A stretch of DNA of 64,000 bases from Acidobacteriota bacterium (GTDB lineage: Bacteria; Acidobacteriota; Thermoanaerobaculia; Thermoanaerobaculales; Thermoanaerobaculaceae): contig PKYI01000159.1 of NCBI GenBank assembly GCA_003133645.1, positions 11,381 to 75,380 on the forward strand, in the 5' to 3' direction. The notes below the pieces were generated by a model. The model ran no database searches. It was not told where the DNA came from and saw only the letters and a list, made by a program, of their open reading frames with translations. Position numbers and translations under genes: made by a program. Positions 1 through 64,000 of this stretch are shown one piece after another (within the stretch, counting starts at the first letter, position 1; each line of letters starts with the position of its first letter).

Positions 1-729
1 CCGGTCGTCGCGCTTCTCGGCGATGTCAGGGTCACCTCCGAGGTGGTCGGAGACGTCGTGGCGGTGGGGGGCGACGTCGAGCTGGCCCCCGGCAGCTCGG
101 TCCGGGGCGACGTCGTCGCGCTCGGTGGGCGGACGTCCGGGCCCGGTTCGGTGAGCGGGCGCGTGGCCTCCGAGTGGGGGCTCGCGCCGTTCGCTCCGAG
201 CGGCGAAGTCCCGCGCGGCGACGCGGCGTCCGCCTGGGGGTTCGCGCTGCTCCGCGCGGGCGCCTGGGCCGTGCTCGGTTCGCTGTTGCTGCTGGCGTTT
301 CCGGGCCCCGTTCGGTCGGTCAGGAAGCAACTCGCCGGGCAACGCTGGTGGGCCCCGCTCGTCGGGGCGCTCGCTCTGCTGGTGTGGCTCGCCGCGGTGG
401 TTCTCGCCATGGTGCTGACCGGCTCGCCGGCCGGCGCGGCGTTCCTGCTCCTCGCGGTGGCCGTCCTGCTCGTCGCAAAACTCGTGGGCGTCGTGGCCGT
501 GGCCTCCCTCCTGGGTGAGGCGGCCGGGCGCCACCTGCCGCTCGCCCTGCGCGGCGAGATCGCGCGCGCGGGAGTGGCGCTGCTTGTCCTCTGCGGCCTC
601 ACGCTCGTCCCGGTGCTGGGCGCCGCCGTCTGGCTCTTCGCCAACGTCGTCGGGATCGGAGCGGTGGTCGGAACGGCGCTCCAGCGTCGCCCGCTGGCGT
701 TTCTTTTGCCCAGTGTCGCGGCCCGCTGA
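1..729 (+). CDS. Membrane protein, 5'-truncated at the window edge. Bactofilin-like G/D/V repeat followed by several hydrophobic helices.
   Basis: The frame of ORF 43..729 stays open back to nt 1 (PVVALLGDVRVTSEVVGDVVAVGGDVEL...). GDVV / VRGDVVALGG repeats are followed by long A/L/V-rich TM-like stretches. Confidence 0.5.
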   Translation, partial: PVVALLGDVRVTSEVVGDVVAVGGDVELAPGSSVRGDVVALGGRTSGPGSVSGRVASEWGLAPFAPSGEVPRGDAASAWGFALLRAGAWAVLGSLLLLAFPGPVRSVRKQLAGQRWWAPLVGALALLVWLAAVVLAMVLTGSPAGAAFLLLAVAVLLVAKLVGVVAVASLLGEAAGRHLPLALRGEIARAGVALLVLCGLTLVPVLGAAVWLFANVVGIGAVVGTALQRRPLAFLLPSVAAR

Positions 730-925
730 CGTGCGCAGCCGCAGCCGAGCATCCGTCCCCGAGGGGCGCCGGCCGAGGCGCCGGGAAGCGCCTGAACTGT
801 TCCCGTTGTCGTCCGTCCGAGAAGTGCCACCTCGAACCGAGCAACGCACCGCCCCTGCCGCGGCAAACGCCGCGCGGGGCTCGCAGCCAGCGGGTCGCAC
901 GACCCCACCCCCGGGAGGCCAGTTG

Positions 926-3900
926 ATGAGAGATCTTCGCAACGCGTTGTTGGTCGCCGTCTTCACCGCCGCCGCCGTGCCGGCCCTCGCGGCCGTGGAC
1001 GCCCGGCTGATGCGCCAGCCCGCCGTGTCCGCGACGCAGATCGCGTTCGTGTACGCCGGCGACGTCTGGGTCGCCCCGAAAGGGGGTGGGATCGCCGAGC
1101 GGCTCTCGACCCCGAAGGGCGAGGAGTCGTTCCCGCGCTTCTCGCCGGACGGCTCGCTGATCGCGTTCACCGGCAACTACGACGGCAACGAGGACATCTA
1201 CGTCATGCCCGCCGACGGCGGGCTGCCGCGGCGCCTCACCCATCACCCGACGCCCGACCGGATGCTGAACTGGTACCCGGACGGCAAGTCGATCCTCGAC
1301 GCCTCGCCGATGGAGAGCGGAAGCGTGCGGTTCAACCAGCTCTACCGCATCTCGGTGGACGGGGGTCTTCCCGAGAAGCTCGCCGTGCCGTACGGCGAGT
1401 TCGGCGAGATCTCGGCCGACGGCAAGACCCTTGCGTACATGCCCAGCAGCCAGGACTTCCGAACCTGGAAACGGTACCGCGGCGGGTGGGTCTCACGGAT
1501 CTGGTTGTTCGACCTCGCGACGCATGCCGCCAAACAGGTCGGGGACGACAACGCCAACTACAGCCAGCCGATGTGGCACGGCACGACGCTGTACTTCCTC
1601 TCTGACCGCGATGCGGCCAAGCGCAACAACATCTGGGCGCTGGACACGGCCTCGGGTGCGATGCACCAGGTGACGGCGTACACCGAGTACGACGTGCACT
1701 TCCCCTCGACTGGTCCGTCGGATATCGTCTTCGAGAACGGCGGCCGTCTCTACCTTCTCGACCTGGCGACCGAGAAGGCGCACGAGGTGAAGATCGAAGT
1801 CGTGACCGATCGCGCCACCCTGAAGCCGCGCCTCGAGAAGGTTACCGATCTGATCGAGGACGCCAGCGTCTCGCCCTCCGCCAAGCGGGTGGCGTTCGAG
1901 GCGCGCGGCGACGTGTTCACCGTCCCGGCCGAGCACGGGCCGACATTCGACCTGACCCGCACGTCGGGGATCGCGGAGCGGTTCCCCGCGTGGTCGCCCG
2001 ACGGTAAGCTGATCGCCTACTGGAGCGACCGGTCGGGCGAGTACCAGCTCATCGTTCGCAACGCCGACGGTTCGGGGGAGGAGCGCACCGTCACTAAACT
2101 CGGCCCCGGCTTCCGCTACCGGCTGTTCTGGTCGCCCGACTCGACCAAGGTCGTGTTCGCCGACCAGGCCCAGGACATCAACGTGTGCGACGTCGCATCA
2201 GGTATCGTCACCAGGATGAGCAAGGGCCTGTACATGTTCGAGGGTCAGCTGGAAGGCTTCACCGCGAGTTGGTCCGCCGACTCGCGCTGGGTGGCGTTCG
2301 GAAACGACCTCGCGAATCGGGGCGCCGCCATCTTCCTCTACGACACCCAGGAGAAGAAGCTGAGCCAGGTCACGTCCGGCTTCTACGACGACAAGAGCCC
2401 GGCGTTCGACCCCGAGGGCAAGTACCTGTACTACGTCTCCGGCCGGACGTTCCACCCCTCCTACGGCACCGACGTCAGCTGGATCTACGCCAACACCGAC
2501 AACCTGATCGCGGTCCCCTTGCGGGCTGACGTGGCGTCGCCGCTGGCGCCGCGCAACGACGTCGAGGAGGGGAAGAAGGACGAGGGCAAGAAGGACGAGG
2601 GCAAGAAGGACGAGGCCAAGAAGGCCGAAGACGGCGGCAAAAAGGACGGGGCCAAGGGCGACAAGACCGACAAGAAGGCCGAGAAGCCGGCCAAGCCCGA
2701 ACCGGTCAAGATCGACCTCGCGAACTTCGAGGAGCGGGCCGTGATCCTGCCGCCGAAGGCCGGCCGGTACGCCGACCTCCAGGCGCTGGCGGGCAAGCTT
2801 TTCTACCGCAGGCTGCCGCTAACCGGCTCGGGCGAGGAGAAGAGTCCGGTCGTCTTCTACGACCTCAAGGAGCGTGAGGAAAAGACCGTGGTCGCCGATG
2901 CGGACGTGTTCGAGATCGCGGCCGGCGGCGACAAGATCCTGATCGTCAAGAAGAAGGACTTCGCCCTCGTCGACCCCAAGCCGGACCAGAAGATGGAGAA
3001 GAAGCTGGCCACCGGTACGCTCGAGATGACCGTCGACCCGGCCGCCGAGTGGCGCCAGATCTTCGCCGACGCCTGGCGCTTCGAGCGTGACTTCTTCTAC
3101 GACCCGGGCATGCACGGGGTGAACTGGAACCAAATGCGCACCCGTTACGGCGCGCTGGTCGACGCGTGCGTGACTCGCGACGACGTCAACTTCGTCATCG
3201 GCGAGCTGATCGCCGAACTCAACTCCTCGCACACGTACCGTGGCGGCGGCGACGTCGAACATGGCGAGAAGCGCGGCGTCGGTCTCCTCGGCGCCGACTA
3301 CGCCATCGAGAACGGCGCGTACCGCATCAAGAAGATCTACCAGGGCGCGCCCTGGGATGCCGAGGTGCGCTCGCCGCTGGCGGAGCCGGGGATCAAGATC
3401 AGCGAGGGCGATTACCTGCTCGCCGTGGACGGCGCCAGGGTGGACACCAGCCAGGACCCGTGGGCCGCGTTCGACGGCCTCGCGGGCAAGGACGTGATGC
3501 TCACCGTCAACGACAAACCGACGATGGCGGGCGCGCGCCAGGTGCTCGTCAAGACGTTGGACAGCGAGGTGCGCCTGCGCAACCTGGCGTGGATCAACGC
3601 CAACCGCCTCAAGGTGGACCGGGCGACTGGCGGCCGCATCGGCTACATCTACGTGCCCGACACCGGCAGGGACGGCCAGGACGAGCTCTACCGCCAGTTC
3701 ATCGGCCAGCTCGGGAAGGACGGCCTGGTCGTGGACGAGCGCTTCAACTCGGGCGGCCAGATTCCGGACCGCTTCATCGAGCTGCTGAACCGTCCGGTGA
3801 CCAACTTCTGGGCCGTGCGGGACGGCAAGGACTGGCAGTGGCCGCCGGCCTCCATCCCGGGTCCCAAGGTGATGCTGATCAACGGCTGGAGCGGCTCGGG

Positions 3901-4240
3901 CGGCGACGCCTTCCCGCTCTACTTCAGGATGGCCCACCTTGGGCCGCTGATCGGCCGCCGCACGTGGGGCGGACTGATCGGCATCTCCGGCGCCCCCACG
4001 CTGATCGACGGAGGTTCGGTCACGGTGCCGACGTTCGGCATCTACTCCACGGACGGCAAGTGGATCGTCGAGGGGCACGGCGTGGACCCCGACATCGACG
4101 TGATGGACGACCCGGCAAAGATGTGGGATGGCGGCGACCCCCAGCTCGACCGGGCGATCGAGGAGGTCACGCGCCTCGTGAAGGAACATCCGCCGGTTGC
4201 ACCCCACCGACCCGCGTACGAGAACCGTTCTGGGAGTTAA
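926..4240 (+). CDS. Tricorn protease homolog (beta-propellers + PDZ + S41-type C-terminal peptidase domain)
   Basis: An internal ATG at 926 (MRDLRNALLVAVFTAAAVPALA, signal-like) lies in frame with ORF 515..4240. Propeller motifs FSPDGSLIAFTGNYDGNEDIYVMP and WSPDGKLIAYWSDRSGEYQL are present. The C-terminal catalytic region reads NGWSGSGGDAFP...GRRTWGGLIG. The upstream 137 codons of the ORF are R/P-rich GC artefact. Confidence 0.85.
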   Translation: MRDLRNALLVAVFTAAAVPALAAVDARLMRQPAVSATQIAFVYAGDVWVAPKGGGIAERLSTPKGEESFPRFSPDGSLIAFTGNYDGNEDIYVMPADGGLPRRLTHHPTPDRMLNWYPDGKSILDASPMESGSVRFNQLYRISVDGGLPEKLAVPYGEFGEISADGKTLAYMPSSQDFRTWKRYRGGWVSRIWLFDLATHAAKQVGDDNANYSQPMWHGTTLYFLSDRDAAKRNNIWALDTASGAMHQVTAYTEYDVHFPSTGPSDIVFENGGRLYLLDLATEKAHEVKIEVVTDRATLKPRLEKVTDLIEDASVSPSAKRVAFEARGDVFTVPAEHGPTFDLTRTSGIAERFPAWSPDGKLIAYWSDRSGEYQLIVRNADGSGEERTVTKLGPGFRYRLFWSPDSTKVVFADQAQDINVCDVASGIVTRMSKGLYMFEGQLEGFTASWSADSRWVAFGNDLANRGAAIFLYDTQEKKLSQVTSGFYDDKSPAFDPEGKYLYYVSGRTFHPSYGTDVSWIYANTDNLIAVPLRADVASPLAPRNDVEEGKKDEGKKDEGKKDEAKKAEDGGKKDGAKGDKTDKKAEKPAKPEPVKIDLANFEERAVILPPKAGRYADLQALAGKLFYRRLPLTGSGEEKSPVVFYDLKEREEKTVVADADVFEIAAGGDKILIVKKKDFALVDPKPDQKMEKKLATGTLEMTVDPAAEWRQIFADAWRFERDFFYDPGMHGVNWNQMRTRYGALVDACVTRDDVNFVIGELIAELNSSHTYRGGGDVEHGEKRGVGLLGADYAIENGAYRIKKIYQGAPWDAEVRSPLAEPGIKISEGDYLLAVDGARVDTSQDPWAAFDGLAGKDVMLTVNDKPTMAGARQVLVKTLDSEVRLRNLAWINANRLKVDRATGGRIGYIYVPDTGRDGQDELYRQFIGQLGKDGLVVDERFNSGGQIPDRFIELLNRPVTNFWAVRDGKDWQWPPASIPGPKVMLINGWSGSGGDAFPLYFRMAHLGPLIGRRTWGGLIGISGAPTLIDGGSVTVPTFGIYSTDGKWIVEGHGVDPDIDVMDDPAKMWDGGDPQLDRAIEEVTRLVKEHPPVAPHRPAYENRSGS
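2573..2632 (+). repeat. Codon-aligned 15-nt tandem repeat (AAGAAGGACGAGGGC, about 4 units) encoding (KKDEG)n inside the tricorn CDS
   Basis: Direct reading gives aagaaggacgagggc x2, then aagaaggacgaggcc, then aagaaggccgaagac. It lies inside a K/E/D-rich linker, EEGKKDEGKKDEGKKDEAKKAEDGGKKDGAKGDKTDKKAEKPAKPEP. Confidence 0.9.
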
Positions 4241-4245
4241 TGGTG

Positions 4246-4287
4246 AGGCGGGCGGCGCAGTCGCGCCGCCCGCCTTCCTCATTTCTT
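4246..4287 (+). terminator. Rho-independent terminator candidate after the tricorn gene
   Basis: AGGCGGGCGGCGC-AGTC-GCGCCGCCCGCCT is a perfect 13-bp GC stem. It starts 6 nt after the TAA stop and is followed by the T-rich run TCCTCATTTCTT. Confidence 0.6.
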
Positions 4288-4473
4288 GGCGCCGCCGGCG
4301 TCGGACCATCTGCGTTGTCGGGCTGCGGCGGTTCGGATCCTCACCTAGCCTCCGGCTAGGCTCCGGTCCGACCGCCTTGCCCTCCTAGCAGCTGGCCCAA
4401 CGGCGGCGGCGCGGCTTCACGCCGCAAGTTGCGAGATCCTGCCTACGACGAAGCGGCCCATCTTTCTGTTGTC

Positions 4474-4545
4474 ATCCCCGCGAACGCGGGGATCCAGGCG
4501 CCGGCCCTGGTGAGTCGGTGACTGGGTTCCCGCTTGCGCGGGAAC
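4474..4545. repeat. Two REP-like palindromic hairpins in inverted orientation (4474-4493, 4526-4545)
   Basis: gtcATCCCCGCGAACGCGGGGATccag and ctggGTTCCCGCTTGCGCGGGAACgac. Same family as 30222-30340 and 35108-35127. Confidence 0.85.
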
Positions 4546-4613
4546 GACGACAGAGGAAGGATGCGCGGCCTGCGGCCGTCGCAGCCGGCTCTGACCGCGG
4601 AGCACGGTCGACG

Positions 4614-4641
4614 ACCCACGACCCACGATCCACGACCCACG
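4614..4641. repeat. Heptanucleotide tandem repeat (ACCCACG)x4, one unit degenerate
   Basis: acccacg acccacg atccacg acccacg read directly; it ends repeat copy A. Confidence 0.9.
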
Positions 4642-4708
4642 TTTTCTCCAACCCTGCCCCCGGTCTCTGGCGGTTTGACCGGCGGGGGCGTTGGAGCTAT
4701 AAGCGGGC

Positions 4709-5500
4709 GTGCCCTCCTCGCAACGTGGCGTCGCGGATTGGGTGGGGTTCGCGCTCATCGCGCTGGTCGTGAGCGCGTTCCCAGAGAAGTCCAAGCGTGA
4801 GGGCTGGCTTTCCTCTTACGCGTCGCCTGCGGCGCACATCGTCTCCGGGTGGGTCGAGACCTTCCTGTCGGCCGCACTCTTCATCATGGGGATGTTGCTC
4901 TACGTCGCCGCGTTCAACCGCGGGGCCGGGTGGACGTACGTGGTCCACCAGCCCACGCTCAGCTACGGCGACTTCTTCGGGGTAGGCGCCCTCGGGTACC
5001 TGAGCTACATGCTGACGCCCGTCGCCTGGGTCACCGTGTACTGCTTCGGCGAGGGGATCGTGCGGGCGCTCGACGCCGCGATCTCGGAACGGATGCTCGG
5101 GATGGCGCTGGTGGTGCTGCCGTGGCGGGCGATCGAGGCGGCGAGGAGGGGCCAGCAGCGGGCGAGGATGACACTGCTGCTCGGCCCTGAGCGCCCGGAC
5201 GAGGTGGTCCTCTGGGAGGGTTCCCCGGTGGCGCTCACGATCTTCGCGAGCCGGAGAAAGCCCTGGACATCCCACCAGGTGATCGAGCACCGCGGGGAGT
5301 TCTTCCGGCTGCTGGGGGTGACGATGGCGCGCCAGGGCGGGCACGGCGCGTTTCGGTACGATTTCGGCCACCTCGAAGCGAGGGAGGTCATCCGCGGCGC
5401 ACCGGTCCGCTACGCGCCCGACGAGCAGCTCGCAGCGGCCGCCGGCTCCGAGGGGACTGCGGTGCGGCCCGAAGTCCGGAACGAACCTGGATCCGGCTGA
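4709..5500 (+). CDS. Hypothetical integral membrane protein
   Basis: 263-aa ORF (GTG start) with several hydrophobic segments (WVGFALIALVVSAF, FLSAALFIMGMLLYVAAF, LGYLSYMLTPVAWVTVYCF). No family recognised. The start codon is uncertain. Confidence 0.5.
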   Translation: MPSSQRGVADWVGFALIALVVSAFPEKSKREGWLSSYASPAAHIVSGWVETFLSAALFIMGMLLYVAAFNRGAGWTYVVHQPTLSYGDFFGVGALGYLSYMLTPVAWVTVYCFGEGIVRALDAAISERMLGMALVVLPWRAIEAARRGQQRARMTLLLGPERPDEVVLWEGSPVALTIFASRRKPWTSHQVIEHRGEFFRLLGVTMARQGGHGAFRYDFGHLEAREVIRGAPVRYAPDEQLAAAAGSEGTAVRPEVRNEPGSG

Positions 5501-5575
5501 GGCAGTGGGGCTCGTGCTTGCCCTCGGCCGCGCGCGAGAGTTCCGCCCCTCGTCGCGCGCGCTAAACTTGCGGCG

Positions 5576-8374
5576 ATGACACGCCGGTCCATTGCGCGCG
5601 ACCTTGCCGGAATCGCGGCGCTCGCGGTCGCGTACTTCGCGGGCGCGCGTCTGGGGTTGCGGTTCGTCGACATCGGCCCGCAGGTGAGCGCCGTGTGGCC
5701 GCCCGCCGGGATCGCCCTCGCGGCGATCCTGCTCGGCGGGTACCGTCTCTGGCCGGGCATCGTCCTGGGAGAGTTCGCGTCCAGCCTCGTCGCTGGGCTC
5801 GCGCTGCCGGCCGTCGTGTGGCTCGCGGCCGGCAACACCGCGAAGGTGCTCCTCGCGGTGTGGCTCCTGCGGAGGTTCGTGGGTTTCCGCAACGCGATGG
5901 AGCGGGTGCGGGACGTGATCGGCCTTGCGGTGGTCGGAGCGTTGCTCACGACCGCCGTAGGCGCGGCGGTGGGGGTGGCCTGCCACATGGTCTGCTCCGG
6001 ACTGGCGCCGGCTGCGGCCGCGGGTTTCGGGTTTACCTGGTGGCTTGCCGACGCCACCGGGGTGCTGCTCCTGACGCCGGCCATCCTGACCTGGGCGAGC
6101 TGGCGGGCCGGTGGGGTCTCCGTCCGGCGCCTGGCCGAGGGCGGCGCGCTCGCGGTGACGCTCGTCGTGATCACCCTGCTGGTCTTCACCGGCCGCCTGC
6201 AGCAGCCGTACCTCATCGCCCCCGTCCTGGTGTGGGCGGCGCTCCGCTTCGGCCCGCGCGGGACGGCGACCGCCATCGTGCTCGTCTCGTCGCTGGGCAT
6301 TGCGATGACGAGCAAGGGGATGGGTCCGTTCATCCTGGCTACCCCTACCGCGAGCCTGCTCTCGCTGCAGGCCTTCCTGGGAGTGGTCGCCGTCACGACG
6401 ATGCTGCTGGCGGCGATCCTGACCGAGCGCCAGGCGGCGCGCGAGGCGCTCGAGCGCGCCCTCGCCGAGGTCGAGAGCCGCGTTCAGAAACGCACGGACG
6501 AACTCGAGCGCGCCAACGCGGCGCTGCAGCTGGCACAGACGCAGTGGTCGCAGTTCCTCGAGGCTTCGCCCGACGTGATGTGGATCAAGGACGCCGATGG
6601 CCGCTACGTCGCGGTCAACGACGTCTTCCTCCGCTTCTGGGGAAAGCAACGAGATCAGCTGGTGGGAAAGACGGACGACGGGCTCGGGACCCAGGAGCTG
6701 GCCGCGGTCCGCGCGAGCGACGCCGCCGCGATCCGTGACGGGAGCTACGAGGGCGAATTCACCGAGCGGCAAGCCGGCCAGGAGTCGGTGTTCCACGTCA
6801 AGAAGGTCAGGTTGTACGACGCCGAGGGCCGCGTGGTCGGGACGCTGGGCCTCGCGCGCGACGTCACCGAGCGCCGGCGCGCCGAGGACGCGCTCCAGCG
6901 GGAGAAGGCGTTCACCGACGCGGTGGTTGACAGCCTGCCGGGGATCTTCTATGTGCTCGACACCCAGGGGCGGTTCGTGCGCTGGAACAAAATGGCGGAG
7001 AACCTCTCCGGGTTCCCGGCCGCGAAGCTTTACCGCAAGCGCGCGCTCTTCATGATCCCGAGGAAAGATCGGCCGCTCGTCGAGCGCAAGATTCGGGAGG
7101 TCCTCGAGACGGGCCAGGCGGAGACGGAAGCCACGGTGGTGGACCGAGAGGGAGCGGCGCGCGTCTTTCTCCTCACGGGTACGCGGGCCGCCATCGGCGG
7201 CGAGACGTACCTCGTAGGGCACGCCATCGAAATCACCGAGCGCAAGAGGATGGAGGAGCACCTGCTGCAGGCCCAGAAAATGGATGCCGTCGGCAACCTG
7301 GCGGGCGGTGTTGCCCACGACTTCAACAACCTGTTGCAGGCCATGCTCTCGCTGACGCAACTGATCCGGCTCGACCAGCCTGACGAGAAACGGCGGCTCG
7401 CGCGTCTGGCCGAACTCGAAGACCACATCAAGCGCGGCTCGCGGCTCACGCGGCAACTCCTGCTCTTCTCGCGGCAGGACACGGTGCGGCCGGAGTCGCT
7501 CGACCTCAACGAAGCCGTGCTCGAGGCCGAGGTGCTGCTGCACCGGCTGTTGCGCGAGAATATCGCCCTCGAGATCGAGTTGACGGCCGGGCGGCTGCCG
7601 ATCGAGTTCGACCGCCACCAACTCAACCAGGTCATCATGAACCTGGCCGTCAACGCCTCGGACGCGATGCCCGAGGGAGGACAGCTCACTCTCCGCACCG
7701 CCGCCATGGGCGACTCGTGGGTGCTGCTCACCGTCGAGGACACCGGGCACGGGATCTCCGACGAGATCCGCGAACGCGTCTTCGAGCCGTTCTTCACCAC
7801 GAAGGGCGCCGGCAAGGGGACCGGGCTCGGGCTCTCGGTGGTGCACGGCATCGTGACGCGGCACGGCGGGACGGTCGAGATCGAGAGCCGAGCGGGCGCG
7901 GGCGCGGTGTTCTCCATCAAGTTGCCCCGCGCTGCGGATGTCGTCGGTGAAAGACCGGGAGACGAACCTCCCGCGGGCGCGTTCGAGACCGGACGCGGCG
8001 AGAGGATTCTGGTGGTGGAGGATGAAGAGGCGGCGCGGGAAGGGCTCAAGGAAATCCTCGGGATGCTCGGTTACGAGGTCGTGGCGGTCGGCAGCGGCGA
8101 GGAGGCGGGCCTGCTTCCGGCGCGGCCCGGCTTCGACCTCTTGCTCACCGACCTCATGCTGCCCGGCATCTCAGGGATGGACCTCCGCTCCGGGCTTCGG
8201 GACCGCTGGCCGGAGCTGGCCGTGATCCTGATGTCTGGTTACCCGCAGGACGAGGCGCTCCGCGACCAGGTCCATTCCGGGGAGGTGCGCTTCCTGCAGA
8301 AGCCGTTCGGGATCGCGCAGCTCGCCCGCGAGTTGCACGCCGCCCTCGCGGGCCGCCCGTCGCAGCCGGCATGA
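5576..8374 (+). CDS. Hybrid sensor histidine kinase (MASE1 membrane sensor, 2 PAS, HisKA/HATPase_c, C-terminal receiver)
   Basis: The N-terminus is MASE1-like (AYFAGARLGLRFVDIGPQVSAVWPPAGIALAAILLGG). PAS segments are present (DVMWIKDADGRYVAVNDVF; GIFYVLDTQGRFVRWN). H-box: GGVAHDFNNLL. G-boxes: DTGHGI, GTGLGLS. Receiver: ILVVEDEEAAREGL...LLLTDLMLPG. Confidence 0.9.
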   Translation: MTRRSIARDLAGIAALAVAYFAGARLGLRFVDIGPQVSAVWPPAGIALAAILLGGYRLWPGIVLGEFASSLVAGLALPAVVWLAAGNTAKVLLAVWLLRRFVGFRNAMERVRDVIGLAVVGALLTTAVGAAVGVACHMVCSGLAPAAAAGFGFTWWLADATGVLLLTPAILTWASWRAGGVSVRRLAEGGALAVTLVVITLLVFTGRLQQPYLIAPVLVWAALRFGPRGTATAIVLVSSLGIAMTSKGMGPFILATPTASLLSLQAFLGVVAVTTMLLAAILTERQAAREALERALAEVESRVQKRTDELERANAALQLAQTQWSQFLEASPDVMWIKDADGRYVAVNDVFLRFWGKQRDQLVGKTDDGLGTQELAAVRASDAAAIRDGSYEGEFTERQAGQESVFHVKKVRLYDAEGRVVGTLGLARDVTERRRAEDALQREKAFTDAVVDSLPGIFYVLDTQGRFVRWNKMAENLSGFPAAKLYRKRALFMIPRKDRPLVERKIREVLETGQAETEATVVDREGAARVFLLTGTRAAIGGETYLVGHAIEITERKRMEEHLLQAQKMDAVGNLAGGVAHDFNNLLQAMLSLTQLIRLDQPDEKRRLARLAELEDHIKRGSRLTRQLLLFSRQDTVRPESLDLNEAVLEAEVLLHRLLRENIALEIELTAGRLPIEFDRHQLNQVIMNLAVNASDAMPEGGQLTLRTAAMGDSWVLLTVEDTGHGISDEIRERVFEPFFTTKGAGKGTGLGLSVVHGIVTRHGGTVEIESRAGAGAVFSIKLPRAADVVGERPGDEPPAGAFETGRGERILVVEDEEAAREGLKEILGMLGYEVVAVGSGEEAGLLPARPGFDLLLTDLMLPGISGMDLRSGLRDRWPELAVILMSGYPQDEALRDQVHSGEVRFLQKPFGIAQLARELHAALAGRPSQPA

Positions 8375-8747
8375 CCCAGGCCGTTCCCGACTGTCGTTGA
8401 CGCTACGCGATCGTTTCTAACAGACCACGGACCACAACTTGTGTATGTTGCTGGTGGGTGAAACGGACGCACATGGGGAGCCTGCCGGAGACCAATGGGT
8501 ACCCCCTCGGTGGATGGAAATGTGGATGGCCTACTGCGACTCTGTCGCTGTATTTTGGTCAATTGAGCATGGAGACGCGGAGGGTTGAGCCGTCGAGTAC
8601 CCCGAGTTGGAAGTGGATGGCCCCAGACACCTGGCGGGACCGCAATCGGAAGGTGGGCTTTGTCGTTCGTCGCGAGAAGGGGACGCTCCAGGCGACCTTC
8701 TCGGGTGAAGCCGATGGGGTTGAGTGCCATCCTCTACCTCTCGGTCA

Positions 8748-9743
8748 TCAATGGCCCGGCCGGCGATCGGCCGGAGGCTCGATGCCACGATGTTGGCGGA
8801 CGTTCCACGCCTTCCACAACAATCCCGGCTGGACCTGCACGATCTGTTGCAGCCGCCCTTCGTCGGTGAGAAGCTCCCCGGCGATCTCGCCCCGTTCGTT
8901 GAGCCGGGTCAAGAACTCGACCTCGTTGTCCCGGAGCGGCAGCAACGCCGCGGCGAGCTCCCGGCACTCGTCCGCAAGCTGTCGGCTCCAGACGGCGACC
9001 TCATGGCGCCTCGGCGCTAGGTCGTTCCGGAGGACCGGGACGAGCAAGCGATCGACTTCGTCGGGATCGGCCTGGATCGCATCGAGCGAGATGCCGCGCC
9101 AGTCCCTGCGACTGACGCCGCCGTAGACCACGAACGCCGTGCGCAAGCTGATCGGATCGAGGTCGGCCTCGCGCAGGAGCGCCCGGGCGTCGAAAAGGTC
9201 GCGGCCGGCCGCACGGTCGAACAAGGCGGCAAGTTTGCCAGCTGCCAGCTCGTTAATGTCGAGCACGGGGACCGACGTCGCCCTGACGCCACCAATTTCG
9301 CGCGAGTCCGCGAGGACGGGTGGCCATAATGGGATCCGCAACAGGAAGTTCACGTCGAGTTCGAGTGTTCCTCTGCGTCCCGTGACGCTCGTGTAGCTCA
9401 AGCGCCACTTGCCGCCGGCGTGGTCCGACGGCACGCGGCGCACCTCCAGTCCGAGCCGCCCGCAGACAGCCTGGATGGCCTGCTCGACCTTGGGCCGCTC
9501 GGCGAGCATTGTCTCCCGGTCCGCGGCGCCGATGTAATTGAGGTCGAGGTCGACCGACAGCCGCGGCAGGTCGAAAACGAAAAGGTTGAGCGCCGTTCCG
9601 CCCTTGAGAACGAGGCGGCGCGCAAGAAACGGGTGACGACGAAGCGCCTCGGCCAGCTCGAGCAGCCGAATCACCTTCTCCAGCGGTTCGGCCCCGAAAC
9701 CGGTGGCTGCCGCCTCATGGAGAAGGGCTCGTTGATCGAGCAT
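8748..9743 (-). CDS. abiEii: AbiEii/AbiGii-family nucleotidyltransferase toxin (type IV TA)
   Basis: LVLKGGTALNLFVFDLPRLSVDLDLNYIG is the DUF1814/AbiEii signature. The internal ATG at 9743 (MLDQRALL) overlaps the stop of the upstream antitoxin gene (GTGATG junction). Confidence 0.8.
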   Translation of the reverse strand: MLDQRALLHEAAATGFGAEPLEKVIRLLELAEALRRHPFLARRLVLKGGTALNLFVFDLPRLSVDLDLNYIGAADRETMLAERPKVEQAIQAVCGRLGLEVRRVPSDHAGGKWRLSYTSVTGRRGTLELDVNFLLRIPLWPPVLADSREIGGVRATSVPVLDINELAAGKLAALFDRAAGRDLFDARALLREADLDPISLRTAFVVYGGVSRRDWRGISLDAIQADPDEVDRLLVPVLRNDLAPRRHEVAVWSRQLADECRELAAALLPLRDNEVEFLTRLNERGEIAGELLTDEGRLQQIVQVQPGLLWKAWNVRQHRGIEPPADRRPGH

Positions 9744-10603
9744 CACTCCGGTTCCTCCCAGCGGCGCTCCTCGACCTTTTCGGGCACGATGAGGTTCCAA
9801 TCCGCAACGAGCCGCCCTCGCGTGCGAACACTGTCGAGATACCGGGGTTGCCGCGGCGCTAGCGCGCGCAGCGGCTCCAGGTGTCTCTCCTCGACCATCA
9901 GCGCCTCGCGGTGCTGATCAAGGAAGTAACCGACGCGCGCCGCGGTCAGTGCGGAGGACAAAGCACGTACGTGCTCGGTCACCTCACTGAGATCGAAGTA
10001 CTCCACCATCTCGAGCGACCGCCAGACTTCCTCCCACCCTCCGCTGCGCTCCGGCGCTCCGAGCACGTCCACCATGGTCCGCTCGAGGGTCGTGACGCGC
10101 GCCTCCCCGCCGGCGTGGCGGAGCGTCACGACACCGCCACCGAAGTCACGCTGGTGGCGAACGGAGGCGGGAGCCTGCACGGGTACGAACTCCTCGCCGC
10201 GAAACGTGAACGGCCGGGTGCGCTTGTTCGTGAGGTAATGGACGCGGCGCCACACCGAGTACGTCTTGCCGTGAAACTGGAGCGCCGCGTGGAACGCCAC
10301 GACCGCATCCGGGGTCAAGCGCGAGGCAACCAGGTAGGGATCGACCTGGGCGACCGCGGCGCTGACGCCCCGCGGCACCGTGGCATAGAGTCCCTTCCTG
10401 ATGCGCAGCAGGCGACCCGTCGCGATGTGCTTCGCAAGCAGGTTGTTGCTCGTCGTCGGGCTGCGCCCGAGACCGGTGTGCGCGGCCACGAACTCTTCGT
10501 GCCGGAACACGGGGTTGGACTCGAAGAAGTCGACGGCTCGCCTCACTTGCTCCTCCACGCAGATGTCATCACTTAAGGTAGTGACTCCTGCGCGCAATGG
10601 CAA
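9743..10603 (-). CDS. abiEi: AbiEi-family antitoxin / transcriptional regulator (type IV TA)
   Basis: N-terminal motif LLAKHIATGRLLRIRKGLYATVP is typical of the AbiEi_4 winged-helix domain. It sits immediately upstream of, and overlaps, abiEii. The track start is TTG; the true start may be a downstream GTG (VEEQV). Confidence 0.7.
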   Translation of the reverse strand: MPLRAGVTTLSDDICVEEQVRRAVDFFESNPVFRHEEFVAAHTGLGRSPTTSNNLLAKHIATGRLLRIRKGLYATVPRGVSAAVAQVDPYLVASRLTPDAVVAFHAALQFHGKTYSVWRRVHYLTNKRTRPFTFRGEEFVPVQAPASVRHQRDFGGGVVTLRHAGGEARVTTLERTMVDVLGAPERSGGWEEVWRSLEMVEYFDLSEVTEHVRALSSALTAARVGYFLDQHREALMVEERHLEPLRALAPRQPRYLDSVRTRGRLVADWNLIVPEKVEERRWEEPE

Positions 10604-10746
10604 GTCCGGCCGTTCGAGACGCCATCATTCCCCTCCCAGTTCAGCGGCTCTCGGGAGCTTGATGGACCCCAGAATCCACCGCCTGGATTGGGTGAGGGGG
10701 CTGGAGGGGGCGGACGCGGGGGTTGCGAATGTGGGTAGACACGACT

Positions 10747-10768
10747 CGGGCCACCCTCGGGTGGCCCG
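10747..10768 (-). terminator. Hairpin downstream of tRNA-Ala (possible terminator/processing stem)
   Basis: CGGGCCACCC-TC-GGGTGGCCCG lies 18 nt past the tRNA 3' end. The T-tract is weak. Confidence 0.35.
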
Positions 10769-10786
10769 CACGTGCTTGATTCGATT

Positions 10787-10862
<76 letters not shown>

Positions 10863-10877
10863 ACCCGTTGGACGGGA

Positions 10878-10906
10878 AGTCTAGCATGGGCCTGGTACAT
10901 CGTAAA
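10878..10906 (-). promoter_or_regulatory. Sigma70-type promoter candidate for tRNA-Ala
   Basis: Minus strand TTTACG-N17-TAGACT, with the -10 ending 15 nt upstream of tRNA position 1. Confidence 0.4.
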
Positions 10907-10933
10907 GCCGTCGCCCGGCCCCGCCAGGCGTCT

Positions 10934-11860
10934 TCAGAAGAACAACTCGATCCGGGACGAGGTCGACGTGATGAAGACCTTCGGCCCCTTGCCCGACAGG
11001 TCGAGCCGCGGCGTCTTCGGGCCGCTCACGCCCGGGAACGAGGAGCGGATCTCGCCCCTGGCGGTGATCAGCTCGCCGCCGGGCTCGGTCCCGGGGGGGA
11101 GGGCGACGCGCACCCGGCCCGAGGAGGTGGTGATGCGTACCTCGTCGCCCGGCGCCAGCGCGTCGAACCGGGCGACGATGTTGCCCGACGTGGTCGCGAT
11201 CCCGACCGGTCCCAGCAGGCCCGAGAAGTGGATATCGCCGCTCGAGGTGTCGCAGCGCACGCTGCGAGCCCCGCCGGAGAGTTCGACCGAGCCGCTGGCG
11301 GAGCGCACCATCAGCTTCTCGATGGCGCGGCTGGCGCGCAGCACGATATCGCCCGAGGTTGACCTCGCCTCGATCTCCGGCGCCCACCCGGCCAGCTCGC
11401 TGTCGCCGCCTGCGGTGCGCAGGCGGAGCGGCCGTACGTCGGGGAACTCGCCCTCCACGCGCAGCGAGCCCGACGAGGTGGAGAGGTCGGGACGGAGGTT
11501 GGGCGGCAGGGTGAGCTCGATGCGGGCCCGGGTCACCAGCACGCCCTTGAGCAGGCTGAGCCCGCCGGGGTCCGGGGCGGTGATCCGCAGCTCCCCCTCG
11601 CGGTCTTCGATCGTGGGGCGGTGCGCCGCAAGCCACGCCGCGGCCTTGGCCTCGCTGAGGGCGTCCACCACCATATCCACCTTGAGCCGGATCTCCGTGA
11701 TGTCCGAGGCGCGCACCACGAGGTCGAGCGGGCCGGCGTCGACGAGCACGACCTTTCCGGCCGGGGCGGGGTAGGACTTCTCGATCACCTCGTGCTTCTC
11801 CGCGGCCGTCGCCGTGGAGGCCAGCAACACCAGCACTGCTCCGATCACCGGAATCCTCAT
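10934..11860 (-). CDS. DUF4097-family beta-strand repeat protein (putative adhesin-like), secreted
   Basis: Signal peptide MRIPVIGAVLVLLASTATAA. Repeated SGDI/SGSV/SGNI strands (TSGDIVLRAS, ASGSVELSGG, SSGDIHFSG, TSGNIVARF, SSGRVRVAL). SD GGAGGGAACG lies before the ATG. Confidence 0.75.
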   Translation of the reverse strand: MRIPVIGAVLVLLASTATAAEKHEVIEKSYPAPAGKVVLVDAGPLDLVVRASDITEIRLKVDMVVDALSEAKAAAWLAAHRPTIEDREGELRITAPDPGGLSLLKGVLVTRARIELTLPPNLRPDLSTSSGSLRVEGEFPDVRPLRLRTAGGDSELAGWAPEIEARSTSGDIVLRASRAIEKLMVRSASGSVELSGGARSVRCDTSSGDIHFSGLLGPVGIATTSGNIVARFDALAPGDEVRITTSSGRVRVALPPGTEPGGELITARGEIRSSFPGVSGPKTPRLDLSGKGPKVFITSTSSRIELFF

Positions 11861-11947
11861 CGTTCCCTCCAGCGTGCATCGGCATCGTAGGATTTCCGGC
11901 TCGCTGCCGCAAGGCCGCTGTGTGACCGGCGTCTCGTGCCGGCCACC

Positions 11948-11976
11948 TTGACAGCTCGCCAGCCCCAGGCTACCTT
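11948..11976 (+). promoter_or_regulatory. Sigma70-type promoter candidate for tRNA-Gly
   Basis: TTGACA-N17-TACCTT, with the -10 ending 22 nt upstream of the tRNA 5' end. Confidence 0.4.
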
Positions 11977-11998
11977 CCTCGTGCCCATCCGGGCGTGA

Positions 11999-12074
11999 GC
12001 GGGCATAACTCAGCTGGTAGAGTGTCAGCTTCCCAAGCTGAAAGTCGCGGGTTCAAATCCCGTTGCCCGCTCCA
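11999..12074 (+). tRNA. tRNA-Gly (anticodon CCC), CCA encoded
   Basis: GCGGGCATAACTCAGCTGGTAGAGTGTCAGCTTCCCAAGCTGAAAGTCGCGGGTTCAAATCCCGTTGCCCGCTCCA. Anticodon loop TTCCCAA, U73 discriminator, full cloverleaf. Confidence 0.95.
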
Positions 12075-12098
12075 TCTCCCCGGAGCAGGGAGGCTCCC

Positions 12099-12488
12099 GT
12101 GGCGAAGGACGCGGACACCAGGCTCGATGCGCGGCAGACGGCTGCGACCGTGGTGGGTCGGCAGAACCGCTTCGAAGGCTCCCTCACCGGCGCCGGAGCG
12201 GTGCGGATCGAGGGCGCCCTCAAAGGGAGCGTGACGATCGAGGCCGCGTGCGAGGTGACTGAGAGCGCCTCCGTCGAGGCCGACCTGCACGGCACCGTGG
12301 TCCGGGTGGCCGGGACCGTGACCGGCAACGTGAGCGCGACCAAGCTGGTCGAGCTCATGGCGACCGCCGTCGTGAAGGGTGACGTGAGCGGTCCCGCGCT
12401 CCACGTCGTCGAGGGTGCCAGACTCGAGGGCCGGGTCGAGATGCGGGCGCCGGACAGTGCCGCGCCGGGAGCCCCCAGGCGCCGCTGA
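12099..12488 (+). CDS. Bactofilin-family polymer-forming cytoskeletal protein
   Basis: Beta-helix repeats FEGSLTGAGAVRIEGALKGSVTIEAACEVTESASVEADLHGTVVRVAGTVTGNVSATKLVELMATAVVKGDVSGPALHVVEGARLEGRVEM. GTG at 12099 is preceded by GGGAGG. The track ORF start (12063) overlaps the tRNA and is rejected. Confidence 0.8.
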   Translation: MAKDADTRLDARQTAATVVGRQNRFEGSLTGAGAVRIEGALKGSVTIEAACEVTESASVEADLHGTVVRVAGTVTGNVSATKLVELMATAVVKGDVSGPALHVVEGARLEGRVEMRAPDSAAPGAPRRR

Positions 12489-12551
12489 AGCGGCTGTCCC
12501 TCCGGGGTTTGACGGTCGGTGTATACTTCGATTCAGGAGAGTGCGCCGACC

Positions 12552-12842
12552 GTGAGCAGCCAAACGACGGTTGAGATTTTCGGACGCCGGTTCGAGCTGC
12601 GCGCCACGGAGGGGAGCGAGCGGGTGCAAGAACTCGCCCGCTTCGTGGACCGGCGAATGCGCGAGCTGGCTGAGGTATCGCCGCACGTGGACACGTCCAA
12701 GCTCGCGGTGCTGACGGCGCTGAACATCGCGGACGAGCTGTTCAAGGAACAAGAGACGGAACCTGGGATTCGAGCCGAACAGATTCGACAACGGGTGGAA
12801 GGGTTGATTCAACGGTTGGACGAGGTTCTCACGCCCTCCTGA
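12552..12842 (+). CDS. zapA: Cell division protein ZapA
   Basis: VEIFGRRFELRATEGSERVQELARFVDRRMRELAEV...KLAVLTALNIADELF matches the ZapA fold signature. GTG at 12552 lies 11 nt after AGGAGA. Confidence 0.8.
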   Translation: MSSQTTVEIFGRRFELRATEGSERVQELARFVDRRMRELAEVSPHVDTSKLAVLTALNIADELFKEQETEPGIRAEQIRQRVEGLIQRLDEVLTPS

Positions 12843-12864
12843 TGGAGGGCCGCGGAAAACTTGA

Positions 12865-13050
12865 GAAAGGGGCCCCTGCGCGGTTGGTGATGAGCAAAAC
12901 TATTCTTGAACCAACACCTATTTGATGGGTTCCAAGTCCCGTCCCCCCGAGCAGCCTCACGGCAAGCTAACGGAGGACGGGCAGGATCCTTACCTGTGGT
13001 TTACAGGTTCAAATGGGTTTGCTCACACGGCCGAGGCGGGGGCCCTGTAA
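12865..13050 (+). ncRNA. ssrS: 6S RNA candidate (ends approximate)
   Basis: A 268-nt non-coding gap follows zapA directly, the same adjacency as E. coli zapA-ssrS. Long closing stem: 5' GGGGCCCCUGCGCGG...GAGCAAA (12869-12899) pairs with UUUGCUC...CCGAGGCGGGGGCCC (13018-13045). Internal stem CCCGUCC/GGACGGG. A 3'-side bubble hairpin ACCUGU-GGUU-UACAGGU is present. The words GCGGUUGGUGA, UUGAACCAA and GGUUCAA also occur in E. coli 6S RNA. Confidence 0.65.
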
Positions 13051-13110
13051 CCCTCCTCCTTCCACCCCCTTGCGCGGATCCGCGCCCAGGTTCATTGAAA
13101 GGGGGGCTTC

Positions 13111-14682
13111 ATGACCGCGATTGTCATCGTTGCTGATGCGGTTGTCATTGTACTAGCGGCACTTGCAGCCATTTGGTTCGTGAGTCGGAGGGCCAGAGCG
13201 CGGTTCGAGCAGACGCAGCTCGACGCCGAGCAGGAGGCCCGCCGGATGCTGGCCGCCGCACAGCAGGAGGCCGAGCAGCGGCTCCGTGACGCCGGCGTCG
13301 AGGCACGGGAGAGGCTCCTCACCGCCCGCTCCGAGTTCGAGCGCGAAACCCATGAGTACCGGCAGGAGCTGCTGGGGAACGAGCGCCGCCTGGACCAGCG
13401 CGAGGGCGCGCTCGACGAGCGGGCGCGGGCTCTCGACGCTCAGGAGAAGGAACTCGAGAGCCGGAAGCGCCAGATCGAGGAGCGGGAGAGCGTCGTCGCG
13501 ATGCAGGAGGACGCCCTGGCGGCGGCCTCGGCCGAGCAGCGGGCGCAGCTCGAGCGGATCGCGAGCCTCACCTCGGATCAGGCGAAGACAGAGCTGATGC
13601 GGAGGATGGAGAACGAGGCGCGCATCGACGCCGCCAAGATCGTCCGCCGCATCGAGGAAGAGGCGACCCAGGAGGGCAACACCCGGGCGCGCCGCCTGAT
13701 CTCCATGGCCATCCAGAGGATTGCGGCCGAGCACGTGGTCGAGAGTACCGTCTCGGTGGTGGACCTCCCCAACGACGAGATGAAGGGGCGGATCATCGGC
13801 CGCGAGGGGCGCAACATCCGGGCGCTCGAGACCGCAACCGGCGTGGACCTGATCGTCGACGACACGCCCGGCGCCGTGCTGCTGTCCTGCTTCGACCCGG
13901 TCCGCCGCGAGGTTGCGCGCCTTGCGCTCGCCCGCCTCATGCTGGACGGGCGCATCCATCCCGGGCGCATCGAGGAGGTCGTCGGCAAGGTCCAGACAGA
14001 GCTGGACGAAAAGATCTTCCGTGACGGCGAGGCGGCCGCGATCGAGCTCGGCCAGCCGGATTTCCACCCCGAGATCCTGCGGTTGCTTGGGCGCCTGCAG
14101 TTCCGGACCTCGTACGGCCAGAACGTGCTCTCTCACTCGAAGGAAGTCGCGTGGCTCGCGGGGCACATGGCCACCGAGCTCGGCGTCAACGTCCGCATCG
14201 CCAAGAGGGCGGGACTCGTCCACGACATCGGCAAGGCGGTGGACCGCGAGATGGAAGGGACGCACCTCACCATCGGCCGCGATCTCCTGAAGAAATACGG
14301 CGAGTCCGACGAGGTGATCCACGCGATGGAGTGCCACCACGGCGACGTCGACCCGCGCTCCGTCGAGGCGGTGCTCGTCACGGCGGCCGACGCGCTCTCG
14401 GCGGCGCGGCCCGGGGCCCGGCGCGAAATCCTCGAGAGCTACCTCAAGCGGCTGGAGAAGCTCGAGGGGATCGCCAACGAGTTCAAGGGCGTGCAGAAGG
14501 CGTTCGCGATCCAGGCCGGCCGCGAGCTGCGCATCATCGTCGAGTCCGAGAAGCTCTCGGACGAGGACGCCGTGTGGCTCTCGCGCGACATCGCCAAGAA
14601 GATCGAGGGGGAGCTGACGTACCCCGGGCAGATCAAGGTGACGGTCATTCGGGAGACCCGCGCCGTCGAATTCGCCCGCTAG
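13111..14682 (+). CDS. rny: Ribonuclease Y
   Basis: N-terminal TM helix plus coiled coil. KH domain ([28 protein letters not shown]). HD domain ([16 protein letters not shown]...GLVHDIGKA). Length 523 aa. Confidence 0.95.
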
Positions 14683-14683
14683 G

Positions 14684-14967
14684 GGCGCCGCCGATAGCGG
14701 ACCATCTGCTGCGTTGCCCTTCGGCGGCTCGCATGCTCACGTAGCCTGCGGCTACGCTCCGCTGCGGCCGCCTCGGGCGCCTTGCAGCTGGCCCACTCTC
14801 GGCGGCGCGGCTACACGCCGCAAGCTGGGATGCCCTGCCTGTCGGGGTCGTTGGTCCCAATGTGGGGCGCGCCCGCCGGGCGCGCTTCTTCGTCTTCGAG
14901 GGAGGGGCTCGGGGCTGCGCGGCCTGCGGCCGGCGCGGCCGGCTCTGACCACGGACCACTGACCACG
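14684..14967. repeat. Composite dispersed repeat element, copy B
   Basis: GGCGCCGCCGATAGCGGACCATCTGCTGCGTTGCCC...CAGCTGGCCCACTCTCGGCGGCGCGGCTACACGCCGCAAG aligns with 4288..4448. The tail GCGCGGCCTGCGGCCGGCGCGGCCGGCTCTGACC is followed by (GACCACN)x3 at 14947-14967. Confidence 0.8.
14867..14897 (+). terminator. GC hairpin plus T-rich run inside repeat copy B (candidate rny terminator)
   Basis: GCGCGCCCG-C-CGGGCGCGC followed by TTCTTCGTCTTC. Confidence 0.45.
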
Positions 14968-14993
14968 TCTTTGCTGCGCCCTGCCTCTCCGCA

Positions 14994-15022
14994 TTGACGC
15001 TTGGCGTCTAACACGGTATTCT
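14994..15022 (+). promoter_or_regulatory. Promoter candidate with embedded palindromic operator upstream of the TetR gene
   Basis: TTGACG-N17-TATTCT. The perfect inverted repeat GACGC-TTG-GCGTC (14996-15008) overlaps the -35/spacer. The ATG lies 25 nt downstream of the -10. Confidence 0.5.
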
Positions 15023-15046
15023 CAAAACCGAACGGATGATCGGTGA

Positions 15047-15667
15047 ATGAACCAGGCGGAAAAGTCTCAACGGTCACGCGAGCGCATCCTGGAAGCGGCG
15101 CTGCAGCTCTTTTCGAGCCAGGGGTACCGGGCGACGAGCGTGCGCGAGATCGCGGCCGAGGCGGGGGTTTCGACCGGCAACGTCTACCACCACTTCCCGG
15201 ACAAGGAGACGATCTACCTGACCCTGCTGAATCAGTACTGGGAGGCGATCGGCGACCCCGAGCTGCCGTTCAACCGCGCCCTGGCGACCGGGACGTTCCC
15301 CGACAACCTCGAGGAGGTCGGCTACGCCTCACGCGAACTGGTGCGGGTGTACCGGCGTCACGTCGCGCTGATCTACGTCGACGTCGTCGAGTTTGAGGGC
15401 AGTCACATCCGCAAGTTCTACGCCGAGATGGCACAGCGCTACGCCAACTTCATCGCGACGCACGGCGGCGTCAAGGTGTTGGCGGCGCACCTGCGCCCGG
15501 GGATCTCGCCGGTGTCCGCGGCGATGTTTGCGACCCGGTTCTACATTAACTATTTTGCCGTCGAGATCCTGTTCGGCGTGCCGAACCACTTCGGCAAGGA
15601 CAGCGAGGCGGTGATCCGGGAAACCGCGGACATCCTCCGCCACGGCATGTTGCGCCAGGGTGAGTGA
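15047..15667 (+). CDS. TetR/AcrR-family transcriptional regulator
   Basis: N-terminal HTH RILEAALQLFSSQGYRATSVREIAAEAGVSTGNVYHHFPDKETIY. Confidence 0.9.
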   Translation: MNQAEKSQRSRERILEAALQLFSSQGYRATSVREIAAEAGVSTGNVYHHFPDKETIYLTLLNQYWEAIGDPELPFNRALATGTFPDNLEEVGYASRELVRVYRRHVALIYVDVVEFEGSHIRKFYAEMAQRYANFIATHGGVKVLAAHLRPGISPVSAAMFATRFYINYFAVEILFGVPNHFGKDSEAVIRETADILRHGMLRQGE

Positions 15668-15780
15668 GCACCTCCCCGGCTGCGATCGCCGCCTGAAACC
15701 AGCCTGCTATCCTGGCCGTACACGCTGCAACGACCGGCGCCTTCGCGGGCCGTGCCGCAGTTCCTCTGGGGAGGCGATGC

Positions 15781-16719
15781 GTGAGTGCTGACGCCGTTCT
15801 CTGGGTGCGAGAGGTGACCAAGACCTTCGGCCAGGTCCGCGCGGTGGACCGACTGTCGTTCGCGGTCGCGCGCGGCACGATCACGGGCCTGCTCGGCCGC
15901 AACGGTGCGGGGAAGACGACGACGCTGCGCATGATCAACGGGATCTTCCTGCCCGACGCCGGGGTCATCGAGCTGTTGGGCGCCGCGGACGCGGCCGCCG
16001 TACGCGACCGGATCGGCTACCTCCCAGAGGAGCGCGGCCTGTACCGCAAGATGCGTGTCTTGGACCAACTCCTGTTCCTGGCGGAGATCAAGGGGCAGCG
16101 GCCCGCCATCGTCAGGGCGCGCGCCGAGGCGTGGCTCAAGCGCTTCGACCTCTGGGACAAGCGCGCCGGCAAGCTCGAGGAGCTCTCCAAGGGAAACCAG
16201 CAGAAGGTGCAGCTCATCGGCGCGCTCCTCCACGACCCGGACCTCGTGATCCTCGACGAGCCGATGTCCGGGCTCGATCCGATCAACGTCGTCCTCGTGC
16301 GCACGATCCTGAAGGAGCTGAAGGCCGAAGGGCGGACGATCCTGCTCTCGACGCACATGATGGGTGAGGCCGAGAAGCTCGTGGACGAGATCGTCCTCAT
16401 CCACGAGGGCAGGGCGGTGCTGGCGGGCGAGCTGGAGCAGGTGCGAGCCTCGTTCGGGTCCAACACGGTGCACCTGGTGTTCGAGGGGGACGGCGCCTTC
16501 CTGGCCGGCCTCCCCGGCGTCGCCGCCGCGCGGGTGGACACCAACGCCGCCGAGCTGCGCCTCGCTCCCGGCGCCGACGCGCAGGCGGTCTTGACGGCCG
16601 CGGTCGCAAAGGTCCGGATCAGCCGGTTCGAGATCGCCGCGCCTTCGCTGGAGGAGATCTTCATCGACCGCGTCGGCGCCGGCGCGCTCGAACGCCGGCC
16701 GGCGGAGGTGGCGGTATGA
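15781..16719 (+). CDS. ABC transporter ATP-binding protein (ABC-2/NatA-like)
   Basis: Walker A GRNGAGKTT, signature LSKGNQQK, Walker B LVILDEP. GTG start lies 8 nt after GGGGAGG. Confidence 0.9.
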   Translation: MSADAVLWVREVTKTFGQVRAVDRLSFAVARGTITGLLGRNGAGKTTTLRMINGIFLPDAGVIELLGAADAAAVRDRIGYLPEERGLYRKMRVLDQLLFLAEIKGQRPAIVRARAEAWLKRFDLWDKRAGKLEELSKGNQQKVQLIGALLHDPDLVILDEPMSGLDPINVVLVRTILKELKAEGRTILLSTHMMGEAEKLVDEIVLIHEGRAVLAGELEQVRASFGSNTVHLVFEGDGAFLAGLPGVAAARVDTNAAELRLAPGADAQAVLTAAVAKVRISRFEIAAPSLEEIFIDRVGAGALERRPAEVAV

Positions 16720-18056
16720 GCAAGTTGCTGGCGGTGCTCAAGCGGGAGTACGTCGAGGTCGTCCGCAAGAAGTCGTTCATCATCATGACCCTGATCTTCC
16801 CGTTCCTGATGGCGGCGCTGATGTTCGTCCCCACGCTCCTGATGATGAAGGGGATTGAGAGCAAGCGCGTGGTCGTGGTGGACGGCACGGGGAAGCTTCA
16901 GGACGCGTTCGGCACCCACGCGCCGGACGTGCCCCTCCGGCCCGCGAGCAAGGTCGGCCGCGAGTTCGCGAAGCAGGCCGAGGGGGCGCAGGCGGCCAAG
17001 GTGGCCGAGCTCACCACCGAGTACGTCGCGGCCTCGGGCGACGCGAAGTCCGCCGCCCAGCCCTACCTGGACCGCCTCAGGGAGAACGACGACACGCGGG
17101 CACGGCTGGACGGCGTGCTGGTGATCCCGTCAGACGCCTTCACCGACGCCTCGGCGAAGCTCGTCTACTACAGCCGCGCCGCGTCGGACCTCATGACCCA
17201 GGAGCGCCTCGCGACCACGGTCAACCACGCCCTGGCGCGGGGCAGGCTCGCAGGACGCGGCATCGACGCCGCTGACGCCGATCGGCTGCTCAAGCGCCTG
17301 GACCTCGAGAGCGTCCAGCTTTCGAAGAGCGGCAAGGAGAAGAAGGGCGGCGAGCTGTCGTTCCTGGTCGGGTTCATCTTCGCGGCGCTGCTGCTGTTCC
17401 CGACGATGATCCACGGCCAGGAGGTGATGCGCGGGATCGTGCAGGAGAAGACCGAGCGCGTCATCGAGATCCTGATCTCCTCGATGCCGTCGTTCGACCT
17501 GCTCTCGGGCAAGGTGGCGGGCCTCGCCCTTGTCGGGCTCACCCAGGTCGGCGCCTGGCTCGCGATGGGCGGCGCGATGGCCGTCTACTCCGGCGGCGCC
17601 GCCATGGTGGCGGGGATCAACGTCTTCCAGTACGTGGACCTGCGGGTGATCCCGTGGTTCTTCGTGTTCTTCCTGCTCGGGTACCTGACGTTCGTGTGCA
17701 TCTACGCCGTCGGCGGCGCGATCTCCAACTCCGACAAGGAGGCGCAACAGTTCATGGGGCCGATCATGATGGTCGCGATGGTCCCGTGGATGCTGGCGTT
17801 CCCGATCCTGCAGAACCCCGAGTCGACGCTGGCAACCGTGCTCTCGCTGATCCCGGTGTTCACGCCGATCACGATGTTCATGCGCATCATCGTGAGCGAG
17901 CCGCCGATGTGGCAGGTGGGTCTCTCGATCGCACTCTCGGTCGCCACGATCTACGTGTTCTTCTGGATGACCGCCAAGATCTTCCGGATCGGCATTCTTT
18001 CCTATGGCAAGCGGCCGAGCCCGGCGGAACTATGGCGCTGGCTCAAAGTGGCGTGA
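16716..18056 (+). CDS. ABC-2 family transporter permease (NatB-like)
   Basis: Overlaps the ATPase stop (ATGA). One N-terminal TM helix, a large extracytoplasmic loop, then 5 C-terminal TM helices (FLVGFIFAALLLFP...IYVFFWMTAKIF). Confidence 0.8.
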   Translation: MSKLLAVLKREYVEVVRKKSFIIMTLIFPFLMAALMFVPTLLMMKGIESKRVVVVDGTGKLQDAFGTHAPDVPLRPASKVGREFAKQAEGAQAAKVAELTTEYVAASGDAKSAAQPYLDRLRENDDTRARLDGVLVIPSDAFTDASAKLVYYSRAASDLMTQERLATTVNHALARGRLAGRGIDAADADRLLKRLDLESVQLSKSGKEKKGGELSFLVGFIFAALLLFPTMIHGQEVMRGIVQEKTERVIEILISSMPSFDLLSGKVAGLALVGLTQVGAWLAMGGAMAVYSGGAAMVAGINVFQYVDLRVIPWFFVFFLLGYLTFVCIYAVGGAISNSDKEAQQFMGPIMMVAMVPWMLAFPILQNPESTLATVLSLIPVFTPITMFMRIIVSEPPMWQVGLSIALSVATIYVFFWMTAKIFRIGILSYGKRPSPAELWRWLKVA

Positions 18057-18176
18057 CGTTGGGTCGCCCCTCGCGGGCCGAGGCCGTGTCGCTCGGGCGA
18101 CCAAGGCCCGAACGTCGCTTCACCCGAGGGGCAAAGCAGGAAGCTCCACGCAGTGGAAGAAGAAGGGCGGCCGGGG

Positions 18177-19268
18177 CTACGGCATGAAGGTGTAGGCGAT
18201 GTAGATCTCGGAGGGCACCGGAACCCCGTTGCACGTGGCCGGCGCGTACTTCCAATCCTTCGCCGCCTTCTTGACGTTGTCGTGGAGCACACCGTGCGCC
18301 TGGATGAAGGCGAGATCGTGGATGATTCCGTCCGTTCCCACCTCGGCGAGGGCGATGACCGTTCCGAACGTCCGCCTGGCCTTGGCGTAGGTGTCGACGC
18401 CCGCATCCTCCTTCGTGACCAGCCTGGGAGGCGCCGGCGTCTCACACTCCGGCCACCGGTCGGCGCCGGCCGGCGCCACGAAGCTGCCCTCGGCCTGAGC
18501 GCCGGAGTCGGCAACCAGTTCCACCACGGTCGCCTCGACCGCAAGCTCCTTCCCCTCGAAGCAGCGCATCGTCTTGGGGAACGTCTTGGCGCCGAGCGCG
18601 ACCTGGCCTTCGTACTCGAAGCGCGGCAACTCCTTGCCGTACTCGGCGGAAAGGAGAGCGCCGGTGTCGGCGTCGAAGCACAACGCCGCCCGACTGTCTT
18701 TCCAGGGTCCCACCTCCGGGATCGCCGCTCGCCCCGCGATGTCACGTTGCCAGAGCGCCGCGGTGGGCCCGCTAGCCACGCAGAGCGCGGGCCGGCCGGC
18801 GACCGTCTGCTGTGAGATGCCCTTGACCTCGGCCCCCGGCGCCAGCTTCAGGTGCGACCCGAGGTCGAGGAGCTGCGAGACCTCGTGGAACCGGTACGGC
18901 TTGTCCACCACGTTGCGTTTGCGCCAGCGCTGGCCGTCGGTCAGACCGGTGGACTCGGTGTACCCGGGGAACCGGACCACCTCGAACCACTGCGAGGGTG
19001 GCGCCGCCAGGAGCAGGACTTCGCCTTCCCGCGTCCCGTCCACCAAGCCGAAGAGCTTGACATGGATGCGCAGGCGGAACCGCCCGGTGTCCGGCGAGAG
19101 CAGGTTCTCGAGCATGGCGGCCCTGGCGACCAGCGCGATCCCGCGTTGCTGCTGGTCATCGGCGCCGAGGGCCGGCGTCGCGCTCAGGGCGGCAAGTCCT
19201 ACAAGTGCGACGAGGGTAGACCAGGCCGGGCGCAGAAACTGCGGTCGAACGACGGATTCGGACCTCAT
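18177..19268 (-). CDS. Secreted hypothetical protein with a TonB-C-like C-terminal domain
   Basis: Signal-like WSTLVALVGLAALSATPALGA. The C-terminal ~80 aa (GTVIALAEVGTDGIIHDLAFIQAHGVLHDNVKKAAKDWKYAPATCNGVPVPSEIYIAYTF) resembles the energy-transducer TonB C-terminal fold. The domain call is from memory of the family only. Confidence 0.5.
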   Translation of the reverse strand: MRSESVVRPQFLRPAWSTLVALVGLAALSATPALGADDQQQRGIALVARAAMLENLLSPDTGRFRLRIHVKLFGLVDGTREGEVLLLAAPPSQWFEVVRFPGYTESTGLTDGQRWRKRNVVDKPYRFHEVSQLLDLGSHLKLAPGAEVKGISQQTVAGRPALCVASGPTAALWQRDIAGRAAIPEVGPWKDSRAALCFDADTGALLSAEYGKELPRFEYEGQVALGAKTFPKTMRCFEGKELAVEATVVELVADSGAQAEGSFVAPAGADRWPECETPAPPRLVTKEDAGVDTYAKARRTFGTVIALAEVGTDGIIHDLAFIQAHGVLHDNVKKAAKDWKYAPATCNGVPVPSEIYIAYTFMP

Positions 19269-19356
19269 GGCGGACCTCCAATTCCGAATGGACCTTGTGT
19301 AAGCAGTATCGGTCCGCCGAAACCCGAGCGCAACCGGGTCGGTGAGGGTCGGGATC

Positions 19357-19385
19357 CGGTCCCCGGACCCCGGACCCCGGACCCC
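19357..19385. repeat. Heptanucleotide tandem repeat (CGGACCC)x4; the minus strand reads (GGGGTCC)n, a G-quadruplex motif
   Basis: cggtccc cggaccc cggaccc cggaccc, lying 8 nt downstream of the glmS stop codon. Confidence 0.9.
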
Positions 19386-19392
19386 TGTCTTC

Positions 19393-21183
<1,791 letters not shown>

Positions 21184-21328
21184 ATAGACCTCCTCATGGT
21201 CAGGTAAAAGGGCCGTGCCCGCGAGGCACCCCGGCGTCGAGCACCGGTGCGGCGAGCGGCCAATTGTAGCCTCTCGGCGCCACCCACGGTTCGCCGCCGG
21301 CCGGACGCAGCTGCGGTAAAGTATTGAA

Positions 21329-22795
21329 ATGGACTCGAACGACGGACGCCAGCGCGCCACCCTGCAACGCATCGCCCACCGCGCCATGCTCGAGCGCGGA
21401 CTCGAGCCGGACTTCTCCCCAGCGGTGCTCGCCCAGGTCGCAAGCGTCCAGGCGGCGGCGCCTCGGAGCAACGGGGCGCGCGACCTGCGCGCTCTCCCGT
21501 GGTGCTCGATCGACAACGACGACTCGATGGACCTCGACCAGCTCTCGGTCGCGCGCCGGACGAACGGCGGGGCGGTGGAGGTTCTGGTCGCGGTCGCCGA
21601 CGTGGATGCCCTGGTCGGCAAGGGGTCGCCGGTGGACGCCCACGCCCGCGCGAACACGACCTCGGTGTACACGGCGGCGGAGATCTTCCCGATGCTGCCG
21701 GAGAAGCTCTCGACCGACCTCACCTCGCTCGCCGACCGTCAGGATCGCCCCGCGGTCGTGGTCGAGATCACGGTGGGAGCCGACGGCTCGATCACGGGTT
21801 CGGACGTATACCGGGCGGTGGTCACGAACCACGCCAAGCTCGCGTACGACTCGGTGGCGGCGTGGCTGGAGGGGACCGGCCCGGTCCCGCCGGTACTCGC
21901 CGCGGCGCCGGGCCTCGAGGTCAACCTGCGGATGCAGGACGATGTCGCGCAGCGCTTGCGCGAGTCCCGGCACGAACGCGGCGCCCTCGACCTGCAGACG
22001 ATCGAGGCGCGCCCGGTGTTCGATGCGGGCGAGATCACGGACCTGCGCCCCGAGGAGCGCAACCGCGCCAAGGAGCTGATCGAGGACCTCATGATCGCGG
22101 CCAACGGAGTGACCGCGCGATTCCTCGCGGCGAAGGAGCTGCCGTCGCTGCGCCGGGTCGTGCGCACGCCCAAGCGCTGGGAGCGCATCGTGGAAGTGGC
22201 GGGCCACTTCGGTGAGGCGCTGCCCGCGCAACCCGACGCCAGGGCGCTCGCCGGATTCCTCGCCAAGCGGCGCGCCGCCGACCCGCTGCGCTTCCCCGAC
22301 CTCTCGCTCACGGTGATCAAGCTGCTGGGCGCCGGCGAGTACGTTGTCGAGCGGCCGGGGCAGGTCGCACCCGGCCACTTCGGCCTCGCCGTCAAGGACT
22401 ACACGCACGCCACGGCGCCCAACCGGCGCTTCCCCGACCTCATCACGCAGCGCCTGCTCAAGGCCGCGCTCGCCGGCGCGCCGACGCCCTACGCCGACGC
22501 GGAGCTTGCGGAGTTGGCGACGCACTGCACGCAGCAGGAGGACGCCGCCAACAAGGTCGAGCGCCAGGTGGCCAAATCGGCCGCCGCAATGCTCCTGGCG
22601 GGGAAGATCGGCCAGGAGTTCGACGGGATCATCACCGGCGCCTCCGAGAAGGGGACGTGGGTGCGGGTTTTCCAACCGCCGGTGGAGGGGCGCGTGATGC
22701 GCGGGTTCGAGGGGGCGGATGTCGGCCATCGCCTCCGTGTCCGCCTCGTGCGCACCGACGTCGAGCGCGGCTTCATCGACTTCGAGCGCGCGTAG
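21329..22795 (+). CDS. RNB-domain exoribonuclease (RNase II/R family) with C-terminal S1-like domain
   Basis: WCSIDNDDSMDLDQLSVA...VADVDALV (RNB motif I region), TSVYTAAEIFPMLPEKLS, HFGLAVKDYTHATAPNRRFPDLITQRLL. The C-terminal segment GIITGASEKGTWVRVFQPPVEGRV is S1-like. Confidence 0.85.
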   Translation: MDSNDGRQRATLQRIAHRAMLERGLEPDFSPAVLAQVASVQAAAPRSNGARDLRALPWCSIDNDDSMDLDQLSVARRTNGGAVEVLVAVADVDALVGKGSPVDAHARANTTSVYTAAEIFPMLPEKLSTDLTSLADRQDRPAVVVEITVGADGSITGSDVYRAVVTNHAKLAYDSVAAWLEGTGPVPPVLAAAPGLEVNLRMQDDVAQRLRESRHERGALDLQTIEARPVFDAGEITDLRPEERNRAKELIEDLMIAANGVTARFLAAKELPSLRRVVRTPKRWERIVEVAGHFGEALPAQPDARALAGFLAKRRAADPLRFPDLSLTVIKLLGAGEYVVERPGQVAPGHFGLAVKDYTHATAPNRRFPDLITQRLLKAALAGAPTPYADAELAELATHCTQQEDAANKVERQVAKSAAAMLLAGKIGQEFDGIITGASEKGTWVRVFQPPVEGRVMRGFEGADVGHRLRVRLVRTDVERGFIDFERA

Positions 22796-22878
22796 CCTGT
22801 CTTCCCCACGCGGTCGAGGGTTGCGTCGGCCGGGCTGCCAGGCGGTGGGGGTGCTGGCGCTCGAGGGTGACCTGACGC

Positions 22879-22907
22879 TTGCATTTCATTTACGTAATAG
22901 GTATAGT
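22879..22907 (+). promoter_or_regulatory. Strong sigma70-type promoter candidate for the HigB-like/HigA operon
   Basis: TTGCAT-N17-TATAGT in a locally AT-rich patch, 23 nt upstream of the toxin ATG. The spacer contains the palindrome TACGTA. Confidence 0.55.
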
Positions 22908-22929
22908 GTTCTTGCTGGACGGAGGGTGG

Positions 22930-23265
22930 ATGGCGGTCCTGTTCAGGACGAAGAGGTTGCAGAAGGTCTGCAACTCGGAACAGGAAACCATCAGTGCGTT
23001 CGGCCGAACGTGCGGGAGGTTGCTTCAGAGGCGGCTGGTAGATCTTGCAGCGGCCACCTCGCTCGCCGAGTTGAGCGCGTTGCCCCAGACCCGGTGTCAT
23101 CCTCTGAAGGGGCAGCGAGAGGGGCAATTTGCCGTGAATCTTGAGCACCCGCGGCGGTTGATTCTGGAGCCGGCGCACGACCCGGTACCCTTGAGCAAAG
23201 ACGGGGGCATCGATCTCCAGCGGATTACGCGGGTTTAGGTTGTCGAAGTCGTGGATTATCACTGA
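22930..23265 (+). pseudogene. HigB-like (RelE/ParE superfamily) toxin interrupted by an in-frame TAG 9 codons before the family-typical ...VVEVVDYH* end
   Basis: MAVLFRTKRLQKVC...CHPLKGQREGQFAVNLEHPRRLILEP matches the HigB/killer-protein core (hPLKGdRkGqwsi...wRlif). The reading frame is ...ITRV TAG(23236-23238) GTT GTC GAA GTC GTG GAT TAT CAC TGA(23263-23265). The post-stop peptide VVEVVDYH is the canonical C-terminus. The antitoxin SD/ATG is spaced relative to the second stop. Confidence 0.6.
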
Positions 23266-23278
23266 TAGGGAGGCAGCA

Positions 23279-24367
23279 ATGGTGCAGCACACAGAGTTCC
23301 GCTGCGAGCCCGACTACGCGGTAGCCCCTGGCGAGACTCTGCAGGAGGCGCTCGATGTGCTGGGGATGTCTCAGGTGCAGCTTGCGGAGCGTACCGGCCT
23401 GACGCCGAAGACCATCAACCTCATCATCAAGGGAGCTGCGCCGATCACACCAGCTACCGCGCTGCAACTGGAGCGCGTCCTTGGCACGCCCGCCAGCTTC
23501 TGGAACAACCGTGAAGTCCGGTACCGTGAATCACTCGCTCGCCGTGCGGAAGCCACCCAACTTGGGACGCAGGGCGCGTGGCTCAAAAGGATCCCATTTA
23601 GAGCGATGGCGAAGCTGGGGTGGATTAGGTTGCACTCGGAGCCCACACAACAACTGAGGGAAGTCTTGGGCTTCTTCGGGGTGGCGAGCACCGAGCAATG
23701 GGAGACGGTTTGGGCGAGCCCGTCAGCGGCGTTCCGGGCGTCGCCCGCATTCGCAAAGGACCCCGGGGCTGTGGCGGCGTGGCTCAGGAGAGGCGAGTTG
23801 CAGGCGCAGGCGATACCAACAAGTGCGTATGACGCTTCAAAGTTCCGTGATGCGCTGGACCAGGCCCGAGCGCTGACAAACGAGCCGCCAGAGGTATTCA
23901 CAAAGGACCTGGTTGGGATCTGCGCCGGTGCCGGTGTGGCAATCGCGTTCGTCCACGAGTTGCCGCGCCTGCGGACGAGCGGTGCGACGCGCTGGCTCTC
24001 GCCGGCTAAGGCACTGATTCAACTTGGCCTGCGCTACAAGACGGACGATCAGCTGTGGTTCACCTTCTTCCACGAGGGTGCTCACATCCTCCTACATGGG
24101 AAGCGGGACGTGTTCCTGGAGGACGATGGCGAGAAGTCGGACAAAGAGCGGGAGGCCAACCGCTTCGCGGCAGACAAGTTGATTCCCCCGCGGGTGTATA
24201 GGGCGTTCGCCGCAAACAAGCTGCACTTCAGCAAGGCCAGCATCCAACGCTTCGCCACGGATGTCGGAGTGGCGCCCGGTATTATTGTCGGTCGTTTGCA
24301 GCATGACGGGCGGTTGCCAGTAACGCACTGCAACGATCTCAAGCGCCACCTCCAATGGGCTGGTTGA
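23279..24367 (+). CDS. HigA-type XRE-family HTH antitoxin fused to an ImmA/IrrE (M78, COG2856) zinc metallopeptidase domain
   Basis: GGGAGG-N5-ATG at 23279. HTH: PGETLQEALDVLGMSQVQLAERTGLTPKTINLIIKGAAPITPATALQLERVLGTPASFWNN. C-terminal HEXXH: FTFFHEGAHILLHG...EREANRFAADKLIPP. Confidence 0.8.
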   Translation: MVQHTEFRCEPDYAVAPGETLQEALDVLGMSQVQLAERTGLTPKTINLIIKGAAPITPATALQLERVLGTPASFWNNREVRYRESLARRAEATQLGTQGAWLKRIPFRAMAKLGWIRLHSEPTQQLREVLGFFGVASTEQWETVWASPSAAFRASPAFAKDPGAVAAWLRRGELQAQAIPTSAYDASKFRDALDQARALTNEPPEVFTKDLVGICAGAGVAIAFVHELPRLRTSGATRWLSPAKALIQLGLRYKTDDQLWFTFFHEGAHILLHGKRDVFLEDDGEKSDKEREANRFAADKLIPPRVYRAFAANKLHFSKASIQRFATDVGVAPGIIVGRLQHDGRLPVTHCNDLKRHLQWAG

Positions 24368-24585
24368 ATCGCGCTCAGCCAGAGGCCTCCGAGAGTGCTG
24401 CTTGGTGGAGCGGTGATACCATGCCGCTTGTGGCACATCGGCGCCCGTCTTCTGCTTCCAGCCCGCTCCTCGAACGGAATCGAGGGGTCTTTGGCCCGCT
24501 CATTCCCACCGCGCGCGTCTGGGGCATCGGGGAGGATCCCTTGCCCCTGGCAGGCCCAAGACGCCCGGAGAGGCGGTGAACGGAC

Positions 24586-25029
24586 ATGAGCGACCGCCCG
24601 AAAGCTCAGAATGGACCAGCGAAGATCCTCATCGTCGACGACGAGCGCGACATCGTGGAGTACCTGACCATGGCCCTCGAGGACGCGGGGTTCAAAGCTG
24701 CGGGACTGGCAGGCACGGAGGGGGCCCTCGAGTGGATCGCGGCCGAGCGACCCGACCTGGTCCTGCTGGATGTGATGATGCCCGGCCACACCGGTCTCTC
24801 CCTCTACAGAGCGATGCGCGAGGGCGAGGCGACGAAGCGGATCCCCGTGGTCATTATCAGCGGCTACGCGCGGAAGGACGATTTCTCGAAGATGGGCCTG
24901 GACGAGTTGGAGTCGGGACGGCTGCCTCCCCCCGACGGGTACCTGGAGAAGCCCATCACGGTGCCCACGTTGCTCGCCACCTTGCGGAGGCTCTTGGAGC
25001 GCGATGAAACCCGAAGCGGAACAGGATGA
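24586..25029 (+). CDS. Response regulator, receiver domain only (CheY-like)
   Basis: KILIVDDERDIVEYL...DLVLLDVMMPG...PVVIISG...EKP. Confidence 0.9.
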   Translation: MSDRPKAQNGPAKILIVDDERDIVEYLTMALEDAGFKAAGLAGTEGALEWIAAERPDLVLLDVMMPGHTGLSLYRAMREGEATKRIPVVIISGYARKDDFSKMGLDELESGRLPPPDGYLEKPITVPTLLATLRRLLERDETRSGTG

Positions 25030-26518
25030 GGTTCGAAGGCTCCTGAGCGATCGCCTCTTCGACCTGGCGCCGGTCATGATGGTGGCGCTGGACGCGGAGT
25101 TCCGGATCGTGGAGGCGAACGCGGCCTTCGCCCGGCTCTTCGGTGCGTGGGAGGGCCAGCGCTGCTACGAGCTCATGAAGGGGCGCCAATCGCAGTGCGA
25201 GCAGTGTCAGGTGTCGCTTGCCTTCGCCGACGGCAAGGCCAGATTGTGCGACGAACTCCTGACCGTCGCACGCGACACCATCTCCCAGTTCATCGTGCGC
25301 GTGGCACCCCTGGGGCAACCCGGGGGTGGAGGCGGCCCGTACCTCCTGTGGATGGCTTCGAAGGTCAACGAGGCCAGCATCCTGCAGCGCGAGAACGACA
25401 TTCTCTTCGAGGGGGTGCCGTGCTACGTGACGGTCCTCGACCGGGACCTGGAGGTGATCCGCGCCAACCGCCGCATGCGCGAGACCTTCGGGAAGGTCCC
25501 GGGTAAGAAGTGCTACGAGGCCTACAAACGGCGCGACCGGCCCTGCCGGAAGTGCCCCGCCCTTCTGGTATTCGAGGACGGGCAGGAGCACACGGCCGAA
25601 CAGGTCGGGGTCACCGCGAACGGGGAGGCGGCGCACTACATCGTGACGGCGTCACCTCTCTCCCGCGAGGGGGGCTCGCCGAACGGGCAGGTGAATTTCG
25701 TCATCGAGATCGCCACCGATGTCACGCACCTCAGAACGCTGGAGCACGAAAAGATCGAGGCCGAGAGGATGGCGGCGGTCGGCCAGACCGTGGCGGGGTT
25801 GGCGCACGGGATCAAGAACATCCTCATGGGCGTGGAGGGCGGCATCTACGTCATGGAATCGGGGATGCGGAAGGGCCAGATCGACCGAGTCGAGCGCGGC
25901 GTCCAGATGCTCAAGCGCAACGTGGAGAAGATCTCGTCGCTGGTGAAGAACCTGCTGAGCTTCTCCAAGGGCCGGCCGCCCCACGTCACGGTCGTGGATC
26001 CCAACGCCCCGGCCCGCGAGGTCCTCGATCTCTACTCGGGGATGGCACGCCAGGCGGGTGTCGTCCTCGAGGGCACCCTCCAGCAGGACTTGGCGCCGGC
26101 CGCCCTGGACGCGGAGGGGATCCACGCCTGCCTCACCAACCTCGTCTCCAACGCGGTCGATGCATGCCTGGCGAGCGAGAAGAAGGATTGCAAGGTGGTG
26201 CTCACGACCTCGGAGGCCGATGGGGCACTGGTGTACGAGGTGGCGGACAACGGTTGCGGCATGGACTACGAGGTCAAGAAGAAGATCTTCACGACCTTCT
26301 TCACCACCAAGGGAGCGGGAGGTACGGGCCTTGGCCTCCTGACGTCGCGAAAGATCGTGCAAGAGCACGGCGGCAAGATCCTGGTAGAATCTGACCCAGG
26401 CAAGGGCACCAGGGTCCGCATCGTCTTGCCGCGCGACCGGCTTCCGGTCGTGACGGCGGTCGGCGCGGCTGTGAACGAGGGTCAGAAGGAGGGGGTATCC
26501 CGTGGCGAGACCCAGTGA
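25004..26518 (+). CDS. Cytoplasmic sensor histidine kinase with two PAS-like modules, each carrying a Cx10CxxC motif
   Basis: No TM helices seen. Motifs: QRCYELMKGRQSQCEQCQ (C54/C65/C68) and KKCYEAYKRRDRPCRKCP (C170/C181/C184). H-box AGLAHGIKNIL. N/G boxes: LTNLVSNAVDA, DNGCGM, GTGLGL. Confidence 0.85.
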   Translation: MKPEAEQDEVRRLLSDRLFDLAPVMMVALDAEFRIVEANAAFARLFGAWEGQRCYELMKGRQSQCEQCQVSLAFADGKARLCDELLTVARDTISQFIVRVAPLGQPGGGGGPYLLWMASKVNEASILQRENDILFEGVPCYVTVLDRDLEVIRANRRMRETFGKVPGKKCYEAYKRRDRPCRKCPALLVFEDGQEHTAEQVGVTANGEAAHYIVTASPLSREGGSPNGQVNFVIEIATDVTHLRTLEHEKIEAERMAAVGQTVAGLAHGIKNILMGVEGGIYVMESGMRKGQIDRVERGVQMLKRNVEKISSLVKNLLSFSKGRPPHVTVVDPNAPAREVLDLYSGMARQAGVVLEGTLQQDLAPAALDAEGIHACLTNLVSNAVDACLASEKKDCKVVLTTSEADGALVYEVADNGCGMDYEVKKKIFTTFFTTKGAGGTGLGLLTSRKIVQEHGGKILVESDPGKGTRVRIVLPRDRLPVVTAVGAAVNEGQKEGVSRGETQ

Positions 26519-27038
26519 GAGGCGCGTTCTGGTGGTGGATGACGAAGAAGACGTGATCACGTTCCTGACCATGGCCCTCGAGGACGCGGGTTTCCAGACC
26601 GATTCGGCCCGCAGCGTCGACGAGGCTCTCGACAAGGTCAGAGTCTCGCCCCCCGACTGCATTTCCCTCGACATGGTCATGCCCGGGAAGTCCGGCATCG
26701 TCCTGTTCCACGAGCTGCACAAGAACCCCGCATGGTCCAGGATCCCCGTGCTCTTCGTGACGGGCCACGCGAAGGATGAGAGGGTCAAGGGCGATTTGGA
26801 CGCCGCCGCGTCCCTCGCGCAGAGCACGATGTCGGGCCCTGCCACCTACCTGGAGAAGCCGGTGACCGCCGAGAGCTTTGTCCGGGCCGTGGCGGCGGCG
26901 GCAGGCGTCGAGTTGCCCGAAGGCGAGGAGGGCGTGCCCTCGCCGATGGACCTGCGGAGCGAAGTCGAACGGCTGGCTCGCACTGCCGATCCCGAGGCCC
27001 TCGCCCAGGCGTTGCACCTGCTCAAGACCAAGTCCTGA
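26502..27038 (+). CDS. Response regulator, receiver domain with short C-terminal extension
   Basis: RVLVVDDEEDVITFL...CISLDMVMPGKSG...PVLFVTGH...EKP. Overlaps the kinase stop. Confidence 0.85.
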   Translation: MARPSERRVLVVDDEEDVITFLTMALEDAGFQTDSARSVDEALDKVRVSPPDCISLDMVMPGKSGIVLFHELHKNPAWSRIPVLFVTGHAKDERVKGDLDAAASLAQSTMSGPATYLEKPVTAESFVRAVAAAAGVELPEGEEGVPSPMDLRSEVERLARTADPEALAQALHLLKTKS

Positions 27039-27109
27039 CGGCGGCAGGGGCGTGGCTCTCGCGGGGTTCTTCGCCCGCAGCGGCGCGTCTTCCTTGCCGG
27101 CAGCGGGGA

Positions 27110-27511
27110 TCAGGCCGGTTTAAGTGCGGGTTCGGCGTTTCCCACGAGGCGCTTCACCTCGGCGAGCAGGTCTTCGGGCTTCACGGGCTTCTCCAAGTAG
27201 CCTTCGGGGGCCGGGACCTGGGCACGGGACGAGATGAACTGCTTGAAGTCGTGGGTGACGCCTGTGACGATGATGACCGGAACCCTCCTGAGCGCCTCAT
27301 CTTCTTTGAGCTGCCGGTAGGTCTTCACGCCGGTCATCTCGGGCATGGTGATATCCAGCGTGATGAGATCGGGGTGGCCCTTCCTGATCTGCTCCATGGC
27401 CTCATCCCCGTTGGCGGCTTCCAGCGTGTCGTAGCCCGCGTCTTTGAGGACCGTGCTGAGGTAGGTCACCACGTCCGGCTCGTCGTCCACCACCAGGATC
27501 GTCTTGCTCAT
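27110..27511 (-). CDS. Response regulator, receiver domain only
   Basis: KTILVVDDEPDVVTYL...DLITLDITMPEMTG...PVIIVTG...EKP. Last gene of the DsrMK-like operon (13-nt gap). Confidence 0.9.
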   Translation of the reverse strand: MSKTILVVDDEPDVVTYLSTVLKDAGYDTLEAANGDEAMEQIRKGHPDLITLDITMPEMTGVKTYRQLKEDEALRRVPVIIVTGVTHDFKQFISSRAQVPAPEGYLEKPVKPEDLLAEVKRLVGNAEPALKPA

Positions 27512-27524
27512 AAGGGGCCCCCTC

Positions 27525-29132
27525 TCAGTGCCACTCCCAGTCGATGAAGCCGGGCTTGGCGTCCACCATGCAGTTCACGATGAGCTCCACCAGCCCGCCG
27601 TACAGAATCCTGTTTTTGTTCCACAGGTCGTAGTACGCGAGCATGTCGCGGAACTGCCCCTTGCAGTTGCTGCACGGGGCGCAGATGTACTTGTTGATGG
27701 ACGGGTCCATGCAGTCGGCGAAGGCGTTGAGGACCTGTTCCATCTTCTTCCGGCCCGAGACGTGGAAACGCCAGTCCTGAAAGTTGTTGCCGCTCATGAT
27801 GGCAAAGCCCGAGCCGCCGCCGCAGCAGTAGTTGTCCACGCCGTGGGGCTCCATCTCCCGAAACTCGGGGCAGATCTTGCGGACGATCTCGCGCTGTGGC
27901 TCCACCACGCCCATGAGCCGGACCAGGTTGCAGGGGTCGTGGAGGGTGACGGGGAAGGCGTTCCGGCTGGGGTCGAGCGTGAGGCGGCCGTTCATGACGA
28001 TGTCCCGCAGGAGTGTCATCGAGCTTTCCCGGGGTATGTTCAGGTCGCCGGTGAGGACGCGGTCGGCGATGACGGAGAGGGCCTTGTGCGCGTGGCCGCA
28101 CTCGCCGAGCACGATCTTCTTCACGCCGAGCTTCTTGGCCGCCTGGGCGTGCTTGATGGCCACCCTGGCGAACTGGGCGTCGTCGTACCAGAGCCCGTAG
28201 TTGATCGAGTCGTAGCCCGCCAGCTCGGAGGAGAGGGTCCACTTGATGCCCGCGGCGCTCAGGACCAAGGCGAAGGCGCCGGGGTTCTCGGGCCACGCCA
28301 GGATCTCGCCCGCGTTGTGGATGAGAAGGACGTCGGCGCCCTCCACGTCCCACGGGGTCTCGACCTTGATGCCCGTTCTGTCCATCATGTCCTCGTCGAT
28401 GAACTCGATGTTGTCCTTCACAACGAGAGAACTCATACCCGTCGAGGACCCCACCTTGAGCTGAAGGACGGAGCCGTTGTCGTGGCACTCCTTGGCGTTG
28501 ATGCCAAGCTCCTGGCTGAAGAGCTTGCGGAGCTCGTGGGCCACCAGGCCGTTGTCCGCACCGATGGGACAGGTCTGGGCGCACCGCCGGCAAAGGTTGC
28601 ACCGGTAGGCCAGCTCGGCGAGGCGCGCGACCAGCGGCCAGTTGATCTCGATGTCGCCGTGCTGCCAGGCCGAGAGCGCGCCGCCGTGCTTGACGCTCTT
28701 GAAGTAGAGCCGGCGAACGAGCTCGGAACGGAAGGTCGGGCGGTAGAGCTCGTCGTTGCCGCTCGCCTCGAAGATGTGGCAGGCCTGGGAGCAGGTCTGG
28801 CACTTGGCGCAGTGCTCCATGGAGAGGACCAGCGGCTGCAGGAACGTCCAGTTGTTCTCCCTGGTGAAGAGCTTGTCCAGCCCCGCCAGGAACTTCCGCA
28901 CCAGCTCGTCCTCCTCCTCCTTGGTCTTGGGTTGGGGGATGTTGATGGCGCAGGTGTCGTCGAGCCCGCACTCCACCGAGCCGGTGACCTTCTCCGAGAG
29001 GATCGCCCAGGCGTGGTCTTTCTCGGGCGAGTCGAGAGGGTAGGGAAGCGGCATGAGGTCCTCGTTTTCGAGGTGCGTCAGGGGTTTTCTGTCCTGGCGG
29101 GACATGTCGGTGAGCTTGATCCTGTCCTTCAT
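27525..29132 (-). CDS. HdrD/DsrK-like (Fe-S)-binding protein with two 4Fe-4S ferredoxin motifs and two CCG domains
   Basis: ATG at 29132 (MKDRIKL) overlaps the upstream stop (ATGA). Cluster motifs CAKCQTCSQACH and CNLCRRCAQTCP. CCG motifs LGECGHAHK...HDPCNL and DNYCCGGGSGF...CAPCSNCKGQ. The upstream 287 codons of the track ORF are artefact. Confidence 0.8.
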   Translation of the reverse strand: MKDRIKLTDMSRQDRKPLTHLENEDLMPLPYPLDSPEKDHAWAILSEKVTGSVECGLDDTCAINIPQPKTKEEEDELVRKFLAGLDKLFTRENNWTFLQPLVLSMEHCAKCQTCSQACHIFEASGNDELYRPTFRSELVRRLYFKSVKHGGALSAWQHGDIEINWPLVARLAELAYRCNLCRRCAQTCPIGADNGLVAHELRKLFSQELGINAKECHDNGSVLQLKVGSSTGMSSLVVKDNIEFIDEDMMDRTGIKVETPWDVEGADVLLIHNAGEILAWPENPGAFALVLSAAGIKWTLSSELAGYDSINYGLWYDDAQFARVAIKHAQAAKKLGVKKIVLGECGHAHKALSVIADRVLTGDLNIPRESSMTLLRDIVMNGRLTLDPSRNAFPVTLHDPCNLVRLMGVVEPQREIVRKICPEFREMEPHGVDNYCCGGGSGFAIMSGNNFQDWRFHVSGRKKMEQVLNAFADCMDPSINKYICAPCSNCKGQFRDMLAYYDLWNKNRILYGGLVELIVNCMVDAKPGFIDWEWH

Positions 29133-30064
29133 TTCTTGGCCCCTTCCCAGGGGTTGGTGGTGGCGATGTCCGCCCAGGTCCTCTTGCCGTCGGCACCCAC
29201 GTGGGCCGCGGACCAGTTCGGCCTGTAGGTCAAGTACTCGGTGAGCTTCGCCTCGATGGCGCTGCCTCGGAGGTTGACCTGGTCGTTCCACCGCACGTCG
29301 TGGTAGGTGAAGTACTTGCCGACGAAGTGGGACATGTGTGTGAGGGGAATGTACGCGGCCAGGAGCGCGCAGAGCACGATGCCGGCCGCGAGCAGGCCGG
29401 GCACCTGGAGCGTCCGGTCGAAGGTCAGGAGCCCCTGGACCAGGGCCACCACGCTCGGGTCCCCGGGCGACCTCAGCAGGATCCCCGCCGTCAGGACGCC
29501 GAAGGCGACGAGGAAGAAGAGCAGGTTGAAGACGTCTCCCGCAGTGGTGTAGGTCTTCAGGTCCGCGTCGGTGAGCCGCCGGTGCAGGAGCCCCACCGCG
29601 CCGACCATGGCCAGCGCCATGCCCGCAACCCCGGACACCGTGTAGACCCATTGGAGGATGGTTCCCAGGGGTCCCGCCATGAGAGCAGGGGCCGCGAGGC
29701 CCGCGACCGCCGCGACAAACACGAGGCCGCACGTTCCCGCCAGAATGTAGAGCCCGAAGTGGAAGGGGAACGAGCGGTACCAGAGCTTGCGGTTGAACTC
29801 GCGGAGGGCCTTGAGGAAGAGCATCTCGGGGACCATGACCCGAAGCTCTCCCGCCAGGTTGTAGTGGCGCTTGCGGGTCCACCAGTCCTTGTCCTCGAAG
29901 TAGGACCCTCCGTGTTTCACCTTCTCGGGATCTTCGTGGGGCACCGGGTAGAGTTCCCAGCGCAGGTGGATAGGGGCCCGCGCGTACATCCACGCTCTGG
30001 CTGCGGTGGCCACGGCGAAGACCGCGGTGCCTGCGCCCAGTGCCAAGTACACGAGAACGCTCAT
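29129..30064 (-). CDS. NarI/DsrM/HdrE-like membrane cytochrome b subunit
   Basis: 311 aa with 5-6 TM helices. The N-terminal region WMYARAPIHLRWELYPVPHE and the operon partner (CCG protein) fit DsrM/HmeC-type quinone-interacting subunits. The family call rests on architecture plus context. Confidence 0.6.
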   Translation of the reverse strand: MSVLVYLALGAGTAVFAVATAARAWMYARAPIHLRWELYPVPHEDPEKVKHGGSYFEDKDWWTRKRHYNLAGELRVMVPEMLFLKALREFNRKLWYRSFPFHFGLYILAGTCGLVFVAAVAGLAAPALMAGPLGTILQWVYTVSGVAGMALAMVGAVGLLHRRLTDADLKTYTTAGDVFNLLFFLVAFGVLTAGILLRSPGDPSVVALVQGLLTFDRTLQVPGLLAAGIVLCALLAAYIPLTHMSHFVGKYFTYHDVRWNDQVNLRGSAIEAKLTEYLTYRPNWSAAHVGADGKRTWADIATTNPWEGAKK

Positions 30065-30221
30065 CTGGATTCCTCCCCTGGTCGGCGTCCGCTGCGATCG
30101 AGGCTCGAAGGTTCTACCGTGCGATCCCTTTCACACCCGTTGTAAGAATAACTCTTTCGATCTGGGCAGGCGAGTCCCCTGAGGCCTTTCCCAGGCGCTG
30201 GCAGTTGGCGTCGATTCCGTC

Positions 30222-30340
30222 ATTCCCGCGGAAGCGGGAATCCAGGTCATTGCCGGCTTTTGTCGTCGTTCCCGCGCCCGCGGGAACCCAGGTCCTTGCC
30301 GTTGCCACCGAAGGTCCTGGATCCCCGCTTGCGCGGGGAT
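30222..30340. repeat. Three REP-like palindromic hairpins (30222-30241, 30268-30287 direct; 30321-30340 inverted)
   Basis: gtcATTCCCGCGGAAGCGGGAATccaggtc; gtcGTTCCCGCGCCCGCGGGAACccaggtc; ctggATCCCCGCTTGCGCGGGGATgacgac. Confidence 0.9.
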
Positions 30341-30346
30341 GACGAC

Positions 30347-32422
30347 CTACGACGCACGCTTGAGGACCGTGCACACCGATGCGCAGATCGGTCCGCCGAT
30401 GTTGAACGTCGCGGCGACCTTGGCGTTCTTCACCTGCAGCTCGGGCGGGACCTTGCCGAGGAGTTGCCACGCCGACCAGCCGATCATCGCGACGCCGGTG
30501 GCGCCGATCGGGTGCCCCTTGGCGATCAGGCCGCCGGAGGTGTTGATGCCGCACTCGCCGCCAACGGCGGCCTTGCCGTCGACCCAGTACTGCGCGCCCT
30601 TGCCGACCGGCGCCTTGCCCAGCACCTCGGCCGCGATCGCGGCCATCACCGTGAAGCAGTCGTGGACCTCGGCGACGTTGACGTCGGCCTGGGTGGCCCC
30701 GGCCATCGCGTACGCCTTGCCCATCGCCGCGTAGGCGCCGGCCGGGCGGAGGACGTCGCGGCCCGCCTTCATGAGCGGGTCGGTGGCCTGGGCGTAGCCT
30801 GCGATCTCGACCACGTCGGCCTTGGCCACGCCCAGCCGCTTGAGGCCCTCCTCCGTGGCGACGATCATCGCGGCGTAGCCGTCGGTGATCTGCGAGCAGT
30901 CGTAGGTCTTCAACGGCAGCCCCTCGACGATGTAGCGGTTGATCCCCTCGATCTTCATCGCCTGCTCAAGGGTGGGTTGCACCTTCTGCATCTGCGCGTA
31001 CGGGTTGTACTTGGCGTTGCCGTACTCGTTGACGGCGATCTGCGCCAGCTGCGCCTCCGTGACGCCATAGGTTTTCATGTAGAGGTCCATGACCTCGGCG
31101 AACAGGTGCGGGAAGACGAACACCTTACCCGGCCGCTCGTCGGGGTGCGAGAAGTAGCCCAGCACCTCGCCGATGAGCTTGCCGTCCATCTTGCCGTCGT
31201 TGTCGCGCATCTTCTCGTAGCCGACCGCGATCCCGACCTCGCCGTCGCCGAGGAGGAGCTTGTGGATCACGGAGAGGATCGCCTGCCCGCCGGTGGCGCA
31301 GGCGTTCTCGACCGCCTCGATCGGCTTGGCGCCGAGACCAGGCACCATCGCCATCAGCCCGGAGAGCAGCCCCTGCTTGTTGAGGGAGACGTTGCAGACG
31401 GCGCCGACAGAGCCGACGTCGATGGCGGTGGGGTCGACCTTGATCTCGGCGCACACCTCCTTGACCGCGTTCGCGATGATGTCCGGCGTCTGCATGTCCA
31501 TGAGCTTGCCGAACTTCGACTGGTGGTAGGCGGCGATATAGACGGGTTTCCTCATGCTGTCCTCCCGGCGGATCGTTGCCGCGCCGATGCGCTCCGGCGT
31601 GCGGCCGACCCGCCCATCATAGCGCGACACCGAGGCAAGAAAATCGAGGCACGAGCGGATGAAACGCTCCGGCTGCTCGACCACGAGCACGTGGCCGCTG
31701 CCGTGGACGATCTCCAGGCAGGCGCCCGGGATCGCGGCCGCCAGGGCGCGCGCGCGGTCGAGCGGCATGACGAGGTCGGCGCCCGCCGCCAACACGAGGA
31801 CCGGGCAGGTGATCTTCCCGAGCACGGGCCGCAGGTCGATGTCCTCGATCGACGTGAGCAACTCGGCGGCCGCCGCGAACCACCACGGCGGCAGCAGCGC
31901 GATCTGAGCGGACCGGGCCGCCAGCTCGTCGCGATGCGCGGCGATGTACTCCGGTGAGTAGAAATACGGCACCAGGATCTCGCCCACGGACGCAGCGGCT
32001 CGACCGGCGGCGGCGTCGCGGCAGGCTCGCCCCAACTCCGCGCCGCCGTCGCGCATGAGTGGGGTGGCGACGTCCGTGGCGGTGGCGACCACCATTGAAG
32101 CGACCCTGGTGGGTTGGGTGGCGGCGAGGAGCAGGCCGACCTCGGCCCCGAACGAAGCTCCGATCACACGGGCGCGCTCGATCTCCAGGGCGTCGAGGAG
32201 CGCGATCACGTCGGCGACGTGCCCGTCGAGGGTCCGATGCGGCGGCTCGTGCGAGCGCAGCTGGCCGCGGAAGTCACAGCGAACGACCCGGTACCGTTCG
32301 ACGAACGGCTCGATGAACGGGTTCCACGACGAGATGCTCATCATCCCGCCGTTGAGCAGCAGCAGCGGCTCGCCGTCGCCGTCCAGCTGGTGCGCCAATA
32401 CGCCTGTCTGGTCCACGTTCAC
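30347..32422 (-). CDS. In-frame fusion: alpha/beta-hydrolase (N-terminal, ~290 aa) :: SCP-x/archaeal-type thiolase (C-terminal, 402 aa). The thiolase also has its own SD+ATG at 31555.
   Basis: Hydrolase: LLLLNGGMMSISSW, nucleophile elbow VIGASFGA, His HGSGHVLVVEQP. GTG at 32422 overlaps the ligase stop (GTGA). No stop codon occurs between ...FLASVSRYDGRVGRTPERIGAATIRREDS and MRKPVYIAAYHQSKFGK. Thiolase: ENACATGG (Cys), EVHDCF, NTSGGLIAKGHPIGATG. Confidence 0.7.
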   Translation of the reverse strand: MNVDQTGVLAHQLDGDGEPLLLLNGGMMSISSWNPFIEPFVERYRVVRCDFRGQLRSHEPPHRTLDGHVADVIALLDALEIERARVIGASFGAEVGLLLAATQPTRVASMVVATATDVATPLMRDGGAELGRACRDAAAGRAAASVGEILVPYFYSPEYIAAHRDELAARSAQIALLPPWWFAAAAELLTSIEDIDLRPVLGKITCPVLVLAAGADLVMPLDRARALAAAIPGACLEIVHGSGHVLVVEQPERFIRSCLDFLASVSRYDGRVGRTPERIGAATIRREDSMRKPVYIAAYHQSKFGKLMDMQTPDIIANAVKEVCAEIKVDPTAIDVGSVGAVCNVSLNKQGLLSGLMAMVPGLGAKPIEAVENACATGGQAILSVIHKLLLGDGEVGIAVGYEKMRDNDGKMDGKLIGEVLGYFSHPDERPGKVFVFPHLFAEVMDLYMKTYGVTEAQLAQIAVNEYGNAKYNPYAQMQKVQPTLEQAMKIEGINRYIVEGLPLKTYDCSQITDGYAAMIVATEEGLKRLGVAKADVVEIAGYAQATDPLMKAGRDVLRPAGAYAAMGKAYAMAGATQADVNVAEVHDCFTVMAAIAAEVLGKAPVGKGAQYWVDGKAAVGGECGINTSGGLIAKGHPIGATGVAMIGWSAWQLLGKVPPELQVKNAKVAATFNIGGPICASVCTVLKRAS

Positions 32423-33984
32423 CCCTTGCCTTCTCCCGGCGTCGTGTGCCCCGTGCCCTGCAGGCGAGAGTAACGCGCCTGCAGCTCCCCCTTGACCACC
32501 TTGCCGTAGGCCGTTCGGGGAAGGGCGTCCGTCGAAATGAACTCTCTCGGGATCTTGTACTTCGCCATGCGGGCTTCGAGAAAGTCCGCCAGCTCGAAGG
32601 CGCTCGGTCCAGGCTCGGCGCGCGGCACCACGAACGCGACCCCGACCTCGCCCCACGTCGGGTGGGGGACCCCGATCACCGCCGCATCCTTGACCCCCGG
32701 GTGGAGCAACAACTCGCCTTCGATCTCGGCCGGGTAGACATTGACGCCGCCCGAGATGAACATGTCCTTTCTCCGGCCTGCGATGGTGAAGAACCCGTCC
32801 TCGTCGCGTCGCGCCAGGTCCCCGGTGTGGAACCAGCCATCGGGGTCGAGAGCGGCGGCGGTGGCCTCCGCGTTGTTCCAGTACCCGGTGCAGACGTGGG
32901 GTCCTCTCAGGAGGAGCTCACCAACCTCGCCGACAGGAGTCTCGCCCCCCTCGGCATCGACCAGGTTGGCTTGGGTGAACATCAGGGGACGCCCGATCGA
33001 CCCCTTCTTCCGCACCGAGTCCTCGTTCGACATGGCGAAGCAGTTGACCCCCACCTCGGTGAGGCCGTACCCCTGGCGAAAGACGACCCCGCGTTTCTGG
33101 AACGCCTCGATAATGTAGAGAGGCAGCGGCGCACCGCCCGAGGCCAGCCATCGCACGTGCGAGAGGTCAACGGAGGCGAACTCGGGCGTCTCCATCAGCA
33201 GTTTCCAGATGGTGGGGACGCCGAGGACGACGGTGCAACGTTCACTCTCAACGATGCGGCAGATCTCGTTGGGATCGAAGCCGGCGTGCAACACGATCGT
33301 CCCGCCGATGGCGAAGATCGGCAGAAGAAAGGCGCCCAGCCCGCCGGCGTGGTACAGGGGGGTGAAGACCGGCGAGACGTCCTCTTCGCGGAGCTGCCAT
33401 GAGATCGCTGTGTTGTAGGCGTTCCACGCGATCATCCGATGGGGGAGCATGACCCCCTTGGGCTTGCCGGTCGTGCCGCTGGTGTAGAGGAGGCAGTAGG
33501 TGTCCTCGGGTGAGACCGGGGTCCGGGGTCCGGGGTCCGGGGTCCGTACGACCAGATCGGGATACCTGAGATCCCATGGCTCGACGGGGCCGTCGAGGGC
33601 GACCCAGTGGTCGAGCTCAACCATCCCCCTGAGCTCGCGGACCACGGGGGCGAACGCACCGTCGTAGACGAGCGCGCGCATGCCGGAATCGCGCACCATG
33701 AAGGCGAGCTCGTGCGCGGTCAGGCGGGTGCCGAGCGGCACGATGACGACGCCGCTCTTGCCGGCGGCGAAGAAGTTGTCCAGGAACTCGACCCGGTTGT
33801 GAGCGAGGAGGCCGATGCGCTCGCCTTTGGTCAGGCCGAGCCGATTCCGCCAGGCGACGGCGCAAGCAGCCGCGCGGGCGTCGAGCTGGCCGTAGGTGAA
33901 GCGTTCGCCGGTCGGGACGAAGACCAGCGCGATCTTCTCCGGCGTCAACCTCGCGCGCTCGCCGAGGACGTCACCGTGCAACAT
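32419..33984 (-). CDS. AMP-dependent acyl-CoA synthetase/ligase (ANL superfamily)
   Basis: AMP-binding core LLYTSGTTGKPKGV, plus YGLTE, GWFHTGDLARRDEDGFFTIAGRRKDMFISGGVNVYPAEIE and C-terminal PRTAYGKV. Confidence 0.9.
   Translation of the reverse strand: MLHGDVLGERARLTPEKIALVFVPTGERFTYGQLDARAAACAVAWRNRLGLTKGERIGLLAHNRVEFLDNFFAAGKSGVVIVPLGTRLTAHELAFMVRDSGMRALVYDGAFAPVVRELRGMVELDHWVALDGPVEPWDLRYPDLVVRTPDPGPRTPVSPEDTYCLLYTSGTTGKPKGVMLPHRMIAWNAYNTAISWQLREEDVSPVFTPLYHAGGLGAFLLPIFAIGGTIVLHAGFDPNEICRIVESERCTVVLGVPTIWKLLMETPEFASVDLSHVRWLASGGAPLPLYIIEAFQKRGVVFRQGYGLTEVGVNCFAMSNEDSVRKKGSIGRPLMFTQANLVDAEGGETPVGEVGELLLRGPHVCTGYWNNAEATAAALDPDGWFHTGDLARRDEDGFFTIAGRRKDMFISGGVNVYPAEIEGELLLHPGVKDAAVIGVPHPTWGEVGVAFVVPRAEPGPSAFELADFLEARMAKYKIPREFISTDALPRTAYGKVVKGELQARYSRLQGTGHTTPGEGKG
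33517..33546. repeat. Heptanucleotide tandem repeat (CGGGGTC)x4 inside the ligase CDS; the plus (template) strand is a [G4N3]4 quadruplex motif
   Basis: cggggtc x4 read directly. It encodes RTPDPGPRTP just upstream of the YTSGTTGKPKG motif. Confidence 0.9.
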
Positions 33985-34004
33985 GGCCCCCTCCTACTCG
34001 ATCA

Positions 34005-34075
34005 GGGCACCGGGGACCGGGCACCGGGTCCCGAAAAGGCGTGGTCGGTGGTCGGTGGCCGGCGATCGGTAGCCT
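34005..34075. repeat. Two adjacent heptamer microsatellites in the ligase 5' intergenic region
   Basis: GGGCACC GGGGACC GGGCACC GGGTCCC (34005-34032), then GTGGTCG GTGGTCG GTGGCCG GCGATCG GTAGCC (34041-34075). Confidence 0.85.
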
Positions 34076-34155
34076 GTGGAGGATCGATCGCCTGGCGTAG
34101 CCGGTTGTAGAGGCGGGGCTTGTCCCCGCCCGGCAGTGGGCGGCCACACGGCACC

Positions 34156-35070
34156 TCATGGTGCGGCCTCCAGGGCCGTGCGCAGCGCGGCGAGAAAGCG
34201 GTCGGGGCACTCGATCTGCGGGACGTGGCCGCAACGTTCGAGCGTGACCAGGCCCGCATGCGGAAGCTGCACCTTCATGCGCTCGGCGTAGTCGAGTGGG
34301 ACAAGCCGGTCGGAGGCGCCCCAGATGAGCTGCACCGGCGCGCGCAGCTCGCGGAGTTGCGTCTCGTCAAGCACGTAGGAATCCATCGTGGCCGCACTCG
34401 CGGCGAAACGGGCCAGGGGACCTTCGCGTGCCTGGCGCACGATGTCGTCGAGCACAAAGTCGGGTACCGGCGGGCTCGTGCGGTCGCGCGTTTGCTCGAC
34501 CGACTCCCGCGCCTCGCCCCGGTTCTGGGGCAGCACGCGCGCGCGCAGGTTGCTCCCCCGGATCGCGCCGCCGTCGACGCAGATGGCCATCGCGACGCGA
34601 TCCGGGTGGCGCTGGGCGACCAGCATCGCGATCCAGGCGCCGAGCGAGTTGCCGACGAGGACGACCTTCTGTCCCGGGGCGACCACATCGAGGACGGCCT
34701 CAACGCCCCCGAGGACGTCCGCGACGTCGATCGGCCCGCGCCGCGGGGCGCTGTCGCCGTGGCCGGCGAGGTCGGGGACGATGAGTCGGTGCGACCCGAT
34801 CAGCTCCGGCACGACCTTGAACCAAGTGCCGGCGTTGTCGCCGGCTCCGTGCAGGAGAACGACGACGGGACCCCGACCGCCGACGAATACGGTCTGGTCC
34901 CCGGCAGGGGCGGGAACGTGCACTTTCCGCAGCCCCGCCGTGCGCAGCGCGGCTCGCGTCTGCCAGGCGAAGACGGTAAGCGGCCGGTACCTGACCATCC
35001 ACCCGACCCAAACCGCCGCTCCCCCGACGATGGCGAGGATGACGACAAGCACGATGCCGCGGATGCTCAT
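34156..35070 (-). CDS. Membrane-anchored alpha/beta-hydrolase
   Basis: N-terminal TM helix IVLVVILAIVGGAAVWVGWMV. Motifs: HGAGDNAGTW, nucleophile elbow VGNSLGAW, catalytic His CGHVPQIE. Confidence 0.85.
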   Translation of the reverse strand: MSIRGIVLVVILAIVGGAAVWVGWMVRYRPLTVFAWQTRAALRTAGLRKVHVPAPAGDQTVFVGGRGPVVVLLHGAGDNAGTWFKVVPELIGSHRLIVPDLAGHGDSAPRRGPIDVADVLGGVEAVLDVVAPGQKVVLVGNSLGAWIAMLVAQRHPDRVAMAICVDGGAIRGSNLRARVLPQNRGEARESVEQTRDRTSPPVPDFVLDDIVRQAREGPLARFAASAATMDSYVLDETQLRELRAPVQLIWGASDRLVPLDYAERMKVQLPHAGLVTLERCGHVPQIECPDRFLAALRTALEAAP

Positions 35071-35107
35071 GACTCTCCTTCGCTGCGTCCTACGCCCCGG
35101 GCCCTGG

Positions 35108-35180
35108 ATTCCCGCTTTCGCGGGAATGACGGCGTGGCCGTTTCGTTCTCTCGCCGGTCCCCGGTCCCCGGTCCCCGGTC
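35108..35180. repeat. REP-like hairpin (35108-35127) followed by heptamer repeat (CGGTCCC)x3.7 (35155-35180)
   Basis: ctggATTCCCGCTTTCGCGGGAATgac; cggtccc cggtccc cggtccc cggtc, ending 1 nt before the stop codon of the upstream KAS III gene. The minus (sense) strand is G4-rich. Confidence 0.9.
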
Positions 35181-35181
35181 A

Positions 35182-36177
35182 TCACGGCATTCTGAACGCC
35201 GCCCCCGCCTGGTTGTACCCCACGCCCGAACCGATCATCACGACCAGGTCGTTGGAACGGATCTTACCCTTCGCGATGGCGTCGTCGAGCGCCATCGGGA
35301 TGCAGGCGGAGCCGGTGTAGCCCCACCGCTCCATGATCGTGTGGGTCTTTTCCATCGGCAAGCCGAGGTCGGCCATGACCAGCTCGATCGAGGGCTTGCG
35401 CACCTGGGTGAAGATGATGAAGTCGATCGCCGAAACCGGAAAGCCGCCTTCCTTGGCGACGCGCCGGGCCAACCGCGGCCACCCCTCGTGGTTGATCTCC
35501 GGCGGGTAGCGGTCGAGGATCTTCACGGTGGTGCGGCCCGCGTTGACCGACTCGACCGTCGCCGGCTCGAAGGTGCCGCCCGAGTAGATCCCCCAGTGCC
35601 GGTGGTACTCGCCGCCGGCCTGCGACGCGGAGGAAACGAAACCCGGCGTTTCGCGTGGTTCCAGCACGGCCGCGCCGGCGCCGTCGCCGTAGAAGAAGAT
35701 CATCGGGTCGTTGGGGTCAGTGAGCTTGTGCATCATGTAGACGCCGACCACCAGCACGACATTGAGACCCGAGTTGGTGGTGATCATGCCGGCGCCGATC
35801 GCGAGCCCGGTCGGAAACGAGGCGCACGCGCAGCCGACGTCGAAGGTGCCGGCGTTCTTCGCCCCGAGCTTGTGCTGTAGCACGACCGAGGTCGCTGGGG
35901 TGATGTAGTCGGGGGAGTCGGTGCCGAGGATGATGAGATCGACGTCCTCGGGCTTCCGCCCGGCGCGTTCGAGCGCCTGCCGCGCGGCCGGCAGCGCGAT
36001 ATCGGAGGTCGCCCAGTCTTCGGGCGCCCACCAACGGCTCCGGATTCCACTCGACGCCTCCATCTTGTCCACGAACTCCGGTACTGCGGTATCGAAACGC
36101 GCCCGCAGGTCGTCGTTGGTCACCTCGCGTTCGGGCAGGTAGTGCCCGGTTGCCACGATGTTGGCGATTCTGGCCAT
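35182..36177 (-). CDS. KAS III (FabH)-like condensing-enzyme paralog 2 with non-canonical His/Asn positions
   Basis: MARIANIVATGHYLPEREVTN..., active-site Cys context FDVGCACASF. FIIFTQVRKPS stands where FabH has PHQAN, and WGYTGSACIP where FabH has GNTSAAS. ATG at 36177 is preceded by CGAGGTG. Confidence 0.8.
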   Translation of the reverse strand: MARIANIVATGHYLPEREVTNDDLRARFDTAVPEFVDKMEASSGIRSRWWAPEDWATSDIALPAARQALERAGRKPEDVDLIILGTDSPDYITPATSVVLQHKLGAKNAGTFDVGCACASFPTGLAIGAGMITTNSGLNVVLVVGVYMMHKLTDPNDPMIFFYGDGAGAAVLEPRETPGFVSSASQAGGEYHRHWGIYSGGTFEPATVESVNAGRTTVKILDRYPPEINHEGWPRLARRVAKEGGFPVSAIDFIIFTQVRKPSIELVMADLGLPMEKTHTIMERWGYTGSACIPMALDDAIAKGKIRSNDLVVMIGSGVGYNQAGAAFRMP

Positions 36178-36386
36178 GATCACCTCGGTTCCCTGGGTGA
36201 AGGGTCAAACGTCAAAGGTAAGGGGACGGGAAAGGCCGAGATCGCGGGATGCAGAGCGCGGCCCGGTACGTTGGCCGCGGGGTCCGCGTCTCTCCGTCGT
36301 CGGTTTCACATTTCCCCTTCTTATCTTTCACTCTCTTATTTCCAGAACGATCCCACCGTTCAGCGAGCTCACCGCCGCCCCCTTTG

Positions 36387-37382
36387 CTACGACATCCGGA
36401 ACGCCGCCCCCGCAAGGTTGTAGCCCACTCCAGAGGCGATGAACACGGCCAGGTCGCCACGATGGAGCTTGCCTCGCTCGCGAGCATCGTCGAGCGCCAT
36501 CGGGATGCAGGCGGACCCGGTGTAGCCCCACCTCTCCATGATCGTGTGGGTCTTCTCCATCGGCAACCCGAGGTCGTTCATCACCAGCTCGATCGAAGGC
36601 TTGCGCACCTGCGTGAAGATGATGAGATCGATATCTTCGACGGCGAAGCCGCCCTCCTTAGCGACCCGCTTGGTCAGTCGCGGCCACGCCTCGTGGTTGA
36701 GCTCCGGCGGGTAGCGGACGAGGATCTTGGTCGTGGTGCGGCCCGCCTTGACCGATTCCACGGTGGCGGGCTCGAACGTGCCCCCCGAGTAGATCCCCGA
36801 GTGACGGTGGTACTCTCCGCCGGCCTCGCTGACCGAGGAGATGAAACCGGGCGCGTCCCTGGGCTCGAGGACCGCCGCGCCGGCCCCGTCACCATAAAGG
36901 AAGATCATTGGTTCGTTCGGGTCGGTCAGCTTGTGCATCATGTAGGCACCGACCACCAGGACAACGTTGAGACCTGGGTTGGTGGCGATCATGCCGGCGC
37001 CGATCGCGAGCCCGGTCGGAAACGAGGCGCACGCGCAGCCGACGTCGAAGGTGCCGGCGTTCTTCGCCCCGAGCTTGTGCTGCAGTACAACCGAGGTCGC
37101 TGGGGTGATGTAATCGGGGGAGTCGGTGCCGAGGATGATGAGGTCCACCTCTTCGGGCTTCCGCCCGGCGCGTTCGAGCGCCTGGCGCGCGGCCGGCAGC
37201 GCGACATCCGAAGTCGCCCAATCGTCGGGCGCCCACCAACGGCTCTTGATTCCGGTCGAAGCCTCCATCTTGTCGACGAACTCCGGCACCGCGGCGTCGA
37301 AACGCGCCCGCAGCTCGTCGTTGGTCACCTCGCGTTCAGGCAGGTAGTGCCCGGTTGCCACGATGTTGGCGTATCGGGTCAT
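36387..37382 (-). CDS. KAS III (FabH)-like condensing-enzyme paralog 1 (tandem duplicate of 35182..36177)
   Basis: ATG at 37382 (MTRYANIVATGHYLPEREVTN) follows GAGGGA. Roughly 85-90% amino-acid identity to paralog 2 by eye, with long identical nucleotide runs (for example 36990-37085 versus 35785-35880). Same FTQVRKPS / WGYTGSAC motifs. Confidence 0.8.
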   Translation of the reverse strand: MTRYANIVATGHYLPEREVTNDELRARFDAAVPEFVDKMEASTGIKSRWWAPDDWATSDVALPAARQALERAGRKPEEVDLIILGTDSPDYITPATSVVLQHKLGAKNAGTFDVGCACASFPTGLAIGAGMIATNPGLNVVLVVGAYMMHKLTDPNEPMIFLYGDGAGAAVLEPRDAPGFISSVSEAGGEYHRHSGIYSGGTFEPATVESVKAGRTTTKILVRYPPELNHEAWPRLTKRVAKEGGFAVEDIDLIIFTQVRKPSIELVMNDLGLPMEKTHTIMERWGYTGSACIPMALDDARERGKLHRGDLAVFIASGVGYNLAGAAFRMS

Positions 37383-37460
37383 GTCGTTCCCTCTCCCTCT
37401 TTCGCGGGGCGGGCGCCCTCGCCCGCCCACCTCGGCCCGGCCGAGGGCGGCTGATTGGCC

Positions 37461-38249
37461 TCACGTCCCGAGGACGAGGCCGCCGTCCACCGAGATCACC
37501 GCGCCGTGGACGAACGACGCCGCATCGGACGCGAGCCAGACGTATGCGTTGGCGATGTCCTCGGGCTTGCCCATCCTCCCCATCGGGGTGTGGGCCACCA
37601 TGTTGTCGATGACCTTCTCGGGCATGGCGGAGAGGATCTCGGTGGCGATGAACCCGGGCGCCACAGCATTGACCCTGATTTTGAACTTCCCGAGCTCCCG
37701 TGCCCACGTCCTCGTCATCGTGATCAGACCGCCCTTGGTCGCGGCGTAGTTGGTCTGCCCGAAGTTGCCGTACAGGCCGACGACGGATGACGCCGACAGC
37801 ACCACGCCGCCCCCGCCCGCGATCATGTGCGGGACCGCGGCGCGGGTGCACAGGAACACGCCTTTCAGATTCACGTTGATGACCGCGTCCCACGCCTCGT
37901 CGGTCATGGTGGAGACGACGGCTCCGTCCTTGACCTTGACGAGCTGAGCGTCGCGCACGATCCCGGCGTTGTTGACCAGCACGTCGATCCGGCCCCAGCG
38001 GGCGATCACGGCGGCCACTGCTTCGGCAACCGCCGCGCCGTCGGCGACGTTGACCTTGGCGAACATCGCCTCGCCGCTCGCGGCTTCCAGCTCCAGGACG
38101 AGTTCCCCGGCCTTGCCGTCGCTCACGTCCCACGCGGCGATCCTCGCCCCTTCCTGCGCGAACCGGAGCGCGGTGGCGCGGCCGATGCCGGCTGCCGCCC
38201 CGGTCACGATGACAACCTTCCCGTTCAGTCCCGTCTCGATGGACACCAC
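37461..38249 (-). CDS. Classical SDR oxidoreductase, 3-oxoacyl reductase (FabG)-like
   Basis: TGAAAGIG Rossmann motif, NNAG, catalytic S...YAATK. 262 aa. Confidence 0.85.
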   Translation of the reverse strand: MVSIETGLNGKVVIVTGAAAGIGRATALRFAQEGARIAAWDVSDGKAGELVLELEAASGEAMFAKVNVADGAAVAEAVAAVIARWGRIDVLVNNAGIVRDAQLVKVKDGAVVSTMTDEAWDAVINVNLKGVFLCTRAAVPHMIAGGGGVVLSASSVVGLYGNFGQTNYAATKGGLITMTRTWARELGKFKIRVNAVAPGFIATEILSAMPEKVIDNMVAHTPMGRMGKPEDIANAYVWLASDAASFVHGAVISVDGGLVLGT

Positions 38250-38301
38250 AGACCTCCCTTGTGCCTCATTGGGCCTTGCCTACGTTGTCTCCCGGCTTCT
38301 T

Positions 38302-38322
38302 GGGGGTGGGGCAGGGTGGGGG
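38302..38322 (+). other. Compact G-quadruplex motif GGGGG-T-GGGG-CA-GGG-T-GGGGG
   Basis: Read directly. Lies between the TonB-receptor stop (38359) and the SDR start (38249), on the antisense strand of both. Confidence 0.6.
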
Positions 38323-38358
38323 TTCGGACCCCTGTTCCCTGCGCCCTGTGCCCTTCTT

Positions 38359-41166
38359 CTAGAACGACCACCTCAAGCCGAGCTGGACCTCCCGAGCCGG
38401 AAGCGTCGCGCTGTACTTGCCGAACAGCGGGTTGGGCACGTACGCGGCCTTCGGGTTCGCGATCGTCGGGCCGGAAAGATACTGGCCGCAGTTCATCGAG
38501 TTGACGTCGTAGTTGACGGTGTTGAAGAGGTTGAACGCCTCCGCGATGATCTCGAGCCGCCCAGCCGAGTGCATGGCGAGCGTCTTGGTGAGCCGCAGCG
38601 AAACGTTGCGGTAGACCGGGCCGTCCTGAGCGTTGCGCGCGACGCCCGGGGGCCGGTCGGAGTTGTACCCGTCGCCGTTGTAGTCGTATCCCAACCGTTC
38701 GGTCCAGGGCTGGCCCGAGCCGTACTCGAGGATCGGCGCGGCGGTCAGGCCCCACCCCAGGTTGAACACGCCGGACACCACGAGGTGGTAGCGCTCGTCG
38801 GACTGGCTGCGTCCCCACTCGCCCTCGGGGTTCCCCGGGTCGTTGGGGTAGCCGGCGGTGTACACCGGACTGAAGTCATCGGAGAGGTTCTTCTTGTCGG
38901 CGAGGGTCAGTGACGCGGTGATCAGGTGGCCCCCCTTGAGCGTCCCGTTGAGGCTGAGCACCAGCGCCTTGTACTCCGAGTGGCCGTCGTTGGTGTAGGT
39001 GGCCATGTTCGTGTAGGCGGGGTTGATGCGCGAGTGGGTGGCGTTGCCCGTCCAGTTGGTGTCCGTCACGAAGATCTCGTCGTGGCCCTTGACGTAGACC
39101 GCTTCGGTGTCGAAGAACAGCCCGCTGCCCAGCCGCGTCGTCCAGCCGAGGGTGGCCTGGTCCGCGTACGGGTTCTTGTAGTCCTGGGCCAGCATCGTGA
39201 TCGAAGGCGCCAGCATGATCCCGGTGGTCGTCAGATTGTTGGGATCCAGCCAGGTCGACGGCGGCAAGCCAAAGAGGATGCCGCTGACCCTCGTGTAGAG
39301 CTTGCGCCCGGTGAAGCCGTTCTGCTCGAGCTCGGCGAACGCCGGGACCAGCAGGAAGCGGCCGACGAAGCGGCCGACGCCGCCGCGGATCAGGTTCTGC
39401 CCATCGCCGGCAACGTCCCAGGAGAAGCCGAGGCGCGGCTGGTAGTTGTTGGTGTCACGCTTGCGGCCGTTGGGGACGAGCGGGGAGCGGAAATCGGGGT
39501 TGTTGCCGTTCGTGTCGAGGTCCCAGCGCAGCCCGTAGTTGAAGGTGAAGTTCGACGCCGCCCGCCAGTCGTCCTGGATGAACAGGCCGATGAGGTCGGT
39601 ACTGATCTTGGCGTCCGCGGAACCGACGCCGTACAGGTACTCGATCGGGAGGGCGCGCGTGTCGTTGAGGTAGACGATCGTGCCGTGCGAGAAGGTGGGG
39701 ATGTCCGACTCGTCCTTCACGTGCTGGAACGAAATGCCCATCTTCCACTCGTGCTTGTCGCCGTAGAGATGGGCGGTGTCCCGGATCTCCCACTGCGTGC
39801 CTTCGCCGAGGATGTCACCGGTGGTGTTGGTGCCGGTCTTCAGCGTGTTCCCCACGGAGAACCACTCCTCCGGAGCGATAGAGTTGGTGGGCTCGTCGTA
39901 CTTGCGGCCGCCCACCTGCAGGTAGAGCTCGTTGAGGTAGTTGGAACTCGGGGCGAGGGTGTGTTCGATGGTGAGGTTCCAGTTGTCGCGGTTGAGCTGG
40001 TTCCCCCACGATTGGTCGGAAACCCCTCCGACGTGGAAGTTGTCCTCGCGGTAGCGCTCGTAGGTGAACTTGGCGGCCAGTCGCTGGCTGTCCGACACCG
40101 AGTGGTCGATGCTGCCGAACAACATCGTCTGGTTCCACGGGTGAGGGATGTCCGCCGCCTCCGAGGCGAATGCGCCGCCCGGCCGGAACGCCAATGGGAC
40201 GTCGTCCGTCTTGACGTACTCGGTCGACAGGAAGAAGTGGGTCTTGTCCTTGACGATCGGTCCGCCGAGCGTGAATCCGTACTGGCCGCGGTCGTACTTG
40301 TTGCACCCCGAGTTGGCGCCGCACGGCAAGTCCAGCGCTCCCTTGGCGCGCAGGTTATCGGCCCGGTAGTAGGCGAAGACCGTCCCCATGAGATCGTTGG
40401 TTCCCGAGCGCGTCACGACGGAGAGCGCACCGCCCGCGGAGCCGCCGATCTCGGTGTCGAACCGGTTGGTGATCACGCGGAACTCGGCGATCGCATCTTG
40501 GGAGAACTGCACCCGGGCGAGGCCGAGAGCGGGGTCGGTGAAGTCCACGCCGTCCACCATGATCGTGGCTTGCGAGGCGTTGCCCCCGGCGCCGATCACC
40601 GGGTCGCCGCTGATGAAACGGTAGCCGCCGCGCTCGCGCTCGACGCCGGGGGCGATGAACGCCAGTTTCTGGAAGTCGCGGTCGGGCACCGGCAGCGACT
40701 GGATCTGCTGCGGGATGATGTTGGTCGAGGAGTCGGTCTTCACCACATCGACGAGCGGGACCTCGCCCGTGACCGTCACGGCCTCTTCCTTGGTCTTGGC
40801 CTGCTGCATCACGGCGTTGACCCGCAGCGTCTGGCCGACCCGCAGCTCGAGGCTCTCCTCGGCGACCGGCGCGAACCCGTCGAGGTCGAGGCGGATCGCG
40901 TACGTGCCGGGCGGCAGCGCGACAAAGCGCACGATGCCTGCGGCGTCGGTCGGCAGCGTCCGTTCCAGGCCGGTGGCGGGGTTCGTGAGCTTCACCGTCA
41001 CGCCGGGCAACGGCAGCTTGCCGGTGTCCGCGACCCGAAGCTCGATCTGCGCGTTGCTGACCTGCGCGACGGCCGGCCCCGCAAGGAGCAGGCCGATCAG
41101 GCAGGCGGCCGCGACCGCGGCGGCTCGCCGCGGCCAGGCGTGGTTGGGAAGGGTTCGCATCACCAT
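38359..41166 (-). CDS. TonB-dependent outer-membrane receptor with N-terminal CarboxypepD_reg-like domain
   Basis: ATG at 41166 follows AGGAGGAGA. Signal peptide ...LLLAGPAVAQ. CarboxypepD_reg: VTVKLTNPATGLERTLPTDAAGIVRFVALPPGTYAIRL. Plug, long beta-barrel and terminal ...LGLRWSF. Confidence 0.85.
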   Translation of the reverse strand: MVMRTLPNHAWPRRAAAVAAACLIGLLLAGPAVAQVSNAQIELRVADTGKLPLPGVTVKLTNPATGLERTLPTDAAGIVRFVALPPGTYAIRLDLDGFAPVAEESLELRVGQTLRVNAVMQQAKTKEEAVTVTGEVPLVDVVKTDSSTNIIPQQIQSLPVPDRDFQKLAFIAPGVERERGGYRFISGDPVIGAGGNASQATIMVDGVDFTDPALGLARVQFSQDAIAEFRVITNRFDTEIGGSAGGALSVVTRSGTNDLMGTVFAYYRADNLRAKGALDLPCGANSGCNKYDRGQYGFTLGGPIVKDKTHFFLSTEYVKTDDVPLAFRPGGAFASEAADIPHPWNQTMLFGSIDHSVSDSQRLAAKFTYERYREDNFHVGGVSDQSWGNQLNRDNWNLTIEHTLAPSSNYLNELYLQVGGRKYDEPTNSIAPEEWFSVGNTLKTGTNTTGDILGEGTQWEIRDTAHLYGDKHEWKMGISFQHVKDESDIPTFSHGTIVYLNDTRALPIEYLYGVGSADAKISTDLIGLFIQDDWRAASNFTFNYGLRWDLDTNGNNPDFRSPLVPNGRKRDTNNYQPRLGFSWDVAGDGQNLIRGGVGRFVGRFLLVPAFAELEQNGFTGRKLYTRVSGILFGLPPSTWLDPNNLTTTGIMLAPSITMLAQDYKNPYADQATLGWTTRLGSGLFFDTEAVYVKGHDEIFVTDTNWTGNATHSRINPAYTNMATYTNDGHSEYKALVLSLNGTLKGGHLITASLTLADKKNLSDDFSPVYTAGYPNDPGNPEGEWGRSQSDERYHLVVSGVFNLGWGLTAAPILEYGSGQPWTERLGYDYNGDGYNSDRPPGVARNAQDGPVYRNVSLRLTKTLAMHSAGRLEIIAEAFNLFNTVNYDVNSMNCGQYLSGPTIANPKAAYVPNPLFGKYSATLPAREVQLGLRWSF

Positions 41167-41374
41167 GGTTGTCTCCTCCTGGGCGCGCTGCGCCCTGATC
41201 CGAAAAAGAGTTCCGAGTTGACGGTTGAGAGTCGAGAGGTGCGAGTCGACAGTTCCCCGCGCCTTGGCAGGCGGCCGGCGGGGTCGTCGTGCGAAAGCTG
41301 GGTCTGCCTTCGATGCCCTCGGTTCATCCTCGCCCCTTCTACAAAACGAACGCTCGATATGTTTTCCGGCGCCG

Positions 41375-41403
41375 ACTCTAGACCCGCACCCCAGGCGTGT
41401 CAA
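41375..41403 (-). promoter_or_regulatory. Sigma70-type promoter candidate giving a ~200-nt leader for the TonB-dependent receptor gene
   Basis: The minus strand reads TTGACA-N17-TAGAGT. Confidence 0.45.
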
Positions 41404-41621
41404 GAGGGGTGACGTGCAATAAAACACGGTCTCACAATCTGGCGGGTTGGATGACCCGAAAGCCGTACTCCGATACCCCGTACCTGGGTTCTTGGGGCGG
41501 CCTCAACTCGCCGAGCGCGGCTGTCGGCACTTTACCGTGGATGCTGGCGTGCTACGGCAGCCTCCCGCGTCGAGATGTTCCGGTCGAGCGGGAACGTGTG
41601 TCGGCCCCGGTGAGCCCCGTT

Positions 41622-42725
41622 TCAATACGTCGCCGCGGCGCTGGTTGGGAGCGACCCGTACAGTTCGAGCGCCGCACCGGCGAGCGCGACGGGCGTCCAC
41701 CGGTCGTGGGCGCGGGCGGCGGCAGTGGCGCCCGCGGCGCGCCGCGCCACTGAGTTGCGCGCCCAGGCCGCGATCAGCACCGCCAGGGCGGCGGCGTCGG
41801 TTGCCGGGTAGATGTCTCCGGTGACCCCGGGTTCGACGAGGTCGCGCACGCCGGGCAGGTCGGCTGCGAGCGACGGGACGCCGCACCCCGCCGCCTCGGC
41901 GATCGCCCGGTGGGCATGGTCGGAGCCGGCGGCGGGGAACACGAAGATGTCCATGGCGGCGTACAGCTCCTCGAGCCCGGCCTCGACGTAACCGGGAAAG
42001 ACGAGGCGGCCGGTCACGCGCAGCCTGCCGGCGAGCGTGTGGAGCGCGTCGAGATACGGCCCCTTGCCGATGATCATCCCCCAGACCCCGGGAGCGGCGG
42101 CCAGGGCGTGGATGAAGAGGTCGTGACCGCGGCCGCGGTCGAGCTTGCCGATTGTGCCCGAGACGACGGCATCCAGGGGAATCCCGAGGCGCTCCCGGGT
42201 GGCGCTCCCGCCGCCGCCTGGGCGGAACCGGTCCTCGAGCGCCACGGGCAGCACGCGGGCCGGCGCGCCTCGCACCGCCGCGAGCCGGCCGCAGGCCGGG
42301 AGCATCGTCGAGTTGGCGAGGCCGAGACCGGCGGTGCCGCGGAACAGCCAGCGGTGGAACGGGTCCGGCCTGAGGTGGCTGAGGTGATGGACGCCGCGCA
42401 CGAGAGGAGTGGCCGAGCCCTTGAGCGCCTGGCGCGCGAGCAGGTGGTCGTGCGGAAGGTGGGCGTGGACGACGTCGCAGCCGGCGGCCAGCCCCCGCAC
42501 CCGAGCGATCGCGGCGCGCACGTCGCCGAGCGTCCGCTCCTTGGCGAGAGCGGGCCGGCACCACTCGACGTCCCGCAGCCGATCCTCGAGGTTGCGCCCC
42601 GGGCGATAGGCGAAGACGCACTCGTGGCCGGCCGCGCGCAGCGCCCCGGCGAGCTGGAGGGCGGTGGCGGCGGCGCCGGTCCATCGGTCCGCGGCGACAA
42701 GCTGGAGCACCCGCATCGGCGCCAT
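41622..42725 (-). CDS. GT-B glycosyltransferase (family 4-like)
   Basis: MAPMRVLQLVAADRWTGAAATALQLAGAL...; C-terminal region FVFPAAGSDHAHRAIAEAAGCGVPSLAADLPGVRDLVEPGVTGDIY (EX7E-like). The start is 42725 or 42716. Confidence 0.75.
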   Translation of the reverse strand: MAPMRVLQLVAADRWTGAAATALQLAGALRAAGHECVFAYRPGRNLEDRLRDVEWCRPALAKERTLGDVRAAIARVRGLAAGCDVVHAHLPHDHLLARQALKGSATPLVRGVHHLSHLRPDPFHRWLFRGTAGLGLANSTMLPACGRLAAVRGAPARVLPVALEDRFRPGGGGSATRERLGIPLDAVVSGTIGKLDRGRGHDLFIHALAAAPGVWGMIIGKGPYLDALHTLAGRLRVTGRLVFPGYVEAGLEELYAAMDIFVFPAAGSDHAHRAIAEAAGCGVPSLAADLPGVRDLVEPGVTGDIYPATDAAALAVLIAAWARNSVARRAAGATAAARAHDRWTPVALAGAALELYGSLPTSAAATY

Positions 42726-42781
42726 AGTAACCGAGGGCCGACCAAGCGGGCGGCAGTGGTAGCATGCCTTCGGAGGCTGCC

Positions 42782-43024
42782 ATGCCCGTCGATCCGCAAC
42801 TGTTGGAGATCCTTGTCTGTCCGGCGTGCAAGGCGGACGTGGAGCTGGTTCCGCTCGCTTCGGAGACATGCGCCATGCTGGTGGAGCGCTACCGCGAGAA
42901 GTTCCGCGACGAGACACCGGAGGTCCGTGAAGGGCTCAAGTGCGCGAGCTGCCGGCGCGTGTACCCGATCGTCAGCGACATCCCGGTGATGCTGATCGAC
43001 GAGGCGCTCCCCGCCGAGGGGTGA
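42782..43024 (+). CDS. Trm112/YcaR-family small zinc-ribbon protein
   Basis: MPVDPQLLEILVCPACK...LKCASCRRVYPIVSDIPVMLIDEALP. Confidence 0.8.
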   Translation: MPVDPQLLEILVCPACKADVELVPLASETCAMLVERYREKFRDETPEVREGLKCASCRRVYPIVSDIPVMLIDEALPAEG

Positions 43025-43030
43025 GGCGCG

Positions 43031-44200
43031 TTGGAGGACCGAGTTTCGCTCCGCCCCGGCCGCGCGCGCGCGCTGGCTGCGGGCGCAATCGTGGCGGCTG
43101 CAGCCACCTCGACGCGCCTGGGGATCGCGAACCCGTTGCTGGTGATCGGCGGGATCGCGGCGTGGCGAGCATGGCGCGCAGGCGAGCTGCGCGGCCGTCC
43201 CCACGCCCGGGCGCTCGTGCCGCCGCTGATTCTGTTTGCCGTCGCCTCGCTGGCCTCGGCGGTGTTTTCCCTCGACCCGCTCGACAGCTTCGACAAGCTG
43301 CCGCGTCTCGCGGTGCTGTTGCTCGTGCCGCTCTCGGCCGCCCTCATCGACGAGGTGTGGTGGCGGCGCTTGGTGGCGAGCCTGGCGGTCGCGACCACGA
43401 TCCTGGCGGTGTGGGGGCTCGTCCAGTACGCCCGCGGCTTCAACGACCTCGAGCACCGCATCGCCGGGCCGCTGTCGCACTACATGTTGTTCGCGGGCTG
43501 GGTGCTGCTGGGCGTGGTGGTCGTGCTCGCCGAGCTGCTGCTCAACCCCGTCCGGCGCGTGTGGCTGCTGCTGCCGCCGGCGGCGCTCGGGACGGTCGCC
43601 CTGTTGCTGTCGTACACGCGCAACGCCTGGGTCGGGCTCGCGGCCGCGCTGTTGGTGCTCGCGGCGGTCTGGCGCCGTCGCCTGCTGTTGCTCTACCCGG
43701 TAGCGGCGCTGGCGCTCTGGTTCGTCTTCCCGCGTTCGGTGCTGGACCGGGTCGTCTCGGTCTTCGACCTCAAGCAGGCCTCCAACTACGACCGCGTCTG
43801 CATGACGCTTTCGGGCGTCCAGATGATCCGCGACTACCCGATCACCGGAGTCGGGCTCGACATGGTGGAGCGGATGTACCCGCTCTACCGGCGCGACGAC
43901 GCCCCGCGCTGGCGCGTACCCCACCTGCACAACAACATCATGCAGATCGCCGCGGAGCGCGGCCTGCCGGCCCTCGGGGCGTACCTTTGGCTGATGGGGG
44001 CGTTCTTCACGGTGACGTGGCGCGCGCTGCCGCGCCTCTCTGGGAGGCACCGAGCCGCGGTGGCTGCGTCGCTCGCGTCGGCGGTTGCGATCTCGATCGC
44101 CGGTCTGTTCGAGTACAACTTCTGGTTCGCCAACATCCAGTACCTCATGCTCGTGCTGCTCGGCGCGGGCGTCGGCCGCGTGGAGGAGGCCAGGGCGTGA
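43031..44200 (+). CDS. O-antigen ligase/polymerase-family (Wzy_C) membrane protein
   Basis: About 10 TM helices. Motifs LLLSYTRNAWVGLAAALLVLA and VPHLHNNIMQIAAERGL. TTG track start; the true start is uncertain. Confidence 0.7.
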   Translation: MEDRVSLRPGRARALAAGAIVAAAATSTRLGIANPLLVIGGIAAWRAWRAGELRGRPHARALVPPLILFAVASLASAVFSLDPLDSFDKLPRLAVLLLVPLSAALIDEVWWRRLVASLAVATTILAVWGLVQYARGFNDLEHRIAGPLSHYMLFAGWVLLGVVVVLAELLLNPVRRVWLLLPPAALGTVALLLSYTRNAWVGLAAALLVLAAVWRRRLLLLYPVAALALWFVFPRSVLDRVVSVFDLKQASNYDRVCMTLSGVQMIRDYPITGVGLDMVERMYPLYRRDDAPRWRVPHLHNNIMQIAAERGLPALGAYLWLMGAFFTVTWRALPRLSGRHRAAVAASLASAVAISIAGLFEYNFWFANIQYLMLVLLGAGVGRVEEARA

Positions 44201-45561
44201 GCGAACGCACCTACGGCGTGGGCGAGCTGGTCCGCGAGGTCAACGCGGCCCTGCAGGGGTTCGGCGAGATATGGGTGCGCGGCGAGCTGTCGGGGGTCAA
44301 GGTGGCGAGTTCGGGCCACCGGTACTTTCAGATCAAGGACGCCGAGGGGCAGCTCTCGTGCGCGATGTGGGCGAAGCGGGCCGACCGGCTCCGGTTCGAG
44401 CTGGTGGACGGACAGGCGGTCCTGGTGCGGGGCCGCCTCGAGGTGTACGCCCAGCGCGGCTCGCTCTCGCTGATCGTCGAGGAGCTGCAGCCGGAGGGCG
44501 TCGGGGAGCTGCAGCTCGCCTTCGAGCAGCTCAAGGCCAAGCTGGAGGCGGAGGGGCTGTTCGCCGCCGAGCGCAAGCGCCCGCTCCCCAGCCTGCCGCA
44601 GCGGCTGGGCCTCGTGACCTCCCCGAGCGGCGCCGCGGTGCGCGACGTGCTCAAGGTGCTCTCGCGCTGGGAGCACCTCGCGGTGCTGCTCGCCCCGGTG
44701 CGGGTGCAGGGGAAAGGGGCCGAGGGGGAGATCGCCCGCGCCGTCGCCTACCTGGGGCGCTCGGGCCTGGTGGACGTCGTGCTCGTCGTGCGCGGCGGCG
44801 GCTCGCTCGAGGACCTGTGGGCGTTCAACGAGGAGGTCGTCGCGCGGGCGATCGCCGCGTGCGGCGTGCCGGTGGTCTCCGGCGTCGGGCACGAGGTCGA
44901 CTTCACGATCGCCGATTTCGTGGCGGACGTGCGCGCCGCCACGCCGACCCAGGCGGCGGAGATCGTGGTCGCCGCCCTGGAGGGGCAGCAGCGCCGCGTC
45001 GAGTCGGCTCAGGGCGAGATCGCGGCTGCCTTCACCCGCAAGCTGGAGCACGGGCGGCTGCGGCTGCGGGGGCTCGAGGGCGCCCGCGGCCTCGCGCGCC
45101 TCCCGTCGCGCCTGCGGGAGCTGGAGCAGAAGGTCCGGCGCCTCGAGGCGCTGCCCCAGCTCCTGCGGGCGCTGGTGGCGGCCCGGCACCGGCGGGCCGA
45201 CGGCGCCAGTTCCCGCCTCTACCACTGGCCGGTGCGGTTCGGGGCGCCGCGCCGGCGCGAGCTCGTGGCGGTCCGTCTCGCGGTCGCGGGGGAACGCCTG
45301 CGCTCGCTGCTCGCGCGGCGGACGCTGGAACTCGGGGCGAGGGAGCGGGCGCTGTCGGCGTTGTCGCCGCGCAACGTGCTGGAGCGGGGGTACTCGATCA
45401 CGGCTCGTGAGGGCGACCCCAGGCCGGTCAGGGACGCCGCCGCGGTGAACGCCGGCGAGCGGCTCGTGACGACGCTTGCGCGCGGACAGCTGCGCTCGCT
45501 CGTCGTGGGCCGCAGCAACGGGACGCAGGGGTCGTTGTTCGAGGAGGAGGAGACCCAATGA
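44197..45561 (+). CDS. xseA: Exodeoxyribonuclease VII large subunit
   Basis: GTG at 44197 overlaps the preceding stop (GTGA). VSERTYGVGELVREVNAALQGFGEIWVRGELSG...GHRYFQIKD (OB fold). SPSGAAVRDVL, VVRGGGSLEDLWAFNEE. Confidence 0.9.
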   Translation: MSERTYGVGELVREVNAALQGFGEIWVRGELSGVKVASSGHRYFQIKDAEGQLSCAMWAKRADRLRFELVDGQAVLVRGRLEVYAQRGSLSLIVEELQPEGVGELQLAFEQLKAKLEAEGLFAAERKRPLPSLPQRLGLVTSPSGAAVRDVLKVLSRWEHLAVLLAPVRVQGKGAEGEIARAVAYLGRSGLVDVVLVVRGGGSLEDLWAFNEEVVARAIAACGVPVVSGVGHEVDFTIADFVADVRAATPTQAAEIVVAALEGQQRRVESAQGEIAAAFTRKLEHGRLRLRGLEGARGLARLPSRLRELEQKVRRLEALPQLLRALVAARHRRADGASSRLYHWPVRFGAPRRRELVAVRLAVAGERLRSLLARRTLELGARERALSALSPRNVLERGYSITAREGDPRPVRDAAAVNAGERLVTTLARGQLRSLVVGRSNGTQGSLFEEEETQ

Positions 45562-45794
45562 CGAAGGAAACGTTCGAGCACGCACTGGCCGAGCTCGAGG
45601 AGGTCGTCGCGAAGCTCGAGGACGAGAGCGTCGGCCTGGAGGAGGCGCTCAAGCTGTTCGAGCGCGGCGTCAGGCTCGCCAAGCGTTGCCGCACGCAGCT
45701 CGAGGGGGTCGAACGCCGGGTCGAGCAGTTGCTCGCGGAGGGCGACGAGGGCGAGGACCCCCGGACCGCCCCGTTCGCCTCCGAGGAGGGGTGA
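45558..45794 (+). CDS. xseB: Exodeoxyribonuclease VII small subunit
   Basis: ATGA overlap with xseA. FEHALAELEEVVAKLEDESVGLEEALKLFERGVRLAKRC. Confidence 0.9.
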   Translation: MTKETFEHALAELEEVVAKLEDESVGLEEALKLFERGVRLAKRCRTQLEGVERRVEQLLAEGDEGEDPRTAPFASEEG

Positions 45795-46684
45795 GCGTGG
45801 AACTCGCGGCGCTGCTCGCCCGCGAGCGCGCTCGCATCGAGGCGGCGCTCGACCGGCTGCTCCCGGCGGCCGGCGCCTGGCCCGCGCGCCTGCACGAGGC
45901 GATGCGCTACGCCGTCTTCGGCGGCGGCAAGCGCGTCCGGCCGGTCCTGGCGCGCGCGGCGTGCCGCGCCGCGGGCGGAGACCCGGAAGTTGCGCTCGAG
46001 GCGGCGTGCGCGCTCGAGATGGTCCACACCTACTCGCTGATCCACGACGACCTACCGGCGCTCGACGACGACACCCTGCGGCGCGGCCGCGCCACGGTGC
46101 ACGTCGCGTTCGACGAGGCGCTCGCCCTGCTGGCCGGCGATGCGCTGCTCACCGAGGCGTTCGCGGTCCTGGGCCGGTTCCCCGAGGGGGAGGGTTTCGC
46201 GGGGCGCCGCGCGGAGGCGTGCCGGATGGTGGCTGAGGCGATCGGTTCGCGCGGCATGGTGGGCGGGCAGGTCGAGGACCTGGAAGCGACCGGCGCGGCG
46301 CCGGACGGCGCCAGGCTCGAGCGCATCCACGGCGCCAAGACCGGCGCCCTCATCGGCGCTGCGGTGGAGCTGGGCGCGCTGCTGGCCGGCGCGGACGACG
46401 CTCGCCGGCAGGCGTTCGCCCGCTTCGGGCGGCGCCTGGGTCTCCTGTTCCAGATCGCGGATGATATCCTCGACGTCACCGGAACGGCAGCCAGCCTGGG
46501 CAAGAGCCCGGGGAAGGATGCCGCCGCCGGGAAGCTCACGTACCCCGCGGTCTGGGGGCTGGAAGCCGCTCGGAAAGAACTCGACGCGTTGGCGGGTTCA
46601 CTCCTCCGAGAGGCGGAAGAGCTGGAAGGGGGAGCGGGGACGTTGGGCGCGCTCGTGAACTACGTGGCGCGGCGCGACCGCTAG
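45791..46684 (+). CDS. ispA: (2E,6E)-farnesyl/geranylgeranyl diphosphate synthase (polyprenyl synthetase family)
   Basis: GTG overlaps the xseB stop (an alternative GTG lies at 45797). First DDxxD motif LIHDDLPALDDD; second FQIADDILD. Confidence 0.85.
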   Translation: MSVELAALLARERARIEAALDRLLPAAGAWPARLHEAMRYAVFGGGKRVRPVLARAACRAAGGDPEVALEAACALEMVHTYSLIHDDLPALDDDTLRRGRATVHVAFDEALALLAGDALLTEAFAVLGRFPEGEGFAGRRAEACRMVAEAIGSRGMVGGQVEDLEATGAAPDGARLERIHGAKTGALIGAAVELGALLAGADDARRQAFARFGRRLGLLFQIADDILDVTGTAASLGKSPGKDAAAGKLTYPAVWGLEAARKELDALAGSLLREAEELEGGAGTLGALVNYVARRDR

Positions 46685-46690
46685 GGGGCC

Positions 46691-48610
46691 ATGGGACTGC
46701 TGGAGAAGATCGCGAGCCCGGCGGATCTGCGCCGGATCCCGGAGGAGGCGCTGCCGGACCTCGCGGAGGAGCTGCGCGCGTTCCTGATCTCCTCGGTGTC
46801 GCAGACCGGCGGCCACCTGGCCTCGGGTCTGGGTGCGCTGGAACTGACGCTGGCGCTGCACTACGTCCTCGACACGCCGCGCGACCTGCTGGTGTGGGAC
46901 GTCGGGCACCAGTGCTACCCGCACAAGGTGATCACCGGGCGCCGCGAGCGCTTCGCGACGTTGCGGACGTACGGCGGCATCTCCGGCTTCCTCAAGCGCG
47001 AGGAGAGCGAGTACGACGCGTTCAACGCCGGCCACGCCTCGACCTCGATCTCGGCGGCGCTCGGGATGGCCGTGGCGCGCGACCTCAAGGGCGAGGACTA
47101 CCGCGTCGTCGCGATCATCGGCGACGGCGGCCTCACCGGCGGGATGGCGATGGAGGGGCTCAATCAGGCCGGCTACCTCAGCCGCAGGCTCATGATCATC
47201 CTCAACGACAACGAGATGTCGATCTCGCCCAACGTCGGCGCCTGGCAGGGCTACCTGAACCGCATCATCCACGGCCAGGCGTACCGGCGGCTGAAGGACG
47301 ACGTGGAACGGTTCCTCCGCCTGATCCCGCGGGTGGGGGAGGGGATGCTCAAACTCGCCAAGCAGGCCGAACAGATGGCCAAGCAGCTCGTCGTGCCGGG
47401 CCTGCTGTTCGAGGAGTTGGGGTTCAAGTACGTCGGGCCGATCAACGGCCACTCGATGCCGCAGCTGCTCGCGACGCTGCGCGAGTACCGCGACCACCCG
47501 CACCCGGTGCTCCTGCACGTCGCCACGCGCAAGGGCAAGGGATACGAGCCGGCGGAGGCCGATCCGGTGTTCTGGCACGGCGCGACGCCGTTCTCGGTCG
47601 CCACCGGCGAGGTGGCGAAGAAGAAGCCCGGTCCGCCCTCGTACACCAAGGTGTTCGCCGAGACCCTCACCCAGCTCGCGACCGCCGACCCGCGCATCGT
47701 CGCGATCACGGCGGCGATGTCGGAGGGGACCGGACTGGACGTCTTTGCGAAGGCGATCCCGGACCGCTTCTTCGACGTCGGAATTTGCGAGCAGCACGCG
47801 GTAACGTTCGCCGCCGGCCTCGCAACCCGCGGTCTCCTGCCGGTGGTCGCGATCTACTCGACGTTCCTGCAGCGCGCCTACGACCAGATCTTCCACGACG
47901 TCTGCCTGATGCACCTCCCGGTGGTGTTCGTGCTCGACCGCGGCGGCCTCGTCGGCGCCGATGGCCCCACCCACCACGGGGTGTTCGACCTCTCCTACCT
48001 GCGGATTTTCCCCGAGATGGTGGTGATGGCGCCGAAGGACGAGGGCGAGCTTCGGCACATGCTCGCCACCGCCCTCGCCGCAGGCCGCCCGGTCGCGTTG
48101 CGCTACCCGCGCGGCAACGGTTACGGGGTCGCAATGGACGCCCCGCCGCGCGCGCTGCCGGTCGGCAAGGCGGAGGTCCTGCGCCACGGGCGCGACGGGC
48201 TCGTCTGGGCGATCGGGACGATGGCGAGCGAGGCGTTGCGGGCCGCCGAGCGCCTGGCCGCCGAGGCCGGCCCCGATCTCACGATTGTCAACGCCCGGTA
48301 CGTCAAGCCCCTCGACGTCGAACTGCTCGCCGCACAGCTCCACCCGGGGGTGCGCCTGATGACCGTGGAGGAAAACGCGCTCGCGGGCGGCTTCGGCTCC
48401 GCGGTCGAGGAGGCCGTCGCCGCCCTCAAGGTGTCGGACGTGACGATCGAGCGCCTCGGCGTGCCGGACGAGTTCCAGCCGCAAGGCAGCCAGGAGATTC
48501 TGCGCGCCCGGCTCGACCTCGACGTCGAGGGGATCGTGCGGCGCGCGCGGGCGTTCTTCCCCAAAGTGGCGGCCGGGCCCAAACGGCTGAGCCGGCCCGT
48601 CTCGGCGTGA
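46691..48610 (+). CDS. dxs: 1-deoxy-D-xylulose-5-phosphate synthase
   Basis: GGHLASGLGALELTLALHYV, IGDGGLTGGMAMEGLN, ICEQHAVTFAAGLA. 639 aa. Canonical xseB-ispA-dxs order. Confidence 0.95.
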   Translation: MGLLEKIASPADLRRIPEEALPDLAEELRAFLISSVSQTGGHLASGLGALELTLALHYVLDTPRDLLVWDVGHQCYPHKVITGRRERFATLRTYGGISGFLKREESEYDAFNAGHASTSISAALGMAVARDLKGEDYRVVAIIGDGGLTGGMAMEGLNQAGYLSRRLMIILNDNEMSISPNVGAWQGYLNRIIHGQAYRRLKDDVERFLRLIPRVGEGMLKLAKQAEQMAKQLVVPGLLFEELGFKYVGPINGHSMPQLLATLREYRDHPHPVLLHVATRKGKGYEPAEADPVFWHGATPFSVATGEVAKKKPGPPSYTKVFAETLTQLATADPRIVAITAAMSEGTGLDVFAKAIPDRFFDVGICEQHAVTFAAGLATRGLLPVVAIYSTFLQRAYDQIFHDVCLMHLPVVFVLDRGGLVGADGPTHHGVFDLSYLRIFPEMVVMAPKDEGELRHMLATALAAGRPVALRYPRGNGYGVAMDAPPRALPVGKAEVLRHGRDGLVWAIGTMASEALRAAERLAAEAGPDLTIVNARYVKPLDVELLAAQLHPGVRLMTVEENALAGGFGSAVEEAVAALKVSDVTIERLGVPDEFQPQGSQEILRARLDLDVEGIVRRARAFFPKVAAGPKRLSRPVSA

Positions 48611-48728
48611 GCCCGGCCGGCGGTCTTGCCGCCGCCGGGCGCATGGGTCAAGATGCCTGCGTGACGGCGCAAACGCAGCGGCTGACCGCCGGGCGGCTCT
48701 CGCTGGCGGCGACCTTGGGGGGCGCTCG

Positions 48729-49496
48729 GTGATCCACGGTAAGAGGCTGCTGGTGGTCATGCCTGCCTACAACGCCGAGAGGACTCTGGAGCGGACCTGG
48801 TCCGAGATCCCCCGGGACGTGGTCGACGAGGTCATCCTGGTGGACGACGCCAGCCAGGACGGCACGGTTCAGGTGAGTCACAGTCTGGGTCTGCCGACTC
48901 TTGTCCACGAGAAGAACCTGGGGTACGGCGGCAACCAGAAGACCTGCTACGCGGCCGCGCTCGCCCGCAACGCCGACATCGTCGTGATGATTCACCCCGA
49001 CTACCAGTACGAACCGCGGCTGGTTCCGGCGATGGCCTCCCTCATCGCGCTCGGGGTGTACGACGTGGTGCTCGGGAGCCGCATCATCGGCAAGGGCGCA
49101 CGGCGGGGCGGGATGCCGCGCTACAAGTACGCCGCGAACCGCGTCCTGACCCTGGTCCAGAACCTGCTGCTGGGCGAGAAGCTCACCGAGTACCACACCG
49201 GGTGCCGAGCGTTCTCGCGCCGGGTCCTCGAAACGCTGCCCCTCGCGGCCAACTCGGACGACTTCGTGTTCGACAACCAAATGCTGGCGCAAACCCTCTT
49301 CTTCCGCTTCCGCGTCGGCGAGGTCTCGTGCCCGACCCGCTATCTCCCCGACTCGTCGTCGATCAATCTCGCGCGCTCCACCAGGTACGGGTTCGGCGTC
49401 CTCTGGACCAGCCTGCAATACCGCGCCGCCCGCCTCCGCCTCGCGCACCCGCGTATCTTCAACGGGTCCGGCCCGAGGGGTTCCGAGGTCTGTTGA
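48729..49496 (+). CDS. GT2 glycosyltransferase (polyprenyl-phosphate sugar synthase-like, soluble GT-A)
   Basis: LLVVMPAYNAERTLERT...VILVDDASQDGT...MIHPDYQYEP. Confidence 0.85.
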   Translation: MIHGKRLLVVMPAYNAERTLERTWSEIPRDVVDEVILVDDASQDGTVQVSHSLGLPTLVHEKNLGYGGNQKTCYAAALARNADIVVMIHPDYQYEPRLVPAMASLIALGVYDVVLGSRIIGKGARRGGMPRYKYAANRVLTLVQNLLLGEKLTEYHTGCRAFSRRVLETLPLAANSDDFVFDNQMLAQTLFFRFRVGEVSCPTRYLPDSSSINLARSTRYGFGVLWTSLQYRAARLRLAHPRIFNGSGPRGSEVC

Positions 49497-49656
49497 AAGC
49501 TCCTCCGATCGGGAGGGCGCTCCCGGCAAGACGCACACCCTTGGGGGGCTTCGAGGGCGCCGGTCGCTCCGCTTCGATGGCCGGCCCTGTCTCCGCGGTC
49601 ATTCTGACGCTGGTGTTGCACACCAGTCCGGATCAGTCTTTCAGCGCTATAGCCGG

Positions 49657-51741
49657 TCATCGAGGGCCGGGGATGGCCGGAGTTAACTGCCGAGCGTTCG
49701 GGTTCGCGGAAAGGAGTTGGGCGTGCGCGACGGTGTAAGTCGTAAACTCAGGACTATTGTTGGTCGATCGCTGAACCGCCTCAATTCCACCCGGGTAGAC
49801 GCGCTTGACGGCGGCGAGGCGGGGATCCTTCGGGTCGCGAAAGACGAACGCCACGCCCTTCCTGGCGGGGATAGTAGGCAGCGGCAGGGCCAGCGGATGG
49901 TCTTGAACATCCACTGCGTCCAGGTTTGGGGTCAGGAAATGGATGGTGTCGTAGTTGAGCGAGGTGTCGGCGTCGGCGAGTAGGTAGATCTGATAGCGGT
50001 CGTTGATCGCTGCGGTGTAGCGTGCCAGCACCGTGAAGAACTGCGGTGCCATCGCCCGGTTGTGGACCACGAAGTAACCGACCACGTTTGCGTAACCGCT
50101 CAGCAAGACGAGACACATCGCGATGACAGTCGCGACACCCCCTCCGCGGGCGCCGAACCACGCGACCAGTGCGCGCCAGCCGACGTTGAGTGCGAGGGCC
50201 GGAAGGAGTGCAAATACCCCGAGCGCCGCGACAACGCGCGGCGAAAAGAGCGCGTCCACGGTCATGACCGAGCCCAAAACCAGGGTAAGCCAGAACCAAA
50301 CCCCGATGAGAAAATAGGAGGGTTGTCGCCACCACCAGCCGACTACGGCGACCCCGAGGACGAAGAGAGTGCTGCTCCAGAAGTCGAGGAGGGGCGCGCG
50401 CTGAGAGTACTGGTCGCTTGTCTCCCCCTTAAGGTTGAAGGCCGCAACCGTGTTTTCGGCCTGCCGAACAAGAACCTCGCGAACGGTGTGCACGCTGTAG
50501 GCGCCGTATTCGTGGCGCATGTTATCCGTCTGAAAGAGGAATACCTGAGAAGTGCGATCGAAGACTTGCTCTAAGCCATGTGAATAGACGATACCTTGCG
50601 GCGCGACGAAGATCAAAACGCCAACGAACGTCAACAAGAGCCCCCGCCATTGTGCTCGGAGGAAGTTGCGTTCGATCAGCGCTCGATACAGGCAATAGAG
50701 CACCGCGACGGCGATGGTCAGGCGAGCGGCGAGGTAGACCGAGAGGGTCAGGCCGCCGGCAAAGCCGGCGAGCAGAAAGAGCAGCGGTTGGCGGTGGTGG
50801 ATGGCCTCGAGCAGGAGATAGAGAAAGAGCAGGCTCGCAAAGAGCGCGCCGATGTAGATATTGCCGATTCGACTGTAATGGATCGCCATCTGAGCGCAGG
50901 CAAGAAAGGCGGTCGCGAGCAGCGCGACCCGGCGGGTAAAGAGGCGGCGGGCGACGCCATAGAGCAGGGCAATCGCCAGGCTACCCTGGATGACCGAGGC
51001 CAGACGCAGGCCGTAAAGGTCGTCTGCAAAGTATTTCAGGGCGAGCGCATTCCCGGCGAAGCCGATCTCCGGCAGGCTGTACCACCCCAGGCCAAACAGG
51101 TTGCTCCAGGCGTTCGCCAGCAGGTCGCGGGCGGCAAGCCCCACCGCGGCCTCATCGCCATGCACCTCCTGGGGGATTTGCGCCAGATTGACGTAACGAA
51201 GAGCGAACCCCACCGCGAGGCAGGCAAGGACGGCGCCAAGCTCAAGCCAAATTGAGCGAGAACGAGGCAGGTGGAGGGGAAAGCCGAAGGCAAGCCCAGT
51301 GCCAACGGCTGTCAGAAGCAGCGCGCCAAACCAGAGTGCAATGCCGGCGCTGGTCCGCTGACCGGCGACCGCGCTCACTGCAAGCGCCAGGGCGACCAGA
51401 CCGGCCGGCCAGAGAGCGACCCCGACGGTTCGGCGCAGCCTGCCGGGAACCCATTCCACCTCGGTGGGGATGCGGACTGGGTCGGCCGCGGGCGTGAGGC
51501 GACTGACGCCCCGCGCGGCGACCAGGATGCAGAAGATCGCAGCGGCGTACAGCACGGCGCCGAGCGCGACATTGCCGTGGGTGCCCCAGGGCGGGGTGAG
51601 CGCGGCTTGTCCGGCGAGCGCCAGAACGAGCGCAAGCCCCGACGCGACGGCGGCTCGTCTTCTCCTGTCCGGGCTGGTCGGATCTGCGTCGGACCGGGCA
51701 ACCGTCTGCGGACGCAAAGAGGAGTTCGCGTGATCGTTCAT
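49657..51741 (-). CDS. GT-C fold membrane glycosyltransferase, family 39 (ArnT/PMT)-like
   Basis: More than 12 TM helices. First-loop acidic motif QEVHGDEAAVGLAARDLL, then YGLRLASVIQGSLAIALLYGVARRLF. Soluble C-terminal ~110 aa. The start is ATG 51741 (alternatives 51768/51771). Confidence 0.6.
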   Translation of the reverse strand: MNDHANSSLRPQTVARSDADPTSPDRRRRAAVASGLALVLALAGQAALTPPWGTHGNVALGAVLYAAAIFCILVAARGVSRLTPAADPVRIPTEVEWVPGRLRRTVGVALWPAGLVALALAVSAVAGQRTSAGIALWFGALLLTAVGTGLAFGFPLHLPRSRSIWLELGAVLACLAVGFALRYVNLAQIPQEVHGDEAAVGLAARDLLANAWSNLFGLGWYSLPEIGFAGNALALKYFADDLYGLRLASVIQGSLAIALLYGVARRLFTRRVALLATAFLACAQMAIHYSRIGNIYIGALFASLLFLYLLLEAIHHRQPLLFLLAGFAGGLTLSVYLAARLTIAVAVLYCLYRALIERNFLRAQWRGLLLTFVGVLIFVAPQGIVYSHGLEQVFDRTSQVFLFQTDNMRHEYGAYSVHTVREVLVRQAENTVAAFNLKGETSDQYSQRAPLLDFWSSTLFVLGVAVVGWWWRQPSYFLIGVWFWLTLVLGSVMTVDALFSPRVVAALGVFALLPALALNVGWRALVAWFGARGGGVATVIAMCLVLLSGYANVVGYFVVHNRAMAPQFFTVLARYTAAINDRYQIYLLADADTSLNYDTIHFLTPNLDAVDVQDHPLALPLPTIPARKGVAFVFRDPKDPRLAAVKRVYPGGIEAVQRSTNNSPEFTTYTVAHAQLLSANPNARQLTPAIPGPR

Positions 51742-51902
51742 GGGGTTCTCGAGCACCCGAGTCGACATCATTGTTGCATAGAAGGCAACTGGACGGTGGA
51801 GTCGGCGGTCACTGGCCAGCAAAGCGTCGCGGCAGTCGGGACGACGGCACAAAGGTGGTCCCGAGGGTTCCGGCGTGCCGGCGCCCCACATTCGGGCGCG
51901 CA

Positions 51903-52095
51903 GCGCAGGCTCTCTTCTTCGGTTTCCGCGTCGGCTTGGTCTCGTGCCCCACCCGCCACCTCCCCGACTCGTCGTCGATCAACCTCGCGCGCTCCACCAG
52001 GTACGGGTTCGGCGTCCCCTGGACCAGCCTGCAGTACCGCGCCGCCTGCTGGCGCCAAAGGCACCCTCGCTTCCTCGACCCTGCGAGCCCGGGGC
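51903..52095 (+). pseudogene. Orphan duplicated 3' fragment of the GT2 gene
   Basis: AQALFFGFRVGLVSCPTRHLPDSSSINLARSTRYGFGVPWTSLQYRAA versus GT2 residues 187-234 (nt 49287-49430): 43 of 48 residues identical. Weaker similarity continues (HPRFLDPASPG versus HPRIFNGSGPRG). No N-terminal catalytic part is present. Confidence 0.8.
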
Positions 52096-52232
52096 TTGCC
52101 GCAAAAATGGATCCGCGAAGCCTCCCCCAAGGGTGCCCAGATGAGGGTCGACCGGCCGAGTTCATCTCCCTGCTAACGGCCGTGACATCTGCGAGCTCGC
52201 CGGCCGCCCCGCAGCAGCCTCGAAAATGGGTT

Positions 52233-54086
52233 CTATCTGCCGCGACGACCGGGTAGCTCGACGGTGGCCACCGAGCAGTTGTGGGCGGCGTTCTGATGGA
52301 GCCGTATTGCAGCGGCGACACCTGCCGCGTCCGCTATCTTCTCCAGGGGTTGCAGCTCATCCTCCCGGAGGCTGCGGTTGCGAACGCCCACTGCCAAGAG
52401 TGCCCCGGGCGGGATGACTTCCCGCTGTGGCCATTGCCCATAGCCGCGGATCGTCACATTCTTCCCTGCGTAGAGCCACATTGCGTCGTTCTCAGTCTGC
52501 CAACCCTCGCCGGCGCCCGGCGTAACCAGGACGACCGTTTGGCCGGGGTGAGCGTCCTGGCCGATCCAGTAGGCGGTCGCGTAGTCGTCGTTACAGTACT
52601 CGAGCAGCACCGGAATGTTCGTCGCCATCCTCCTGGTTGCGGCGACGTTAAGAGCGATGATCGTCAACGCCAGGCCCGCGAAGACAGCCTTTGGCGGGTC
52701 AAAGGGAATTGCATTGAATCTCACACCGCGCGGACGCCAAGATTGGCGCGCCGGCCGGCCTGATCGGACGCTGTCCGCGTTGAAATGGCCTCCGGACTTT
52801 GCCCTGGCCCACGCAGCTGTGAGCAGCCGCCGACCGTCATGTAGAGAAACCCCCAGCATCACCATTACGAGAGGCAGAAGTGGAGTCATCCTCCCGATCG
52901 TCGCATTGTTCGCGCTGAGGCTTGCGGTCACGATCGTCAACACCGCGGTGGCCACCAGCGCGCGAACAATCGGTCGTCGCCGATTGATCGCCGCCCCAGC
53001 GGCACTCCCGATCACGAGAAGCCCTATAAGAGGGGGGACTACGGGTTCTCCATTCGGGGTGAGGAGTGGGCCCGCCGAGGCGAGTCCGCCTCCAAGTGCC
53101 ATCGAATATTGTTTGACGTGGTCCAATGTCTTGGGCGAGAACACTTCCCGTCGCTCGCCTCCGTGGCGTCGAAACCCATCGAGAAAGACGGTACTGTTGG
53201 GGTGGTGAACGACGTCAACGAGCATCGGAGCCGATGTCGCTGCGAAGGCAAGCAAGAACGCAACGAGAGCGTGTGCCCGGGTGCGGCGGCGGCCCGATGG
53301 TGCCTGCAGTGTCCGCCACAAGAACCAGGCTCCGGAGAGAAGGATCATGACGCGGTACGAGGTGTACTCGAACATCAGCATCCCTGCAAAAACTCCGGTC
53401 ATCGCCGCCCATCGGACGATCTGATCGGTCCGCCGCTCGGAACGCGCGAGACACCAGACAATGGCTCCGGCTATCCAAAGGCTGGCGAAGAGCTCATCGG
53501 CTACGGTGGCGATCACCATCCATCGCAGCGTGGCGGCCGTAAGGCACGTCACGATCGTGGCGGGCCAGCACACACCGAGATCGCGAAGCGTGAAGACAAG
53601 TATCGCGAGCGCGACCATTCCCAGGGCGACAAACGGTGCTCGCATGGCAGCGATGGTCTCACCGCCAACGAGGAAGCCAAGCGCGGCGAAGAGGTTGGTA
53701 AAGCGGAATTCGAGCGGCAGCCAACCGGTGGCGACCATCTGGTGGGCAATGACCCCGGTTTGTAGTTCCTCAAACCCCGTCTGCGTAGGGGGAGGGAGGA
53801 ATCTGAGAAGATAAAACCTCAGCAATACCGCGGCGCACAACAGAGTGACGATGGCAATCGTCTCGGTGCGGCGCTGCGGGGCAGCAAACCGCGGGCACCT
53901 TCGTGACGCGGTCCAGATCAAGGCGGCGGCCAGGCAAACCGCTTGGACGGTGGCTGCGCGATTACCGGCCCCCTCCCAACGGTCCGCCAGCGCGATCGCG
54001 ATCACAATGAGCAGTAGCGGGAGAATTGTCGGGAGGAGCTTGACGGCGGCTCGGTAGTTTACTTGTCGACCAGTGAGCATCGTCAT
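52233..54086 (-). CDS. Polytopic membrane protein, GT-C-like (putative glycosyltransferase)
   Basis: 617 aa with more than 12 hydrophobic helices. Loop motif TQTGFEELQTGVIAHQM. Soluble C-terminal ~150 aa. Architecture parallels the neighbouring GT39-like genes. Family not verified. Confidence 0.5.
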   Translation of the reverse strand: MTMLTGRQVNYRAAVKLLPTILPLLLIVIAIALADRWEGAGNRAATVQAVCLAAALIWTASRRCPRFAAPQRRTETIAIVTLLCAAVLLRFYLLRFLPPPTQTGFEELQTGVIAHQMVATGWLPLEFRFTNLFAALGFLVGGETIAAMRAPFVALGMVALAILVFTLRDLGVCWPATIVTCLTAATLRWMVIATVADELFASLWIAGAIVWCLARSERRTDQIVRWAAMTGVFAGMLMFEYTSYRVMILLSGAWFLWRTLQAPSGRRRTRAHALVAFLLAFAATSAPMLVDVVHHPNSTVFLDGFRRHGGERREVFSPKTLDHVKQYSMALGGGLASAGPLLTPNGEPVVPPLIGLLVIGSAAGAAINRRRPIVRALVATAVLTIVTASLSANNATIGRMTPLLPLVMVMLGVSLHDGRRLLTAAWARAKSGGHFNADSVRSGRPARQSWRPRGVRFNAIPFDPPKAVFAGLALTIIALNVAATRRMATNIPVLLEYCNDDYATAYWIGQDAHPGQTVVLVTPGAGEGWQTENDAMWLYAGKNVTIRGYGQWPQREVIPPGALLAVGVRNRSLREDELQPLEKIADAAGVAAAIRLHQNAAHNCSVATVELPGRRGR

Positions 54087-54092
54087 GGACCT

Positions 54093-54650
54093 TCACCGTT
54101 GCCATTGATGCATTCGACGGGTGTCCGACCTCAAAAAGTCCTCGGAGTTGACAGACCCGTGGGCCGGCCGAGAGCCTCCGCGGACATCGACTCCCGCTGT
54201 TCGCCCAGAGCCGTCCAGAGTAGGTAGGCCTACGAGTAGTTGTTGGCGGCCTGGAAGCGGGCCTCGATCTGGTGGCAACCAGCCCCAATAGTCGCAGTCC
54301 CTTGTGCATGGCCCCTTGGGGTCCTGACGCCGACGCTCGCGTTCTTCCCGGACGTCGGCGAGGAGGACTCCACCGGTGGGGTCCCACGCGCAAACGTCCA
54401 AGTCGTGGGCACCGAGGGCCGCCAGTCCACGCGGAAGGAGGACGGCTGGGAACGCGGTTGTCCCGTGCAGCAGAACGCGATCCGTGGGCCGCTTTCGCAG
54501 AGACGGTGCAACCGTGCGAGCCAGGCGTAATCCCCAGCCAAGAGAGGCACCGGCCTTGTGCGCGACACCCGTGCTCGCAAAACGCACAGCAGCTTGGGCC
54601 AGCTGCGGTCGCACCGACGCCCGGAAGACGGCAGAGTGAATCGCTCTCAT
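54093..54650 (-). CDS. Hypothetical protein (weak call)
   Basis: 185-aa ORF whose TGA lies 6 nt upstream of the ATG of 52233..54086, so it could be co-transcribed. No recognisable motif and no TM helices. Confidence 0.3.
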   Translation of the reverse strand: MRAIHSAVFRASVRPQLAQAAVRFASTGVAHKAGASLGWGLRLARTVAPSLRKRPTDRVLLHGTTAFPAVLLPRGLAALGAHDLDVCAWDPTGGVLLADVREERERRRQDPKGPCTRDCDYWGWLPPDRGPLPGRQQLLVGLPTLDGSGRTAGVDVRGGSRPAHGSVNSEDFLRSDTRRMHQWQR

Positions 54651-54810
54651 TTGTCCGACAGTTTACCCCACCCTGAGGACGGTCAGACAACTCGGCGCAT
54701 CTCACATCCGCCAGTCGTCGCGCAAGCAACGCCATCCCCGCGTGCTGGCAGCGAACCCGACCGGCGGCGGCTTTCCGATGATAAAATACTATTAGTCTGG
54801 AGCGAAAGAG

Positions 54811-57324
54811 TTGGCGTTCAATGCTCTGTTTCAGCGCATGGCCGAGATTATCCGGCCCGAGGGTCTAGGCTCGGGCCTCGTCGCTGCAGCCGCGATGCTC
54901 TCCCTCGCGCGGCTCTGTCTGAGTCGTCGCCGGGTTTCTTGGCGAGCGCTTCCTGCTCCCCTTTTCGTTTTGTTGACGAGTGGCTGGCTGCTTGCGGCCT
55001 CGCTTGCGGGTGTCCCTGCGGTCCGCTGGTGGCCGGTCGGCGTTGTGGCGCTGGCCGTGCTCGGCGCCCACATGGCGGTTGGCGGGCGTGTGGCTGAGGA
55101 TCAGGAACAACTGGTGCCCCGGCGCGACTTGATTGTAGGGGTGTACCTGTTGGTTGCAACCGTGATCCTGACATTATTCCTATTCCGCGGACTTGGCGAC
55201 TACTCAGGCACCATGATGGTTTGGGAGCCTTCTGTGCTGAATGGATTCGGTCACGCACTCCGGGACCGGGTGGGTGTTACCGGGTACGCCTCGCACATGC
55301 TGCTGTGGAGCGAGGGACTCGTGAGCAACGGCGACCAGAGTTTCCTCTACGGTACGTCGACGTACGCTCTGCTGAATTGGTGTGGGGTGTCGCTGTTTAG
55401 CCTCCGGGTGGCTGCAGCCGTGCTCGCGTGGCTGTGTGTCCCGGCCGTGTTTTGGGCCGCACGGAGGCTCGGCGGGGTGTTCGTCGCGACCGCCGCGGCC
55501 GTTCTGCTGGCGTGCAGCGCCCCCCTGGTCTTTTACGGACGTTATGGGACCTCCCTTTCGGGCAGTCTTCTTGGTGTCGTTGTGGCGCTCGGGTGCTGCT
55601 GGCTCTTCCTCGAGAAACGAGGTGGCAGGTGGTGGAGCGGGCTCCTTTGCTCGGTCGCGCTCCTCGTCGCGACCCTTGGCTACTCACCAGCCCGTCTGGC
55701 TGTCCTCGTGCTTATTGGTGTCGTTGTGGGGGCTTCTTTGGCCCGATGGTGTCGCTTGGACCGGAGCCAGGTCTTCGGGCTCGTGGTGCTCATTACGATT
55801 TTGAGCGCTGCATTGTTCTTCCAGGTGAGGAGCGGGACTGCGAACCGCTTTCTCTCCGCCCGCGGTGAGCAACTCTTCACGATGTTGAAGCAACCTGGAT
55901 CCCTGCAGGAATACTGGAAAGGACCAACCTTACCCAGTAATCTGACGACCGGCGATCGCCTGGAGCTGATTCGGCACCTCTTGGGAAAGAGGCTTTCAGA
56001 GTATTTCTCCGTGCTTGGCCAGCCGCTCAAGGGTGCAGCAACGGTCGAAGGGGTGCTGGGGGGTGACCCGCCGGTGATGCCCTTGCTTTACGGCCCGCTT
56101 CTGCCATTTCTGATCTGGGGGTTCGCGATCTCACTCTGCAACGTGCGCTCGCTTCTCCACCAGACATTGCTTGCGTGGTTTGTGTTGGGTAGTGTGCCCT
56201 TGCTCCTCACCACGCGAGTTGACGCTCACCGTGCGCTCCTGCTTCTGATACCTTTGATATTTTGGGCGACTGTTGGCCTTCGCGAGGCTGCGAAAGTGAT
56301 GCGCTGTGCCGAGATACCGCTTTGCTGGCAGCACGTCCTTGTGGGAGCCCTCATTGCCACCGCAACACTTTCGAATGCCACGGTGCTCCAATACCCGACT
56401 CGACCGTCCCATTTGGCCGGTCAAGTCCTCGCCAAGGCGATCAGCTCGATGCAAGGGCCCGTCGTACTTGGTGCCACGATCGATCACCGGGAGGCGGGAG
56501 AAGCGAACCTGGCTCTGCTCGAGCGCATGCGGCGCAAGCCGACCGACCGCGGCTCCCTGCTTCATGAGGCCATTTTGCGCGCTCTTGAGGACAACCCCTC
56601 GCCACCGCCGAACCGGATCGACGAGTTGAAGGAGGCAATGATTGGCAGCACGTTGATCATGGCGCCGGCGGAAACCTTTGAGGCCGCCGCTGTGGCCTTG
56701 CAGCGGAGAGGATTCCGCGTTGCCGAACGCGGGCCGGCGGGAGCCAGGTTCGTGGTGGTGAGCCGCCCTTTGGCTTCAAGCGATTTAGCGAGTGGCTCCA
56801 GCCCTGGCAGCCAGGCGCCGTTCGTCACCCATCCTCCAGCGGTCGTGAGACTCCAATCCGGGCCGCAGGTCCTCCTGGACACCCTTGAGCCGGAGAAGGT
56901 CGAGTTCGGATTCGCGCCACCACGCATCAACCGGAGTTGGTCCGGTGACAAGCTGATGATTGGAGGCGTCGAATACAAGGAAGGAATCGGAACGCATGCC
57001 TGGTGCCGGATGACGTATCCAGTGCCGGACACCGCCAGAGCATTCCAGGCGTTGGTTGGACTGGATGACGATGCGCGTGGGTGCTCCGTTGCCCTGGTGA
57101 GCTTTGAACTGCAGGACGATCAGGGGCGGATGCTTTTCGATACCGGGCTGGTCGGGCCTGCGACGCCACCGAAGGTAATGTACGTGCCTCTGGCCGGACA
57201 GCGGTCGGTCACACTTGTAGTGACCGAGGGAGGGAACGGACGCGACTGCGACCACGCGGACTGGGTCGAACCGGCGTTCCTGTTGGGAGAGAAGGCGATC
57301 CAGAAGAGGCACACCAGGAAGTAG
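54811..57324 (+). CDS. Polytopic GT-C-like membrane protein fused to a C-terminal NPCBM (NEW2) carbohydrate-binding module
   Basis: N-terminal ~560 aa are multi-TM. The C-terminus IGGVEYKEGIGTHAWCRMTYPVP...FQALVGLDDDARGCSVALVSFELQDDQGRMLFDTG...VTEGGNGRDCDHADWVEPAF matches the NPCBM signature (G..Y.kGiG.Ha...Y.l...F.a.vG.Dd....F.v..D......g......DhAdW..a). TTG track start; the true start is uncertain. Confidence 0.65.
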   Translation: MAFNALFQRMAEIIRPEGLGSGLVAAAAMLSLARLCLSRRRVSWRALPAPLFVLLTSGWLLAASLAGVPAVRWWPVGVVALAVLGAHMAVGGRVAEDQEQLVPRRDLIVGVYLLVATVILTLFLFRGLGDYSGTMMVWEPSVLNGFGHALRDRVGVTGYASHMLLWSEGLVSNGDQSFLYGTSTYALLNWCGVSLFSLRVAAAVLAWLCVPAVFWAARRLGGVFVATAAAVLLACSAPLVFYGRYGTSLSGSLLGVVVALGCCWLFLEKRGGRWWSGLLCSVALLVATLGYSPARLAVLVLIGVVVGASLARWCRLDRSQVFGLVVLITILSAALFFQVRSGTANRFLSARGEQLFTMLKQPGSLQEYWKGPTLPSNLTTGDRLELIRHLLGKRLSEYFSVLGQPLKGAATVEGVLGGDPPVMPLLYGPLLPFLIWGFAISLCNVRSLLHQTLLAWFVLGSVPLLLTTRVDAHRALLLLIPLIFWATVGLREAAKVMRCAEIPLCWQHVLVGALIATATLSNATVLQYPTRPSHLAGQVLAKAISSMQGPVVLGATIDHREAGEANLALLERMRRKPTDRGSLLHEAILRALEDNPSPPPNRIDELKEAMIGSTLIMAPAETFEAAAVALQRRGFRVAERGPAGARFVVVSRPLASSDLASGSSPGSQAPFVTHPPAVVRLQSGPQVLLDTLEPEKVEFGFAPPRINRSWSGDKLMIGGVEYKEGIGTHAWCRMTYPVPDTARAFQALVGLDDDARGCSVALVSFELQDDQGRMLFDTGLVGPATPPKVMYVPLAGQRSVTLVVTEGGNGRDCDHADWVEPAFLLGEKAIQKRHTRK

Positions 57325-57459
57325 CTCTGAAAGTCGAAATACCAAGGCGCCGTCGTAGTTGGATCAATTCAACCATGCCCCGATGCTCTGACTTCTGCGC
57401 TCGGGCGGTTCCATCGCTGACCACACTTCGAGACACGTGGGCACACGTCATGCAGGCAG

Positions 57460-60400
57460 TCAGTGGTTGCCTGCGGGACTGAAGGCTTTCAGGGAGCCCT
57501 CGATGTCTGTAATCAACAGTTGGTCAGGCTGATCTCGCCGGGCGATACCTACTGGTTTATCCGAAGGCTGAAGACCGAGCGTTTGCCCCACGTACCCTGC
57601 AATCAGCGCACCGGTGTTTGAATAGCAGCGGACCACATGCGCCAGAGGCACGGTTACGAACAGCAAACCCTCGCCGGAAACCGCGACGTAGGGCTCGGAG
57701 AACACCTCGCGGCGCCAGCCGGGCACTGCAAACGCCGTCACGAGAGCGCCGTTGGCGTCGAAGACGGCGAGGCGGCCATGGTCGTTGTCGCAGACGTAGA
57801 CGCGACCGTGGGCGTCTAACGCGATGCCCGTCGGTGCCGCCAGCAGGTGGGGGTTCTCGGGCGCGCCACCGATGACCAGGTCGCTAACGCCGGCGGGCGT
57901 GAACCGCACGACGCGGTTGTTGCCGGTGTCCGCCACCCACACGTTGCCGCTCGCATCGACCGCGATCCCGCGGGGGCCATAGAGGTTGGTGCCGAACTCG
58001 CGGAGGTAGTGGCCGGCGGGATCGAAGACCTGCACGCGGCCGTTCCAGGTGTCGGCGACGTAGACGTTGCCGTCCGGACCGACCGCGACGTCGCAGGGGT
58101 CCTGGAACTCGCCCGGGGCGGTGCCTCGCCGGCCCCAGGCCGCCAGCGGCTTGAGGTCACGGTCGAACTTCTGGATGCGGCAGTTGCCGAAGTCGGCGAC
58201 GTAGACGTTGCCGGTGCGATCGCAGGCGATCCCCCGCGGCTGGCGGAGGACACCGATCGGGTCCTGGGCCGCGGCCTGCGGCGCCACGGCCTGGGGCTCC
58301 TCCGCGGTCTCGATGGTGAGCGGTGGCGGGGCCCCGATGGAGCTGCCGTTGACCGCGAAGATCGTGACGGCCGGGTTCCGGTAGACCGGGGTCAACAGGT
58401 CGGTCCACTTCGTGAAGTCGGCGAGGTTTCCACCCGCGTACGCCCTACGTTCGAGCGGCCCGACGTAGATCAGGGCGGCGTGGTAGCGCCGCAGCACCGC
58501 AGCCACCCTGGGCTCGTCCTTCGAGGTGAAGATCGTCTCGAGGTCGGCCTTACGGCGGTTGATCTCGGCCCAGCCGTGGCCGCGCTGGAACACGTGATAG
58601 TCCCAACCCAGCACGATCGGCAGCCCGGTGTTCATGGCGACGCGGGCGTACTCCCCGTACGAGGGCCCGTACGCTTCGACGAGGACCGGCAGCCCGGTCA
58701 CGTTGCGGTTGATCCATTCGAACGTCGCCAGCTCCTGCGGGTCGCTCCTCCTGAGGTAGGCGTTGCCGTCGAGCGTCCAGCGCGGACCCGCGGTGTGCCG
58801 GTGCGTCAGGGCGCCCCAGGCGCCCGACACCGAGGTGAACGCGGCCACCGCGACGGCCGCGCCGATGGTCCCCTGCCAGGCGAGCCGCCAGCCGGAGCGA
58901 GCCCTCCCGCCGCGGAAGAGCTCGCAGAGCACGGGGCCGGACGCGAGCCCGAAGAGGAGCCACGCCTCAAGGTAAAACTTAAACACCGTGTTCATGCGGT
59001 CCCAGACGAACACGAACTCGCACCCCGCGACGAGGGCGAACGCGAAGGTGGCGAGCAGGAGCAGGCGGCGGTGTCGCTCGGGCGTCGCGCGGTGCAACGT
59101 GAGGTAGATTCCGAACGCGGTCATCGCGAGCGCGAACGTGCGGATCGAGACCGCCTGGCGCAGGGAAAGGTGGGCGAGGGCGCCGAGGTCGAACAGGGAC
59201 AGCACGAGCGCGACGCCGGCGGCGATCATCCCGGCACGCCGCAAGCGGGTCAGCGACTGCCCGTCGGGCGCGAGGATGCGCCGCCACGTCAGGAAGAAGA
59301 ACGGCACCAAAATTGTCAGGAACAACCCGAAGATCGTGAACACGTCCCCGGGCCGGGCGTACGGGCCGACCTCTGCGCCCCACTGCCTGGCGGGGGGAGA
59401 GAACTGCCGCCAGAACGGCCGGAACGCCAGGACGGCGCCGCCGATCACGACCGCGGCCGGCAGGACCACCGAGGTGACGCCGGTGCGGATGCTCCGTACG
59501 AACCCGCCGCGCGTGCCGTGCGCGAGCCAGTCGGCGCCGAGAAGCGCCAGCAGGAGCCCGACGTAGGTCGGCAGACTCCAGCCGTTGGTCACGGTGATCG
59601 CGCCCAGCAGGAGCGCACACAGCGCCAGCAGCGCGGCCGAGGCGGTGCGCGGGCGGTGGTGGGTGGGCTCCGCGCGCCGGCCGAGCCACACGGTCACGAG
59701 GGCGACGAACCCCACCGCCCATGGGAGGACCAGCACGTGCGCGTGCAGGTCGGCGAAGACGAAGCTCCAGAAAGGGTACTCGTTGATCGTGTTGGGGATG
59801 ACGCGGGAGGTGGCCCAGAAGTAGTCGAAATTGACCGCATGCCGCGCCAGCAGCCCGCGCACGCCGGAGAGGTTGCCGAGCAGCAGCGTCAACCCTGCGG
59901 TCACGGCGCCGACCCGCCACCCGCCCCCCAGGAGCGCCCCGGCCGCGAACAGCGCCGCGGCGGCGAGGCCAGCCAGGACCGCGATGCCGAGGTTGAACAT
60001 CACCGCCGGGTGGATCGCGAGCGTCTTGCCGATCGCGGCGACCGTGTAGTGGCCGAAGTAGGTGTACATGAGGGGGGAGCCGGAGAACCACGGCTCGGGC
60101 GGGGGCAGGGTGCTCGCCCGGTAGAGCGTGTTGAGGAACGAGAAGTCCATCGGCTTCTCGCCCCAGAAGATCTCGGGGTTGAGCGCGCGCAGGAGCAGGA
60201 AGAGCGCGAACACCCCCCAGAACGCCGCCTCGCTCGCGACCACCTCGGCCCGGGAGGGGCCGGCCTCCCGCCACCGCCGGTGGGCGAACCAGCCGGCGGC
60301 GACGATGGCGAGCAGCGTGGTCCAGAGCACCGGCTGCGCGAACGAGGCCACCCCGAGGCTCACGGCGAGCCATGGGATGTAGGCGAACACGAGCACGCCG

Positions 60401-62238
60401 ACCACTTTGGCGAGCGCGTACAGGCCGGGCCTGGGGGGGAGCGCCCAGCGGGCCAGCGCAAACGCCGCGAGGCCGAGGACCTCGAGCAGGAGCGCGCACA
60501 GCAGTATCGCCGCGAGCGAGGAGCGGATCAGCCGGCCGCCGCCGGCCGGGGGCTCGCCGGCGCGCGCCAGCAGCATATCGGACCTCGACACGGGGTGGGA
60601 GGGGAGGGCGTTGAGGACCTTCCCCTCGATCGTGGCGGCCGCGAGTCGGCCGGTGTTGCGGAAGATCAGCGCCTTCGGGTGGTCGTAGACGGAAAACGAC
60701 TCGTCCGCGAGCTCGTCGGGCAGCTCGATCCCGAGAAGGGAAGGACGGGAGGCCACGTCCTTCACCAGCGTGTACCCGAGGTCGCCGGCGAACAGCTCGC
60801 GGAAGAAGTTGTTGGTCAGCGGATACCTGACCGGAGCGCGGGTGACCGCTCCGTACAGCCGCTTGGTCTGGAGGACCAGCCACTCCGACGCGGCGAGGTC
60901 GTCCGCCAGGCGCTTGATCTTCGCGGGCCCGTCCGCGTCGTAGAAGCCGAACGCCGTGACCTTGTAGCGATCGGCCGGGCGGCCCGGCAGCGAGAACGGA
61001 AAGCCCTCGTCCCAGTCCTGGATCAGCACCCGCGAGCCCGGGGCCGCATGGGTGTAGAACCATTCCGAGGCGGTCACCGCAGCGTGCGGCCTGGTGTAGA
61101 TCGCCAGGAACGCGAGCAGGTAGAGGGCCGTGCCGGCCACCACGGCGCCCCTGGCCCAGCGGCCGAGGGCGGCGCGCCCGGCCCACTCCTGCAGCCACGC
61201 GGCGCCCCAAAGCACGACGAGCGGGTAGATCGGCAGCAGGTAGCGCACGAACTTGACGTCGAACGAGCAGGTGATCGCGAAGAACGGGACCACCCAGGCG
61301 AGCAGCACCCACTCCGCGCCCGGGATCCCCCGGCCCCGGCGGAAGCGTCTGATGGTCCCGGCGAGCGCGGCAAGGCCCAGCAGCGGCCCCATCCCCCACA
61401 CGACCATCTCGCGCAGGTCGTAAAACACCTTGGGGACGCCGATGTACTGCGTCGTGTACGGCAGCAGGCCGGCGTGCCGCACCATCCCGCTCTGCTCGAG
61501 GATGTCGTGCAGCCACCCCCTGGCGTCGAGGAGGGCGTACGGCTCGCCACAGGCGAACGCGGCCGCCGCGCACGCGCACGCCAAGGCCAGACCGCCGAGG
61601 GCTCGCCTGACGGAACGGTCGTTCCGCGCCCGCATGGCGGCCGCGACGGCGAGCGGCAGGAGCAGGGGGAGCGCGCTGAACTTGGTTGCGACCGCCAGAC
61701 CGATGGCGGCGCCGGCCGCCGCGTACGCCGCCGGCCGGCCGCGCTGCACGATCTCCACCATGAGCGTCAGCGCGAGCAGGACCAGGAACGTGAGCGGCAC
61801 GTCGTTGGTGGCGAAGTGGGAGTTCTGGACGTGCAACACCGTGCCCGCGAGCAGCGCGCCGGCGAGCAAGCCGGTGCGCGCGCCGTAGAGCCGGCGCCCC
61901 AGCAGGACGAGTAGCAACACCGTGCCGGTCCCCCATAACGCCGAAAGCGCCCGGCCGGTGAGGACCGCACCGTCGTAGGTGGCGAACCAGCCCTTCACGT
62001 TCGCCAGTGTGGCCGTGACCAGCTTCGTCACGTAGAACGGGAACGAGCCGTAGGCGAAGAAGTGCGGGTTGAGCTGCAGCGGGTGGAACGAGAGCTGGGT
62101 CACCGCCTCGGCGATGCGCCGTTCGTCGGGGTGGTAGAAGTGAGACTGGTCGAAGTTGAGGCCGACGAGGCGGACGGCGAGAGCGAGGACGAGCAGCGCC
62201 AGGACGAGGCTCCGGTTTCGGGTCAACGCCGCGTTCAT
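57460..62238 (-). CDS. 1592-aa fusion: GT39/ArnT-like GT-C module + DUF2298 (YYY-type) membrane module + C-terminal NHL-repeat beta-propeller
   Basis: ATG at 62238 (MNAALTRNRSLVLALLVLALAVRL). GT39: FDQSHFYHPDERRIAEAV. DUF2298: FWGEKPMDFSFLNTLYRASTLPPPEPWFSGSPLMYTYFGHY. NHL repeats: GIACDRTGNVYVADFGNCRIQKFD, DVAVGPDGNVYVADTWNGRVQVFD, GIAVDASGNVWVADTGNNRVVRF, GIALDAHGRVYVCDNDHGRLAVFD. Confidence 0.8.
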   Translation of the reverse strand: MNAALTRNRSLVLALLVLALAVRLVGLNFDQSHFYHPDERRIAEAVTQLSFHPLQLNPHFFAYGSFPFYVTKLVTATLANVKGWFATYDGAVLTGRALSALWGTGTVLLLVLLGRRLYGARTGLLAGALLAGTVLHVQNSHFATNDVPLTFLVLLALTLMVEIVQRGRPAAYAAAGAAIGLAVATKFSALPLLLPLAVAAAMRARNDRSVRRALGGLALACACAAAAFACGEPYALLDARGWLHDILEQSGMVRHAGLLPYTTQYIGVPKVFYDLREMVVWGMGPLLGLAALAGTIRRFRRGRGIPGAEWVLLAWVVPFFAITCSFDVKFVRYLLPIYPLVVLWGAAWLQEWAGRAALGRWARGAVVAGTALYLLAFLAIYTRPHAAVTASEWFYTHAAPGSRVLIQDWDEGFPFSLPGRPADRYKVTAFGFYDADGPAKIKRLADDLAASEWLVLQTKRLYGAVTRAPVRYPLTNNFFRELFAGDLGYTLVKDVASRPSLLGIELPDELADESFSVYDHPKALIFRNTGRLAAATIEGKVLNALPSHPVSRSDMLLARAGEPPAGGGRLIRSSLAAILLCALLLEVLGLAAFALARWALPPRPGLYALAKVVGVLVFAYIPWLAVSLGVASFAQPVLWTTLLAIVAAGWFAHRRWREAGPSRAEVVASEAAFWGVFALFLLLRALNPEIFWGEKPMDFSFLNTLYRASTLPPPEPWFSGSPLMYTYFGHYTVAAIGKTLAIHPAVMFNLGIAVLAGLAAAALFAAGALLGGGWRVGAVTAGLTLLLGNLSGVRGLLARHAVNFDYFWATSRVIPNTINEYPFWSFVFADLHAHVLVLPWAVGFVALVTVWLGRRAEPTHHRPRTASAALLALCALLLGAITVTNGWSLPTYVGLLLALLGADWLAHGTRGGFVRSIRTGVTSVVLPAAVVIGGAVLAFRPFWRQFSPPARQWGAEVGPYARPGDVFTIFGLFLTILVPFFFLTWRRILAPDGQSLTRLRRAGMIAAGVALVLSLFDLGALAHLSLRQAVSIRTFALAMTAFGIYLTLHRATPERHRRLLLLATFAFALVAGCEFVFVWDRMNTVFKFYLEAWLLFGLASGPVLCELFRGGRARSGWRLAWQGTIGAAVAVAAFTSVSGAWGALTHRHTAGPRWTLDGNAYLRRSDPQELATFEWINRNVTGLPVLVEAYGPSYGEYARVAMNTGLPIVLGWDYHVFQRGHGWAEINRRKADLETIFTSKDEPRVAAVLRRYHAALIYVGPLERRAYAGGNLADFTKWTDLLTPVYRNPAVTIFAVNGSSIGAPPPLTIETAEEPQAVAPQAAAQDPIGVLRQPRGIACDRTGNVYVADFGNCRIQKFDRDLKPLAAWGRRGTAPGEFQDPCDVAVGPDGNVYVADTWNGRVQVFDPAGHYLREFGTNLYGPRGIAVDASGNVWVADTGNNRVVRFTPAGVSDLVIGGAPENPHLLAAPTGIALDAHGRVYVCDNDHGRLAVFDANGALVTAFAVPGWRREVFSEPYVAVSGEGLLFVTVPLAHVVRCYSNTGALIAGYVGQTLGLQPSDKPVGIARRDQPDQLLITDIEGSLKAFSPAGNH

Positions 62239-62266
62239 CGGCCGCGCATCACGCCCCGAGCATGGC

Positions 62267-63402
<1,136 letters not shown>

Positions 63403-63406
<4 letters not shown>

Positions 63407-64000
63407 CGTGCGCCTCCAGCCACAAGGACGATGGTGCCGGCCGCGGCGATCCAAACGACGACGGTGACCAGCAGGGCGCGGTCGCGGAACAAGGTCGCCG
63501 TCGGGTCCTGCGCACCCTCGCGGTGGAGCAGCAGGAGGTAGCGCATGATGCCGAACAGCACGAGCGGCACCGTGAGCAACAGCGCGTTGGAACCGCCGAG
63601 CTTGCGCGTCGTGTCGGGCGCGACCGTGTACAGGGTGTACGTCACGAGCGTGACGCCGGCGAGCATCGTCACCACGTCGTGGAGGTACGACAGCGGGTAG
63701 CGGGGCGCCCGGCCGCCTCCTCCGGTCGCTTCCGGGAGGCGCTTCCCGAACGCCAGCAGGAGCGCGAGCAGAAAACCGCACACAACCAGCCAGTGCGAGA
63801 TCGTGACCGGGATCGCGACCGCGCCGGCGACCAGACGCAACAGGAAGCCGGCTGCGACCGCCATCGCGTCCACGACCGCCAGCGACTTGAGGATCAACGA
63901 GTACAGCAGGGTGACGAGGACGTACCCGCCGAGCACGAGCGCCGCCGTGGCGCCGCCCTCCAGGCTCAGAGCCGCCGCCGCGGCGAAGAGAACGGCAGCC
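63403..64000 (-). CDS. UbiA-family prenyltransferase, decaprenyl-phosphate phosphoribosyltransferase (DPPR synthase)-like; 5' end beyond the window
   Basis: The frame is open to nt 64000. YSLILKSLAVVDAMAVAAGFLLRLVAGAVA and following TM helices resemble the C-terminal half of Rv3806c-type UbiA enzymes (from memory). Confidence 0.55.

Follow-up and report, generated by a model that had tools for sequence, protein, structure and literature searches.

Several described enzyme systems resemble the gene cluster reported here in one part or another. OleA, OleB, OleC, and OleD belong to the KAS III-like, α/β-hydrolase, ANL, and SDR superfamilies, and OleA retains the catalytic His and Asn. In the archaeal thiolase/HMG-CoA synthase (HMGCS)/DUF35 and PhlACB systems, as here, an SCP2- or archaeal-type thiolase is encoded beside a protein with the KAS III fold. 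Peroxisomal D-specific β-oxidation (MFE-2 and SCPx) pairs a (3R)-hydroxyacyl-CoA dehydrogenase with an SCP2-type thiolase. PlaF, a TM-anchored phospholipase A1 with its catalytic domain on the periplasmic side, can be set together with a FadD-type ligase as a Lands-cycle-like release and reactivation of fatty acids. O-Acyltransferases such as CerJ and ChlB3/6 are known among KAS III-like proteins without the decarboxylation residues.

We compared these systems with a locus in a 64,000-nt stretch of DNA (the window) from a contig of a Thermoanaerobaculales (Acidobacteriota) MAG. An initial annotation had described six co-oriented minus-strand genes at 30347 to 38249. All six ORFs are present there, and the domains named agree with the profile annotation of the six proteins (Pfam and NCBIfam), although all cluster proteins score under the NCBIfam cutoffs. 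The cluster starts further upstream than had been described, as a TonB-dependent receptor (TBDT)-like gene belongs to it too. As also noted initially, ACP, KAS I/II, acyl-CoA dehydrogenase, and enoyl-CoA hydratase are absent (0 among all called genes of the window), and the cluster represents neither FAS II of the housekeeping type nor a full β-oxidation set. Its features, and those associated with it, are as follows.

41375 to 41403, minus strand: promoter-like site (TTGACA, 17 nt, TAGAGT) that precedes the receptor gene by about 210 nt
38359 to 41166, minus strand: TonB-dependent receptor-like outer-membrane protein, first gene of the cluster (Pfam: signal peptide, CarboxypepD_reg domain, β-barrel)
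37461 to 38246, minus strand: classical SDR (Pfam adh_short), predicted NAD(H)-dependent 3-hydroxyacyl-CoA/3-oxoacyl-CoA oxidoreductase
36387 to 37382, minus strand: KAS III-like protein A of the Cys-Thr-Tyr (CTY) clade, with C118, T257, and Y287 plus D87 and C292
35182 to 36177, minus strand: KAS III-like protein B, same CTY residues, recent tandem duplicate of A
35110 to 35125, no strand: REP-like hairpin (TCCCGC-N4-GCGGGA) located between the genes for KAS III-like B and ABH1
34156 to 35070, minus strand: ABH1, membrane-anchored α/β-hydrolase (Pfam) with an N-terminal TM helix, GNSLG serine nucleophile, and PlaF-like architecture
32419 to 33984, minus strand: ANL-family acyl-CoA synthetase (Pfam), adenylation motifs and C-terminal Lys present
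31556 to 32422, minus strand: ABH2, α/β-hydrolase domain plus linker, N-terminal part of a 691-aa fusion ORF, GASFG serine nucleophile
30347 to 31555, minus strand: SCP2-type (archaeal-type) thiolase domain, C-terminal part of the fusion, own ATG and GGGAGGA Shine-Dalgarno sequence kept
30224 to 30285, no strand: two REP-like hairpins just 3' of the stop codon of the fusion gene
15047 to 15667, plus strand: TetR-family regulator, orthologous to the one beside the cluster in most relatives

The promoter-like site sits in the 455-nt gap between a GT4 gene and the receptor gene. It is the sole sigma-70-like match in 29900 to 41800, with 0.8 expected by chance, and is weak evidence. Glycosyltransferase and Wzy_C genes lie upstream of the cluster. 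No intrinsic terminator was found within the cluster; the REP-like hairpin has 4 exact copies in the window versus 0.27 expected, and the two hairpins beyond the fusion gene are the probable 3' end of the operon. The Plug model had no Pfam match in the receptor-like protein, whose N-terminal sequence is plug-like by eye. The TetR gene of the window is displaced by about 15 kb from the cluster, and its product is 71 to 73% identical to the cluster-adjacent TetR of two relatives (L002 and L007).

The odd active-site motifs reported for the two FabH-like proteins proved real. Both have the Cys, with Thr ("IFTQVRK") in place of His and Tyr ("WGYTGS") in place of Asn, and the same two replacements are found in every member of the clade, together with invariant Asp87, Asn229, Trp233, Cys292, and Ser317. 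The ACP-docking Arg and Trp32 of FabH are both lost. An AlphaFold2 model of protein A (pLDDT 92.8) has the FabH fold, with a TM score of 0.84 to 0.88 to FabH structures, and the best PDB matches of the pair are FabH proteins (E of ~1e-42, ~30 to 35% identity). However, protein A falls below the NCBIfam FabH cutoffs (202 versus 249 bits and 176 versus 292 bits), and in these comparisons the paralogs do not look like true FabH proteins. The KAS III genes form a distinct clade. Proteins A and B are 87% identical in amino acids and 85.5% in DNA. The closest relative (L006) carries the duplicated gene too, and most other relatives have a single copy; the tandem pair is thus a recent, lineage-specific duplication.

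The SDR best matches 4nbw (E of 2e-92, ~62% identity, with a 10-residue insert in common), followed by the (3R)-hydroxyacyl-CoA dehydrogenase of yeast MFE-2 (2et6, E of 4e-64); BbsD is also among the matches. The "AAWD" after the Gly motif, with Asp ending β2, indicates a probable preference for NAD. The thiolase carries the NACATG Cys, HDCF loop, and GHPIGATG signatures and is closest to the acetyl-CoA acetyltransferase 7yvy, SCP2-thiolases, the archaeal thiolase of the HMGCS complex (6esq), and BbsB, with PhlC also matched. The reported fusion is a single ORF with a hydrolase N-domain and a thiolase C-domain at 30347 to 32422, but it is 691 aa long, not 769 aa; the longer version begins too early, and the called start shares an ATGA with the stop of the ligase gene. 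The fusion was seen in four protein clusters (85 to 96% identity). Everywhere else the two genes are separate, with ABH2 as a 270-aa gene and stand-alone thiolases of 401 to 403 aa that are 77 to 86% identical across the phylum. The fusion is a recent, lineage-specific loss of a stop codon.

The nucleophile of both hydrolases is the serine of a GxSxG motif. The best PDB match of ABH1, PlaF (6i8w), is remote (E of 5.5e-23, 85 bits), with the alignment spanning the anchor region; the charge distribution around the anchor would agree better with a catalytic domain in the cytoplasm than with one in the periplasm. The ligase best matches the fatty-acyl- and feruloyl-CoA synthetases 8weu and 8wev (E of 1e-109), FadD13, and FadD5. 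In sister loci, a CoA-transferase of the acetyl-CoA hydrolase/transferase family takes its place, indicating that the step is the formation of a CoA thioester.

Conservation of the gene neighborhood, a check proposed with the initial annotation, is strong. The order TBDT-SDR-KAS III-ABH-ligase-(ABH)-thiolase-(ABH), mostly accompanied by a single orthologous TetR, occurs in all Acidobacteriota classes, and rearranged orders keep the set of TBDT, SDR, KAS III, ABH1, ligase, ABH2, thiolase, ABH3, and TetR. Among 81 related loci, many of them on truncated contigs, a radius of 9 kb around the KAS III gene contained the orthologous SDR gene in 70, an α/β-hydrolase in 66, the ligase in 56, a TetR ortholog in 46 (in several gene orders), the TonB-dependent receptor in 40, and the thiolase in 40. 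The SDR gene adjoins the KAS III gene in 70/81 loci and also in other phyla. In 40/81 loci, rearranged ones included, a receptor ortholog (51 to 89% identity) immediately precedes the SDR or KAS III gene. This grouping is far beyond chance. The core of SDR, KAS III, CoA-activating enzyme, and ABH is also found in Bacteroidota, Chloroflexota, and Burkholderiales, and across loci it adjoins four unrelated kinds of importer. Acidobacteriota have a TBDT there, Chondrinema litorale combines a Na+:solute symporter with a TBDT, Chloroflexota ZRK35 and, separately, the P0134 locus have a LIV-type SBP/ABC importer, and Holophagaceae have a porin and an SBP/ABC importer together with TetR, CoA-transferase, and a MaoC hydratase. 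The Rhodocyclaceae version likewise encodes the MaoC (R)-hydratase.

Several rival explanations have to be weighed against these data. That the genes serve ordinary metabolism, as a spare FabH/FabG for FAS II initiation or generic β-oxidation genes side by side, is scarcely credible. The database names ("3-oxoacyl-ACP synthase III," "FabG," and "acetyl-CoA acetyltransferase") would fit, and the KAS III pair has FabH as its nearest fold and shares its nucleophilic Cys and GDGAGA and GxG loops, but no clade member retains the catalytic His, the catalytic Asn, or the ACP-docking Arg, every protein is below the NCBIfam cutoffs, the pair stands outside any ACP/FAS II context, and the synteny with transporters and TetR is tight across phyla. 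We also regard as decidedly unlikely a biosynthetic, nondecarboxylative Claisen pathway like OleABCD, LstABCD, or NltABCD, yielding a β-keto or β-hydroxy acid, β-lactone, olefin, or envelope lipid that the receptor-like protein would handle. The four superfamilies are together in one cluster, and the condensing-enzyme homolog could plausibly act without decarboxylation, since the clade lacks the His and Asn needed to decarboxylate malonyl units. Receptor-like proteins of the CarboxypepD_reg type can export too, e.g., Oar of Myxococcus, and the upstream glycosyltransferase and Wzy_C genes would suit an envelope product, but these neighbors are kept only within Thermoanaerobaculia. The Glu-Pro motif that defines OleA (PMC7064751) is absent from the clade, with Ser or Thr at position 93 before Pro94 in 18/18 sequences. 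OleA matches the pair only at an E of ~1e-20, and no OleA structure is among the 50 best fold matches of the model. The loss of His and Asn, an SDR that is not of the OleD type, hydrolases that are Ser enzymes, and a ligase exchangeable with a CoA-transferase also argue against this pathway, as do the SBP-dependent ABC importers and Na+:solute symporter tied to the core in other phyla and the linked TetR. The kinship to these loci that had been proposed initially thus comes down to a common list of superfamilies, and the parallel drawn with their two FabH-like subunits does not hold for near-identical recent duplicates, which are no divergent heterodimer.

A complex of the CTY KAS III-like protein and the SCP2-type thiolase (with DUF35 where present), performing an aldol reaction or C-acyl transfer on a β-dicarbonyl or aromatic polyketide-like substrate, appears unlikely. 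It would still be catabolic, breaking down or remodeling phloroglucinol-type, benzoylacetyl-type, or triketide CoA esters, with chemistry other than simple thiolysis. The initial suggestion of a PhlA/PhlC or thiolase/HMGCS relationship gains some support here: the Chloroflexota/Anaerolineae versions encode KAS III, CoA-transferase, thiolase, and DUF35 (Zn-ribbon/OB fold) within a single operon, with DUF35 beside the thiolase in Chloroflexota, and hhalign (probability 95%) places Asp87, Cys118, and "YTGS" on the catalytic Glu, Cys, and "YTGS" of HMGCS. The matches of the thiolase to 6esq, BbsB, and PhlC and of the SDR to BbsD, and a Chloroflexota SBP closest to aromatic-acid binders, are consistent with it. 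However, the catalytic His of HMGCS has no counterpart in the hhalign alignment, the KAS III protein resembles FabH much more than HMGCS in both sequence and fold, no DUF35 gene occurs in the window or the Acidobacteriota loci examined, and the Acidobacteriota thiolase is just 28 to 31% identical to the DUF35-linked one. The archaeal and PhlACB systems also lack the extra SDR, ligase, hydrolases, and importer. Very improbable, in our judgment, is a cycle that forms or exchanges (R)-3-hydroxyacyl esters in the manner of polyhydroxyalkanoate (PHA), in which the thiolase and an NADH-dependent reductase would make (R)-3-hydroxyacyl-CoA, the hydrolases would be depolymerases, and the Cys-only KAS III-like enzyme would be an O-acyltransferase or thiolytic de-esterase. 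Such acyltransferases exist, and ChlB3 is a weak match; a thiolase, an acetoacetyl-CoA-reductase-like SDR, and hydrolases weakly matching PHB depolymerases are all there, with very high conservation of all members. The depolymerase matches reach only 55 to 59 bits, far under the family cutoff of 300, no phasin or PhaC-type gene is present, and internal storage does not explain the linkage to importers. Lands-cycle-like remodeling shares with the cluster the single N-terminal anchor and hydrolase domain of ABH1 and a FadD13/FadD5-like ligase, but the similarity to PlaF is remote, there is no PlsC-type acyltransferase, and the oxidoreductase and C-C-cleaving enzymes would be superfluous.

We favor, with about even confidence, a catabolic reading in which the cluster is a TetR-linked operon by which an ester or carboxylic acid taken up from outside is handled as a CoA thioester. 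Catabolism is more likely than the envelope lipid or secondary metabolite envisaged initially because importers and TetR are linked to the core. The data show the gene set and how well it is conserved, the active-site replacements, the closest characterized relatives, and the exchange of ligase for CoA-transferase; we infer the catabolic direction, the sequence in which the steps follow, the 3-hydroxy/3-oxo chemistry, and what the KAS III-like enzyme catalyzes. The substrate would cross the outer membrane via the TonB-dependent receptor, ester (or thioester) bonds would be removed by the membrane-anchored, PlaF-like ABH1 and the soluble ABH2, and the ANL ligase would form the acyl-CoA. The NAD-dependent SDR may then convert (3R)-hydroxyacyl-CoA to 3-oxoacyl-CoA, followed by nondecarboxylative C-C cleavage, for which the SCP2-type thiolase, the CTY KAS III-like enzyme, or both would be responsible. 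The KAS III-like enzyme would act through acyl-S-Cys118, with Asp87 (possibly Cys292) as the acid/base and Thr257/Tyr287 as the oxyanion hole. The MFE-2-like SDR, the SCP2-type HDCF loop of the thiolase, and the MaoC genes of some versions recall D-specific β-oxidation. However, the window has no acyl-CoA oxidase/dehydrogenase or hydratase, and the present system is bacterial, is linked to TetR and transporters, and adds a KAS III-like enzyme and two or three α/β-hydrolases. The scheme therefore works only if the substrate is already 3-hydroxy or 3-oxo.

Some observations stand against the catabolic reading. Where a thiolase is encoded, the scheme gives no reason for a second C-C-cleaving enzyme; where it is missing, the KAS III-like enzyme must perform the C-C cleavage, or something else. 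Oar-type receptors can export, and TetR regulators govern biosynthetic and efflux genes as well. The hints to the substrate conflict: the short-chain CoA-transferase family and acetoacetyl-type homologs point to C4 to C6 hydroxy acids, the Chloroflexota SBP points to aromatic acids, and the ligase points to the substrates of feruloyl- and fatty-acyl-CoA synthetases. The operon is widely conserved in Acidobacteriota yet unstudied, and the candidate substrates that it may serve to degrade are (R)-3-hydroxyalkanoate esters or oligomers and esters of aromatic or phenylpropanoid acids.

Gene calls together with Pfam and NCBIfam scans bore out the six co-oriented minus-strand genes claimed in the initial annotation and placed a TonB-dependent receptor-like gene directly upstream of them.

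Genes of the cluster and the adjoining receptor gene.
38359-41166, minus strand, TonB-dependent receptor-like gene, directly upstream of the SDR gene
37461-38246, minus strand, SDR
36387-37382, minus strand, KAS III-like protein A
35182-36177, minus strand, KAS III-like protein B
34156-35070, minus strand, ABH1, an a/b-hydrolase with a hydrophobic N-terminal anchor
32419-33984, minus strand, ANL ligase
30347-32422, minus strand, ABH2-thiolase open reading frame (691 aa), whose start overlaps the ligase stop

None of the six cluster proteins reached an NCBIfam equivalog cut-off, and the receptor gave no Pfam match for a Plug domain and matched no NCBIfam family. The sole promoter-like site of the region precedes the receptor gene, no terminator-like sites were found inside the cluster, and the region upstream of the receptor contained no inverted repeat as a candidate TetR operator. 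The best protein matches came from Thermoanaerobaculales/Thermoanaerobaculaceae metagenome-assembled genomes (MAGs; Acidobacteriota), and the ligase protein sequence was also found, identical, on a 60-kb metagenome contig (ENA ERZ19974499). The G+C content is about 68% across the window. No ACP, KAS I/II, acyl-CoA dehydrogenase, or enoyl-CoA hydratase was present among the genes of the 64-kb window. With the six genes verified and the rest of the window without these four functions, the initial observation is confirmed, including the view that the cluster is neither housekeeping FAS II nor a complete beta-oxidation locus. A MaoC hydratase is present only in some distant versions of the cluster, and we regard ordinary FAS II or beta-oxidation as a highly improbable explanation.

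The gaps between the cluster genes (78 to 209 nt) exceed what is usual in an operon. Short tandem oligomers (GGGGACC x3, CCGACCA x3, and CTCGACTCTCAACCGTCAACTCGGAACTC) are carried in the intergenic gaps at 35071-35181, 33985-34155, and 41167-41621. REP-like intergenic hairpins of the form (A/G)TTCCCGC-N4-GCGGGAA(T/C) lie at 4528-4543, 30224-30239, 30270-30285, and 35110-35125, with a near-copy close to 30320; three are just 3' of the fusion gene, and one is within the operon. The pattern TCCCGC-N(2-8)-GCGGGA has four exact matches in the window compared to 0.27 expected. These hairpins may be transcript-end or stability elements.

The KAS III-like proteins have a changed active site. In alignments to FabH structures, the nucleophilic Cys is kept, His244 is replaced by Thr (IFTQVRK), and Asn274 is replaced by Tyr (WGYTGS). 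This Cys-Thr-Tyr triad (CTY; Cys118, Thr257, and Tyr287 in the window protein) occurs in both paralogs and in 18 of 18 full-length clade members, whereas 68 neighbouring FabH representatives have Cys-His-Asn. When 1.84 billion representative proteins were searched, every full-length match above about 175 bits carried CTY, and Cys-His-Asn FabH started below that score. Comparison of the 18 clade members with the 68 FabH sequences gave Asp87, Asn229, Trp233, Thr257, Tyr287, Gly289, Cys292, and Ser317 as clade-specific invariants. The column of the ACP-docking Arg of FabH (Arg249 in E. coli, whose docking role is established) holds Arg in 51 of the 68 FabH representatives but in none of the 18 CTY sequences; similarly, the CoA-stacking Trp column (Trp in 61/68 FabH) is unconserved in the CTY clade. 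Both paralogs scored 199 to 202 bits with NF006829 (cut-off, 249) and 172 to 176 bits with TIGR00747 (cut-off, 292). The triad, the scores below the cut-offs, and the loss of the ACP-docking Arg indicate that the paralogs do not behave as FabH.

The AlphaFold2 model of the CTY protein (pLDDT of 92.8) has the KAS III (thiolase-superfamily) fold, with Foldseek TM scores of 0.84 to 0.88 to FabH, BioZ, ZhuH, and PqsD; neither OleA nor HMG-CoA synthase was among its 50 best Foldseek matches. These features suggest a FabH-derived enzyme that would no longer be able to decarboxylate malonyl units or dock ACP. Profile comparison (hhalign) with annotated HMG-CoA synthase (probability of 95%, E value of 2e-8) aligned Asp87 (GTDSP) with the catalytic Glu (GTESG), Cys118 with the catalytic Cys, and YTGS with YTGS, while the synthase His has no CTY counterpart. 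In the CTY protein, an acidic residue may generate or protonate a carbanion, as in HMG-CoA synthase and OleA. A literature search found no account of a CTY KAS III clade or of this operon, and nothing for the combination of a FabH-like protein, DUF35, and thiolase or for KAS III with retro-Claisen chemistry. Because its coverage was incomplete, the search is weak evidence for novelty, and the CTY active site may be of a kind undescribed for the thiolase superfamily.

Most relatives have one KAS III gene, and this tandem pair is common only to the window and its closest relative, L006. KAS III-like proteins A and B are 87% identical, with DNA differences mostly at third codon positions, and both retain every clade-invariant residue. 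The pair is therefore a recent duplicate, which rules out a conserved KAS III heterodimer and undoes the parallel drawn initially with the two FabH-like subunits of Lst and Nlt, which form a divergent heterodimer. A distant metagenomic contig (L005, 327-2319) also carries two tandem CTY KAS III genes, with 42% and 44% identity to the window protein, indicating that tandem duplication of the CTY gene occurred more than once. Relatives encode ABH2 and the thiolase as two separate neighbouring genes; in L006 the two share a frame and are divided by a stop codon. This stop is lost in the window, where the fused thiolase still has its own ATG and a Shine-Dalgarno sequence, GGGAGGA. Four protein clusters (85 to 96% identity) from JGI, ENA, and NCBI sources contain the fused form, ruling out an assembly artefact, and the remaining 116 of the best 120 matches are stand-alone thiolases of about 401 to 419 aa (nearly all 401 to 404 aa) with 77 to 86% identity. 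The hydrolase-thiolase fusion noted initially is thus real but lineage specific and not general. Judging from the in-frame stop in the closest relative and the retained internal ATG and Shine-Dalgarno sequence, it is young.

A pattern scan over 185,579 species genomes gave at least 600 matches, and 598 of those listed were confirmed. The best 80 matches were mostly Acidobacteriota, from every class (Thermoanaerobaculia, Holophagae, Vicinamibacteria, Terriglobia, and Bryobacterales), with a few Burkholderiales and Anaerolineae among the best 80 listed at 63 to 65% identity. In tblastn searches with the window proteins, most sufficiently long loci had the order receptor-SDR-KAS-ABH1-ligase-(ABH2)-thiolase. 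Rearranged loci retained the gene set, for example, with ligase and ABH1 divergent from receptor-KAS-SDR-thiolase. Synteny in relatives was thereby supported, as the same gene set recurs when neighbours are counted by unsupervised ORF clustering over 81 loci.

Neighbours of the CTY gene.
SDR, 70/81 loci
a/b-hydrolases, 66/81 loci
ligase, 56/81 loci
one TetR family, 46/81 loci
receptor, 40/81 loci
thiolase, 40/81 loci

Many relatives have, after the thiolase, a third hydrolase (ABH3), which is absent from the window. The TetR gene is displaced in the window: its ortholog (71 to 73% identity) lies at 15047-15667 beside RNase Y, about 15 kb from the cluster. There it adjoins a DrrA-type ABC ATPase, an ABC-2 permease, and a TonB_C protein (15047-19268), and the regulator may have been recruited to an exporter here or may also control it. 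PDB matches to TetR were confined to the DNA-binding domain and gave no ligand class. Three distant clade members (P0121, P0131, and P0136) are on contigs too short for informative context.

Two sets of neighbouring genes were discounted as members. Conservation of the GT4, Trm112, and Wzy_C genes upstream does not extend beyond Thermoanaerobaculia, and the downstream NarI-like and CCG/Fer4 genes (27525-30064, minus strand) adjoin the cluster in the window alone, being displaced or missing at other loci. The latter pair is a DsrMK-like membrane redox module, in which the gene for a NarI-like membrane cytochrome b (Nitrate_red_gam) shows translational coupling to that for a Fer4_8/CCG protein of HdrD/DsrK type; the module lies beside the cluster only in this lineage. 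Elsewhere in the window, at 8748-10546 (minus strand), an AbiEii-family nucleotidyltransferase toxin gene has a 1-base overlap with an upstream 267-aa gene, and the two are probably an AbiE-type toxin-antitoxin or abortive-infection pair. An HTH_3 domain fused to Peptidase_M78 (23279-24367, plus strand; ImmA/IrrE-type regulator) stands beside three response-regulator genes and a PAS histidine kinase (24586-27511). A 1,241-aa tricorn-protease-like protein with a PD40 propeller, Tricorn_C1, PDZ, and Peptidase_S41 is encoded at 515-4240 (plus strand). Large envelope- or glycan-related genes lie in series at 49657-62280, including those for two PMT_2 glycosyltransferase-like proteins, an 828-aa NPCBM-domain protein, and a protein of about 1,600 aa with PMT, DUF2298, and NHL repeats.

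Outside Acidobacteriota and in distant clade members, the CTY gene is found with other transport genes.

Gene orders at other CTY loci.
Chondrinema litorale (Bacteroidota, cultured): SDR, KAS(CTY), Na+:solute symporter, AMP-ligase, a/b-hydrolase, hypothetical, TonB-dependent receptor
Chloroflexota ZRK35 and Anaerolineae MAGs: SDR, KAS(CTY), CoA-transferase, small ORF, SCP2-type thiolase, DUF35, a/b-hydrolase, substrate-binding protein (SBP) and ABC importer
Holophagaceae locus: TetR, CoA-transferase, MaoC hydratase, hydrolase; then KAS(CTY), thiolase, SDR, porin, SBP/ABC
Distant clade member (42% identity): KAS, ligase, hydrolase, SDR, ligase, hydrolase, SBP/ABC

The SDR and ligase of these loci are orthologs of the window proteins (48 to 62% and 39 to 48% identity, respectively). 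The core is coupled repeatedly to four unrelated kinds of uptake system and to TetR, and such coupling to an importer and TetR is the usual signature of a substrate-utilisation operon. Since a CoA-transferase can perform the ligase step in sister loci, the product of the ligase would be a CoA thioester, and the step would not be that of a beta-lactone synthetase. A second KAS III-like family occurs beside the CTY enzyme in Holophagaceae and Rhodocyclaceae loci (L055, 4502-5581; L080, 4370-5404). It keeps the Cys and has His in LHFKR and GHLGQ, and in L080 it adjoins a MaoC hydratase and an ANL ligase.

The SDR has an AAWD motif after the glycine-rich loop, and a motif of this type is the usual mark of NAD(H) preference in SDRs. 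Its best solved relative is 4nbw (E value of 2e-92, about 62% identity), with which it has a 10-residue insert in common, followed by 4nbu, 4nbv, and both dehydrogenase domains of yeast MFE-2 (3R)-hydroxyacyl-CoA dehydrogenase. Structures 4nbt to 4nbw are presumably the NADH-dependent "FabG" enzymes from the study by Javidpour et al. 2014, which PMC8041823 cites. The thiolase signatures in the C-terminal domain of the fusion (Cys in ENACATGG, an EVHDCFTV loop, and His in KGHPIGATG) point to an SCP2-type enzyme. Its best PDB matches were 7yvy, trypanosomatid SCP2-thiolases, 6esq (the archaeal thiolase of the HMGCS complex), and BbsB, and it fell under every NCBIfam equivalog cut-off. The role of the HDCF loop in SCP2-type thiolases is established. 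The ligase has every adenylation motif and the C-terminal catalytic Lys (YTSGTTGKPKG, GYGLTE, TGD, and PRTAYGK) and is nearest to the fatty-acyl/feruloyl-CoA synthetases 8weu and 8wev and to FadD13 and FadD5, below all NCBIfam cut-offs. ABH1 best matched PlaF (6i8w), anchor region included; PlaF is a transmembrane-anchored phospholipase A1 with its catalytic domain facing the periplasm, and ABH1 is a remote counterpart by this match. A GxSxG serine nucleophile is present in both ABH1 and ABH2.

We propose a catabolic CoA-dependent scheme, which as a whole we hold at even confidence. The receptor would take up the substrate, membrane ABH1 and ABH2 (with ABH3 in relatives) would remove ester bonds, and the ligase would form the CoA thioester. 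The SDR would then oxidise the (3R)-hydroxyacyl-CoA with NAD+, and the 3-oxoacyl-CoA would be cleaved by the SCP2-type thiolase and/or by the CTY KAS III-like enzyme via acyl-S-Cys118. The missing acyl-CoA dehydrogenase and hydratase would be explained if the substrate came with a 3-hydroxy group already in place. Because normal beta-oxidation works on the (S)-isomer, a separate entry module for the (R)-form would help in the use of (R)-3-hydroxy acids derived from polyesters or bacterial lipids. The hints as to the substrate conflict: the short-chain CoA-transferase family, the acetoacetyl-type homologs, and the solute symporter suggest C4 to C6 hydroxy acids, whereas aromatic or long-chain acids are favoured by the Chloroflexota SBP, which is nearest to aromatic-acid binders, and by the ligase, which is nearest to feruloyl/fatty-acyl-CoA synthetases. 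Any particular substrate, or thiolysis as the KAS III reaction, is put forward with less than even confidence. It is also only tentatively, at just short of even confidence, that we suggest that the CTY KAS III-like proteins, with their invariant Asp87 and Cys292, constitute a new catalytic class of the thiolase superfamily. This class would be FabH derived, ACP independent, and nondecarboxylating, cleaving or forming a C-C bond (or transferring an acyl group) on 3-oxoacyl-CoA, and would mark, as its signature enzyme, an undescribed pathway linked to uptake in at least about 600 species genomes, most of them from Acidobacteriota. If the KAS III-like protein instead served as an acyltransferase, the genes could encode a PHA-like ester-forming or ester-exchanging cycle, which we consider improbable.

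The initial annotation had likened the parts list to OleABCD, LstABCD, and NltABCD, but this kinship failed at every testable defining feature. The general base of Xanthomonas campestris OleA is Glu117, followed by Pro (PMC7064751). With this Glu-Pro column placed on the CTY sequences by its spacing to the Cys, an inferred mapping, Glu-Pro is absent upstream of the Cys, and the residue before Pro94 is Ser or Thr in 18/18 clade members. The His and Asn are missing as well, and OleA structures matched the CTY protein at E values of only 2e-20 to 4e-17, compared to about 1e-42 for FabH. The expected Ole partners are OleB with an Asp nucleophile, the OleC beta-lactone synthetase, and an OleD-type reductase. 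In contrast, the window hydrolases have GNSLG and GASFG serine motifs, and its SDR is a classical NAD-type enzyme nearest to 4nbw and (3R)-hydroxyacyl-CoA dehydrogenase. For OleC, the comparison is indirect, through the CoA-transferase that fills the ligase slot in sister loci. This interchange and the single KAS III gene in most genomes also speak against an Ole-type reading. Membership in these families was therefore rejected, and a biosynthetic condensation of their kind is quite unlikely.

The second likeness in the initial annotation, to PhlA/PhlC or the thiolase/HMGCS complexes, stood in part. A DUF35 (Zn-ribbon/OB-fold) gene adjoins the thiolase in the Anaerolineae and Chloroflexota versions, but none was found in the window or in the Acidobacteriota loci examined. 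A complex of the thiolase/HMGCS or PhlACB kind, with beta-dicarbonyl or aromatic compounds as substrates, is unlikely, although it deserves some weight. Membership in PqsABCDE was ruled out, as the KAS III-like protein is nearer to FabH than to PqsD (E value of about 1e-29) or PqsC (E value of about 1e-10), and the ligase is nearer to fatty-acyl/feruloyl-CoA synthetases (E value of 1e-109) than to anthranilate-CoA ligase (6e-59).

Returning to the catabolic scheme, each part can be assigned to a known superfamily, and as a whole the pathway probably follows a variant of CoA-dependent catabolism. Acidobacteriota rank with the most abundant bacteria of soils and sediments, and only a small share of their carbon metabolism has been put to the test. 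The operon is among the most conserved accessory gene sets of the phylum, with KAS III, SDR, and thiolase proteins 65 to 85% identical across classes. The database names "FabH," "FabG," and "acetyl-CoA acetyltransferase" are probably misleading for these proteins, and a solved CTY reaction would also fix the annotation of thousands of sequences. The reaction of a FabH fold with Thr and Tyr in place of His and Asn, and with Asp at the position of the HMG-CoA synthase base, would give this well-studied superfamily a new mechanism, and the identity of the substrate would reveal a carbon source scavenged by Acidobacteriota.

What the first reader, a model, noticed from the sequence alone, without database searches (positions are those of the whole stretch)
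35182..37382. Tandemly duplicated KAS III paralogs that keep the Cys but appear to lack the canonical His and Asn
Both paralogs keep the nucleophile context (FDVGCACASF, versus FabH AAACAGF). Aligned by eye to E. coli FabH, the PHQAN motif reads FTQVRKPS (His replaced by Thr). The GNTSAAS motif reads GYTGSAC (Asn replaced by Tyr).

A Cys-only thiolase-fold enzyme would not perform the decarboxylative step of FabH. It may instead act as an acyltransferase, a non-decarboxylative condenser, or a structural subunit.

The two copies share roughly 85-90% amino-acid identity and long identical nucleotide runs, which implies a recent duplication or ongoing gene conversion.
Basis: partly seen in the sequence, partly recalled or inferred. 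Interest (0 to 1): 0.62.

Follow-up and report, generated by a model that had tools for sequence, protein, structure and literature searches.

The report
Remodelled KAS III paralogs, not FabH
Two neighbouring genes annotated as fatty-acid synthesis starters (FabH) belong to a large, unstudied enzyme clade found in many bacterial phyla and some archaea, which keeps the catalytic cysteine but has replaced the rest of the FabH active site and sits in a conserved ester/organic-acid utilisation operon, so it probably does different chemistry.

Summary
Two minus-strand genes (35182-36177 and 36387-37382, 331 aa each, 87% identical) have the KAS III fold and the nucleophilic Cys118. FabH His244 is Thr257 and Asn274 is Tyr287. 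This is not decay. Cys-Thr-Tyr defines a monophyletic clade found in at least 599 species genomes across many bacterial phyla and in archaea. It also carries a near-invariant Asp at the position of the HMG-CoA synthase catalytic Glu, and it lacks FabH's CoA- and ACP-binding residues. No conserved His exists anywhere in the clade, and no curated NCBIfam model accepts the two window copies or five of six other members scanned. Across phyla the gene sits next to an NAD(H)-type FabG-like reductase, an acyl-CoA ligase (sometimes replaced by a CoA-transferase), alpha/beta hydrolases and importers. My best reading (about 0.37) is an ACP-independent, non-decarboxylative thiolase-type step on 3-ketoacyl-CoA in an ester or hydroxy-acid salvage pathway. 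An acyltransferase role is the main rival. The duplication is old, being shared with a related genome, and is under purifying selection (dN/dS 0.18). A 96-nt tract over the Cys region is homogenised by gene conversion. I rate it a new variant of a known kind, with function untested.

The parts
35182..36177 (-). KAS III-fold paralog A (331 aa, MARIANIV...), the copy most like the single-copy orthologs in related genomes
   Evidence: ORF; Pfam domains; it is 88% nt identical to the downstream copy in L004 and 84-85% to single-copy orthologs.
36387..37382 (-). KAS III-fold paralog B (331 aa, MTRYANIV...), the more diverged copy, with 7 lineage-specific substitutions at sites invariant in the other 19 aligned close homologs (V146A, F162L, A184V, W195S, I/V228L, G316A, Q323L)
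   Evidence: it is 93% nt identical to the upstream copy in L004.
35824..35826 (-). Cys118 codon of A, the nucleophile (equivalent to FabH Cys112). In B it is at 37029-37031.
35407..35409 (-). Thr257 codon of A, at the FabH His244 position. In B it is at 36612-36614.
   Evidence: Thr in 20 of 20 clade representatives against His in 64 of 64 canonical ones.
35317..35319 (-). Tyr287 codon of A, at the FabH Asn274 position. In B it is at 36522-36524.
35917..35919 (-). Asp87 codon of A. It replaces FabH Thr81 and aligns with the HMG-CoA synthase catalytic Glu79. In B it is at 37122-37124.
   Evidence: Asp in 95% of the clade and 0% of canonical FabH representatives; hhalign block LIILGTD / MVIVATE; codons checked.
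35782..35877 (-). 96-nt tract of A (nt 301-396, LQHKLGAKNAGTFDVGCACASFPTGLAIGAGM) identical to 36987-37082 in B; a gene-conversion tract.
   Evidence: Within this tract the paralogs are 100% identical inside each of two genomes but only 96% between genomes. Metagenome contigs break at these places.
36178..36386 (-). 209-nt spacer between B and A, 92% conserved with the spacer in L004
   Evidence: A metatranscriptome contig (35950-36516) spans it.
37461..38249 (-). FabG-like classical SDR immediately upstream. It has TGAAAGIG and an Asp after beta2 (AAWDVSD), which indicates NAD(H) preference.
   Evidence: best solved relative 4nbw, E 2e-92; also the MFE-2 (3R)-hydroxyacyl-CoA dehydrogenase 2et6. 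The cofactor rule comes from PMC11467476 citing Javidpour 2014. The SDR lies beside the KAS gene across phyla.
34156..35070 (-). Alpha/beta hydrolase 1 with a hydrophobic N-terminal stretch (probable membrane anchor) and a GNSLG serine box; PlaF-like
   Evidence: (best solved relative 6i8w).
32419..33984 (-). Acyl-CoA ligase (AMP-binding; FadD13 / fatty-acyl / feruloyl-CoA synthetase-like)
31556..32422 (-). Alpha/beta hydrolase 2 (esterase / enol-lactonase-like). Its start overlaps the ligase stop codon.
30347..31555 (-). SCP2-type thiolase with HDCF and GHP motifs
38359..41166 (-). TonB-dependent outer-membrane receptor heading the operon
   Evidence: ORF. Orthologs carry CarboxypepD_reg and TonB_dep_Rec_b-barrel domains. 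In several genomes it ends about 5 nt before the KAS gene.

Best explanation
Both genes encode members of an uncharacterised, monophyletic clade of KAS III-fold enzymes. Its catalytic positions read Asp87-Cys118-Thr257-Tyr287. FabH reads x-Cys-His-Asn and HMG-CoA synthase reads Glu-Cys-His-Asn at those positions. They are not FabH.

Most likely they carry out an ACP-independent, non-decarboxylative thiolase-type reaction: Claisen condensation, or its reverse, thiolysis of a 3-ketoacyl-CoA. Proposed mechanism (all inferred):
- Cys118 carries the acyl group.
- Asp87 acts as general base or acid for the alpha-carbon.
- The Thr257 and Tyr287 hydroxyls replace the His/Asn oxyanion hole.

The enzyme works with the adjacent NAD(H)-type 3-ketoacyl reductase/dehydrogenase, on acids that the neighbouring ligase (or, in other lineages, a CoA-transferase) has made into CoA thioesters. 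In this Acidobacteriota operon the substrates are probably esters or hydroxy acids, taken in through the TonB-dependent receptor and freed by the two alpha/beta hydrolases.

The tandem pair comes from an old duplication. Both copies are under purifying selection, and the Cys region is repeatedly homogenised by gene conversion. Copy B has pocket-proximal changes that suggest a split in substrate range or an A/B heterodimer.

Shown here: fold, residue replacements, clade, synteny, conversion, and presence in a metatranscriptome. Inferred: every statement about chemistry and substrates.
For: Residues:
- Cys kept, His to Thr and Asn to Tyr in 20 of 20 clade representatives, against 64 of 64 canonical His/Asn.
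- Asp at the HMGS Glu79 position in 95% of the clade and 0% of canonical FabH.
- FabH Trp32, Arg151, Gly209, Phe213 and Arg249 are each conserved in most of the 64 canonical representatives (aromatic at 213; Arg249 in 45 of 64) and not in the clade. From memory of the FabH literature, these are its CoA- and ACP-binding residues.
- No conserved His anywhere in 18 diverse members.

Clade:
- Recovered in 198 of 200 NJ bootstraps with the diagnostic columns removed.
- Found in at least 599 species genomes over many phyla.
- Also found in Thorarchaeota and Thermofilum, archaea that to my knowledge have no ACP-based fatty-acid synthase.

Context across phyla:
- The SDR lies directly upstream and the acid-activating enzyme downstream.
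- The ligase is replaced by a CoA-transferase in Chloroflexota ZRK35 and a Thermoanaerobacter MAG; a similar-length family (cluster 7) beside the KAS gene in 9 loci, including Alphaproteobacteria, was not annotated. The partner's job is therefore CoA activation.
- No acyl-CoA dehydrogenase or enoyl reductase appears among the recurrent neighbours, and an SCP2 thiolase is within 3 genes in only 28 of 147 loci. The KAS-fold protein is therefore usually the only C-C enzyme in the module.
- The SDR is of NAD(H) type, and its relatives include the MFE-2 (3R)-hydroxyacyl-CoA dehydrogenase.
- Importers, TetR regulators and lipases or esterases recur.

Expression: soil metatranscriptome contigs cover the operon.
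Against: - No member has been assayed.
- The FabH CoA-binding residues are lost, so CoA binding itself is only assumed.
- In the window and many Acidobacteriota, an apparently competent SCP2 thiolase lies in the same operon, which makes a second thiolase-type enzyme look redundant.
- KAS III-like enzymes lacking the canonical Asn are acyltransferases (ChlB3; CerJ and DpsC from memory).
- The lid region 188-230, which holds the conserved Asn229, is modelled at pLDDT below 50, and I had no coordinates to measure distances.
- RNA contigs may contain DNA.
Confidence: 0.37

Rival explanations
1. The enzyme is an acyltransferase. Cys118 is acylated from the acyl-CoA made by the ligase, and the acyl group passes to a hydroxyl, amine or thiol acceptor. 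Alternatively it works in reverse, moving an acyl group from an ester to CoA. Asp87 would activate the acceptor. No C-C bond is made or broken.
For: The residues needed for decarboxylation are lost. ChlB3 is a KAS III-like acyltransferase; CerJ and DpsC, recalled from memory, lack the canonical Asn. A conserved acidic residue lies near the Cys. Esterases and lipases sit in the same clusters.
Against: The known examples keep His, and from memory they sit in polyketide clusters with carrier proteins; neither holds here. This reading does not explain the very tight, cross-phylum pairing with a 3-ketoacyl reductase/dehydrogenase.
Confidence: 0.22
2. The enzyme is still a decarboxylating KAS III. 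It would condense acyl-CoA from the ligase with malonyl-CoA or malonyl-ACP, using the Thr and Tyr hydroxyls as an alternative oxyanion hole, and so feed scavenged acids into fatty-acid synthesis together with the FabG-like reductase.
For: FabH structures are the closest fold and sequence matches. A FabG-like gene is adjacent. The co-variation of a small Thr with a large Tyr could preserve two hydrogen-bond donors (inference).
Against: His244 and Asn274 are universally kept in the 64 canonical representatives, and from established FabH enzymology they are required for decarboxylation. The Arg at FabH position 249 (which I recall as the ACP-docking residue) and the aromatic residue at FabH position 213 are lost. 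The clade occurs in archaea that, to my knowledge, have no ACP-based fatty-acid synthase. The SDR is of NAD(H) type. No malonyl-supplying gene is among the recurrent neighbours. All FabH models fall below cutoff for both window copies and for five of six other members scanned.
Confidence: 0.13
3. This is an Ole-like head-to-head pathway. The KAS-fold enzyme would act like OleA, the SDR like OleD, the ligase like OleC (beta-lactone synthetase) and the hydrolase like OleB, making 2-alkyl-3-hydroxy acids, beta-lactones or olefins.
For: The same four protein families co-occur. A general base near the Cys would fit non-decarboxylative condensation. Tandem KAS III paralogs recall the LstAB and NltAB heterodimers (from memory).
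Against: The ligase is replaced by a CoA-transferase in other lineages, which cannot do OleC chemistry. The ligase groups with CoA ligases such as FadD13. OleA structures are much weaker matches than FabH (E 1e-17 against 1e-42). From memory, OleA keeps His and Asn. The SDR is a classical FabG type. Importers and TetR regulators point towards catabolism.
Confidence: 0.08
4. The protein is a non-catalytic scaffold or regulatory subunit of a thiolase complex, like the inactive HMGS-like subunits of PhlACB-type HMGS/ACAT/DUF35 complexes.
For: An SCP2-type thiolase is in the operon. A thiolase plus a DUF35 protein follow the KAS gene in Chloroflexota ZRK35. There is precedent in PMC12960953.
Against: The Cys and at least five other pocket residues are invariant or nearly so in alignments spanning sequences only about 30% identical, and dN/dS is 0.18. 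The inactive HMGS-like subunits have lost their tetrad, Cys included. A thiolase is absent from about 80% of loci. No DUF35 gene is seen in the acidobacterial operons.
Confidence: 0.06

Closest known systems
FabH / KAS III (beta-ketoacyl-ACP synthase III, e.g. E. coli FabH 1HN9, N. meningitidis 4RYB)
   Same: The fold is the same (Foldseek TM 0.82-0.88), as are the ACP_syn_III N- and C-terminal domains, the nucleophilic Cys in the same helix-start context, the FGDGAGA motif and the overall length.
   Different: His244 is Thr and Asn274 is Tyr. Thr81 is Asp, Ala216 is Asn and Ser279 is Cys. The FabH residues I recall as CoA-binding (Trp32, Arg151, Gly209, Phe213) and ACP-docking (Arg249) are not conserved. 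The lid is longer. All curated FabH models fall below cutoff for both window copies. There is no fabD/acpP/fabF context, and the clade occurs in archaea.
HMG-CoA synthase (E-C-H-N tetrad; S. aureus MvaS 1XPK)
   Same: An acidic residue sits at the catalytic Glu position and the Cys is aligned. It is a CoA-dependent, ACP-independent thiolase-fold enzyme that uses the acyl-Cys as a carbon nucleophile (the tetrad is described in PMC12960953).
   Different: The relationship is distant (hhalign E 5e-10; HMGS models 53-56 bits against cutoffs of 244 and above). The His and Asn of the tetrad are absent, and Asp stands in place of Glu.
KAS III-like acyltransferases (ChlB3, CerJ, DpsC)
   Same: They have the KAS III fold, depart from the canonical Cys-His-Asn triad, and use acyl-CoA or carrier-protein donors without decarboxylation (ChlB3: PMC9573744; the others from memory).
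   Different: Those enzymes keep His, usually with Asp, and sit in polyketide gene clusters. Here His is absent, and the context is an SDR, a ligase, hydrolases and an importer.
OleA and the LstAB / NltAB head-to-head condensing enzymes
   Same: They have the KAS III fold, carry out non-decarboxylative Claisen chemistry with a carboxylate general base, have partner genes from the SDR, AMP-ligase and alpha/beta-hydrolase families, and sometimes occur as tandem paralogs forming heterodimers (from memory).
   Different: From memory, OleA keeps His and Asn. It is a far weaker sequence match. The ligase here is a CoA ligase that a CoA-transferase can replace.
Archaeal ketothiolase/DUF35/ketoacyl-CoA reductase fatty-acid synthase complex and HMGS/ACAT/DUF35 complexes
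   Same: These are ACP-independent, CoA-based systems in which a thiolase-superfamily enzyme is physically and genetically coupled to an SDR ketoacyl-CoA reductase. An SCP2-type thiolase lies in the same operon here, and a DUF35 gene is present in one relative (bioRxiv 10.1101/2024.07.05.601840; PMC12960953).
   Different: The condensing enzyme in those systems is an SCP2/ACAT-type thiolase, not a KAS III-fold protein. DUF35 is missing from the window operon, and no complex has been shown here.

Membership tests
FabH / KAS III (EC 2.3.1.180) | Thiolase fold with ACP_syn_III and ACP_syn_III_C domains | tested here: met
   Pfam E 1e-14 to 1e-23; Foldseek TM 0.82-0.88 to FabH structures.
FabH / KAS III (EC 2.3.1.180) | Cys-His-Asn catalytic triad (C112/H244/N274) | tested here: not met
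   Cys is present, but His is Thr257 and Asn is Tyr287 in both copies. No conserved His exists in the clade.
FabH / KAS III (EC 2.3.1.180) | Score above the curated family cutoffs (TIGR00747, NF006829) | tested here: not met
   172-176 bits against a cutoff of 292, and 199-203 against 249. Five of six other clade members also fall below.
FabH / KAS III (EC 2.3.1.180) | CoA adenine clamp (W32, R151) and ACP-docking Arg249 (roles recalled from the FabH literature) | tested here: not met
   These residues are W in 59 of 64, R in 55 of 64 and R in 45 of 64 canonical representatives, and variable in the clade. The alignment near residues 28-36 and 207-214 contains indels, so exact equivalences there are less certain.
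FabH / KAS III (EC 2.3.1.180) | Decarboxylative condensation of acyl-CoA with malonyl-ACP | not testable with these tools
   This needs an enzyme assay.
OleA-type head-to-head condensing enzymes | Cys-His-Asn plus a Glu base supplied by the partner subunit, with OleBCD partners including a beta-lactone synthetase | tested here: not met
   His and Asn are absent. OleA structures match only at E 1e-17. The ligase is CoA-ligase-like and can be replaced by a CoA-transferase.
KAS III-like acyltransferases (CerJ / DpsC / ChlB3) | Cys or Ser nucleophile with a retained His (and Asp), in a polyketide cluster with a carrier protein | tested here: not met
   There is no His, and no PKS or carrier-protein genes in the neighbourhoods. 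The activity itself was not tested.
HMG-CoA synthase | Glu-Cys-His-Asn tetrad | tested here: not met
   Asp87 aligns with Glu79 and Cys118 with Cys111, but His and Asn are not kept. HMGS models score 53-56 bits against a cutoff of 244.
HMGS-like / ACAT / DUF35 complexes (PhlACB type) | Co-located SCP2/ACAT-type thiolase and DUF35 protein | tested here: inconclusive
   A thiolase with HDCF and GHP motifs is present in the operon. No DUF35 gene is seen in the orthologous operons. Both are present next to the clade member in Chloroflexota ZRK35.
Unnamed Asp-Cys-Thr-Tyr clade of KAS III-fold proteins (defined here) | D87, C118, T257, Y287 and C292 (motifs TD[ST]PD, FTQ, GYTGSAC) plus N229 | tested here: met
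   Both copies carry all of these residues. The clade is monophyletic without these columns.
Unnamed Asp-Cys-Thr-Tyr clade of KAS III-fold proteins (defined here) | Adjacency to a FabG-like NAD(H) SDR and an acid-activating enzyme | tested here: met
   The window order is SDR, B, A, hydrolase, ligase. The same arrangement is seen across phyla.

The most novel reading that the evidence does not exclude
The Asp-Cys-Thr-Tyr clade may be a previously unrecognised catalytic solution within the thiolase superfamily. It would be an ACP-independent KAS III-fold enzyme making or breaking C-C bonds without His, Asn or decarboxylation, shared by Asgard and TACK archaea and more than a dozen bacterial phyla. 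It could be a missing ketoacyl-CoA synthase/thiolase of a minimal three-gene module (activate, oxidise or reduce at C3, cleave or condense). Alternatively it could be a thioester-conserving enzyme that moves acyl groups from esters such as hydroxyalkanoate oligomers directly to CoA.
Probability: 0.25. Interest if true: 0.85.

Novelty: new variant of a known kind. Interest (0 to 1): 0.64.

Why it matters
Members of this clade in databases are named 'ketoacyl-ACP synthase III' or 'FabH' (at least 599 species genomes carry the motif), which credits them with fatty-acid initiation. If the clade does different chemistry, those annotations are wrong, and so are the metabolic reconstructions of soil and peat Acidobacteriota, Chloroflexota and some archaea that rest on them.

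The clade also offers an untested active-site design for thiolase-fold enzymes, with Asp, Thr and Tyr in place of His and Asn. That bears on how C-C bond chemistry evolves in this superfamily and on ACP-independent acyl metabolism in archaea. Finally, the conserved module of importer, esterase, ligase, SDR and KAS looks like a widespread carbon-salvage pathway in soils that has not been described.

Tried and rejected
1. Decayed FabH or pseudo-enzyme. Rejected. The replacements are invariant across a deep clade, and dN/dS between the copies is 0.18.
2. His or Asn supplied from elsewhere. There is no conserved His. The only conserved Asn (N229) lies in the poorly modelled lid, so its role is open.
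3. Cys292 as a thiolase-like second catalytic Cys. Set aside. Chalcone synthases carry the same GN..SAC arrangement without a catalytic role (from memory), and I had no coordinates to measure distances.
4. Ole-like pathway. Downgraded because a CoA-transferase can replace the ligase.
5. Membership of PRK06840. Rejected (146-206 bits in all clade members scanned, against a cutoff of 315). A true PRK06840 protein (C-H-H type, 444 bits) does sit beside a clade member in one Rhodocyclaceae genome.
6. A Biopython NJ bootstrap timed out, so I redid it in numpy.
7. The Javidpour 2014 paper on NADH-dependent FabG (source of 4NBW, from memory) was not held.
8. A search for Thermofilum loci in the genome collection did not return Thermofilum itself.
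9. Literature searches for a characterised member found nothing.
10. Rfam and promoter/terminator scans showed nothing special in or between the two genes.
Full report
**What is there**

Two ORFs lie head-to-tail on the minus strand. Copy A runs 35182-36183 from a GTG. The ATG at 36177, preceded by GAGGTG, is the likely start, giving 331 aa. Copy B runs 36387-37382 from the ATG of MTRYANIV, also 331 aa.

Both carry the Pfam domains ACP_syn_III and ACP_syn_III_C. They are 87% identical in protein and 85.5% in DNA with no gaps. The AF2 model of A has mean pLDDT 80, falling below 50 only for residues 188-230. It superposes on FabH, BioZ and PqsD structures with TM 0.8-0.88.

**The residue claim holds**

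HMMER alignments to solved FabH chains agree with a MAFFT alignment that includes E. coli FabH, whose C112, H244 and N274 I checked in the script:
- The second Cys of FDVGCACASF (Cys118) is the nucleophile.
- Thr257 of FTQVRK occupies the His244 position.
- Tyr287 of GYTGSAC occupies the Asn274 position.

The first Cys of 'CAC' is conserved only among close relatives. I verified the codons in both copies.

**This is a clade, not decay**

In a search of 1.84 billion cluster representatives, nearly every full-length hit down to about 33-44% identity reads Cys-Thr-Tyr (one close relative reads C-N-Y). Beyond about 36% identity the hits are almost all canonical Cys-His-Asn, apart from the most divergent Cys-Thr-Tyr member (P0187, 31%).

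An NJ analysis with the diagnostic columns removed recovers the group in 198 of 200 bootstraps. The recovered group adds one C-N-Y variant and one broken sequence, and leaves out the most divergent member.

A second scan with other clade motifs hit the same limit. Carriers include:
- all classes of Acidobacteriota;
- Chloroflexota, Gemmatimonadota, Myxococcota, Elusimicrobia, Bacteroidota, Ignavibacteria, Bdellovibrionota and Thermotogae;
- Firmicutes, and Alpha-, Beta- and Gammaproteobacteria;
- a Thorarchaeota MAG and cultured Thermofilum species.

**The whole pocket is rebuilt**

I compared 20 clade representatives with 64 canonical ones.

| FabH position | Clade residue | Share of clade |
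|---|---|---|
| H244 | T | 100% |
| N274 | Y | 100% |
| S279 | C | 100% |
| T81 | D | 95% |
| A216 | N | 95% |
| S276 | G | 95% |
| V212 | P | 90% |
| L220 | W | 90% |
| F304 | S | 85% |

From my recollection of FabH structures and inhibitor-docking work, these positions line the active-site tunnel.

The following residues are conserved in the canonical set and not in the clade. Their roles are recalled from the FabH literature:
- CoA adenine clamp: W32 (59/64) and R151 (55/64).
- Pantetheine-tunnel residues: G209 (61/64) and an aromatic residue at 213 (57/64).
- ACP docking: R249 (45/64).

Among 18 diverse members there is no invariant His at all. The only conserved Asn is N229, in the poorly modelled lid.

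A profile comparison with S. aureus HMG-CoA synthase aligns LIILGTD87 with MVIVATE79 in a confident, ungapped block. The clade therefore has an acidic residue where HMGS has its catalytic base. The HMGS E-C-H-N tetrad is described in PMC12960953.

For both window copies and five of six other clade members scanned, no NCBIfam model reaches its cutoff; one divergent member (P0187) passes the generic NF006829 subfamily model. Sources name these proteins generically as KAS III.

**Context**

In the window the minus-strand order is:
1. TonB-dependent receptor
2. FabG-like SDR
3. Copy B
4. Copy A
5. Alpha/beta hydrolase 1, with a hydrophobic N-terminus
6. Acyl-CoA ligase
7. Alpha/beta hydrolase 2
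8. SCP2-type thiolase

The same operon, usually with one KAS copy, recurs throughout Acidobacteriota. In several genomes the receptor ends about 5 nt before the KAS gene.

In other phyla the constant neighbours are an SDR 50-65% identical to the window's, directly upstream, and a ligase directly downstream. Alpha/beta hydrolases, TetR regulators and a transporter are frequent; the transporter is a TonB receptor, a sodium:solute symporter or a Liv-type ABC system.

Other variants are informative:
- In Chloroflexota ZRK35 and a Thermoanaerobacter MAG, a CoA-transferase replaces the ligase. A similar-length family (cluster 7) lies beside the KAS gene in 9 loci, including Alphaproteobacteria, but I did not annotate it.
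- ZRK35 also has a thiolase plus DUF35.
- The Thermoanaerobacter MAG has what reads, by eye, like a secreted lipase.
- One Rhodocyclaceae locus reads ligase, double MaoC, PRK06840-type KAS, clade KAS.
- Acyl-CoA dehydrogenases and enoyl reductases are not among the recurrent neighbours.

**The partners**

- *SDR.* Its closest solved relative is 4nbw (E 2e-92), and it also resembles the MFE-2 (3R)-hydroxyacyl-CoA dehydrogenase. It has TGAAAGIG and an Asp after beta2. By the rule quoted from Javidpour 2014 in PMC11467476, these mark NADH rather than NADPH use.
- *Ligase.* It groups with fatty-acyl and feruloyl-CoA synthetases and with FadD13.
- *Hydrolase 1.* It resembles the alpha/beta hydrolase 6i8w, which I recall as the membrane phospholipase PlaF.
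- *Hydrolase 2.* It resembles metagenomic esterases and enol-lactonases.
- *Thiolase.* It has the HDCF and GHP motifs of active SCP2-type thiolases.

**Inference on function**

The evidence bearing on chemistry is:
- Loss of His and Asn, which established FabH enzymology says are required for malonyl decarboxylation.
- Loss of the FabH residues I recall as binding ACP and CoA.
- Presence in archaea that, to my knowledge, have no ACP-based fatty-acid synthase.
- A carboxylate at the HMGS base position.
- Near-obligatory pairing with a 3-keto/3-hydroxy oxidoreductase and an acid-to-CoA activating enzyme.

Together these point best to ACP-independent, non-decarboxylative thiolase-type chemistry on a 3-ketoacyl-CoA. 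Importers, esterases, TetR regulators and the NAD(H)-type SDR lean towards the catabolic direction: ester, then acid, then acyl-CoA, then 3-keto, then cleavage. In most loci the KAS-fold protein is the only C-C enzyme of the module.

This is inference, and I give it about 0.37. Acyl transfer is the main rival. It fits precedent for triad-deficient KAS III-like enzymes, but it leaves the SDR pairing unexplained. The FabH-like, Ole-like and scaffold readings each conflict with at least one observation; see the rival explanations.

**The duplication**

Copy B is 93% identical in DNA to the upstream copy in the related genome L004. Copy A is 88% identical to the downstream copy there. A and B are 86% identical to each other. 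The duplication therefore predates the split of the two genomes. Other Thermoanaerobaculales contigs also carry both types (B-type markers in P0039 and P0043).

dN/dS between the copies is 0.18. Copy B has fixed seven changes at sites invariant in the other 19 aligned close homologs: V146A, F162L, A184V, W195S, I/V228L, G316A and Q323L.

Nucleotides 301-396, which encode the Cys region, are identical between A and B. The same tract is also identical between the two L004 copies, yet it differs by 4% between the genomes. Independent homogenisation in each lineage is the signature of ongoing gene conversion.

Tandem or paired KAS-fold genes also occur in other lineages. That keeps an A/B heterodimer possible.

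**Expression and source**

A peat metagenome holds the stretch with zero differences. A soil metatranscriptome has contigs over the whole operon, including one across the B-A spacer. DNA carry-over cannot be excluded.

**Verdict**

The finding is a new variant of a known kind, widespread and likely mis-annotated, with its function still to be assayed.

Noticed in passing
window 30347-32656 (-): Alpha/beta hydrolase 2 and the SCP2-type thiolase are in one uninterrupted reading frame (769 aa ORF). The related genome L004 has a stop codon between them in the same frame. This is either a hydrolase-thiolase fusion or a read-through with an internal start (GGGAGGACAGC ATG).
   Followed up: partly
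L168 4370-6583; also L033, L044, L088, L112, L126, L134, L160: A second KAS-fold family (NCBIfam PRK06840, 444 bits) lies directly beside the Cys-Thr-Tyr gene in a Rhodocyclaceae MAG, after a ligase and a double MaoC hotdog protein; by eye its triad positions read Cys-His-His. Weaker KAS-like hits (22-27% identity) lie near clade members in several other loci. These may be heteromeric KAS pairs.
   Followed up: partly
window 12870-13046 (+); 10790-10862 (-); 11999-12071 (+): A 6S RNA (50 bits, above the gathering score) and two tRNA genes.
   Followed up: no
window 27525-29993 (-) and 29129-30064 (-): Just downstream of the operon lies a large ORF whose C-terminal half has Cys-rich motifs (CAKCQTCSQAC, CNLCRRCAQTC, CCGGG) that recall HdrD/DsrK-type Fe-S proteins. 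Next to it is a 311-aa ORF that looks like a polytopic membrane protein. I saw these only in the ORF listing.
   Followed up: no
window 34100-38300: A peat metagenome run holds this stretch with no differences, and about 20 other peat and soil metagenomes hold 69-90% of its sampled words. The organism is a common peat and soil Acidobacteriota (Thermoanaerobaculales-like) lineage.
   Followed up: partly
L092 2521-13062 (Thorarchaeota MAG): An Asgard archaeon carries the arrangement ABC transporter, hydrolase, Cys-Thr-Tyr KAS, ligase, hydrolase, substrate-binding protein in one direction. This is the clearest ACP-free context for the clade.
   Followed up: partly
P0148 and P0187 (representatives): P0148 reads Cys-Asn-Tyr and groups with the clade. 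P0187 reads Cys-Thr-Tyr but falls outside it in the NJ tree and is the only member that passes a FabH subfamily cutoff (259.5 against 249). These could be intermediates or convergence.
   Followed up: no
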